NCBI RefSeq assembly: GCF_004010195.1 | Contig: NC_057759.1 | Span: 662,236 to 717,453, forward strand | From: Chiloscyllium plagiosum | Taxonomy: Eukaryota | DNA: 55,218 nucleotides | Direction of reading: 5' to 3' | Shown: positions 1-55,218 of the stretch, piece by piece | Numbering within the stretch: position 1 is the first letter of the stretch | Layout: each line of letters begins with the position of its first letter | The notes under the pieces: model-generated | What the model saw: only the letters and a program-made list of their open reading frames with translations | Database searches by the model: none | What the model was told of the DNA's origin: nothing | Position numbers and translations under genes: made by a program

Positions 1-1140
1 ATGTGATCTATATGGACTTCATTAAGGCGTTCTCCACGGTTCCCCATGGGACACTGGTTAGCAAGGTTAGAATCTCACGGAATACAGGGGGACCTAACCA
101 TTTGGATACAGAACTGGCTCAAATATAGAAGGCAGAGAGTGGTGGTGGGTCCACTACTTTTTGGCATTTATGTAAATGAGTAGGGTAAGAGCAGAAGAGA
201 TATAGTTAGTAAGTTTGCAGGTGACACCAAAATTGAAGGTGTAGTGGACAGCGAAGAAGGTTACCTCTGATTAAAACAGGATCTTGAGCAGACTGGGCAA
301 TGGACTTTGAAGTGGCAGATGGAGTTTAATTCAGATAAATGAGAGTTGCTGCATTTTGGGAAAGCAAATCTTAGCAAAAGTTATGCACTTAATGGTACGA
401 TCCTAGGGAGTGTTGCTGAACAAAGAGACCTCGAAGTGCAGGTTCATAGCTCATTGAAAGTGGAGTCGCAGGTAGATAGGAAAGTGAAGAAGGCGTTTGG
501 TATGCTTTCCCTTATTGGTCAGAGTTTGAGTACAGGAGTTGGGAAGTCATGTTGCAGCTAAACAAGATATTGGTTCGACCACTGTTGGAATATTGTGTGC
601 AATTCTGTTCTCCTTCATATCAGGAAGATGTTGTGAAACTTGAAATTGTTCAGAAAAGATTTGCAAGGATGTTGCCAGGGTTGGAGGATTTGAGCTGTAG
701 GGAGAGGCTGAGCAGACTGGGGCTGTTTTCCCTTGGAACGTCGGAGGCTGAGAGGTGAACTTATAGAGATTTACAAAATTATGAGCGGCATGGATAGCAT
801 AAATAGACAAAGTATTTTCCCTGGGGTGGGCAAATCTAGAAACAGAGGGCATAACTTTAGCATGATGGGGAAAAGATATAAAAGAGACCTAAGGGGCAAC
901 GTTTTCACGCAGACGGTGGTACGTGTTTGGAGTGAGCTGCCAGAGGAAGGTGGTGAAGGATAGTACAATTACAACATTTAAATGGGATTTGAATGGGTAT
1001 ATGAATAGGAAGGCTTTGGAGTGATATGGGCCGAGTGCTGGCAGGTGGGACTAAATTGAGTTGGGGTAACTAATCGGCATGAACGGTTTTGAGCAAAGGA
1101 TCTGTTTCCGTGCTGTACATCAGTATGACTCTATGACACT
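1..1140 (+). mobile_element. CR1-clade LINE, decayed RT C-terminus and 3' UTR
   Basis: Fragments read SKFAGDTKI (FADD variant), LVRPLLEYCVQF and ERRRLRGELIEIYKI; ends in the short-repeat tail cagtatgactctatgacactat. Confidence 0.92.
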
Positions 1141-1145
1141 ATATT

Positions 1146-1230
1146 CGAAAATCTCAGCAGGTGTGGCAGTATTTGTGCAGAAAAATCAGAGATAATTTTT
1201 CGTGTTCAGTGACCTTCGTCAGAAATCTGA
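1146..1230. mobile_element. Half copy of a short shark repeat (Penelope pLTR-like) with a hammerhead-like core on the minus strand
   Basis: ctcagcaggtgtggcagtatttgtgcaga...tttcgtgttcagtgaccttcgtcag; the reverse complement reads CTGACGA-aggtcactgaacac-GAAA. Resembles the left arm of the palindrome at 11535. Confidence 0.55.
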
Positions 1231-1849
1231 GGAATGATACAAATATTTCAGCTCGTGGGTGCGCAATTTCTTCCCTTGCGTCTCACAATGACGTGGGTAG
1301 CACTTGAACAGGTCCTGGGCATATATTTATGGTTATGCATTTTCAGAGCTGCAACACATCCTTTTCTGTAATTTGGCCCTGTTTGAAAACATCACTACAT
1401 GAATTTATTTCCCCGAGTTCACTCACTACCATTTTTCTTTCTACACGGTTATTTCTCACGTGATATATTCGTGTAAGATCTCACTCATCCAACAAGAGGA
1501 GGTTGTAGGTGGCGAAGGGAAGGTAGCCTAGTCATTGTGAAGAATAGGAACTCAGCACGATCAGGCGCTGGTGTAGTGTGTGGTTGAACTGTTAACTGTG
1601 TTGCTTTGTTTTTCCACTTTTTCAGGAAAGACTGTAATATTTTACCGTTTCGCTTTGTTTTCTTTATTTTTCAGCTTTGTACCACGATTATGTACCTAAG
1701 GGGGGCGGATGCACCTATAGCCTTCAGATTGCGTCACGTGTGGCAACTTGTAAACTTTTCACTGTGCTCATGTGACAATAAATCCAATTAATCTGATTCA
1801 TTTCCTGTCGGTCTACACATCGATGGCTATTTGGTTGTAAATGGGCCCT

Positions 1850-2400
1850 AGTCTCTTCGGGATTTCTGTTTTGCAATTAATCTAATTGTAGAATCTCTTT
1901 CGATTCTCCTTAACCCCAATTGCTAAGCTATCTCATGCCCCCTTTTTACACTCCTTGTCTTCCTCATAAGGTACTCCTACACCCCATGCATTTCTCAAGG
2001 GAATCGCCTGATCCAAGATGCCTATCCTTGCCATATACTTCCTTCTTTTTTTCTTGACCAGAGCCCTAATATCCCCTGTCATGTACCTTTCCCTATTCCT
2101 GTTAGCATTATGCTTCACTCTAACAGAACCATGCTGTCCCTGAACTGTCGTTATCTCGCTTTTGAAAGTCTCCAAATTGACAGATGACCCTCTACAGCTT
2201 CTCCAAATCATCTTTTGAAAGTTCCTGCCTAATACCATCAAAATTGACCTAGCCTTAATTTATCATGTGAACTTGTGGACCAGGTCTATCGTTTTCCAGA
2301 ACTGTTTTCAAACTAATAGAATTACTGTCACTGGCCCTAAATGGATCCCACTCTATCAGATCAATAACTTGCCCTTATTTTATGTTCTCAGTCCTGAGAT
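1850..2400 (-). mobile_element. CR1 LINE ORF2 fragment (endonuclease-RT linker)
   Basis: Minus ORF 1933-2241 (ETFKSEI...VRVK...MTGDIRALVKKKR) resembles CR1 ORF2. Confidence 0.75.
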
Positions 2401-3269
2401 TGCGCCCTCCATCTCTAACTCCACTAATGTTTCATTGCGACCATGCAGAGTACATTATGTTTGTGAATACCCAATGTACTGGCAGCAGCCACAGCTGCTT
2501 AATTCAAAAGCAGTCAGCCATTCCTATATGCTTCGCATCTCATGGATAAAGGCCTCCATTGATACATGGCTCACGCACACTAACCCTTACCACTCTCCTC
2601 CACCAATCAACCACATCAAAGTATCCCGTGTGTACCGTCAGCAATGGGTCTACTGGGGACATCAGGAAGCTGGAACAAAACTTCCGGTGTCTGAACAGGT
2701 CAGAGTGAACCTTCCAGTGCACACTATGTCATGCAGATCTGCAATCTCTCTCCATTTATTATTCCTAATAAATTCACATTTTGACAGCTACGCATTTTAT
2801 ATTCCCTTTCCCAATTATCGTATATAGCTAATCCATTTATAGACTCTCTAATTCCTTTTGATAACTATGTTCCTGCGTATCTTAACGTCATTGACAAATT
2901 CAATTAAAATACATGCGTTCCATTTATCTAAATCGTTGGCATTTGGTAGTAAATAGTTGTGGAGCCAGTACTGTCCACTGCGTCAATGCAGTTGTTAAAC
3001 TGATAAGACCTAATTTATCCCTGATTCCGGCTCAGTAACCAGCTCCCCCCGTATTCCTGCGTAGCAGCTTTGAAAGACCGAATGCTGCCTTCCATTCCCG
3101 TTTAACAGGTATGAGAGATGAAAAGATCTGCTCCAGTCTCTGAGGAACAGTCTCGAATGGCTTACTATCCTCATTCTGAGCCTGTTTAAAACACTTGATG
3201 TGCTGAATATCCTACTCCAGTACACGTGTAGTTGCGAATGTTGCTGAAGTTTTTTTTAAATTACTTACA

Positions 3270-3524
3270 ATGAGGAACAGGCCCGTCAGCCCAACAAGTC
3301 CACATCGACCCACACCACCTCATTCACCTAACACTACAGGCAATTTAGCATGGTCAATTCACTTAACCTGCGCACTTTTTTGGACTGTGGGAGGAAACCG
3401 AAGCACCTACAGGAAAGGCACGCACGGGGAGAATGCGAAAACTCCACACAGTCAGTCACCTGAGGCGGGAATTGAACCCGGGTCTCTGGCGCTGTGAGGA
3501 AGCAGTGTTAACCATTGTGCCACC
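3270..3524 (-). mobile_element. HE1-type tRNA-derived SINE (V-SINE superfamily)
   Basis: ttggactgtgggaggaaaccg...actccacacag...attgaacccgggtctctggcgctgtgagg...accattgtgccacc; reverse complement has A and B boxes (gggttcaattccc). Confidence 0.88.
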
Positions 3525-3861
3525 AGCAGCCCAATTTAAAGCTACCAGTGAACAGCCCACTTCCGGCTTTATGCTAGAGGGAAGGCCATTGATACTGCAG
3601 CTGCTGATAGCCCACAGTGCCTCATGAAATATTCAAGAAACCGTCTCTTCTTATGGGTGTGTGTCTGCGTATTTGGGAAGGGAGTGTTCCTTGTGCCTTA
3701 CGTCACATTTTTGCAACTTTACAATTTGTTACTTCAGATTCAATTACTCCAATAAATCTCTGAATACAGTAACACATTTGAAAATGTCCCAGGTTACTAA
3801 ATCAATCTGGTAAACTTACCAACAGGCTAATGCATAATTTGTTGGCTTTCTTTCCTCACAG

Positions 3862-4769
3862 GTAACGTAGTTACGATCTACGTTCTTCTTTATAAAGATT
3901 GTGGACTGTCTCCATGTGTCAGACGTTACCTGGAGGCCATGGCAGTGGCGGATCTACTGGTCATTATCCTGGACCTGATACTGAGACACATTCCTATTGT
4001 TTATCCAGAACGATTTTATTTCCTGCTGTCCATCCGCATGTGTAATATCCACGCGGTTCTGCTTTATGCAGCCACTGACTGCTCTGTCTGGTTCACCGTC
4101 ACTTTCACTTTCGATCGATTTGTTGCCATTTGTTGCCAGAAGCTGAGAAGTAAGTATTGTAGTGAGAAAATAGCGGCTGTGATTCTGGCAACAGTGACTA
4201 TACTGGGTTGTTTAAAGAACATTTTCTGGTATTTTATGCTCACACATTGGTATCGGCGGTGGAATTCTCCCGTCTTTTGTTATGTAACACGTGAGGTTTA
4301 TTCCTCTCAAGTCTGGGCCACAATCGAATTCCTGCATCACATTCTCACCCCAATTCTCCCATTTTTCCTGATTCTTCTGCTCAATGTTTTCACAATCAGA
4401 CACACTTTGGTGACAAGCAGAACCCGTAAGAGACTCTGGGCTCACACCAAAGGGGGCACTCAGTGCGACATAGAAATGCAAAATCGAAAGAGGTCTATTA
4501 TTTTACTGTTTATGATCTCGGTCAATTTCATCCTGTTTTGGTCAATGTTGATGGTGTTTTCTTTTTGGAAACGGATGTATTATTTGGGGTATAAATCTAT
4601 GTTTCTACATTGGTTTGTGATGGAATTGGGCTTCATGATGCAGCTCCTCACCTGCTGCACAAACACTGCGATTTATGCCGTAACTCAGACTAAATTCAGA
4701 CTGCAGCTGAAGAATGTGTTGAAATATCCTTTTACCCAAATTCATCCATCAATCAAAATCACTAAGTAA
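3862..4769 (+). CDS. GPR139/GPR142-like class A orphan GPCR, large terminal coding exon (end of TM1 through C-terminus); first exon not found in window
   Basis: Acceptor ctttctttcctcacAG ends at 3861. The phase-1 frame reads xNVVTIYVLLYKDCGLSPCVRRYLEAMAVADLLV into the 276-aa ORF, with TM3 CNIHAVLLYAATDCSVWFTVTFTFDRFVAIC and TM7 CCTNTAIY. No stops or frameshifts. Confidence 0.9.
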
Positions 4770-4934
4770 TAAATCAATCCGGGATTTTCTCAATTCAGTT
4801 TAATGTTTCAGTAATGAAACAACCTGTCGCTATGATAACAGACTGAGGGTAATGCTGGTTTGTCCATACTTATCCCACCGGATGTGACAGGGACACATTT
4901 AAATGTTTCTCTCAACTCAGCAGATGATAATAAA
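4768..4934 (+). promoter_or_regulatory. Candidate polyadenylation signals of the GPCR
   Basis: AATAAA at 4768-4773 (overlapping the stop codon) and at 4929-4934. Confidence 0.4.
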
Positions 4935-5271
4935 AGGCAGCAGACCACTCATTGGACCTGTCACTTCCATTTGTAAGCGTAAAATTATTCATTATTAAGT
5001 GCCAACAGCAGAGTGAAATGCAATGTTGTTTGTCTTTGTGTTGAAGAAGCTGATCTGGAGAGATACAGACTTGGCACCAAGTGCTGGGCATCAGGGAATG
5101 GGAGAGATCCGGACCCGAGCTCAAGAGCTGTGTTTAAGTCACTCTGGTCTTGTTTTCACCTCTGGTATTACACACCTTGCCCCATTCTCTTCAGACGCTC
5201 TCTCCTTATTGCAATCTCTTTCCCTCCCAACTCATTTACTCCATCTAATCTCATGATTTGCTCTCTTCTGT

Positions 5272-8200
5272 GATGAGGGGAATCACACACCGGTGTTGTG
5301 GGAACAGAGTGGGGAGAGGTTCACAGGCCGTTGCTTGGAGAATAGGGTGGGGATGTGTCAACAGGCCGTTGCTATGTGAAAAGAGCTTGGATGGTGTTAT
5401 GGCATGTTGTGAGGAAAACGAATGAGGGAGGAGTCACATGTCATTGTCAAGGGAAATGATTGGGAATGATGCTAGCGAAACAGAGTGGGGATGGACGTAC
5501 AGTCCCTGGATGGAAGAACAGAATAGAGATACGTTAACAGGACGTTGCTAGGGGAGCAGATTGGGGTTGGGATCATAGTCTGTGACTGGAAGATCAGAAT
5601 TGGGATGGGGTCACAGTCTTTTGCTGTGAGAACAGAATAGGATGGGTTCACTGCCATTTGCTAGGAGAACAGACTGGAGATTGGTTCACAGGCCGTTGCT
5701 GGGTGAACAGAGCGAAGGTGCGTTCACAGAACGTTGCTGGGAGATTGGCGTGGGGATGGTTTACAGCTCGTTGCTAGGAGAACAAAATGGTTCACAGGCC
5801 ATTATTGGGAAACAAAATGGGGATGGGTTCACAGGCCATTGCTGGAACAGAGCGAGGATGGGTTCACAGGCCATTGCTAGGAGAATGGCGTGGGGATAGT
5901 GCCACAGAGAATTCCTGGGGGAAAGCGTGGAAATACAGAAACAGGCTATTGTCAGGAAAAGAGTGTGTGGATCCAATTACAGGCCCTTGCTAAGAGAAGA
6001 GGGTGAGTATGTGCTCACAGGCCGTTGCTAAGTGAAAAGAACGCGGATAGTTTTACAGTATGATGTGAATAGAAAATAATGAGGATGTATTCACAGGTCA
6101 TTGTCTAGGGCAAAGGATGGGGTCACACACTGTTCCTGGGAGAACATTTTGCTGATGAGTTCACAGGCCATTGCTGGGGGAGCAAGGTCGTGATGGGCTC
6201 ACTGGCCATTGCTGGGGATTCCAGGGATGGGAATGAGTTCACAGACCGTTCCTATGGGAAGAGAGTTGCGATTTATTCATAGACGTTTGGCAGATTAGTG
6301 ATTGGTTCAAAGGTCCTTGCTAGGGGAAAAAGATGGGATTGGTTTGACAGGAAGTTAGTAGGTCAACAGAGTGAGGATAGTTTCAGTGTTAGGAGAACAG
6401 AGTCAGAATGAGTTCACAGGCAGTTACTAGGGGAACAGAGTGGGGATGGGTTGGCAGGATGTTGCTCAGTGGAAAGCGTGGGATTGTTCCGGGTTCAGAT
6501 TGTAGGTGGCGTCAGAGGCCATTGCTAGAGGAAGAGAGTGGGGATTGCTTCACAGGCCATTGCTTGGGAGAACAGAATGGGGATGGGTTTACAAGCAAGT
6601 GCTAGAAGAACAGATGAGGATGGATTCAGAGGTTTTTGTGTTTGGAAATGGAGTGCTGATGGATTCACAGCATATTGCCAGGCAGACAGAGTGGGGATGT
6701 GTAGATAGACTGTTGCTAGGAGAACAGAATGGTGATGTGTTCACTGGCCATTGCTGGGGGAAGCGAATTGGCATGGATTCTCAGGAGAACATAGTGGGGA
6801 TGTGTTCAAAATCTGATGCTAGAACAGCCAATGCTATGGAAACAGAGTTGTAATGGGTTTACAGGTCGTGGCTCAAAGAACAGAGTGGGGATCCGTTCCC
6901 AGGACGTTGTTCGGGAGCAGAGTGGGGATCGATTCACAGGCCGTGATTAGAAGAACAGAGGGAGTATGGGTTCACAGGCCGTTGCTAGGAGATCAGAGTG
7001 GAGATGGGTTCACAGATTGTTGACAGAGGAGCAGATTGGGGATACTAGCGGAAGAGAGTTGTGATTTATTCATAGATGTTTGGTAGGGGAACAGCGTGGT
7101 GTTGGGTTTGCAGGTTGTTGCCAGCGGAACAGGGTGGGAACGGCGTTAAAGGCTGTGGCTAAGACAACAGAGTTGGTATCGTTTCAGAGACCGTTGCGAG
7201 GTGAACAGGCTGAGGATGAGTTCACAGGCCGTTGATCAGACAACAAAAGGACGATCGTTTCATAGGTCCTTGCTGGTGAACAGAGCGAGGATGGGGTCAA
7301 AGGATGTTGCTAGGAGAAAAGCGCGGGGATACGTTCAGAAACTTTTGTTATGGGAAAAAATGCGGTTGGGTTCACAGATAGTTATAGATTTGTGATAGGT
7401 TCGTAGTCCATTGCTGTGAGAACACAGTACGGTTGGTTTCACAGTTCTTAGAAGAACAGAGTGGGGATGGGTTCTCACATAGTTGCGAGGGAACAGAATG
7501 ATGATGGGGTCATAGCCCGTTGCTACAGGAACAGATTGGATATGGGTTCGCAGTCTGTTGCTAGGAGAACACAGTGCGGATGGATTCACAATCTATTGCC
7601 GGGGAAAGGAGAAGAGATTGATTCTTAGGCCGCTGCGAGGTGATAAAGTGGTAACTGGTTCAACTGCCATTGCGAGGAGATCAGAGAAGGGATGTGGTCA
7701 CAGGGAGTTGCGAGGTAAACAGGGTGGAAATACGAAAACAGGCCACTACCAGGAAAACAACGTATAAATGGCGTCATGGGCCGTATATGGGAGAACATTT
7801 TGGAGTTCAGTCAGGGGGAATAGGGTGAAGATGGGTTCACAGGCAATTGCCAGGTAAACAGAATAAGGATGGATTTACAGGCTAATGCTAGGAGAACAGA
7901 GTGGGAATGGGTTGCCAGATTATTGCTTGGATAATAAGGTAGGTATGGAATCACAGAGAATTGCTAGGAAAACAGGTTGAGAATGTGGACACAGACCGCT
8001 AGCAGGACAACCGTGTGTGGATGGGCTCAAATGTCGTTGCTGGGAGAGCTGAGTATGGTTGCGATCACAAAACGTTGCTGGAGGAACAGATAGGGGATTG
8101 GTTCACAAGTGCAAGATAGTTAGGATTTTTTCACAAGCGGTTGGTCGGGGAACAGCGGGGTGATGGTTCATAGGTTGTTGCTCGCCAAACAGGATGGGAA

Positions 8201-11057
8201 TGGACTGTCAGGCCGTTGTTAGGACCACAAAATGGGGATGGTTTCAGAGACCGTCGCTATGAGAACAGTGCAAGGATGAGCTCACAGGCATTTGCAAGGA
8301 GAGCACATTAGGAATGAGTTCACTGGCCATTGCTGGGAGAGCAGACTGAGGGTATGGTCACAGTGAGTTGCTACGAGAACTGGGTGGGATTGCAGAAATA
8401 GGACACTAGCAGGATTTGTTCAGTAGTGTTGATTTGGTCACAGGTCGCTTATGGGAGAACATTTCGGGGATGAATTCATCGGCTATTGTTAGGCGAACAG
8501 GGTGAGGATGGGTTAACAGGCAGTTGCAATGGAAACAGAGTGAGGATGGGTTTACAGTCTGATGCTAGGAGAGCAGAGTGGGGATCGGTTCACTGGCCGT
8601 TGCTAGGAGATCGGAGTTGGGATATAGTTATAGGTCGTTGCTCGGAGAAAAGAGTGCAGATGGGTTCACATGTCGTTGATAGAGGAGCAGATTGGAGATC
8701 GATTCGCAGTGTTTTGCTAGGGGAACAAAGTGACGATAAGATTACAGGCTGTTGCTAGGAGAACAGATTAGGATGACATCACTGACTGTTGCGAGGAGAG
8801 CAGTCAGGCGATGTGGTCACAGGGTGTTGCTAGGGGTACAGGGTGGGAACACGGAAACAGGCCGTTACCAGGATAACAGTGTGTGGATGCGTTCATAGGC
8901 CATTTATGTGAGAATATTTTGGGGAGGGGTTCACGGGCCATTACTAGCGTGAATAGAGTGAGGTTGGGTTCACAGGCAGTTGCGAGGGAAACAGAGTGAT
9001 GGTGGGTTTACAGGCTGATGCTAGGAGAAAAGAGTGGGGAACAGTTTACAGATCATTGCAAGAAGAATATATTAAGGTTGTGGCCACACGGTCTTTCTCG
9101 GGGAACAGGGTGAGAATGCGGACACAGACCGCTACCAGGACAATAGTGTATGAATGGGTTCACAGATCGTTGCTAAGTGACCAGAGTGAGAATGAGTTCA
9201 AGGCAAATGCTCGGAAAACAGAAGGGGATGGCTTCACAGGCCCTTGCTAGGGAATTGGACTGGGATGGGGTCACGAGATGTTGCTAAGAGAAAAGCGTGA
9301 GGATGTGTTCAGACACCGTTGCTATGGGAAAAGAGTGAGGTTGGGTTCACAGGCAGTTGCTAGCGGAACAGCGCGAGGATTGGTTCAATGGCAGTTGCAA
9401 GGGGAACAGAATGAGGATAGGTTTAAAGGCGGATGTTAGGAGAACAGAGTGGGGAACAGTTCGCAGATCATTGTCAAGAGAAAAGATTCAGGATGGTGTC
9501 ACAGGTACTTGCTGTTGGAACAGGGTGAGAATGCAGACACAGACCGCTATCAGGAGAACAATGCGTGGATGGGTTCACAGGTCGTTGCTGGGAGACCAGA
9601 GTGAGGATGAGTTCAAGCCAATTGCTCGCAGAACAGAAGGATATTCACAGGCCCTTGCTCAGGAACATGGCGGGGTCAGGTCACGTAATGTTGCTAAGAG
9701 AAAAGGGTGGGGTTGTGTTCAGACACTTTTGCGACAGGAAAATAAAGGATGGGTTCACAGGCATCGAGATTGGTTCATAGACAGTTGTTGGCAGAACACC
9801 ATGGGGATGGGTTTACAGGCAGTTGCTGGGGAACATTCTGGGGATGGAGTCACAGGTCATTGCTCTGTGAACAGAGTGCGGCTAGGCTCACAGGTTTTGG
9901 TGAGAAGTAGAGAGTGGGGATAGATTCAATGGCCGTTTCGCGGGAAACGGAATGGGAATGGGGTCGCGGACTGATGCAAGGGGAACGGACTGTGAATCGG
10001 TTTACAGACAATTGTTCCGGGAACAGGGTGGATGTGGGGTCACAGTCGTTGCTAGGGGAGAAGATTGGGTATGGTTTCAAAGTCTGTTGTCAGGTGTACA
10101 GAGAGGAGATGGGAGCACACTCAGTTGACATTAGAACAGAGTAGGGATGGAGTCACACACCATTGCTGGGAGAAATCAATGGGGATGGGTTCAAATGCAG
10201 TTGTCAAGGAAACAGAGTGCAGATGGCTTCAGAGTCCATGGCTAGGAGAACAGAGTGGGGATGGGTTCACATGTACTTGCTATGAAACAGAGTGGTAATG
10301 TGCTTACAGGCCGTTGCCAGCGGAAAAGATTCAGTTGGGTTCACAGTCGGTTACTAGGAGAACACAGTGCAGATGGATTAACAATATGTTGCCAACGGAA
10401 AAGTGTAGGCTGTTACGAAGAGAACAGAGTAATAATTGGTTCAACTGCCGTTTCGAGGAGATCAGAGTGGGAATGTGGTCAAATGGAGTTGCGAGAGGAA
10501 AAGGCTGGGAATACAGACACAGGCCGGTACCAGGAGAACAGTGTGTGGATGGCGTCACAGCCTGTTTATGAGTGAACATTTTGGAATCGGTTAAAAGGCC
10601 ATTCATGGGGGAACAGTGTGTTGATGGATTCACAGGCAGTTGCAAGTGGAACAGAGTAAGGATGGGTTGACAGGCTAATGCACGGAGAACAGAATGGGGA
10701 AGGTATCCAAAATCAGTGCGTGGAGAATTGAATAGGTACCGTGATAAAGAGACTTGCTAGTGGAACAGGGTGAGAATGCATATGCAGACCACAGGAGAAC
10801 AGTGTGTGGATGGTAGGCCACAGTGGGATTACGATGACAGACAGTTGCTAGAGGAAACAAAATGGGGATTGTTTGATAAGCCGTTGTTAGGGAAAGAGAG
10901 TGGGGATTTAATCATGCGCGGTTGATGGGGGAGCAGCGTGGTGTTGGGTTCACAGGTAGTTGCCAGCAAAACGGGATGGGAATGAACTGATAGGCCGTTG
11001 CTGAGACAAAAGTGTGGAGATAGTTTCAGGGACGGTTGCTACAAGAACAGATTTGGG
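5272..11057. repeat. Degenerate 38-bp tandem array (minisatellite), about 150 units, copy 1
   Basis: By-eye consensus GGGGATGGGTTCACAGGCCGTTGCTAGGAGAACAGAGT; tgggttcacag at 6967 and 7005 gives a period of 38. Confidence 0.93.
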
Positions 11058-11069
11058 CAACACTATTTC

Positions 11070-11465
11070 GCCAGCATTACTTGCCCTGTGCTGATTTTTC
11101 TCTTGAGGTGGCGGAATATCTACTGCAGTCCGTGTGCTGCAGGTTAACGCACATTGCCCTTAGAGGGTAAGTGAAACTGAGTCCACAAAAGATCAACGAT
11201 GATCTTATTGAATGGTGGAGCAAACTGATTGTCCTACTCCTGCTGCTATTTCTTATTTTCTGATGAAGGAAATTTCAAGAATCTGACGTAACAACACGGA
11301 AGAAACAGGCGATAAATTTCAAAGGTGAGATGATGACGGGCTCCGAGGGGAACTTACAGGGACTGGTGTTCCTATATATCTGCTACCCTTGTTCATAAGT
11401 AGTTGTGGGATTGTAAGGTGCTGTCTAAGGGACTTTGATGAATTTCCACAGTGAGTCTTATACAG
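11070..11465 (-). mobile_element. 3' end of a second LINE family (L2/CR1 group); duplicate near 19565-19960
   Basis: ccagcattacttgccc...actgcagtccgtgtgctgcagg...gaggggaacttacaggg...atctgctacccttg; similar to 47775-48200 and antisense to 24961-25250. Confidence 0.65.
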
Positions 11466-11534
11466 AGTAAATGTTTTCAGTTTAGTGCCCCCTCTTCAAA
11501 ACAGTTCCATGAACTCTGGTTGAACGAATGTTTT

Positions 11535-11745
11535 GAGAGTGTGGTGCTGGAAAAGCACAGCAGGTCAGGCAGAACCTGTGGAGCATGAGAATCGACGTTT
11601 CGGGCACAACCTCATTCGTAATGAAGGGTTTATGCCTGAAGCATCGACTCTCCTGCTCCTCAGGTGCTGCCTGACTTGCTGTGTTTTTCCAGAACCGCAT
11701 TCTTGACTCTGAATTCTAGCACCTGCAGTGCTCAGTTTCTCCTCC
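11535..11745. mobile_element. Palindromic short repeat (about 170-bp hairpin), Penelope pLTR-like or MITE-like
   Basis: Left arm gtgtggtgctggaaaagcacagcaggtcaggcag...atcgacgtttcgggca pairs with right arm tgcctgaagcatcgactctcctgctcct...ctgcctgacttgctgtgtttttccagaaccgcat. Confidence 0.8.
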
Positions 11746-12154
11746 TTGAGTGAATGTCTGTCCCTTTCTCTTTTCCTGTCAAATGGATTCGCTGTGTTCA
11801 CTGGAGGTTCCATTAGCCGATTCTGATAACAGCAAAATTATCAGTCGTTGTTTTAGGGTTTTGAACAATTTGGGACTAAATTTGAAACTGATTGTAGTCA
11901 ATGTGTGGTTGTGAAGTACTTTGACCTCTTTTCTTCCTGCAGTTCCCGCTAAGTCAAAAAGTCAGACAACTAACATAACAACAAACCCCTTCAGTGAATC
12001 AAACATTCACTCAGGACTTTCCCTCTGGTTCAATTGTATATTGAAATATTTCGTCATCAGTCACAAGGTGCAAGATTCCAAGAGGCTGGAAGAATATTGA
12101 CTGCTCAAGGGTAAATAAATTCCAAGTCAAGCCTGTGAGTCCAGACACACTATG

Positions 12155-12562
12155 ATCCATGAGTTTAGAAGACTGAGAGGGAATCTGATTGAGATGTATG
12201 AGATTATTAAAGGATTGGACACTATGGAGGCAGGAAACATGTTTCCGCTGATGGGTGAGTCCCGAACCAGAGGGCACAGCTTAAAAATAAGGGATAGGCC
12301 ATTTAGGACAGAGATGAGGAGAAAGTTCTTCACCCAGAGAGTGGTGGATGTATGCAATGCTCTGCCCCAGAAGGCAGTGGAGGCCCAGTCTCTGGATTCG
12401 TTTAAGTAAAAGTTGGATAGAGCTCTCAAGGATAGTGGAATCAAGGGTTATGGAGATATGGTAGTAACAGCATACTGATTAAGGATGATCATAATGAATA
12501 GTTGTGCAGGCCCGAAGGGCAGAATGGCCTACTCCTGCACTTATTGTCTATTGTATATTGTC
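12155..12562 (+). mobile_element. 5'-truncated CR1 LINE 3' end; duplicate near 20645-21048
   Basis: FRRLRGNLIEMYEIIKGLD...FFTQRVV; tail ttattgtctattgtatattgtc; very similar to 47337-47772. Confidence 0.9.
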
Positions 12563-13601
12563 AAAGATAAAATAGATTGAAAAGGATGCAGCTGATGACT
12601 GTGATGTCAGTGAGTCCAATGACAGATATGCGTTCAATATATAGAACACACATGTCTGTCGTACTAACTGGGAATTTTCAACATGTGCGAGAGTGGTTAT
12701 CTCATAAACGTGATCCAGTTTTTATGAGGAAGGAACCAAAAAAGATCGATGAGGACAGACCAATAGACGTTTTTCATATGAAATTTAGTATTGCCTTTGG
12801 CAGGGTTCCAAATGGTAGACTGTGTAGTAAGGTTAGATCACAAGGGGATCTAGGGAGAGCAAGCCAACTGGATACAAAATTATCTTGATATAAGAGGCAG
12901 AAAGTGGAGGTAAAGATTTGCTCTTTGGTCTGGGGGCCTGTGACCTACCACGAGTCAGAGGAATCAGAGCTGGGTCCACTGTTGTTCATCATTTACATAA
13001 ATGATTTCGATGGGAATACTGCGGCAAAGTTTGGTGGCATAATGGACATTCACAACGGCAAAGTAAAAGTATATTAAGATCTTGATCAAAAGGGCCAATT
13101 GNNNNNNNNNNNNNNNNNNNNNNNNNNNNNNNNNNNNNNNNNNNNNNNNNNNNNNNNNNNNNNNNNNNNNNNNNNNNNNNNNNNNNNNNNNNNNNNNNNN
13201 NNNNNNNNNNNNNNNNNNNNNNNNNNNNNNNNNNNNNNNNNNNNNNNNNNNNNNNNNNNNNNNNNNNNNNNNNNNNNNNNNNNNNNNNNNNNNNNNNNNN
13301 NNNNNNNNNNNNNNNNNNNNNNNNNNNNNNNNNNNNNNNNNNNNNNNNNNNNNNNNNNNNNNNNNNNNNNNNNNNNNNNNNNNNNNNNNNNNNNNNNNNN
13401 NNNNNNNNNNNNNNNNNNNNNNNNNNNNNNNNNNNNNNNNNNNNNNNNNNNNNNNNNNNNNNNNNNNNNNNNNNNNNNNNNNNNNNNNNNNNNNNNNNNN
13501 NNNNNNNNNNNNNNNNNNNNNNNNNNNNNNNNNNNNNNNNNNNNNNNNNNNNNNNNNNNNNNNNNNNNNNNNNNNNNNNNNNNNNNNNNNNNNNNNNNNN
13601 N

Positions 13602-16600
13602 GAAATGATTGGGAATGATGCTAGCGAAACAGAGTGGGGATGGACGTACAGTCCCTGGATGGAAGAACAGAATAGAGATACGTTAACAGGACGTTGCTAG
13701 GGGAGCAGATTGGGGTTGGGATCATAGTCTGTGACTGGAAGATCAGAATTGGGATGGGGTCACAGTCTTTTGCTGTGAGAACAGAATAGGATGGGTTCAC
13801 TGGCATTTGCTAGGAGAACAGACTGGAGATTGGTTCACAGGCCGTTGCTGGGTGAACAGAGCGAAGGTGGGTTCACAGAACGTTGCTGGGAGATTGGCGT
13901 GGGTATGGTTTACAGCTCGTTGCTAGGAGAACAAAATGGTTCACAGGCCATTATTGGGAAACAAAATTGGGATGGGTTCACAGCCCGTTGCTGGAACAGA
14001 GCGAGGATGGGTTCACAGGCCATTGCTAGGAGAATGGCGTGGGGATAGTGCCACAGAGAATTCCCGGGGGAAAGCGTGGAAATACAGAAACAGGCTTTTG
14101 TCAGGAAAAGAGTGTGTGGATCCAATTACAGGCCCTTGCTAGGAGAAGAGGGTGGGTATGTGCTCACAGGCCGTTGCTAAGTGAAAAGAACGCGGATAGT
14201 TTTACAGTATGGTGTGAATAGAAAATAATGAGGATGTATTCACAGGTCATTGTCTAGGGCAAAGGATGGGGTCACACACTGTTCCTGGGAGAACATTTTG
14301 CTGATGAGTTCACAGGCCATTGCTGGGGGAGCAAGGTCGTGATGGGCTCACTGGCCATTGCTGGGGATTCCAGGATGGGAATGAGTTCACAGACCGTTCC
14401 TATGGGAAGAGAGTTGCCTACTATTCATAGACGTTTGGCAGATTAGTGATTGGTTCAAAGGTCCTTGCTAGGGGAAAAAAGATGGGATTGGTTTGACAGG
14501 AAGTTAGTAGGTCAACAGAGTGAGGACAGTTTCAGTGTTAGGAGAACAAAGTCAGAATGAGTTCACAGGTAGTTACTAGGGGAACAGAGTGGGGATGGGT
14601 TGGCAGGATGTTGCTCAGTGGAAAGCGTGGGAATGTGCTCAAAAACCATTGTTCCTGGTTCAGATTGTAGGTGGCGTCAGAGGCCATTGCTAGTGGAAGA
14701 GAGTGGGGATTGCTTCACAGGCCATTGCTTGGGAGAACAGAATGGGGATGGGTTTATAAGCAAGTGCTAGAAGAACAGATGAGGATGGATTCAGAGGTTT
14801 TTGTGTTTGGAAATGGAGTGCTGATGGATTCACAGAATATTGCCAGGCAGACAGAGTGGGGATGTGTACATAGACTGTTGCTCGGAGAACAGAATGGTGA
14901 TGTGTTCACTGGCCATTGCTGGGGGAAGCGAATTGGCATGGATTCTCAGGAGAACATAGTGGGGATGTGTTCAAAGTCTGATGCTAGAACAGAGCTGGGT
15001 TTAGCTTAGGCCATTGCTAGGGGAACAGAATGGGGATGGGTTCATAGGCAGTTGCTCAGGGAACAGAGTGAGAATGGAGTCACAGGCCATTGCTACGGGA
15101 GTAGAGTCGTGATAGGCCAGGGTCTTTTGCCAGGAGAACAGAGTGTGGATTATTTCAGTCCGTTGCTGCGGGGAAGGAGCAGGGATGGGGTCACAGACCA
15201 TTGCTCAGAAAATAGAGTCGGGAGGGGTTCACAGGCAGCTGTTAGGAGAACAGACTGGGAATGGGGGTCCCAGGCCATTGCCATTGGAAAAGGGTTGGAA
15301 TACGTGCAAAGGCCAATGCTATGGAAACAGAGTTGTAATGGGTTTACAGGTCGTGGCTCACAGAACAGAGTGGGGATCCGTTCACAGGACATTGTTCGGG
15401 AGCAGAGTGGGGATCGATTCACAGGCCGTGATTAGAAGAACAGAGGGAGTATGGGTTCACAGGCCGTTGCTAAGAGATCAGAGTGGAGATGGGTTCACAG
15501 ATTGTTGACAGAGGAGCAGATTGGGGATACTAGCGGAAGAGAGTTGTGATTTATTCATAGATGTTTGGTAGGGGAACAGCGTGGTGTTGGGTTTACAGGT
15601 TGTTGCCAGCGGAACAGGATGGGAACGGCGTTAAAGGCTGTGGCTAAGACAACAGAGTTGGTATCGTTTCAGAGACCGTTGCGAGGTGAACAGGCTGAGG
15701 ATGAGTTCACAGGCCGTTGATCAGACAACAAAAGGACGATCGTTTCATAGGTCATTGCTGGTGAACAGAGCGAGGATGGGGTCAAAGGATGTTGCTAGGA
15801 GAAAAGCGCGGGGATACGTTCAGAAACTTTTGTTATGGGAAAAAATGCGGTTGGGTTCACAGATAGTTATAGATTTGTGATAGGTTCGTAGTCCATTGCT
15901 AGGAGAACACAGTACGGTTGGTTTCACAGTTCTTAGAAGAACAGAGTGGGGATGAGTTCTCACATAGTTGCGAGGGAACAGAATGATGATGGGGTCATAG
16001 GCCGTTGCTACAGGAACAGATTGTATATGGGTTCGCAGTCTGTTGCTAGGAGAACACAGTGCGGATGGATTCACAATCTATTGCCGGGGAAAAGAGAAGA
16101 GATTGATTCTTAGGCCGCTGCGAGGTGATAAAGTGGTTCAACTGCCATTGCGAGGAGATCAGAGAAGAGATGTGGTCACAGGGAGTTGCGAGGTAAACAG
16201 GGTGGGAATACGAAAACAGGCCACTACCAGGAAAACAACGTATAAATGGCGTCATGGGCCGTATATGGGAGAACATTTTGGAGTTCAGTCAGGGGGAATA
16301 GGGTGAAGATGGGTTCACAGGCAATTGCCAGGGAAACAGAATAAGGATGGATTTACAGGCTAATGCTGGGAGAACAGAGTGGGAATGGGTTGCCAGATTA
16401 TTGCTTGGATAATAAGGTAGGTATGGAATCACAGAGAATTGCTAGGAAAACAGGTTGAGAATGTGGACACAGACCGCTAGCAGGACAACCATGTCTGGAT
16501 GGGCTCAAATGTCGTTGCTGGGAGAGCTGAGTATGGTTGCGATCACAAAACGTTGCTGGAGGAACAGATAGGGGATTGGTTCACAAGTGGAAGATAGTTA

Positions 16601-19553
16601 GGATTTTTTCACAAGCGGTTGGTAGGGGAACAGTGGGGTGATGGTTCATAGGTTGCTGCTCGCCAAACAGGATGGGAATGGACTGTCAGGCCGTTGTTAG
16701 GACCACAAAATGGGGATGGTTTCAGAGACCGTCGCTATGAGAACAGTGCAAGGATGAGCTCACAGGCATTTGCAAGGAGAGCACATTAGGAATGAGTTCA
16801 CTGGCCATTGCTGGGAGAGCAGACTGAGGGTATGGTCACAGTGAGTTGCTACGAGAACTGGGTGGGATTGCAGAAATAGGACACTAGCAGGATTTGTTCA
16901 GTAGTGTTGATTTGGTCACAGGTCGCTTATGGGAGAACATTTTGGTGATGAATTCATCGGCTATTGTTAGGCAAACAGGGTGAGGATGGGTTAACAGGCA
17001 GTTGCAATGGAAACAGAGTGAGGATGGGTTTACAGTCTGATGCTAGGAGAGCGGAGTGGGGATCGGTTCACTGGCCGTTGCTATGAGATCGGAGTTGGGA
17101 TATAGTTATAGGTCGTTGCTCGGAGAAAAGAGTGCAGATGGGTTCACATGTCGTTGATAGAGGAGCAGATTGGAGATCGATTCGCAGTGTTTTGCTAGGG
17201 GAACAAAGTGACGATAAGATTACAGGCTGTTGCTAGGAGAACAGATTAGGATGACATCACTGACTGTTGCGAGGAGAGCAGTCAGGCGATGTGGTCACAG
17301 GGAGTTGCTAGGGGTTCAAGGTGGGAGCACGGAAACAGGCCGTTACCAGGATAACAGTGTGTGGATGTGTTCATAGGCCATTTATGTGAGAATATTTTGG
17401 GGAGGGGTTCACGGGCCTTTACTAGCGTGAATAGGGTGAGGTTGGGTTCACAGGCAGTTGCGAGGGAAACAAAGTGATGGTGGGTTTACAGGCTGATGCT
17501 AGGAGAAAAGAGTGGGGAACAGTTTACAGATCATTGCAAGAAGAATATATTATGGTTGTGGCCACACGGTCTTTCTCGGGGAACAGGGTGAGAATGCGGA
17601 CACAGACCGCTACCAGGACAATAGTGTATGAATGGGTTCACAGATCGTTGCTAAGTGACCAGAGTGAGAATGAGTTCAAGGCAAATGCTCGGAAAACAGA
17701 AGGGGATGGCTTCACAGGCCCTTGCTAGGGAATTGGACTGGGATGGGGTCACGAGATGTTGCTAAGAGAAAAGCGTGAGGATGTGTTCAGACACCGTTGC
17801 TATGGGAAAAGAGTGAGGTTGGGTTCACAGGCAGTTGCTAGCGGAACAACGCGAGGATTGGTTCAACGGCAGTTGCAAGGGGAACAGAATGAGGATAGGT
17901 TTAAAGGCGGATGTTAGAAGAACAGAGTGGAGAACAGTTCACAGATCATTGTCAAGAGAATAGATTCTGGATGGTGTCACAGGTACTTGCTGTTGGAACA
18001 GGGTGAGAATGCAGACACAGACCGCTATCAGGAGAACAATGCGCGGATGGGTTCACAGGTCGTTGCTGGGAGACCAGAGTGAGGAGGAGTTCAAGCCAAT
18101 TGCTAGCAGAACAGAAGGGTATTCACAGGCCCTTGCTCAGGAACATGGCGGGGTCAGGTCACGTAATGTTGCTAAGAGAAAAGGGTGGGGTCATGTTCAG
18201 ACACCGTTGCGACGGGAAAAGAAAGGATGGGTTCACAGGCATTGTAAGAACACCAGAATCGAGATTGGTTCATAGACAGTTGTTGGCAGAACACCGTGGG
18301 GATGGGATTACAGGCAGTTGCTGTGGAACATTCTGGGGATGGAGTCACAGGTCATTGCTTTGGGAACAGAGTGCGGCTAGTCTCACAGGTTTTGGTGAGA
18401 AGTAGAGAGTGGGGATAGATTCAATGGCCGTTTCGCGGGAAATAGAATGGGGATGGGGTCGCGGGCTGATGCAAGGAGAACAGACTGTGAATCGGTTTAC
18501 AGACAATTGTTCCGGGAACAGAGTGGAGGTGGAGTCACAGTCGTTGCTAGGGGAGAAGATTGGGTATGGTTTCAAAGTCTGTTGTCAGGTGTACGGAGAG
18601 GAGATGGGAGCACACTCAGTTGACATTAGAACAGAGTGGGGATGGAGTCACACGCCATTGCTGGGAGAAATCAATGGGGATGGGTTCAAATGCAGTTGCC
18701 AAGGAAACAGAGTGCAGATGGCTTCAGAGTCCATGGCTAGGAGAACAGAGTGGGGATGGGTTCACATGTACTTGCTATGGAACAGAGTGGTAATGTGCTT
18801 ACAGGCCGTTGCCAGCGGAAAAGATTCAGTTGGGTTCACAGTCAGTTACTAGGAGAACACAGTGCAGATGGATTAACAATCTGTTGCCAACGGAAAAGTG
18901 TAGGCCGTTACGAAGAGAACAGAGTAATGATTGGTTCAACTGCCGTTTCGATGAGATCAGAGTGGGAATGTGGTCATATGGAGTTGCGAGAGGAAAAGGC
19001 TGGGAATACAGACACAGGCCGCTAGCAGGAGAACAGTGTGTGGATGGCGTCACAGCCTGTTTATGGGTGAACATTTTGGAATCGGTTAAAAGGCCATTCC
19101 TAGGGGGAACAGTGTGTTGATGGGTTCACAGGCAGTTGCAAGTAGAACAGAGTAAGGATGGGTTGACAGGCTAATGCGCAGAGAACAGAATGGGAAAGGT
19201 TTCCAAAATCAGTGCGTGGAGAATTGAGTAGGTTCCGTGATAAAGAGACTTGCTCGTGGAACAGGGTGAGAATGCGTATGCAGACCACAGGAGAACAGTG
19301 TTTGGATTGTAGGCCACAGTGGGATTACGATGACAGACAGTTGCTAGAGGAAATAAAATGGAGATTGGTTGATAAGCCGTTGTTAGGGAAAGAGAGTGGG
19401 GATTTAATCATGCACGGTTGATAGGGGAGCAGCGTGGTGTTGGGTTCACAGGAGGTTGCCAGCAAAACGGGATGGGAATGAAATGATAGGCCGTTGCTGG
19501 GACAAAAGTGTGGAGATGGTTTCAGGGATGGTTGCTACAAGAACAGATTTGGG
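13602..19553. repeat. Degenerate 38-bp tandem array, copy 2
   Basis: Colinear with 5453-11057, plus 320 extra bp at 14993-15312. Confidence 0.93.
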
Positions 19554-20029
19554 CAACACTATTTCGCCAGCATTACTTGCCCTGTGCTGATTTTCCTCTT
19601 GAGGTGGCGGAATATCCACTGCAGTCCGTGTGCTGCAGGTTAACGCATATTGCCCTTAGAGGGTAAGTGAAACTGAGTCCACAAAAGATCAACGATGATG
19701 TTATTGAATGGTGGAGCAAACTGATTGTCCTACCCCTGCTGCTATATCTTATTTTCTGATGAAGGAAATTTCAGGAATCTGACGTAATAACACTGAAGAA
19801 ACAGGTGATAAATTTCAAAGGTGAGATGATGACGGGCTCCGAGGGGAACTTACAGGGACTGGTGTTCATATGTATCTGCTACCCTTGTCATAAGTAGTTG
19901 TGGGATTGTAAGGTGCTGTCTAAGGGACTTTGATGAATTTCCACAGTGAGTCTTATACAGAGTAAATGTTTTCAGTTTAGTGCCCGTTCTTCAAAACAGT
20001 TCCAGGAACTCTGGTTGAACGAATGTTTC

Positions 20030-20240
20030 GAGAGTGTGGTGCTGGAAAAGCACAGCAGGTCAGGCAGAACCTGAGGAGCATGAGAATCGACGTTTCGGGC
20101 ACACCCTCATTCGTAATGAAGGGTTTATGCCTGAAGCATCGATTCTCCTGCTCCTCAGGTGCTGCCTGACCTGCTGTGTTTTTCCAGAACCAAATTCTTG
20201 ACTCTGAATTCCAGCACCTGCAGTGCTCAGTTTCTCCTCC
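20030..20240. mobile_element. Palindromic short repeat, duplicate of 11535-11745
   Basis: Same inverted arms as copy 1. Confidence 0.8.
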
Positions 20241-21224
20241 TTGAGTGAATGTCTGTCCCGTTCTCTTTTCCTGTCAAACGGATTCGCTCTGTTCATTGGA
20301 GGTTCCATTAGCCGATTCTGATAACAGCAAAATTATCAGTCGTTGTTTTAGGGTTTTGAACAATTTGGGACTAAATTTGAAAGTGATTGTAGTCAATGTG
20401 TGGTTGTGAAGTACTTTGACCTCTTTTCTTCCTGCAGTTCCCGCGAAGTCAAAAAGCCAGACAACTAACATAACAACAAACCCCTTCAGTGAATCAAACA
20501 TTCACTCAGGACTTTCCCTCTGGTTCATCGCAATTGCATATTGAAATATTTCGTCATCAGTCGCAAGGTGCAAGATTCCAAGAGGCTGGAAGAATATTGA
20601 CTGCTCAAGGGTAAATAAATTCCAAGTCCAGAGACACTATGATCCATGCGTTTCGAAGACTGAGAGGGGATCTGATTGAGATGTACGAGATTATTAAAGG
20701 ATTGGATACTCTGGAGGCAGGAAACATGTTTCGCTGATGGGTGAGTCTCGAACCAGAGGGCACAGCTTAAAAACAAGGGATAGGCCATTTAGGACAGAGA
20801 TGAGGAGAAAGTTCTTCACCCAGAGAGTGGTGGATGTATGCAATGCTCTGCCCCAGAAGGCAGTGGAGGCCCAGTCTCTGGATTCGTTTCAGAAAATGTT
20901 CGATAGAGCTCTCAAGGATAGTGGAATCAAGGGTTATGGAGATAAGGCAGGAACAGACAATTGATTAAGGATGATCATAATGAATAGTTGTGCAGGCCCG
21001 AGGGGCAGAATGGCTTACTCCTGCACCTATTGTCTATTGTCTATTGTCAAAGATAAAATAAATTGAAAAGGATGCAGCTGATGACTGTGATGTCAGTGAG
21101 TCTAATGACAGATATGCGTTCAATATATAGAACACGCATGTCTGTCGTACTAACTGGGAATTTTCAACATGTGCGAGAGTGGTCATCTCATAAACGTGAT
21201 CCAGTTTTTATGAGGAAGGAACCA

Positions 21225-22310
21225 AAAAAGATTGATGAGGACAGACCAATAGACGTTTTTCATATGAAATTTAGTAACGCCTTTGGCAGGGTTCCAAATG
21301 GTAGACTGTGTAGTAAGGTTAGATCACAAGGGGATCTGGGGAGAGCAAGCCAACTGGATACAAACTTATCTTGATATAAGAGGCAGAAAGTGGAGGTAAA
21401 GATTTGCTCTTTTGTCTGGGGGCCTGTGACCTACCACGAGTCAGAGGAATCAGAGCTGGGTCCACTGTTGTTCATCATTTACAGAAATGATTTCGATGGG
21501 AATACGGCGGCAAATTTTGGTGGCATAATGGACATTCACAACGGCAAAGTAAAAGTATATGAAGATCTTGATCAAAAGGGCCAATTGGCCGAGGATTCGT
21601 AGATGGGGTTTACTTCAGATAAATGTGATCTCTTGCATTTTGGTTAGAGAAACTATGGCAGGACTTGCACATTTAATGGTGAGACATAGGGAATATTTCC
21701 AAACGAAGAGACGTAGCCTATACACAATTGCTCGAATGTGGCATCACACATAGATCGAGTGGTGAAGATGGCTTGCCTTAATCGGTTCGTATATTGAGTA
21801 GAGGAGTCCGGCAATCACTTTATGGATGTAAAGACGTTATTAATGCCACTTTTGGAGAACTGTGCACAATTCTGGTTGCTATGCTAATCGGAAGGATGTT
21901 ATTAGACTGGAAAACGGTGCAGTACAGAATCGAAAGGATGCTACCATTACTGAAAGATTGCAGCTATAAGTAGGAGCTGGAAAAACAGGGCTTTTCTGTC
22001 TGGAGAATAGAAGGCTGAGGGCTGACTTTGCAGATGTGTATAAAATCATGAGCAGGACAGATAAGTTGAAGAACCAGGACCTTTTCCCGAGAGTAAAGGA
22101 ATCCTAATTTGGAGGATGGTGCGCATATGGAATGAATTCCAGAGGAAGTGAGAGATGTAAACATAATTAAAACACTTGAAAGATGATTGTACGGGTACAC
22201 AAGTAGGAAATGCTCAGAGGAGGACCCAGAAAAGCGAATATTGCCTTTTGGAAAAATTATCAGCATGCACGATTTGGACCATACTGTCTGTTTCCATATT
22301 GCATTACCTC
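21225..22310 (+). mobile_element. Old CR1 LINE RT and 3' fragment; 5' part also at 12740-13101
   Basis: IDEDRPIDVFHMKFSNAFGRVPNGRL and ELGPLLFIIYRNDFD, plus a decayed gtctggagaatagaaggctgagg segment. Confidence 0.8.
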
Positions 22311-22499
22311 TGAGACATGTATAAAATCACATTCTCTTCAATACCAACGGACAAGCAGTAGAGCACACACCTACAAAATACACTGCACACATTTAGCAAG
22401 GTACCAAAGAAAGCATTTTTCCAAAGGCCAGAGATAACAACTCGAAGGTCAAGAGCAGTTAATGCATGGAATCTTGAATCGGGGATCAAATATAACCAG

Positions 22500-23575
22500 C
22501 GTCAGCTAGAGATAGCTTCACGAGTGAAGCAGTTTTGCAATAACCAGTCGGGAAAAGTGGAGAGCATTTAAACATTGGAGAGAGGCTTCACAAATATCCC
22601 CATTCCCAGTACAGGGGGAATGCAACCCATTAGTGCAAAACATAATCTTGAAGCATTTACAAAAGTCTTCAGCCGAAGTCTTGAGGGATTGGACTATCTC
22701 AACCATCTCCAGAAATTTGCAAATGGTCTCTCAGAAAAAAATGATTCACTTTGCTTGATGTTGAGAAACAGGGTGTTGCACTGGATAACGTAAAAGACCC
22801 TGACAAGAGTCTGCAGCAAAATTGAATTCGTGTGTTCCAACAGTCCTGTGCCCGAGGCAAGGTATTCCAGTGAAGTTACACATGGGCATCGAATCAAGAA
22901 GGTGGAAATTTGTCTCGATATGTCCTGTGCATAAAAAGCTGTTCAGATTCGAATCAGACGATTACAGTCACATCAATCTATTCTCGATCATTAGTAAAGT
23001 GTTGGAAAGAGACATCCACATAATATTATCAGTGTGCAATTCTGCTCTGTACTGCACAGATCACAGTCCACGCAGCTCTTAACATCATCCCAGCTTCGAT
23101 TGAAGCATGGAAAAAGAGCTGTTCTTGAGAAGTAATGATAGAGAATAACTGCTAATTTAGTAGGTACTTTTTTATTCATTCATGGAATGATGGCGTTGCT
23201 GGCTGGGCCAGCATTTATTGGCCATCCCTAATTATTCTGAGGGCAGTTAAAAGTCAACTGCATTGCTGTAGGTCTTGAGTGACATGGAAGCGAGACCAGG
23301 TTCATTTCTTTCCCTAAACGACATTAGGGAACCAGGTGGGTTTTGCTTGACAATTGACGATCAGTTTGTGGAAATTATTAGACTCTTAATCGTAGATTTT
23401 TAATTTTTGGAATTCAGGTTCGACCATCTGCTGTGGTAGGGTTTGAACTCGGATCTCCAGGACTGGGTTTCTGGTTTAAGCGAAAATACCAAAAGTTCTT
23501 TGCCTCCCCTGATGACCAATGCCACATGTCACCTAATGTGGCATCAAGGAGCCAAGCAAAGCTAGAGTCAACAGC
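22500..23575 (+). mobile_element. Decayed RT fragment of the L2/CR1-group LINE, interrupted by a SINE
   Basis: ICPVHKK...DYSHINLFSIISKVLE (NYRPISLLS motif); resumes after the SINE with VWHQG (gtgtggcatcaagga-like). Confidence 0.65.
23168..23475 (-). mobile_element. tRNA-derived SINE, second family
   Basis: tttattcattcatgg...gccagcatttattg...ccatctgctgtggtagggtttgaactc; antisense homologue of 26872-27197. Confidence 0.8.
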
Positions 23576-23579
23576 GTAC

Positions 23580-24960
23580 AGTTCGAGAAAATTAGATATC
23601 GTTCATTTTGGAAGGGAGAAAAAAATAACATTATCTAATTTAAACGGGAAAAAAACTAGAAATACGTAAGATTTAGGGCTCTTTTACATGAAATACAGAA
23701 AGCTAGCATATCAGTGCAGCAGATTATCAGGAAAACGAATAGAATTTTGTCCCTAATTTCAAAGTGGCCAGAGACAAAAGCAAGGAAGTTTACTGAAACT
23801 GTATAAAGTGCTGGTGAGAGCAAAACCTGGAGTTCTATGAACAGCTTTGATGTTCCTATTTAAAGAAATATAGTTTGTTAATAGATATTGCAAACAGTTG
23901 CGGTCCCAGAATTGAACTTGGTAGCATCTCGTACGTCACTGCCTGCTAATCTGAAAGGGAATCGTACATTCCAAATCTCGTCTTCCTGTCTGCGAAACAG
24001 TTCTCTTTCACTGTCAATGCAGTACCTCTGATACCATGGGCTTGAATTTTTTTAAAAAATAATCTCTTATGAAACGTCCAGATTAACAATACCTACTCGT
24101 CCAGTCTACTGGTCACAGCCTCAGAAAGTTCTTGAAAATACATGATTTCTGTCTAGTGAATCCATGCTGACTCGGACCAATTCTGTTTCTGTTTTCCAAA
24201 TGCTCAGTTACTAAATCCTTAGTAATTGACTCCAGCATTTTCCGCACCACCGATGCCAGATTAACCAGCCTACAATACCCTTTTTCTTTCTCCCGTCTTT
24301 CTGACAGAGTGGAGTTACATTAAGTACTGTCCTGACTAAGTGGAGCTCTTCCAGAATCTAAAGAATGCTGGGAAAAGATCAACAACGAATCCAATATTTC
24401 TAAGTCTCTTTGTTAAGTACTTTGTGATGAAGTGCATCAAGTACAGTCTCTTGCAGATGAACAGACTTTGGGAAATGATGAGCTGAGTCATTGCTGAATA
24501 ATTCCTAGCCTTCAACCTAACCTCGTAGTCTTTGAATTTACATAGAATTTACCATCTAACTTGGTGGGATTCAAATCTGGTTCTAATAAATTATAGTGAA
24601 TATAATCCTAAACAATTCTGTCTCTCTCCATCCATCAGTCCATGCCATCCCAGGAAACAGTCTGGGAAACATTTACTGCGGTTCCTCCGTGGACAGAACA
24701 TTCTTCCTCAGATAAGGAGACCCCAAACTTTGCACACAATACTCCAAGATGTACATTTGCAGCAAAACATCCATATTCCTGCACACGAAACTTCTCACTT
24801 TGAAGGCCAACATCTCATTTAAACCTATTCACCGCCTGCTGCTCCTATAATGTTCATTTTCAGCGACTTATTGGATCTTCTACCTTTCCCAAATATTGAC
24901 GTTCAGATAATAATCCATCTTCCTGTTTTTACATTTAATTGGATAATCTCACTTTGATCC
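23580..24960. mobile_element. Mosaic of CR1 fragments (about 23580-23880 +; 23950-24440 -; 24620-24960 -)
   Basis: IVHFGR and ctgtataaagtgctggtgaga on +; tgaatccatgctgact and gcacacaatactccaag (reverse complement of LEYCVQ) on -. Confidence 0.7.
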
Positions 24961-25250
24961 CCACAATTGCTTCCATCTAGAAGGATAAGGACAGAAGGTG
25001 GGAACACCATCCCTTGAGAGTTCCCCTCTGAGCCACTCACCATGCTTTAGAAAACCATTAGTCATTCCTTTTGTGTCGCGGGATCAAAATGCTGGAATTC
25101 CCTCCCTAAGTGAGGCCACCTTGAACATGTGGGAGAACAGTCGCTCAAGAAGGGAGCTCACTGTCACATTCTCAAAGAAACATCTAGAGGCAAGGCAACA
25201 AATGCTGGGCCCAGCTGGGGATGCTGACGTCACATAAGTGAATTAAAACA
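24961..25250 (+). mobile_element. 3' end of the L2/CR1-group LINE; longer copy near 29910-30250
   Basis: ccatctagaaggataagg...ttcccctctgagccactcacc...tcaagaagggagctcac...aaatgctgggcccagc. Confidence 0.7.
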
Positions 25251-26159
25251 AAATCAAAAGCCTTCTTTGCTCCAAACAAAACGACCCCAGTTAATCCAGC
25301 CTCTCTTCATTGCCAAAACGCTCTTTCCCAGGGACATCTCCTCCTGACCCACCTCCCCCTATGCAATTACATCATTCCAATAGTGGGGAGAGTGGAACTG
25401 CATACATTGCTCCAGCTTTGTCCTCACCAATGTCCTGTCCAACTCCAACATCATCTGCCTGCTTCTACAATGTACAGAACACACCACAGCAGCAGGTGGG
25501 ACTTGAACGCTGACCTTGCAGCTCTAAGGTAGGGTCAGTATCGCTGTGCTACCAGATTGCTAGCTTTCAAGCCTGGAACTGTCTGCTGGTGAATCCCATT
25601 TTCTTCTGATACTCATTTCTACCTGCACCCAAACTGCCCTCTCCCGCCTCTTCTGAATTCCTGCTCCCACTCAATTCCGATTTCATTCCGATATCATTCA
25701 ATTGCATGATACCAAGGCTGACCCTGATGATCACTGAATCACATACACCCCATGAACCTCAGTGACAACTCTTAGACAGAAGACAGACTGGATGGAAATG
25801 TTATGCAAATATTCCATGCAAGTAAGAAGCAAGGAGACAGACAGAGGAGATGAAGCTTGTTAAATTCTATGGTCCGACTGATGAAGCGTTGTAAAGTAAA
25901 GACTGTGTACATATAACAAACGTGTGGGCTTTACGATAAAAACAGTATTTCACAAAGCATTTAACTCCACACATTTTCTTCCGGTGTAACTATTTTCACA
26001 TCATTGCATCTGTCGTTCTATTCCAGACCTCACAGACCGCTGGTTTTTACATTTACCAAGGCCACATTTTGGCTGCTGGTGGTCTTTCGAAATTTATATC
26101 TGCCTCTCCATCGCTCTCGTGTACTTCTCTGAGGATTGAACTGTTCAGTTGCTCCATGT

Positions 26160-26436
26160 AGGGTGAGAGGGGAAAGATATAAATGAGACCTAAGAGACAA
26201 CCTTTTACCCACAGAGGGTAGTACATATATGGAATGAGCTGCTAGAGGCAGTGTTGGAGGCTAGTACAATTGCAACATTTAAAAGGCATCTGGATAGGTA
26301 TATGAATAGGAATGGTTTAGAGGGATATGGGCTGGGTGTTGGCCGGTGGGACTAGATTGGGTTGGGATATCTGGTCGACATGTACGGGTTGGACTGAAGG
26401 GTCTGTTTCCATGCTGTACATCTCTATGACTCTATG
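26160..26436 (+). mobile_element. CR1 3' end; duplicate at 31160-31435 with a tandem extra copy
   Basis: ggtgagaggggaaagatataaa...tggaatgagctg...ctctatgactctatg tail; same family as 850-1140. Confidence 0.9.
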
Positions 26437-26871
26437 GCCTGCCCCGTTGTGTGATCAGGAATTTCTCCCCTTACAACCAACCTTGAACAGGAATTCTCAG
26501 ACGGATCTGACGGGCAAGAGATACAAAAACAGAAGTCAGGCATTTTCAATGTTTACTTTTCAGGGTGAAAGTGCCTTGGTGTGTGGTGCTTAATCAAACA
26601 TCTTGTGGCCCCACAAACGGAACAGACTTTGAGCCACAAGCCACTGACGATCTGGACAGGGGAGGTACGGCTGAAACGAAGTCTCCATGGAGAAAAAAAG
26701 TAGCCCAATAATCCAAAATCACTGCTGGACAATTTGAACTGGCTTTCTGAGATTCCGACCCCTATTGTGGAAATTAATGGGATTTCTCTCGCTGCAGGTA
26801 TTTTGGAAATGCCATGTTGATGGGTGTGAAGTTATTACAAATCTCCAGAGCAGCAGACTTGAACGTTGAAT

Positions 26872-27197
26872 GGGGAAGTGTTGGCCTGGTGGTTTTATCA
26901 GTGGACTATTCATCCAAAGACGCCAGTGATATTCTGAGGAACAGGTTTGAATCCCACCAAGGTAGATGGTGGATTTTGAATTCAATGAAATTCGGGACTT
27001 AACAGAATCAGGGTGACTGCAAATCAATTGTTATTAAAACACATCTGTTTAATTACTGTCCTTGAAGGAAGGAAACTGCAATCCTTACCTGGTCAAGCCT
27101 ATGCGTGAGTCCAGACACACAGCAATACGGTTACTCCTAACTGCCCTTTAGGCAATTAAGAATGCTGGCCTACCCAGTGATGCCCTCTTCTCATGAG
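26872..27197 (+). mobile_element. tRNA-derived SINE, second family; 3'-deleted duplicate near 32072-32300
   Basis: A-box-like tggcctggtggt, B-box ggtttgaatccc, body gaaggaaactgcaatccttacctggtc, tail ggcaattaagaatgctggcc. Confidence 0.8.
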
Positions 27198-27564
27198 GTA
27201 GGGACAGTTCCACACCGCCACAAAAGGGCTAAGCTTGATATAAATACAGGCTTTGTTGAAGATGTTGATATGTTGACACCACTCTCGTTTGGATCTGACA
27301 ACTGCTCTCCACCAAGAAAGAAGCAGTACAGGTCTGATTACAAACCGATAAACACCATCAGGGACAACGACAGAGTGAGGATTGAAGGTTCTGATTAATA
27401 GGTGACATATGTCTTTGAATGTAACGGCAGGACTTTGTTGATGAATTGTTAAAGATCAGAGTGAACAAAGACTGTGACTGAGTTATCGGTTTCAAAACAC
27501 ACGGCTCCTCATTCAGGCAAACGATGTACGACATTGCTGGCAGGGACAGCATGGGTGTCCGTAA

Positions 27565-28165
27565 TCATAGAGTCATAGTCATCTAGCACAAAAACAGACT
27601 CTTCATTTCAACTCTTCCATGCTGACCAGACTTCCTAAACTGAACCAGCCCCAATTGCTTGTCTTTGAAACATGTCACTGTAAACTTTTTCTATCCATGT
27701 AGCTTTCCCAATGTAGTGTAAATGTCCGAACTATATCCGCCTCGATAACTTCCTCTGGCTGGTCTTCCACGTGTGCACTCCCCACTGCGTGAAAAATTGC
27801 CCTTCAGGTCCGTTTTCCATCTTTCCTTTCATCTTAAAATTATTTTTATTCGCGCTTTCCTTCACTCTGGGAAAAGACTATGGATAATCACCTTGTCTCG
27901 GCTCGTCATTATTTTATTAACTTCTTTAGTGTCCAACCCTTTCCCTCTGACGCTGCAGGGAAAAAATACCGTCCCACCATGTCTAGCCTCTCCTTATTCT
28001 TCAAACCCTCTTGTCATGGTAACATCCTTGTAGATCGTTCCTGCACCCTTTCCAGTTTTGCAACATCCTCTCTAAACCAAGGCGACCAGAATTGCGTGCA
28101 GTACTCTAAATGTGGTCTTACCAATGCCTTGTCAAACCGTAACAAAACATCCTAACTCCTGTCCT
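27565..28165 (-). mobile_element. CR1 3' end; duplicate near 32635-33235
   Basis: Tail catagagtcatagtcat; gaccagaattgcgtgcagtactctaa is the reverse complement of LEYCTQFWS. Confidence 0.85.
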
Positions 28166-28214
28166 CAGAGCTCCTTTCCCACTCCATCACCATTTAGGAC
28201 AGTGTTGAGGGATA

Positions 28215-28848
28215 GGGAGAGAGATCTGTTTTGGGAACACTGCTGTCTTTCAGTTTTATAAATGATCCGCAGGTGGGCGTGGAAGGATGGCTTAGTAAAT
28301 TTGCAGATGACAGTAAGGTAGGCAGAGCTGTGAACAGTGCTGAAGGATGCTGTGAGTTACCGAGGGACATAGATAAGATGCAGAGCTGGTTTGAGAAAGG
28401 GTAATTGGAGTTCAATGTGGAAAAGTGTGAGGAAGTTCGCTTCGGAAGAAGTAACAGGATCGCAGAGCCCTTGGATAATAGTAAAATTCTTTAGGGAGAG
28501 ATTTGTGTCCAGGTGCATTAATCCCTGAAAGTTACCCCCAGGTTGATAGGGTTATTAAGAAGGCACATGGTGTGTTGCCGTTTCTTGATAGAGGGATTGT
28601 ATTTGCAAGTCACGAGATCATGCTTCAGCTGTACAAGACACTGCTCAGACTGCACCTGGAGTATTGCGTATAGTTCTGATCACTGTATTATGGAAAGATG
28701 TGGAAACGTTGGAAAGGGTTTAGAGGAGATTTACTAGAATGTTGTCTGGTATGGAAGGACAGTCTTACAATGAAAGGCTGAGAGAACTGAGTCTGTTTCG
28801 TTGGAGAGACGAAGTTTGAGAGGAGACTTAATAGAGATGTATAAGATA
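28215..28848 (+). mobile_element. CR1 RT fragment running into the gap
   Basis: SKFADDSKVG and ERRSLRGDLIEMYKI. Confidence 0.88.
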
Positions 28849-31323
28849 NNNNNNNNNNNNNNNNNNNNNNNNNNNNNNNNNNNNNNNNNNNNNNNNNNNN
28901 NNNNNNNNNNNNNNNNNNNNNNNNNNNNNNNNNNNNNNNNNNNNNNNNNNNNNNNNNNNNNNNNNNNNNNNNNNNNNNNNNNNNNNNNNNNNNNNNNNNN
29001 NNNNNNNNNNNNNNNNNNNNNNNNNNNNNNNNNNNNNNNNNNNNNNNNNNNNNNNNNNNNNNNNNNNNNNNNNNNNNNNNNNNNNNNNNNNNNNNNNNNN
29101 NNNNNNNNNNNNNNNNNNNNNNNNNNNNNNNNNNNNNNNNNNNNNNNNNNNNNNNNNNNNNNNNNNNNNNNNNNNNNNNNNNNNNNNNNNNNNNNNNNNN
29201 NNNNNNNNNNNNNNNNNNNNNNNNNNNNNNNNNNNNNNNNNNNNNNNNNNNNNNNNNNNNNNNNNNNNNNNNNNNNNNNNNNNNNNNNNNNNNNNNNNNN
29301 NNNNNNNNNNNNNNNNNNNNNNNNNNNNNNNNNNNNNNNNNNNNNNNNAGACCCCAAACTTTGCACACAATACTCCAAGATGTACATTTGCAGCAAAACA
29401 TCCATATTCCTGCACTCGAAACTTCTCACTTTGAAGGCCAACATCTCATTTAAACCTATTCACCGCCTGCTGTTCCTATAATGTTCATTTTCAGCGATTT
29501 ATTCGATCTTCTACCTTTCCCAAATATTGACGTTCAGATAATAATCCATCTTCCTGTTTTTACATTTAATTGGATAATCTCAGTTTGATCCGTACTGCTG
29601 TGCATTGGTCCCCTCAGCCAACTTGTCTAAATCACACTGAAGCATCTCTGAATCCTGCTTCACAGCTCACCCTCCTTCCCAGCTTTGTGACTGCTTTTAA
29701 ACGCAGTGGAATATAGCCTGCAAAGATTTTGCAATTGAGTAGAACATTCACTATTTCTCATTTCACTTCCACGAACCAGGATTGGTGCAGTACTGGTGTT
29801 GATGTTCCAGTTCTCTCTCGTTAATAGTTAAAACATCACTGATCTTGACATTAAATAGTTGCCAGTCCGTCGTCATTTGCATCCAATTGGTAGCAGAGAT
29901 GTGCAAAATTTACAAGATGCACTGTGGAAATTCACCAAAGATCCTCAGCACCTTCCAAAACCACAATTGCTTCCATCTAGAAGGATAAGGACAGAAGGTG
30001 GGAACACCATCCCTTGAGAGTTCCCCTCTGAGCCACTCACCATGCTTTAGAAAACCATTAGTCATTCCTTTTGTGTCGCGGGATCAAAATGCTGGAATTC
30101 CCTCCCTAAGTGAGGCCACCTTGAACATGTGGGAGAACAGTCGCTCAAGAAGGGAGCTCACTGTCACATTCTCAAAGAAACATCTAGAGGCAAGGCAACA
30201 AATGCTGGGCCCAGCTGGGGATGCTGACGTCACATAAGTGAATTAAAACAAAATCAAAAGCCTTCTTTGCTCCAAACAAAACGACCCCAGTTAATCCAGC
30301 CTCTCTTCATTGCCAAAACGCTCTTTCCCAGGGACATCTCCTCCTGACCCACCTCCCCCTATGCAATTACATCATTCCAATAGTGGGGAGAGTGGAACTG
30401 CATACATTGCTCCAGCTTTGTCCTCACCAATGTCCTGTCCAACTCCAACATCATCTGCCTGCTTCTACAATGTACAGAACACACCACAGCAGCAGGTGGG
30501 ACTTGAACGCTGACCTTGCAGCTCTAAGGTAGGGTCAGTATCGCTGTGCTACCAGATTGCTAGCTTTCAAGCCTGGAACTGTCTGCTGGTGAATCCCATT
30601 TTCTTCTGATACTCATTTCTACCTGCACCCAAACTGCCCTCTCCCGCCTCTTCTGAATTCCTGCTCCCACTCAATTCCGATTTCATTCCGATATCATTCA
30701 ATTGCATGATACCAAGGCTGACCCTGATGATCACTGAATCACATACACCCCATGAACCTCAGTGACAACTCTTAGACAGAAGACAGACTGGATGGAAATG
30801 TTATGCAAATATTCCATGCAAGTAAGAAGCAAGGAGACAGACAGAGGAGATGAAGGTTGTTCAATTCTATGGTCCGACTGATGAAGCGTTGTAAAGTAAA
30901 GACTGTGTACATATAACAAACACAGTGTGGGCTTTACGATAAAAACGGTATTTCACAAGGCATTTAACTCCACACATTTTCTTCCGGTGTAACTATTTTC
31001 ACATCATTGCATCTGTCGTTCTATTCCAGACCTCACAGACCGCTGGTTTTTACATTTACCAAGGTATTTTGGCTGCTGGTGGTCTTTGGAAATTTATACC
31101 TGCCTTTCCATCGCTCTCGTGTACATATCTGAGGATGGAACTGTTCAGTTGGTCCATGTAGGGTGAGAGGGGAAAGATATAAATGAGACCTAAGAGACAA
31201 CTTTTTCCCACAGAGGGTGGTACATATATGGAATGAGCTGCGAGAGGCAGTGGTGGAGGCTAGTACAATTGCAACATTTAAAAGGCATTTGGATAGGTAT
31301 ATGAATAGGAAGGGTTTAGAGGA

Positions 31324-31722
31324 ATATGGGCTGGGTGCTGCAGGTGGGACTAGATTGGGTTGGGATATCTAGTCGACATGTACGGGTTGGACTGAAGGGT
31401 CTGTTTCCATGCTGTACCTCTCTATGACTCTATGGCCTGCCCCTTTGCGTGATCAGGAATTTCTCCCCTTACAACCAACTTCGAACAGGAATTCTTAGAT
31501 GGATTGACGGGCCAAGAGATACGATATGGGCTGGGTGCTGCAGGTGGGACTAGATTGGGTTGGGATATCTGGTCGACATGTATGGGTTGGACTGAAGGGT
31601 CTGTTTCCATGCTGTACCTCTCTATGACTCTATGGCCTGCCCCGTTGCGTGATCAGGAATTTCTCCCCTTACAACCAACTTCGAACAGGAATTCTTAGAT
31701 GGATTTGACGGGCAAGAGATAC
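31324..31722 (+). repeat. 200-bp tandem duplication of a CR1 tail plus downstream flank
   Basis: atatgggctgggtgctgcaggtgggactag begins at 31324 and again at 31524; single copy in the paralogous block near 26324-26523. Confidence 0.92.
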
Positions 31723-33269
31723 AAAAACAGAAGTCAGGCATTTTCAATGTTTACTTTCCAGGGTGAAAGTGCCTTGGTGTGTGGGGCTTAATCAAACATC
31801 TTGTGGCCCCACAAACGGAACAGACTTTGAGCCACAAGCCACTGACGATCTGTACAGAGGAGGTACGGCTGAAAGAAAGTCTCCATGGAGAAAAAAAAAG
31901 TAGCCCAATAATCCAAAACCACTGCCGGGCAATGTCAACTGGATCTCTGAGATTCCGACCCCCATTGTGGAAATGTATGGGATTTATCCCGCTGCAGATA
32001 TTTTGGAAATGCCATGTTGATGGGTGTGAAGTTATCACAAATCTCCAGAGCAGCAGACTTGAACGTTGAATGGGGAAGTGTTGACCTGGTGGTTTTATCA
32101 GTGGACTATTCATTCAAAGACGCCAGTGATATTCTGAGGAACCAGGTTTGAATCCCACCAAGGTAGATGGTTGATTTTGAATTCAATGAAATTCGGGACT
32201 TGACAGAATCAGGATAACTGCAAATCAATTGTTATTAAAACACATCTGTTTAACTACTGTCCTTGTAGGAAGGAAACAGCAATCCTTACCTGGTCAAGCC
32301 ACCGCCACAAAAGGGCTAAGCTTGATATAAATACAGGTTTTGTTGAAGATGTTGATATTTTGACACCGCTCTCGTGTGGATGTGACAACTGCTCTCCACC
32401 AAGAAAGAAGCAGTTCAGGTCTGATTACAAACCGATAAACACCATCAGGGACAACGACAGAGTGAGGGCTGAAGGTTCTAATTAATAGGTGACATATGTC
32501 TTTGAATGGAAAGGCAGGACCTTGTTGATGAATTGTTAAAGATTAGAGTGAACAAAGACTGTGACTGAGCTATCGGTTTCTAAACACACGGCTCCTCATT
32601 CAGGCAAAAGATGTACGGCATGGGTGTCCGTAATCATATAGTCATAGTCATCTAGCACAAAAACAGACTCTTCATTTCAACTCTTCCATGCTGACCAGAC
32701 TTCCTAAACTGAACTAGCCCCATTTGCCTGTCTTTGAAACATGTCACTGTAAACTTTTCCTATCCATGTAGCTGTCCTAATGTAGTGTAAATGTCCGAAC
32801 TATACCCGCCTCGATAACTTCCTCTGGCTGGTCTTCCACGTGTGCACTCACCACTGCGTGAAAAATTGCCCTTCAGCTCCGTTTTCAATCTTTCCTTTCA
32901 TCTTAAAATTATTTTTATTCGTGCTTTCCTTCACTGTGGGTAAAGACTATGGATATTCACCTTATCTCGGCTCGTCATTATTTTATTAACTTCTTCAGTG
33001 TCCAACCATTAACCTCTGACGCTGCAGGGAAAAAATACCGTCCCACCATGTCTAGCCTCTCCTTATTCTTCAAACCCTCTTGTCATGGTAACATCCTTGT
33101 AGATCGTTCTTGCACCCTTTCCAGTTTTGCAACATCCTCTCTAAATCAAGGCGACTAGAATTGCGTGCAGGGCTCCAAATGTGGTCTTACCAATGCCTTG
33201 TCAAACCGTAACAAAACATCCTAACTCCTGTCCTCATAGCTCCTTTCCCACTCCATCACCATTTGGGAT

Positions 33270-34240
33270 AGGGAGAGAGATCTGTTTTGGGAACACTGCT
33301 GTCTTTAAGTTTTATAAATGATCCGCAGGTGGGCGTGGAAAGATGACTTAGTAAATTTGCAGATGACAGTAAGGTAGGCAGAGCTGTGAACAGTGCTGAA
33401 CGATGCTGTGAGTTACAGAGGGACATAGATAAGATGCAGAGCTGGCCTGAGAAAGGGTAATTGGAGTTCAATGTGGAAAAGTGTGAGGAAGTTCGCTTCG
33501 GAAGAAGTAACAGGATTGCAGAGCCCTTGGATAATAATAAAATTCTTTAGGGAGAGATTTGTGTCCAGGTGCATTAATCCCTGAAAGTTACCCCCAGGTT
33601 GATAGGGTTATTAAGAAGGCACATGGTGTGTTGGCGTTTCTTGATAGAGGGATTGAATTTGCAAGTCACGAGATCATGCTTCAGCTGTACAAGACACTGC
33701 TCAGGCCGCACCTGGAGTATTGCGTATAGTTCTGATCACTGCATTATGAAAAGGATGTGGAAACGTTGGAAAGGGTTTAGAGGAGATTTACTAGGATGTT
33801 GTCTGGTATGGAAGGACAGTCTTACAATGAAAGGCTGAGAGAATTGAGTCTGTTTCGTTGGAGAGACGAAGATTGAGAGGAGACTTAATAGAGATGTATA
33901 AGATAACCAGAGGGTTAGATACGGTGGACAGTGAGAACATTTTTCCTCGGATGGTGAAAAATAACGCGAGGGAACATAGCTTTACATTCAAGGGTGACAG
34001 ATTTAGGAGCGATATTAGGAGTAGTTTCATTAGTCAGGGAGGATTAGGGGCGTAGAATGGCCTGCCTGAAACTGTGATAGACTCTCCGACATTAAGGGCA
34101 GTTAAATGGGTTTCGGACATAACTACGTAGAATAACGGAATGGTGTAAGTTTGTTGGGCATCAGACTAATTTCATAGTTCTGTGCAACATCGGGGACCGA
34201 ATGGCCTGTACTGCACTGTAAAGTTCTATATTATATTTCT
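33270..34240 (+). mobile_element. CR1 RT and 3' UTR
   Basis: SKFADDSKVG and ERRRLRGDLIEMYKITRGLD; tail gttctatattatatttctat. Confidence 0.88.
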
Positions 34241-35029
34241 ATCAATTACTGTAGAACTGATGCATGATAGAATGTCCCAGTGCAGATACATTGGGCTGAA
34301 TGGTCTGCTTCTGTGATGGACCATATCAAGTAGACAGATTTTTGTGAGAAAGGAGATGACATGAAATTGTGTTAAATATTGGTACAAAAAATGCATAAAT
34401 CTTGTGACATGCAGAATAAAACTGTCTTTCACAAAAAAAAGTCTGTATACAAAATGAAACTCAATGTCTCAGTAATACCACAGATCTCAGACTGTGGACA
34501 CAAACAGGCAATAGTGACAATGATTCAGAATGATTCTCAAAATAAAGCAGTTACCCTTATCGCCACACCCCCCCACCCACCCCCAAAGATTGTCAGTCAA
34601 CCCAGAAATCACAAAATGCAGAAGAGATTACGAACCAGTCTCAGCACCGTCATAACAACTATCACAGAATGTATCACACAGACACAAGTAGTACTGGCTA
34701 CCTCTTTGATACACAAGAGTAGAAACTGACAAGTACAGTCTGATAACTACACACTCATTCATTTTGCAGAAACAGACAAACAAATGATGACGACACAGTT
34801 ACTGCGATCCAAATGTGTTACTCTCCGTCCCTACAATGTGGCTATTTTCACATTTTGTTTTCAATAATGTCACCAAAGATTGGTTGCCCTTTTTACATCC
34901 TTTGTCAGAGTTTTATCCACTCCCTCCTTCCTGATTGCCTGATTCCTTCTTGCCTTTTGCTCTCTAGCCTGGTTCCTTCTGTTCTCTTTTCTTCTCAGTT
35001 TCCATTAAGACAATCAACAAATGCTCAGT

Positions 35030-35225
35030 AGCCTTTACTGATTTGTCCCATTGAGCCCTCACTTATGTAGAGCAAGAACAGCAGAGATCCCAGCACTAAT
35101 CCATGTGGAACACCACTCGTCATGACCCTCCATTCCAAAAAGCATCCTTCCACTGGTACCCTCTGTCTCCTATGACTAAGCCAGTTCTGTAACCATCTTG
35201 CCAGCTCACTGCTGATACCATGTGA
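35030..35225 (-). mobile_element. CR1 RT fragment
   Basis: LARWLQNWLSHRRQRV...MTSGVPHGLVLGSLLF (GVPQGSVLGP motif). Confidence 0.85.
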
Positions 35226-35602
35226 CAACTGAAGCTTTAGTATATTATTAGTACAAGGACCAGGTCTGATTGCATGTCTACCCAGGCTTGACTGAATCCG
35301 TCACCTTTTTTTTTGGCTAAATGTGCATTTCATTGGCAGTTTCGCTCCATGGAACCTAGTGAGAATTCTCGAGCATTTGAGCAAACATGCCTCATTGACT
35401 ACCTACCGCAGCCATACGGCACACGGCCAATTCTACTCACATTCTACCACACACTGTGCCCAGAACAACTCACCAGTGCCAGAATATCCTGAAGTAGACA
35501 GGTACCCTTGTCATGGGTGCCACCTTTAAAAGGTCATTCTGCACCTAGATAAGCACCATTGGTTCAAGCTGTTCTGCACAGATCTGGATATTTGCCACTG
35601 AC

Positions 35603-35822
35603 ATGGCAGACAAGGGAAAATTGGTACGCTACTTTGCGGGCAGAGACGTGGTAGCACTGGTAAACAGTATGGTACAGAGGTAGAGCACCTCTTCCCTGGA
35701 GTGGCAGTGGATGCCACAATACCAGTTCTTGCTAGCTTCGATTGAGGTTGCCATCCTGGCCAGTGTAGCCTTGGCCATCTGGAGAAATGCATAACAATGT
35801 AGGAAGAAGAGCAATGAGCATC
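35603..35822 (+). pseudogene. Decayed Myb/SANT-like ORF of a PIF/Harbinger DNA transposon
   Basis: Reads MADKGKLVRYFAGRDVVALVNSMVQR*S...LLASIEVAILASVALAIWRNA*QCRKKSNE with two stops; matches the F...L.ALV...EVA...R...QCRKK.N pattern. Confidence 0.6.
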
Positions 35823-36289
35823 AGTGCTACCATCGTCTCACGCTGACATGCTCTCTGTTAGTGCACTCATCTCCCGCCAAGGCTCACAAATGGTCACTCT
35901 CACTATTGCCTGCACCATCCTCTCCCCCTTGGTCTCATCCATGTCAAACTCCAACACCATTAACCCTCTGTCTGCTGCCTTAACACTCACTTGGGACGTC
36001 TGCCAAGATAATCGCTGCCTTTGGTGTTTTCACTTGCCAACCCTTTATTTCTGGTAGTAAACAGCCCAGAGTCAGACAGAAAGACTTGCATGCTGCCAGA
36101 CATTTGCCTCCCCATCCCTTATGAAGAGAAGGTCCTGACTCTGACTGTCCTGAGCAATTGACTAACTTTGTTCAAAGCTAGGAAAGGTTCTGCAGCCTAA
36201 CAGACCTAGGACCTCCTGAGCAAAGGCTCTCTCTTTGAATTGAATGAAAACAAAAAATATTTTGTTTCTACTAGTTGCTACGTCTGTAA

Positions 36290-36500
36290 CTAGTGGTCAC
36301 AATTTCAAGATTGTCAGCAAGACAGCTCAGAGTGAGATGAGGAGAAACCTCTTTACTCAGAGAGTTGTTAGGATTTGGATTGTGCAGCCTGGGATCATGG
36401 TGAAGGTAGATTCCATGTGAGGTATGAAAAGAGAGCTGGATATGTATTGAAAGTTATCAAGTTTGAGGGCAATGAAGGTAGAGCTGGAGAATGATCCTGT
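36290..36500 (+). mobile_element. CR1 3' fragment
   Basis: gagatgaggagaaacctctttactcagagagttgttagg. Confidence 0.75.
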
Positions 36501-36876
36501 TTTGAATTATTTCCCGCTCACCATAATTTTAGAAAAAACTAGAGTGCATTCAATTCACTAGCTCATCTGCCTTGAGCCATTGACCAGGAGTTCGAATGGA
36601 CGCTGAAGTTAGGAATGGGCACCACAAAATCTTAAATCTCTGCTATCAAAGGTTAGATCGTCCTACAGCGGGATAAATTGACTCACTGAGGGTTGTGGGA
36701 GAGACAATTATTCAAATGGTATCCCAAGACAAGTAAATCTTTAAAACTGGCATTTGATGAGTGAATTGAGACAAAGCCTAATCAATCTGTCGGCTACAGA
36801 AATGTGATGTTGCTACGCCTTATTTTCGTTGTCCTCGTTGTTTGCTGGAAGGTAGGATTGCTACTGCTCGATTTGT

Positions 36877-37030
36877 TTAGCTTTGAAGGCGCTCTTCTGT
36901 GCTGTTTTCCGATGTCTGCGGAAGGTTCGCATAAACATTTCTCTCTTTGTCTTGACCTGGTTCCTGAACTCCTGTATCTGTGTGCCTCATGCTTATGTAT
37001 GTGATACAGAATGGTTGCTGCTCCGCTGGT
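36877..37030 (-). CDS. Candidate terminal exon of an immune-receptor-like cytoplasmic tail with two ITIM-like motifs
   Basis: Minus-strand acceptor tttctggttttcaAGcAG; phase-2 frame PAEQQPFCITYISMRHTDTGVQEPGQDKERNVYANLPQTSENSTEERLQS*. Confidence 0.4.
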
Positions 37031-37064
37031 CTGCTTGAAAACCAGAAACGCAGTAAATAGGAGC

Positions 37065-37910
37065 AGGGCCAAAACTGGTGGCATAGTGGACAGAGAAGAA
37101 CATTATCTAAGAGTACAATGGAAATTTGATCATGAAGTTTAATTTAGCCGAAAGTGCGGTGTTATGCAGGATTTATGCAGTTAATATTACAACTCTGGGG
37201 AGTTTTGCCGAACAAAGAGACCTAGGGGTGCACATTCATATTTCCTTAAATGTGGCTTTGCAGCGAGACACGGTGGTAAAGAAGGCGTTTGGCATTCTTG
37301 CCTTCATTATTCAAAGCATTGACGACAGGAGTTGGGGCATCATCGTACAGCTGCACAGGATGTTGGTGAGGCCACTTTTAGATTACTGGTTATGGTCAGC
37401 CTGCTCTGAAAAGGGTGTTGTTAAGCTAGAAAGGGGACAAAAAGATTTACAAAGATGTTACCAAGACTGGAGGTTTGAAGTTATAAGGGAAAACTGCAGA
37501 ATCTGGGATCCTTTCTCCCTTGGAGCGTCGGAGGCTGAGGGGTTACCTTACAGAGGTTTATAAAATCACGAGGGGCAGAGATAAGGTAAATAGCTATAGT
37601 CTTTTCCACAGGGTAGGGGAGCCCAAAGCTCGTGAGCACAGGTTTAAGGTGAGAGAGGAAGGATCAAAAAGAGACCTGAGAGACAAACTTATCACACAGA
37701 TGGCAATGTGTACATGAAATGAGCTGCCAAAGGAAGTTTTAGAGGTAGGTACAATTACAAAGTTTAAAAGATATTGGGGAAGGTACATAGATAGGGAAGT
37801 TTTAAAGAAATATTCGTCAAATGCAGACGAACGGTTCGAGGTGAGTTTGGGAAACGTGGTCAACATGGACGAGTTGGACCGAAGGGCATGTTTTGCATTG
37901 TATGACTATA
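37065..37910 (+). mobile_element. CR1 RT C-terminus and 3' UTR
   Basis: EQRDLGVHIH, VVKKAFGILAFI, ERRRLRGYLTEVYKI; tail gtatgactat. Confidence 0.9.
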
Positions 37911-38464
37911 CAAATAGATGAGAATAACAAACTTTACTTGTAANNNNNNNNNNNNNNNNNNNNNNNNNNNNNNNNNNNNNNNNNNNNNNNNNNNNNNNNN
38001 NNNNNNNNNNNNNNNNNNNNNNNNNNNNNNNNNNNNNNNNNNNNNNNNNNNNNNNNNNNNNNNNNNNNNNNNNNNNNNNNNNNNNNNNNNNNNNNNNNNN
38101 NNNNNNNNNNNNNNNNNNNNNNNNNNNNNNNNNNNNNNNNNNNNNNNNNNNNNNNNNNNNNNNNNNNNNNNNNNNNNNNNNNNNNNNNNNNNNNNNNNNN
38201 NNNNNNNNNNNNNNNNNNNNNNNNNNNNNNNNNNNNNNNNNNNNNNNNNNNNNNNNNNNNNNNNNNNNNNNNNNNNNNNNNNNNNNNNNNNNNNNNNNNC
38301 ACATCTGCCACCACAAAATTCAAATTCCCGACCTCAGGGTATACCCTGGGGAGCAATAAACATAGAATTTTGCTTCCACATTATTTCAAAAACGGAAAGT
38401 GAACCTTATCAAAATTGAGATCGGAATAAATTGCCCCACACTATTGAGCTAAACATTGATGTCG

Positions 38465-38961
38465 CCAGAACCCATATAGTGTGGAAAGGGGCCATTCATC
38501 CATCTTGTCTGCACTACGTCTTTTCAACAGGATCCTACCCAGATCCCGACCAGGATTGTGCTCCGATGCCCATAACCCTGCATTAACCGTGGCCAATCTC
38601 CCTAACTTGCACATCATAGAATCCTTCAGTGTGGAAGCAGCCCTTTCGGCCCGTCGAGTCCACACTGACCCTCTGAGTAGCATCCGACACAGATCCTCCG
38701 GCCCTACTCTATTTCTGTACACTGCATTTCCCATGGCTAACCCTCCTCACCTGCATATCCCTCACAATATGGACAATTTAGCATGGCGAATCCACCTAAT
38801 CTGCACATCTTTGGACTGCAGAGGAAATTGGAGCAGCGGGGAAAACCCACACAGAGAAGGGGAGAACGTGCAAACTCCACAAAGTCACATGAGGCTGGAA
38901 TATTACGTGGGTCCCTGGCGCTGTGAGGGAGCAATGCTAATCACTGAGCCACTGTGGTGCC
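38465..38961 (-). mobile_element. HE1-type SINE (38617-38961) abutting a second, truncated HE1 3' part (38465-38616)
   Basis: atctttggactgcagaggaaa...ggagaacgtgcaaactccaca...ctggcgctgtgagggagcaatgctaatcactgagccac; the agtgtggaa...ggcc tail occurs twice. Confidence 0.85.
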
Positions 38962-39329
38962 CCATGATTTTGCCTCTGGCCATGTCGGGGTTGGTTAGTT
39001 CAATGTATAGTTACACTGACAGCATGTGGTTCAATTGTTGTTCTGTTTGAGATTGCTGTGAATGATCATTCCTGTGCCTCAGATGTGGTGACCCTCAGGT
39101 TAAACCATAAAATTGCCGCTTTTTCTGTCTTTCTCCCCCACACCTCTCTCCCCCTCTCTCTAACGAGACAATGGTGACTTTACATTAACCACCAGCTAAA
39201 AACATAACTTTGCTGATTAAAAATTAACTGCACTCTTTTTCACTGCAAAATAACTTATGTGTTTCCTTCCTGACGCACTATCAGAGTGAGCTGTAAATAA
39301 TATACATTTTACTGATGGTATATATCTCA

Positions 39330-40575
39330 ATGAACGAGGAGAGGGTGCACAGAGAGATTTAATAGCATATTGCTTTGGGGGGTTGGAGAGTTTCAGTTAC
39401 GGAGAGAGATCAGACTGACTGCTCTGGTTGTCCTTATAGCAGAGTAGATTGAAAGAGAGGAATGTATAAAATGATGAGGAGCATAGTTAGGGTAGACAGG
39501 ATGAAACCTTCCCCTCTTGATCGAGGGATCAATAAGGGGGAAGAGGAACCTATAATGAAGGTAAGGACCAAGAAGTCTCGAGGGGATGTGAGGAAAATCT
39601 TGTTCACCCAGAGTATGGTGTGAAATCTGGAACTCACTGCCTGTAAGAGTAGGAGAGGCAGAAACCCTCATCACATTGAAGGAGGATTTAGATGTGCACT
39701 CATGACGACAAGACAATTGGTCAACTGCTGTGGCAAAGGAATTAGAGAATAGTGAGGCTATTTTTCTGGCTGGCACAGACTCGGTAGGCGGTCAGGCCTT
39801 TTTCTGGGCTATAGACCTCTCCAACACAGTGACTAACTCACTTCGGATTGTGTATTCTATCTAAATACTGGCTAAACGTAAAGTGATTTTCATGTTCAGA
39901 GATGAGAGATTTGTCTTCAGAAGAGACATTGAGCAATTACTCCGATACCCTCTGAAGTTCAGAACAAAGAGAGATCTAAGTGATGGATGTAAGATACTAG
40001 AGGGGATGGTATTGACAGAGGAAACAGAGAGAGGATGTTTCCTCATGTAGGTCAATGTAGAACAAGACGGTCATCGTTTCAAGAGAAGGTGATGGGACAG
40101 AATGATAACAGAGACGGGGAGGAATGACTTCTTTCATGGATGTAAGATACTAGAGGGGATGGTATTGACAGAGGAAACGGAGAGAGGATGTTTCCTCATG
40201 TAGGTCAATGTAGAACAGGACGGTCATCGTTTCAAAAGAAAGTGATGGGACAGAATGATAACAGAGATGGGGAGGAATGACTTCTTTCAAAGGGAGAGAG
40301 GTTGTGAATCTGTGGGAATTCACCACACTCCACCCACCCACATCCCACCCCACACCCCACCACCCGTGAGTGGGGCATAACAGGATACCGAGTAAATTAG
40401 GGGGGTGACAGATAGATTTTTAATCAGTGAGTGGTTAAAGAGAGGCGAGTCAGAAAGTGGAATTGAGGCTGTGATGAGCTAAGCCACAGCCGTATAGTAT
40501 GGGGGGTGGGGGTGGGGTGGTGGGGTGGGAGTAGTGCGGCTGCAGGCTCCTGAAGTCTCCTAGCCCGTATGTTGT
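39330..40575 (+). mobile_element. Two old CR1 3' fragments
   Basis: gatgtgaggaaaatcttgttcacccagag...tggaactcactgcctg; gagagaggttgtgaatctgtgggaattc. Confidence 0.7.
39983..40288 (+). repeat. 153-bp tandem duplication inside a CR1 relic
   Basis: atggatgtaagatactagagggg begins at 39983 and at 40136. Confidence 0.92.
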
Positions 40576-40699
40576 ATTGTCATCAAGCTGTCAGAACACA
40601 TTTTACTGTGGATAGCTCATAGTACATGCTCAGGAATCCCCGAATCTGAAGGGCCAAATGGTACAGTGCATTACAGGCTATTAGTTACTTAATAACCAA

Positions 40700-41595
40700 G
40701 ACCATAAGAAATACCAGCCACTCAGTCCATCAAGTCTGCTCCGCCATTCCATCATGGCTGATATGAATTAACCACATTCTTTTGCTTTCTACCTGAAAGA
40801 CTTGACCCCTTACTGATCAAAAACCTAACTGTCTCTGGCTTAATGACGTTTAATAACAACCCTCTGTGATAGTGAGTCCCACAGATTCCCCGCCCTCTAG
40901 CTGTAGAAATTCCTCCTCATCTCAGTTCAAAGGATCGTCCTTTCAGTCTGACACTGTGCCCTCGGATCCTAATCTCTCATCCTCGTGGAAACATGTTCTC
41001 CATGTGCACTATGTCTTGTCCACTCAGAATTGTCCAAGCTTCAAATAGATTCTCCCTCATTCTTCTGAACTCCATCGGCTCTAGATACAGAGTCATCAAT
41101 CTCTTCTATAGTGACAAGTTCTTCATTCCCGGGATCTTTCTTGCAAACCACCTCTGAACTCCCTTCAGGTTCAGCTCATCCTTCCTTAGACATGCTGCCT
41201 AAAACTGCTCACAATGTTCAAAATGTGCTCTGATCAGAGCCTTATGCAGCCTCAGCAGTACATGTCTGCTCTTGTATTGTAATCATCTCGAAATGAATGC
41301 TAACATTACATTTGCCTTCATAACTGCCAACTGAACCTGCCTGTTAACCTGAAGAGACACTTGAACTCGGACACCCAAGTCCCTTTGTGCTTCAGATTTC
41401 CGAAACCCTTCCCGATTTAGAAAACATTCTCCATCTCTATTCTCCCCACTAAAGTACATTATCTCCCAATTTCCCACATTATATGCTATTTGCCATTTCC
41501 TTGTCCACTCTCCTCGCCTGTGCAAATCCTTCTGCTGCCTTCCCCACTTCCTCAACACGTTTTGTCCTTCCACCTATTTTTGTGTCATGCAAGAA
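40700..41595 (-). mobile_element. CR1 RT C-terminus and 3' UTR
   Basis: SEAQRDLGVRVQVSL...KANVMLAFISR; tail accataagaaata. Confidence 0.88.
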
Positions 41596-42159
41596 ACACT
41601 CAGAACAATGAAATGGCAAAGCTCCCAGTGTGAACGACGCTAGACCAAGGCTTTTGTCACGGCGACAAAGGCTAGAAGGGGCCACTTTCAGGCATTAAGA
41701 TATTGGGGCAATTACAAGATTCATGTTTCAGGGTCAAATGTTTAAGTGTTCCCTCAAAACAAGATGAAGGATATAGCAATTTACCATCAATGTAACCTTC
41801 CCTCTTCTAATTGCCCTGCTGTTAATTTCGTTGACATAATTGGATTATGACGAAGATTTAGATGCATTTCAAACATTATTGGTTATTAATAAATTTGAAT
41901 GATGTAAAAAGTTTCGAAACTCTTGGGCAGATCTTCGCTCCATGCTATAAGCAAGGGAAACACCAGCGATGTTTTAAACTGGCTGGGTTCTTTGAGGGTT
42001 GAAATAAACTAGAGAAAACCTCCACTTCCGCTGCGCCAGAAATGTTATAAAAATATATATACTGTATCCTTTACCAGCGTTTCCTGGCTTTGCGATTGTC
42101 ACGACCGAGTACACCAAACTGCCATCCATTTTTGAGTCATCAGTAAATCGAGAAACAAT

Positions 42160-43738
42160 AAGCAAAGGAGAATATTGCAGAAAAGAATGAGATATGGGAT
42201 ATTAGACTAGAAATGATCGAGGTTAGTAAGGAGGAGGTGTTATTAATTTTAGAAGAACTGGAAATATACATGCCCCCTGTGCTGAATGGGATTTATCTGA
42301 TGATTCTCTGGGAAGGTAGGGAGGAGATATTGGAATCTTTGGCCTTGATCTTTGAGTCGTCATTGTCTACAGGTTCAGCACAACAAGACTGGAGGATTGC
42401 AAATGTTGTGCCAATGTTCAAGGAAGGCAGTAGATATGTCCCAAGAAATAATAAACCAGTGAGCCTGACTTCTGTTGAAGGAAACGTTTTAGAAAGGTTC
42501 ATAAGAGGTATTATTTATAAAAACCAACCAGCAACAATTTTTTTGCAGTTGGTGAACATGGTTTCATCAGAGGTTTTTGAGAAGGTAACCAAGCATGTGG
42601 ATAAGGGTAGAGCAGTTGACGTGGCGTACATGGAGTCCAGTAAAACCTTTGAGAAGATTCCACGTGGAATGCTGTTGGAGAAAATGCAGAGGTATGGAAT
42701 TAAGGGTGATTTAGCAGTTTGGTTATAAACTGGCTTTCTGTAAGAAGGCAGCGAGTGGTGACTGATAGAAAATATTCAGTCTGGAGTGCAGTTACCCTTG
42801 GTGTGCCACAAGGATCTGCTTTGGGACCACTGCTGTTTGTCATTTTTAGGTAAAATTAGATGGGTTAGTAAGTTTGCCGATGACACTAAAGTCGGTGGAG
42901 TAGTGGACAATGTGGAAGAATGTTACAGGTTGCAGGGGGATTTGGATAAACAGTAGAATTGGGCTGAGAAATGGTAAATGGAGATCAATGCAGATAAATG
43001 TAAGGTGATTCACTTTGGATAGAATAACAGGAAGGAAGAATACTGGGTCAATGAAAAGATTCTTGTTAGTTTGGATCTGGAGAAGGATCTTGGAGTCCAT
43101 GTACATAGATCCCTGAAAGTTGCTACCCAAGTTAAGAAGGCACACGATGTGTTAGGTTTTATTGGTAGAGGGATTGAGTTCCGGAGTCGCAATATCATGC
43201 TGCAACTATACAAAATGCTAGTGTGGCCGCACTTTGAATATTGTGTACAGGTCTGGTGGCCCCATTAAAGAAAGGATGATTTACCAGGATGTTGCCTGGT
43301 CTGGAGGGAAGTTCTTATGAGGAAAGGCTGAGACACTTGGTTCTGTTCTCATTGAGGAGAGGAAGATTAAGAGGGTATTTGATAGAGACATACAAGATGA
43401 TCAGAGGATTAGATAGGGTAGGCAGTGAAAGTCTTTTTCCAGGGATGATGACGTCAGTTTGTACAAGGGGCAAAGCTACAAATTGAGGGATGATAGATTT
43501 AAGACAGATTCAGAGGCAGGTTCTTTATTCAGAGAGTGGTAAGAGTGTGGAATGCCATGCCTATCAATGTAGTTACCTCAGCCACATTAGGAACAAATAA
43601 ACAATTCTTGGATAAGCACAAGGATGACGAATGAATAGTGTAGGGGGGTGGGCTTAAATTAGATCACAGATCAGCCCAACATCGAGGCCGAAGGGCCTGT
43701 CCTGCACTGTATTGTTCTGTGTTCTAGGTTCTAGGTTC
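42160..43738 (+). mobile_element. 5'-truncated CR1 LINE (RT and 3' UTR)
   Basis: DWRIANVVPMFK, GVPQGS, SKFADDTKVGG, EKDLGVHVHRSLKV; tail tgttctgtgttctaggttctaggttc. Confidence 0.93.
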
Positions 43739-44084
43739 AAAGAGAATCAAAGGGTGAGAGAACAGAATATTAAAACAACAGTAAACGACGCCTCAAAGTT
43801 GTATACAGGGTGATGATTGAAGTCAAAGAGCCAACACAACAGGAAAATAAACCGAAGCTCTTGGCTACATATTGACCTTTTTTTTAATATAGCAGTTAAT
43901 GGGCCAGGGGACTCAATAGTATTGAAGGGCATTTTTCACGTACATTTGTCCTAATGTTTGCGCCTACCCTACCAGAACAAGCTCACATTGGGGAGGTGGA
44001 GGGCCTCAGGAAATTTACATTTTTAAAATTATTATTCACTCATGGCACGCAGGTACCCACCCTCCTCCTCTAACCTAACTTCAA

Positions 44085-47000
44085 AGTCCACAAACTTAAC
44101 CCAAAAAGAGAGTCCAGTGACGTTCCTGTTGAGAGAAGAGAGAGTCTTTAGCTCAGGAGTCTTTGACAAGGAGGTTGAGTGAAGTGATTACGCCACAGTT
44201 GAAGAGGGTGAAGACATGACTGCCAAGCTGGTTCAGTGTGCTACGTGCATGATGTGGGAGGTCAACGACTCTGCTGTGTCTGGCTCGTATAAGTGTGGAA
44301 AGTGTGTCACGTTCAGCTACTCAGAGAGCATATTGCAGCACTGATGAAAGAACTCGAGGACCTTAGGCTCATCCGAGAGAACGAGATCTTTCTGGACAGG
44401 ACCTTCAGCGCGATTAATATACCAACCATACCAGAAGAGAGCAGAAGAGAGAAGACGATGAGGAAGGCAGAGAGGAGACAGGTGCATGAGACCCCGGGAG
44501 AAGTACCTGTCAAGAACAAGTTGAATCTTTTGGAAACAGTAGGGACAGATGACACTGCCAGTCCACAAGACGGTCAGGTCTGTCAATCAAAAGTTGGCGT
44601 GGAGGCAGAGCCTAGGAGTCAGACATCGCACAGAGCAGTGGTGATAGGGGACTCCATAGTGAGAGGAACTGAACGGGGTTTCTGTGCCAACAGGCGGGAT
44701 TTAAGGATGGTGTGTTGTCTTCCTGGTGCCAGGATTAAGGACATCGCAGACAGAGTGCAGGAAATCCTCAAGGGCGAAGGTGAAGAGCCAGAACTGGTGG
44801 TACATATCGGCACAAATGATGTCGGGAAGAAGAGGAGGAACATACTACAGCGGGACTTCGGAGAACTAGGAAGAAGGCTGAAAAGCAGGACATCCAGAGT
44901 GTTTATCGCCAGTTTACTTCCAGTTCCTTGGGCTGTAGAGGGCCAGGAACAGGGAGATAATGGACTTGAATGTGTGGCTGGGGAACTGGTGCAAGAAGCA
45001 AAAATTTCAATTCTTGTATCATTGGGGTATGTTTAGTGGTAAGCATAAATTATACAAAAGAGACGGTTTGCACCTTAATAGATTGGGGACCAGCATTCTG
45101 GCAGGCAGGTTTGCTACTGCAACACAGCTGCATTTAAACTATGTAGCGGGAGGGAGGGGACAAACTGGATGTTTAAGAAGGAAATTGAAGGGAAAGTTAG
45201 AACAAGGGAAGTCAAGAAAGACAACTGTAACGATGAGGCAGAAAACTCGGAAAGGGATCAGCTATGATAATATGGGGATAACTGAGACGTGGATTCAAGT
45301 GGACAGGGCCTGGGAAATGAATATTCAAGGCTATATGTGCTATCGTAAGGACAGACTGATGGGCAGAGCGGGTGGGGTGGCCCTGTTGGTAAAGGATGAT
45401 ATTCAGTCCCTTGCACGGGGGGACCTAGACTCGGGGATGTAGAGTCAGTATGGATAGAGCTGAGAAATTCTAAGCGAAGGAAGACCCTCTTGGGAGTTTT
45501 CTGCAGGCCCCCAAATATTAGTATGGATGTAGGGTGAAAGTTGAATAAGGAACTGAAATTGGCCTTTCGCAAAGATGGTACTACAGGTTTTATGGGGGAT
45601 TTCGACATGCAGGTAGACTGGGAGAATCAGGATGGCATTGGACCTAAAGAAAGAGACTTTGTGGAGTGCCTCCGAGATGTATTCTTAGAACAGCTGGTGG
45701 TGAAGCCTACCCGGGAGAAGGCAATTCTGGATCTGGTATCGTGCAATGAACCAGAATTGATCAGGAACCTCGAAGTAAAGGAGCCATTGGGAGGTAGTGA
45801 TCATAATACAATAAGCTTCAACCTGCAATTTGAAAAGGAGAGGGTACAATCGATAGTGACAATATTTCAGTTGAATAAAGGGAACTATGGAGCTATGAGG
45901 GAGGAGCTGGCCAAAGTTCAATGGTGCAATGCCTTAGCAGGGATAACAGCGGAGGAACAATGGCAGATATTTCTGGGTATAATGCAGAAAATGCAGGATC
46001 AGTTCATTCCAAAAAAGAAGAATGATCCTATGAGGAAGCAGGGCTGGCCGTGGCTGACGAGGGAAGTTTAGAAACATGTAAAGTCAAAAGAGAAAAAGTA
46101 TAACATAGCAAAGATGAGTGGGAAAACGGAGGACTGGGAAGCTTTTAAAGAACAACAGGGGATTACTAAGAAGGAAATACTCAGAGGAAAAATGAGGTAC
46201 GAATGTAACTTGGCCAAAAATATAAAGGAGGATGGTAAAAGATTTTTTAGGTATAGTGAAAAAATGATTAAGACTAAAATTGGACCCTTGAAGAGAGAAA
46301 CGGGGAATATATTACATGAACAAAGAAATGGCAGAAGAGTTGAATTGGTACTTCCGATCTGTGTTCTCTGGAGAAGACACAAGCAATCTCCCAGAGGTAA
46401 CAGTGGCTGAAGGACCTGAACTGAAGGGAATTTATATTTGCCAGGAATTGGTGTTGGAGAGACTGTTAGGTCTGAAGGCTGATAAGTCCCCNNNNNNNNN
46501 NNNNNNNNNNNNNNNNNNNNNNNNNNNNNNNNNNNNNNNNNNNNNNNNNNNNNNNNNNNNNNNNNNNNNNNNNNNNNNNNNNNNNNNNNNNNNNNNNNNN
46601 NNNNNNNNNNNNNNNNNNNNNNNNNNNNNNNNNNNNNNNNNNNNNNNNNNNNNNNNNNNNNNNNNNNNNNNNNNNNNNNNNNNNNNNNNNNNNNNNNNNN
46701 NNNNNNNNNNNNNNNNNNNNNNNNNNNNNNNNNNNNNNNNNNNNNNNNNNNNNNNNNNNNNNNNNNNNNNNNNNNNNNNNNNNNNNNNNNNNNNNNNNNN
46801 NNNNNNNNNNNNNNNNNNNNNNNNNNNNNNNNNNNNNNNNNNNNNNNNNNNNNNNNNNNNNNNNNNNNNNNNNNNNNNNNNNNNNNNNNNNNNNNNNNNN
46901 NNNNNNNNNNNNNNNNNNNNNNNNNNNNNNNNNNNNNNNNNNNNNNNNNNNNNNNNNNNNNNNNNNNNNNNNNNNNNNNNNNNNNNNNNNNNNNNNNNNN

Positions 47001-47772
47001 NNNNNNNNNNNNNNNNNNNNNNNNNNNNNNNNNNNNNNNNNNNNNNNNNNNNNNNNNNNNNNNNNNNNNNNNNNNNNNNNNNNNNNNNNNNNNNNNNNNN
47101 NNNNNNNNNNNNNNNNNNNNNNNNNNNNNNNNNNNNNNNNNNNNNNNNNNNNNNNNNNNNNNNNNNNNNNNNNNNNNNNNNNNNNNNNNNNNNNNNNNNN
47201 NNNNNNNNNNNNNNNNNNNNNNNNNNNNNNNNNNNNNNNNNNNNNNNNNNNNNNNNNNNNNNNNNNNNNNNNNNNNNNNNNNNNNNNNNNNNNNNNNNNN
47301 NNNNNNNNNNNNNNNNNNNNNNNNNNNNNNNNNNNNTGGAGCGACTGGGCTTGTATACCCTTGAGTTTAGAAGACTGAGAGGGGATCTGATTGAGACATA
47401 TAAGATTATTAAAGGATTGGACACTCTGGAGGCAGAAACATGTTTCCGCTGATGGGTGAGTCCCGAACCAGAGGCCACAGCTTAAAAATACGGGGTAGGC
47501 CGTTTAGGACAGAGATGAGGAGAAACCTCTTCACCCAGAGAGTGGTGGGTGTGTGGAATGCTCTGCCCCAGAAGGCAGTGGAGGCCCAGACTCTGGATTC
47601 GTTTAAGAAAGAGTTGGATAGAGCTCTCAAGGATAGTGGAATCAAGGGTTATGGAGATAAGGAAGGAACAGGATACTGATTAAGGATGATCAGCCATCAT
47701 CATAATGAATGGTGGTGCAGGCTCGAATAGCAGAATAGCCTACTGCTGCACCTATTGTCTATAGTCTATTGT
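44085..47772 (+). mobile_element. Near-full-length CR1 LINE: ORF1 (zinc finger, zipper, SGNH esterase), ORF2 (AP endonuclease; RT mostly in gap), 3' UTR; frameshifted
   Basis: ATG at 44216 gives MTAKLVQCATC...YKCGKC, then LLREHIAALMKELEDL, VVIGDSIVRG, VVHIGTND and RDGLHLN; ORF2 has GITETW, MGDFD, ILDLV and GGSDHN; tail ctattgtctatagtctattgt. Confidence 0.95.
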
Positions 47773-47774
47773 AC

Positions 47775-48203
47775 TGCTGACTGGGCCCAGCAGTTCTCAC
47801 CAACTCATCCCTAATTGCCCCCTTGAGATGGTGGTGGTGAACTGCCTTCTTGAACTGCTACAGTCTTTATGCTGTCGGTAACCCACAATGCCGTTTCGAA
47901 GAATTTGAAATTGCAGAAGGTGGGTGCTCCATATATCTACTGCCCGTGTTCTTCAAGATCAAAGTGATTGTGCGTTTGGAAGATGTTGTTTAAGGATCTT
48001 TGGTGAATTCTTGCAGTGCATCCTGTCGGTGATACACACTGCTGCTACTCATCATTGGTTGTGGAGAAAGTCGATGCTTGTGGATGTCGTGTCAATAACC
48101 AGGCCTGCTTTGTCCCTGGATGATATTGAGCTTCTCAAATATTGTTGGAGCTGTGGCCATCCAGGCAAATGGGAGTATTCCCTCACACTACTGACTTGTA
48201 ACT
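47775..48203 (-). mobile_element. 3' region of the L2/CR1-group LINE
   Basis: catccctaattgcccccttgagatggtggtggtgaactgccttcttgaac...gagtattccctcacactactgacttg. Confidence 0.75.
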
Positions 48204-49094
48204 GAGAAACTATGAAACCCCGACGAACCAATCTTGTTCTGTCGTCCTCAGATGGAGCCCAGGGATTATCCTACAAATCACAATTTGAGCCATATCCATC
48301 GCACACAGCCTTCCTCAGATATATGGAAAGCCTTTGAATTTCTGCTATTTAATAATAATTCTCAGTGTGCGCCCAAAGCAGGTTTATAGATTCAAGTAAC
48401 AGATCAGCCATTGAATGCTGGCTAAAGGGGCTGCATGGCCTCCTTCTGCTCCTTTATACGATTATTCCACATTAATAAATCATCAAACCCCCTGTAGTTG
48501 CAAAGTGGCATTTGCACACACCGGAGCAATGCATGATTTGAAATACAAATTGAAAGTCCAAATATTTTATTTTTACTCGTTGCAGATCCCTGCCNNNNNN
48601 NNNNNNNNNNNNNNNNNNNNNNNNNNNNNNNNNNNNNNNNNNNNNNNNNNNNNNNNNNNNNNNNNNNNNNNNNNNNNNNNNNNNNNNNNNNNNNNNNNNN
48701 NNNNNNNNNNNNNNNNNNNNNNNNNNNNNNNNNNNNNNNNNNNNNNNNNNNNNNNNNNNNNNNNNNNNNNNNNNNNNNNNNNNNNNNNNNNNNNNNNNNN
48801 NNNNNNNNNNNNNNNNNNNNNNNNNNNNNNNNNNNNNNNNNNNNNNNNNNNNNNNNNNNNNNNNNNNNNNNNNNNNNNNNNNNNNNNNNNNNNNNNNNNN
48901 NNNNNNNNNNNNNNNNNNNNNNNNNNNNNNNNNNNNNNNNNNNNNNNNNNNNNNNNNNNNNNNNNNNNNNNNNNNNNNNNNNNNNNNNNNNNNNNNNNNN
49001 NNNNNNNNNNNNNNNNNNNNNNNNNNNNNNNNNNNNNNNNNNNNNNNNNNNNNNNNNNNNNNNNNNNNNNNNNNNNNNNNNNNNNNNNNNNNNN

Positions 49095-49731
49095 CTTCCT
49101 CTTTTTGCAGTTCTGGTGTGCTGTTTCATTTGATGTTTCTTCCCTGCCAATATACCCTTTGAGCAAATTCACATGACACACTGTGAGATTTCTTTCTGTC
49201 CTTATGAAATACTTCACCTCACTCAATTTCCTTTTGACTTGATGATATCCACCAAACCTTGCTTTGGAAGGTTCACCAGTCACTGAAAATCATACTAACA
49301 CTTTACCCTAATAGCAAACTTATGAGGTTTTTTTATTTCTTGTCTGCTTCCTGTTTTATTACATGCTGTTATGCTTTCAAAAGCTATCCAGCCAACTCCC
49401 CAGCTCTATTTCATCGTTCTCAAAATAAAGGAAATAATTTCGATTCAGTTGGTGCATCTACGATCGTAAAAGGTACAAATGGAAATCCCTAATTCAAATC
49501 AGGAGAGTCTTAACAGTGGCCCTCAAAACGGTCTTTGAAGTCTCTTGCCAGCTTTCTCACCCTTTCTGCAACTCTGGATGGGACACAGTCGATTGATTTA
49601 CTTTTTATTGCTCAGCTATCCATAACTTCCTTGAATAATTTAAATGTGAAGTTTGACGCTTGGTCTGACTGCATCTCTGTGCATAGTGCTTAACAAGTGA
49701 AAAATTGAGCAAATCATCTGAAAATCTTTGC
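49095..49731 (-). mobile_element. Gypsy (Gmr1-like) LTR retrotransposon, integrase core and C-terminus
   Basis: Minus strand reads EMQSDQASNFTFKLFKEVMDS and ARFGGYHQVKRKLSEVKYFIRT...VCHVNLLKGY. Confidence 0.85.
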
Positions 49732-49734
49732 AAA

Positions 49735-50268
49735 CTTAGAACTCTGTTGGAAGTTGGAGAAGTGATTGCTGGGCCTCTTGTAGAGATAGTTGTATCATTG
49801 ATAGTCACAGGCGAGTGCTGGAAGACTGGAGGTTGGCTAACGTGGTACCACTGTTTATGAAAGATGGTAAGGACAAGACAGGGAACTATACACCAGTGAA
49901 CCTGACGTCGGTAGTGGGCAAGTTGTCAGAGGGAATCCTGAGGGACAGGATATACATCAATTTGGAAAGGAAAGGACAGATTATTGTGCATGGGAGGTCA
50001 TATCTCACAAACTTGATTGAGTTTCTTGAATCAATAACAAAGAACATTAATGAAGGCCGAGCGGTAGATGTGATTTATGTGGACTCCAGTAAGGTGTTCA
50101 ACAAGATTCCCCATGGAAGACTGATTAGCAAGGTTGGGTCTCATGGAATACATGGAGAACTAGCCAATTGGATGCAGAACTGGATCAAAGGTAGAACAAA
50201 GAGGGTGGTGGTGGAGGGTGGTTTTCCAGACTGGAGGCCTATGACCAGTGGAGTGCCAAAAGGATCCT
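49735..50268 (+). mobile_element. CR1 RT N-terminal part
   Basis: EDWRLANVVPLF...NYTPVNLTSVVGK...MTSGVPKGS. Confidence 0.92.
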
Positions 50269-51975
50269 TCCTGTACCATTTGTATCCTGGAACATTAAGC
50301 TGCCAATACTGCCCATGCCTGAGCCATGTTTCTGTAATTGCCATGATATCCCTGTCCCATCTTCCTAACCATGCCGAGTTCATCTGCCTACCCTGTTCGG
50401 CCCCTTGCATTGAAATAAATGCGGTTTAATTTATTAGTCCTACCTTGTCCCTGCGTGCTCTGACTGTTGACTCGCTTCTGTTCTCAACTGTATTAGTTTC
50501 AGATTGATCTCTTTCCTCACTATCTCCCTGGGTCCCACCACCCCATCTTACTAGTTTAAATCCTCCCGAGCAGCTCTATCAAATTTCCCTGCCAGTATAT
50601 TAGTCCCCTTCCAATTTAGGCACCATCCGTCCTTCTTGTACAGGTCACGTCTACCCCAAAAGAGATTTAAATGATCCAAAAATGTGAATCCTTCTCCCAT
50701 AAACCAGCTCCTCAGCCATGCATTCATCCGCTCTAACCTCCTATTCCTCCCCTCACTCACTCCGAGCACCGGGAGTAATCCAGATATTACTAGTCTCGAG
50801 GACCTCCTTTCTAAATTGCTACCTAACTCTCTATAATCTCTTTTCTGAATCTCAACCTTTTCCCTTCCTGTGTCATTAGTTGCAATGTGGACAATGACCT
50901 CTTGCTGACCCTTCTTCCCAGTGAAAAAAATCTGCACCCTTTCTGAGACATTCTTGATCCTGGCACCAGGGAAGCAACACACCATTATGCTTTATCGCTG
51001 CTGGCCACAGAAACGTCTGTCTGTACCTCGGACGACAGAATCGCCTAACACAATTGATCTCTTGGAACCCAACGTACCCCTCAATGCATTAGAGGCAGTC
51101 TCAATACCAGGAACTTGGCTGTGCGTGGTAGATTCGCTTGAGAATCCATCAACCTCTTAACCCATCTATGTGAATGTATCTGAGGCTTTCCCTCATTCCT
51201 ATAACTGCCATCCATCACATAGTGTTGCTGTTGCAAATTCCTCATTGCTTCTCACTGTCTCTCCAACCGATCCATTCGATCTGATAAGATTCGCAGCCTG
51301 TAGCATTTATGACAGATATAATCCGCAATAACTCTTAAACTCTCTTTAAAGTCCCTCATCTGACAAGAAGTACTTATCACTTTATTGAAGGCCATCTTTG
51401 CTGCTTCACAATCTACAGACGCAGAAAATTACACCGTCTTGTTCCTCTGCAAACACTACCCCAGGTTAAAATAATAGTTATGGCCTATATTTTAAGTTTA
51501 ATCAAGGGACATATCTCCAAAAGTACATATAATCAAGAAAGAACCCACTCTACCCCTTACTGCAGATTCTCTTTGGGCCACACTTAAAAACAACGTTTGA
51601 CTTATCTGATTCTCTACTGTGAACTTCGCCCAACAGTCCCTCCAAGTTCAGTTGTGAAGTTCACTGCTTGTTAATTTTCCCAGATGCACTCTGATGCCCG
51701 GCGATATATGGATTCAAACAACAAAGGCAGTAACTGTGCCGGTTCTCTCTCTCTTTCTCTCTCTCTTGCATGACCTCACCATGTGCTCTTCTCCCTTTTA
51801 ATACTGCTGCTCGCTTGACTTTTTTTTCCAAAGTTTCAAAACAATGCAACGGCACATAAAACAGTAATTCCTGTTCCTGGAAGTCGAAGAAATTACCTCT
51901 ACCACCTAAAATACCTAAAAAAAGGAGCAGCAGTTACAGCCAGAAATGTTTCCCGTCCTCCATCTTGGATTACCT
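50264..51975 (-). mobile_element. CR1 5' portion (5' UTR, ORF1 esterase, start of endonuclease) in inverted orientation
   Basis: MVCCFPGARIKNV...VIVHIATND...LYKKDG and DIMAITETWL...VPGYKWYRKD; a ct-rich 5' UTR. Confidence 0.9.
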
Positions 51976-52086
51976 TAATGAATAGGAAGGTTTTGGAGCG
52001 ATTAGAGCCAGGTGTTGGCAGGTGGGACTAGATTGAGTTGAATTATCTGATCGGCATTCTGGGCTGTACATCTCTATGACTGTATG
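51976..52086 (+). mobile_element. CR1 3' tail
   Basis: atgaataggaagg...ggcaggtgggactagattgagttg...gctgtacatctctatgactgtatg. Confidence 0.85.
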
Positions 52087-54760
52087 TGATATGGCATAAT
52101 GGAACGGCCTCTGGAAATCTAGTCGACGCATATATTGTTGTTTCAAATACTAATTCCCACTTTTTCTTTTATGCAGGCGTCCTACACAGTCAGTTAAGAC
52201 GATTGTAAAAGGTTGCTGAAATGCAGGAATAGATATCAAATTTGTGGGTTTGAATATTGCCTGTGGTTTTCCAATTAATTAATGTGCTTGACATATCTGC
52301 GAAAATTCAATTAAACCTTGTGCATTCCAGACCAATAAAAATGCGTTTTTATTTTAGCCTGAGTTTTTATCACTACAAAATGAACGTTTCCTCGTAGCTC
52401 ATGCGCCACTTGCAATACCTCCTTCCTGTAATCCACTGGCAATACGACTTTGATGAACTTCTGTTCATTTCTCATCTACCAGAATATGTGTTGGTTTCGA
52501 TTTTCTCAGTAAGACTTCATTTTTAAGATAGTAACATTTTGGGATGCTTTGAGATTCTATTATCATGTATGCGTTTTGATGCAATTGCTTTATATTTTCA
52601 TCTTTCTGCTGTAACTCAGTTAATTTATCTGTGCTAAAGATGTCTGTTTAGTCATGCTAAAGATGCTTGTTTGGTCATCTGTCTGCTCCTGGTTTGTGTC
52701 AATCATCTGATCAAACAAGATCTCTACTAATTCCACATTCTGCTCTGTACTCTTTTGATCTCTCCTGTTTCAACTAGTGACTTTGCAACCTCGTGACCAC
52801 CCAGTTAATAAAACTTCCAGGATATGTGTCCTTCAATAGTTCAGTTGCCTAAATTCAGCACTCCTACTTTGAATTAACCATATCATTAGAAAGGGCAAAT
52901 TATATTGTCGGAGCTGAGAGTTTGAGATCTAATAAGATCTCTCTACTCTTCACTGTTCAAATCTTCTCAAAACTCGCTTCACTGGACACTCAAAACTTCT
53001 TTTATGTAACTAAACGCTTCTCTCACTGTGAATTTCTTTTACTACTAAGTTTTCAGGTAATGGTCCTTCAGAGGTGCATATCTCCTTATCTTTCAACATC
53101 ATGGATTGAGAGGATCTTGTATCTCTTAATATTGCAGACTCGCTTCCTGCTGCCCCTGGCCTATGCGACTAAACTTTACCTTCGGAGTTGTATGGTTTAA
53201 GCAGATCTGACACTTCCTTCTCAACTAACCCCCGACCAGCTTGTACATTTTGGCACAGATTTCTAGCCTGAACTGTGCTGTCTGTTACTGCTCCAATAAA
53301 ATTCAGTGGCTTGTTCTGTTTTCTGAAATCTGGTTTCCCAGTCCTTTTCCTAACCCACCAACACTTTGATTTCATGTGGCCTACTTTCTGCAGTGAAAAC
53401 ATCAGAACTTTTAAATTCTCATTCTGCTTAAAGGGTTTCCTTTTTTTACCCTGTGGTAAGTTATCCTCATTGCCTTCACCAAGATCTGCTTTCCTGTTTC
53501 CCAGTGAAGATTTCTCTTTTCTCCAACTTCTATCCCTCACGGATTGCAATTGATTTTGGAAGCCAACTTTGATGTATGTACCAACTCAGAATCATCAGCC
53601 ATTTCAGCCGGTAATCTTGCTATTTTAACAGTCTGATCTTCCACGTGAGTTATTATTACTTCAAGAAGTGATTTTTGAAGTCCTCCAAAATAGTTCTTTC
53701 TAAGAACACCACATGTTTGCTCTATTTCAGTGCTCTCTTCCATTTATCAAAATTACTTTTTTTGGTTCATTCACACTCAATGTAAGTTTAACCAGAATCT
53801 GTCTTAGTTTCCTGAAACGTTGTCTGTAGTCTTCCTGCACAAGCTCATATGCATTTACCACGGTTTTCTTCACCTCCACGTCTGCTCCAGAAACCTCCTC
53901 TGATAAGGATGCGAATACCTCACTCGCTCTCCTACGAGTTTTATTTGGATCAACAAAACCTACATGGTCACTGAAAACCGAATTTGTAAAAATACCCTTT
54001 CATGTGACATAAAAAAGGCTTACACATTTTTGTCGTCAAATTTAAACAATGATTGAATATATTTAAACAGTTTCTCACCAGACCTTTGGCTACCATGGAT
54101 TTGCTCATCCTTACTCTCTTCCTCACTAAGCTTACCTTTAGCCTTCATCTCCATCCTTTTCAGCTGACTTAAGTGCTATGTTTTAAGTCCAAACTTTGTC
54201 TCTTTCTTCATTTCCTCTCTTTCTTATTCTCTGTCCTCACTCTCCTTCTGTCTCTCTTTCACTCATCTTTCTTCTCATCTTCTCATCTTCTCATCTTCTG
54301 ATTTTAATCGTAATGCCTTATTTTCTGTCTCATTCCTGCTTCACTTCGACTGAATTTTAAATATCTCTAGATTATGATCACGTTTCCTACAAATTTAAAC
54401 GCAGAGTTATGCTGTAACTTCCCTCACGAAAGGAGACAGTTCCACCTCCAGCTTCTCTGCTAATTCCAGCAGCTTGGCCTAAAACAGTTTTTGCAACTCG
54501 GAAAGTCACTTGTACCAGCCCCAGAAAACTTCTGATGTCTGAAAGAGTTATAGGTATCCCAAACACAGTTTAAACCAACCGAATTCAAAACACAGAGCAA
54601 AAAACACGAACAACTGCCAACAGGTTTTTGCAACTCGGACAGTCACTTGTACCAGCCTCAGAAAACTTCTGATGTCTGAAAGAGTTATAGGTATCCCAAA
54701 CACAGTTTAAACCAACCGAATTCAAAACACAGAGCAAAAAACACGAACAACTGCCAACAG
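52087..54760 (-). mobile_element. Gypsy (Gmr1-like) element: decayed gag (zinc knuckle), protease, integrase N-terminal half
   Basis: VGHMKSKCWW knuckle near 53370; AILRDTRSSQS (DTG-type protease) near 53105-53135; IPAFQQPFTIVLTDCVGRL and TRFPEAVPL near 52090-52235. Confidence 0.85.
54487..54760 (+). repeat. 137-bp tandem duplication
   Basis: gtttttgcaactcgga begins at 54487 and at 54624; copies are nearly identical. Confidence 0.93.
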
Positions 54761-55218
54761 GGTGGTTGTCATAGGAAATTTCAATTTTCGCAACAATGAC
54801 TGGAATTCACTTACTGTTAGACGAGTGAAACATAACTTGTAAGGAGCATCCAAGGAGGCTTTTCTAAAGGAGCATATAAATAGCCCAGTTTGGGGAGGGG
54901 CCATACAGGGTCTGGTGTTGGGAATTGAACAGTTCCACGTGTTTGAAGTCTCAGGAGGGGATTACGTTGGGAATAGTTATCACAATTCCATAAAGTTTAG
55001 CATACTCATGGACAAAGACAAGAATGGTCCGAAAGGAAGAGTGCTAAATTGGGAGATGGCCAAAATTCGGCAGGAGCTGTAAAATATAGATTGGGAGAAG
55101 CTGTTTGAAGGGAAATCCACATGCAATATATGAGACGCTTTGAAACAGAGGTTGATTAGAGTTCATGAGAGATATGTTCCTGTGAAAATAAGGGATAGAA
55201 ATGGCAAGATTAGGGAAC
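54761..55218 (+). mobile_element. CR1 ORF2 endonuclease fragment running off the window
   Basis: VVVIGNFNFRNNDW (GDFN motif) and GNSYHNSI (SDH motif). Confidence 0.85.

What the first reader, a model, noticed from the sequence alone, without database searches (positions are those of the whole stretch)
5272..11057. 5.8-kb G-skewed 38-bp array immediately downstream of the GPCR
Seen: about 150 head-to-tail units of roughly GGGGATGGGTTCACAGGCCGTTGCTAGGAGAACAGAGT starting ~500 bp after the GPCR stop codon. Units are heavily diverged but the period is largely kept. The consensus has 16 G vs 6 C on the gene's sense strand and one TGCT (WGCW) per unit. I see no TE insertion in 5.8 kb, although the rest of the window is saturated with TEs. 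Established: G-rich repetitive tracts with WGCW motifs form R-loops and are AID targets in tetrapod Ig switch regions. Inference: this may be an undescribed satellite linked to the GPR139-like cluster, acting as an R-loop, pausing or recombination platform that promotes tandem gene amplification. It may equally be a neutral minisatellite.
Basis: partly seen in the sequence, partly recalled or inferred. Interest (0 to 1): 0.72.

Follow-up and report, generated by a model that had tools for sequence, protein, structure and literature searches.

The report
Fossil minisatellite beside shark receptor gene
This is a real but old, decaying block of 38-base repeats next to a shark receptor gene; it mutates as fast as the DNA around it, has relatives at many other bamboo-shark loci, and lacks the hallmarks of an antibody switch region.

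Summary
The switch-region reading fails. WGCW density equals the rest of the window (18.7 vs 19.3/kb), AGCT is depleted (4 vs 14.9 expected), there is no canonical G-quadruplex motif, and no Ig domain was found in 37 ORFs scanned. Two related species carry the same array, colinear and at single-copy depth, diverged 5.1% and 6.2%, the same as the flanks: a frozen, neutrally decaying repeat roughly ten times older than their split. The family is dispersed: ORFs spelled by it occur in 12 gene models on 11 Chiloscyllium punctatum scaffolds. Absence of transposons is confirmed, but its significance is uncertain (P 0.001-0.26). Co-location with other GPR139-like genes could not be tested. The scan's notes hold no sequence match to this repeat. 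Ordinary; apparently undescribed.

The parts
5272..11053 (+). Decayed 38-bp tandem array, 156 units, G-rich on the + strand, with old multi-unit internal duplications
   Evidence: 1370 of 5727 aligned bases (23.9%) differ from the consensus
13602..19546 (+). Second copy of the array (matches 5453-11050; 132 substitutions in 5590 aligned bases, 2.4%); probably the other haplotype, placed in tandem by the assembly
13102..13601 (.). 500-N scaffold gap; copy 1 of the duplicated segment ends at its left edge and copy 2 starts at its right edge
14992..15311 (+). 320 bp of array present in copy 2 and in organism B but missing from copy 1 at 6827: a deletion in copy 1, out of unit phase
   Evidence: (X9 record 19)
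3863..4769 (+). Open main exon of a shark 'GPR139-like' class A GPCR (7tm_1); the stop-to-stop ORF starts at 3831; first exon not identified in the window
4768..4934 (+). Two AATAAA hexamers (4768, 4929) between the stop codon and the array; use as poly(A) signals is inferred
11054..13101 (.). Downstream flank with high-copy interspersed repeats (depth up to 10^5-10^6), duplicated with the array at 19550-21587 (70 substitutions in 2036 bases, 3.4%)

Best explanation
A fossil minisatellite of a dispersed carpet-shark family. A 38-bp unit (possibly a dimer of an older 19-mer) was amplified in tandem long ago, and blocks of several units were then duplicated again within the array (inferred from shared derived bases). 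Homogenisation then stopped, most likely because the units became too different to recombine (inferred). Since then the block has been inherited as ordinary single-copy DNA, losing G and C by neutral mutation and losing a few hundred bases now and then by deletion (shown across three species). It does nothing that selection maintains at sequence level. Related arrays at other loci spread by segmental duplication (inferred). The second copy in the window is most likely the other haplotype.
For: Divergence from organism B is 217 of 4277 bases in the array vs 70 of 1210 in flanks (5.1% vs 5.8%, Fisher p=0.34); from organism C 203 of 3270 vs 65 of 1042 (6.2% vs 6.2%, p=1.0). The GPCR exon is lower, 14 of 347 and 15 of 467. 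Orthologous contigs run colinearly through the array and across its upstream junction at single-copy depth. Unit-to-consensus distance is 0.29 (JC), 9-11 times one lineage's share of the species split. Mean unit-to-unit identity is 62%, adjacent units 63%, with no gradient along the array. Decay looks neutral: C and G retained 69% and 72% vs A and T 81% and 84%; C>T 14.5% equals G>A 14.4%; the CpG columns are among the least conserved, 47% and 61%. Two six-unit blocks share 34 and 33 derived bases vs a permutation maximum of 25 in 200. No coding signal: 71-87 stops per frame; 0 Pfam hits for 4 array ORFs. Family elsewhere: 10 of 19 profile hits are C. punctatum 'hypothetical proteins'; with 2 cluster members they make 12 models on 11 scaffolds, only 28-46% identical to this array's translation, so paralogous arrays.
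Against: No transposon entered 5.8 kb during a long history; depending on the insertion count assumed, P is 0.26 to 0.001 or lower, so some exclusion may be real and is unexplained. The 38-bp period is well kept for such diverged units. A function that depends only on G-richness or length would not show in a substitution-rate test. The interspecies comparison rests on 16 contig pieces of two runs. One 415-nt piece folds slightly better than shuffles (z -2.5), one test only. For the haplotype reading: 2.4-3.4% between copies is about half the species distance and far above the 0.07-0.08% heterozygosity reported for the whale shark (PMC8455134, passages).
Confidence: 0.8

Rival explanations
1. 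A composition-based Pol II pause/terminator. Read-through RNA from the GPCR enters the G-rich sense strand about 340 bp past the AATAAA, forms R-loops and helps termination. It could be an incidental property or a selected one.
For: Position and strand fit. GGG runs are 28.7/kb vs 10.1/kb in the rest of the window. G-rich pause sites downstream of poly(A) signals form R-loops in human genes (PMC3145960, passages). The gene-array junction is kept in three species.
Against: No constraint on sequence. G runs are decaying (GGGG kept in 23% of units); G4Hunter reaches 1.2 in 4.2% of windows and 1.5 in 0.5%. In the one RNA run laid, 15 of 17 array bins had depth 0 and two had 0.12-0.14, but the reads on the exon came from paralogues and the library is poly(A) single-cell, 2% read, so this is a weak test.
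Confidence: 0.08
2. A module that travels with GPR139-like genes and promotes their tandem amplification by ectopic recombination between arrays.
For: The gene family is very large (1745 hits) and the repeat family is dispersed. In organism B, contigs of other arrays have depth 89-154 and contigs of GPCR paralogues 82-202, against 15-24 for single copy, compatible with co-amplification, though the table lists only the deepest joints.
Against: At this locus the array is single-copy and unrearranged over three species. The ends of the window duplication sit at a scaffold gap, not at unit junctions. Summed contig depth is 22-118 over most array bins vs about 10,000-23,000 over the exon in X1, so close paralogues of the gene do not bring close copies of the array. 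None of 120 GPCR homologues includes repeat-derived sequence.
Confidence: 0.07
3. A remnant of a transposon or endogenous virus that carried an internal tandem array.
For: Dispersal over at least 11 scaffolds needs a vehicle. LINE fragments of the window have similar G-skew.
Against: No terminal repeats or transposon ORFs bracket the array and no window repeat matches the unit (best 11 bp, E 1.1). No exact match in viral contigs. Dfam and Repbase could not be searched.
Confidence: 0.04
4. An Ig-switch-like AID target.
For: Long, repetitive and G-rich on the sense strand, with TGCT in the consensus.
Against: AGCT 4 observed vs 14.9 +/- 3.8 in 100 dinucleotide shuffles; WGCW 108 vs 104.4 +/- 6.9. 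The neighbour is a GPCR and no Ig domain was found in 37 ORFs scanned. Shark Ig loci lack conventional switch regions (PMC8201067, passages).
Confidence: 0.01

Closest known systems
Decayed GC-rich minisatellites / short-unit satellite arrays with higher-order blocks (general class; from my own knowledge)
   Same: Head-to-tail unit of 10-60 bp, strand-asymmetric, multi-unit internal duplications, non-coding, family members at several loci.
   Different: Units are only 62% alike pairwise and the array is frozen across species, not a homogeneous, variable-number array.
Mammalian Ig switch regions (PMC2442634, passages)
   Same: Several kb long, repetitive, G-rich on the sense strand.
   Different: AGCT depleted, WGCW not enriched, no Ig constant exons or I-promoter found, lies 3' of a GPCR.
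G-rich pause elements (MAZ, beta-actin) in Pol II termination (PMC3145960, passages)
   Same: G-rich sense strand a few hundred bases past an AATAAA.
   Different: A 5.8-kb degenerate array with decaying G runs; no transcription or R-loop evidence.
Y-linked satellites of the white-spotted bamboo shark (PMC11406177, passages and 2 supplement files)
   Same: Tandem repeats in a bamboo shark.
   Different: Three 10-11-base motifs of this unit occur 0 times in the two supplement files held as text, which include the Y satellite table; exact-match search only.
Heterotype false duplications in assemblies (PMC8081667, passages)
   Same: Diverged near-copies in tandem with ends at a scaffold gap.
   Different: Applies to the second copy only; divergence here (2.4-3.4%) is high for alleles.

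Membership tests
Ig class-switch (S) region | Dense AGCT/WGCW AID hotspots | tested here: not met
   AGCT 0.7/kb vs 3.3/kb in the rest of the window; WGCW 18.7 vs 19.3/kb
Ig class-switch (S) region | G-rich sense strand, kb-long tandem repeats | tested here: met
   34.5% G, 14.5% C, 156 units
Ig class-switch (S) region | Upstream of Ig heavy-chain constant exons | tested here: not met
   No Ig domain in 37 N-free ORFs of 100 aa or more scanned, of 76 listed (the rest span N gaps or lie in the duplicate copy); shorter exons not scanned
Ig class-switch (S) region | Germline transcription and somatic junctions in B cells | not testable with these tools
   One poly(A) single-cell run, near-zero depth on the array, tissue unknown to me
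Minisatellite / short-unit satellite | Head-to-tail unit of 10-60 bp beyond chance | tested here: met
Minisatellite / short-unit satellite | Non-coding | tested here: met
   71-87 stops in each of six frames, unit length not a multiple of 3, no Pfam or Rfam hit
Minisatellite / short-unit satellite | Ongoing homogenisation or copy-number turnover | tested here: not met
   Colinear in three species; only deletions of 320 bp (copy 1) and about 186 bp (organism B) among the long pieces
Abundant centromeric/heterochromatic satellite | High copy number in long homogeneous blocks | tested here: not met
   Summed depth 12-118 vs about 5 for single copy in X1, at 85% likeness; more diverged members would be missed
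G-rich Pol II pause terminator | G-rich sense strand just past a poly(A) signal | tested here: met
   AATAAA at 4929, array from 5272; use of the signal not shown
G-rich Pol II pause terminator | Transcription-dependent R-loop and termination | not testable with these tools
   No DRIP or nascent-RNA data
Transposon-internal array | Unit inside a known element consensus, shared flanks | tested here: inconclusive
   No match to window repeats or viral contigs; Dfam/Repbase unavailable

The most novel reading that the evidence does not exclude
The 38-bp arrays are a standing 3' module of the hugely expanded shark GPR139-like genes: G-skewed on the sense strand, free of transposons, acting as composition-based pause/R-loop terminators and co-amplified with the genes.
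Probability: 0.1. Interest if true: 0.6.

Novelty: new member of a known kind. Interest (0 to 1): 0.18.

Why it matters
As it stands it matters little: one more unannotated repeat family. It has two practical uses. It produces false 'hypothetical protein' models (12 in the C. punctatum set), and as a frozen array it is a neutral clock for carpet-shark mutation rates. If the arrays proved tied to GPR139-like genes, they would offer a mechanism for a very large shark receptor expansion on which my two literature searches found no paper.

Tried and rejected
No whole genome is held for this window, so genome-wide counts and co-location could not be computed. Exact motif scans found 0 stretches in viral contigs and 0 in metagenome contigs. 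GPCR locus scans confirmed 0 of 89 metagenome and 0 of 35 viral candidates. A word-based protein search with the array-ORF alignment scored 0 of 6503 candidates. To test co-location through C. punctatum gene numbers I searched shorter GPCR forms (6 hits, none from that gene set) and looked up 10 GPCR clusters (none held such a model): untestable this way. No RNA holder was listed by the run index. Rfam 0 matches, ARAGORN 0; the bacterial promoter scan is not meaningful here. Seven of the 19 profile hits (P0130-P0132, P0136-P0139) are unrelated low-complexity proteins and were dropped; two more (P0127, P0135) look like the repeat but are unnamed. The 19-bp half-unit symmetry (9 of 19 positions) is weak and not relied on. 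TGCT is retained 1.26 times the base expectation, no more than several non-WGCW 4-mers (1.3-1.55), so I rejected motif-specific selection. The first exon of the GPCR was not found. Literature: 10 searches gave no description of this repeat; subscription papers, the older shark satellite literature, Dfam, Repbase and bioRxiv supplements were not visible.
Full report
Observation. The array exists as described. Identical 8-mers recur 58 times at distance 38, against at most 6 in 20 shuffles. The array begins 502 bp after the stop codon of an ORF (3831-4769) that matches 7tm_1. The ORF has 1745 relatives; 119 of the best 120 are named shark proteins, mostly 'probable GPR139', the closest 76-80% identical from zebra, whale and bamboo sharks. 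The window is therefore from a carpet shark (inference).

A second copy of the array lies at 13602-19546, inside a duplication of 5453-13101 at 13602-21587. The copies differ by 2.4% in the array and 3.4% in the flank. Copy 1 ends exactly at a 500-N gap and copy 2 starts exactly after it; a second duplication (24718-28848 vs 29349-33905, 124 of 3982 bases, 3.1%) has the same geometry around another 500-N gap. That is the pattern of haplotype contigs placed end to end (PMC8081667, passages). In run X1, same species, array contigs have depth 3.9-5.8, like neighbouring single-copy pieces (4.3-5.3). At three sites that distinguish the copies (5993, 6006, 6063) the two letters have depths 2 and 3, summing to 5. 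I put about 80% on haplotypes. Against this: the divergence is very high for alleles, depth is low, and contigs drop variants.

Age and mode of evolution. Runs of two other organisms (B, C) give contigs that run colinearly through the array at single-copy depth, two of them crossing from the GPCR's 3' side into the array. Using all 16 pieces listed for them, array divergence is 5.07% vs 5.79% in flanks for B (p=0.34; one array piece includes about 500 bp of flank) and 6.21% vs 6.24% for C (p=1.0); three pieces spanning a border give 6.0-6.1%; the exon gives 4.0% and 3.2%. So the array is neither conserved nor homogenised. Units differ from the consensus at 23.9% of bases (JC 0.29), 9-11 times one lineage's share of the split. 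Loss is GC-to-AT biased and strand-symmetric, and the CpG columns are among the least conserved. Old block duplications are visible: six-unit blocks at lags 75 and 11 share 34 and 33 derived bases, against a maximum of 25 in 200 permutations. Organism B shares the 320 bp that copy 1 lacks, so this is a deletion; it is 8.4 units long, out of phase, hence not a unit-aligned crossover.

A dispersed family. With no shark genome on hand, I searched predicted proteins with a profile of nine chance ORFs of the two array copies. Of 19 hits, 10 are C. punctatum 'hypothetical proteins', 2 are unnamed repeat-like ORFs and 7 are unrelated; two further C. punctatum models are cluster members. The 12 models lie on 11 scaffolds of 1.5 kb to 1.65 Mb and are 28-46% identical to this array's translation, too low for the orthologue. 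Organism B also has contigs of diverged units at depth 89-154 against 15-24 for single copy, so some other array was multiplied recently. No named hit came from another shark, a weak sign that the family is limited to this lineage. Whether these arrays lie beside GPR139-like genes could not be determined.

Switch-region test. Mammalian S regions are G-rich and built of TGGGG/GAGCT/AGCT repeats, and AGCT density is the feature shared with the AT-rich Xenopus region (PMC2442634, passages). Here AGCT occurs 4 times against 14.9 +/- 3.8 expected; WGCW occurs 108 times against 104.4 +/- 6.9 and at the same density as the rest of the window. A result the other way: WRC is above its shuffle expectation (306 vs 252 +/- 10), but below the window's density (52.9 vs 55.8/kb). 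No canonical four-tract G4 motif is present. No Ig domain was found in 37 ORFs, and shark Ig loci lack conventional switch regions (PMC8201067, passages). It is not a switch region and is unlikely to work like one.

Transposon absence. Self-similarity and RT/EN/ORF1 matches mark 20 segments, about 12.0 of 34.2 kb (35%, a lower bound), outside the array; the longest unmarked stretch is 3.2 kb. A Poisson estimate for none in 5.8 kb gives P=0.034 for 20 insertions (0.0055 per non-repeat base), 0.26 (0.12) if only 8 hand-picked young ones count, and 0.001 for a guessed 40. The array is also defined as the uninterrupted stretch. The deficit is suggestive and unexplained; target-site preference is a possible neutral cause (inference).

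Transcription. One poly(A) single-cell run of the same species (12.96 million records, about 2% of the run) gave depth 0 in 15 of 17 array bins and 0.12-0.14 in two. Reads on the exon carry other letters at every listed site and come from paralogues, so this gene may be silent in that sample and read-through is not tested. The G-rich strand starts about 340 bp past an AATAAA, the geometry of G-rich pause terminators (PMC3145960, passages); this stays a possibility.

Verdict. A real, old, neutrally decaying 38-bp minisatellite of a dispersed bamboo-shark family (confidence 0.8). I found no description of it in 10 literature searches or in two supplement files of PMC11406177 (passages and supplement search); Dfam, Repbase and subscription papers were not visible. 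The scan's earlier notes gave no sequence match to the array or the gene; one note on another piece of this genome reports a decayed satellite, which I did not check. New member of a known kind; interest 0.18.

Noticed in passing
window 5453-21587 and 24718-33905: Two duplications, each with its ends exactly at a 500-N gap, 2.4-3.4% diverged: probably haplotype overlaps. If so, the alleles here differ by about half the distance to the related species, which suggests old polymorphism or introgression.
   Followed up: partly
window 3831-4769: The 'GPR139-like' family is enormous in sharks (1745 clusters; close C. punctatum paralogues on five different chromosome-size contigs), yet two searches found no paper on it, and PMC8455134 speaks of a paucity of GPCRs in cartilaginous fishes. 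Probably more interesting than the array.
   Followed up: partly
window 1290-1390: Faint resemblance to the GPCR's first exon (17 aa, 47%, E 0.09), about 2.5 kb upstream of the main exon; no clear donor site. May be a decayed exon or chance.
   Followed up: partly
window 44293-46407 and 50554-50991: LINE remnants with an SGNH/GDSL esterase-type ORF1 followed by endonuclease/RT sequence; CR1-type by my own knowledge.
   Followed up: no
window 31324-31722, 39983-40289, 54483-54761: Three near-perfect two-copy tandem duplications (200, 153 and 137 bp; 96-97%); may be assembly artefacts.
   Followed up: no
C. punctatum gene models chiPu_0011745, 0014368, 0014827, 0016335, 0016336, 0020833, 0020895, 0021028, 0022221, 0023537, 0024768, 0026706: These 'hypothetical proteins' look like translations of this repeat family and are probably false gene models.
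   Followed up: partly
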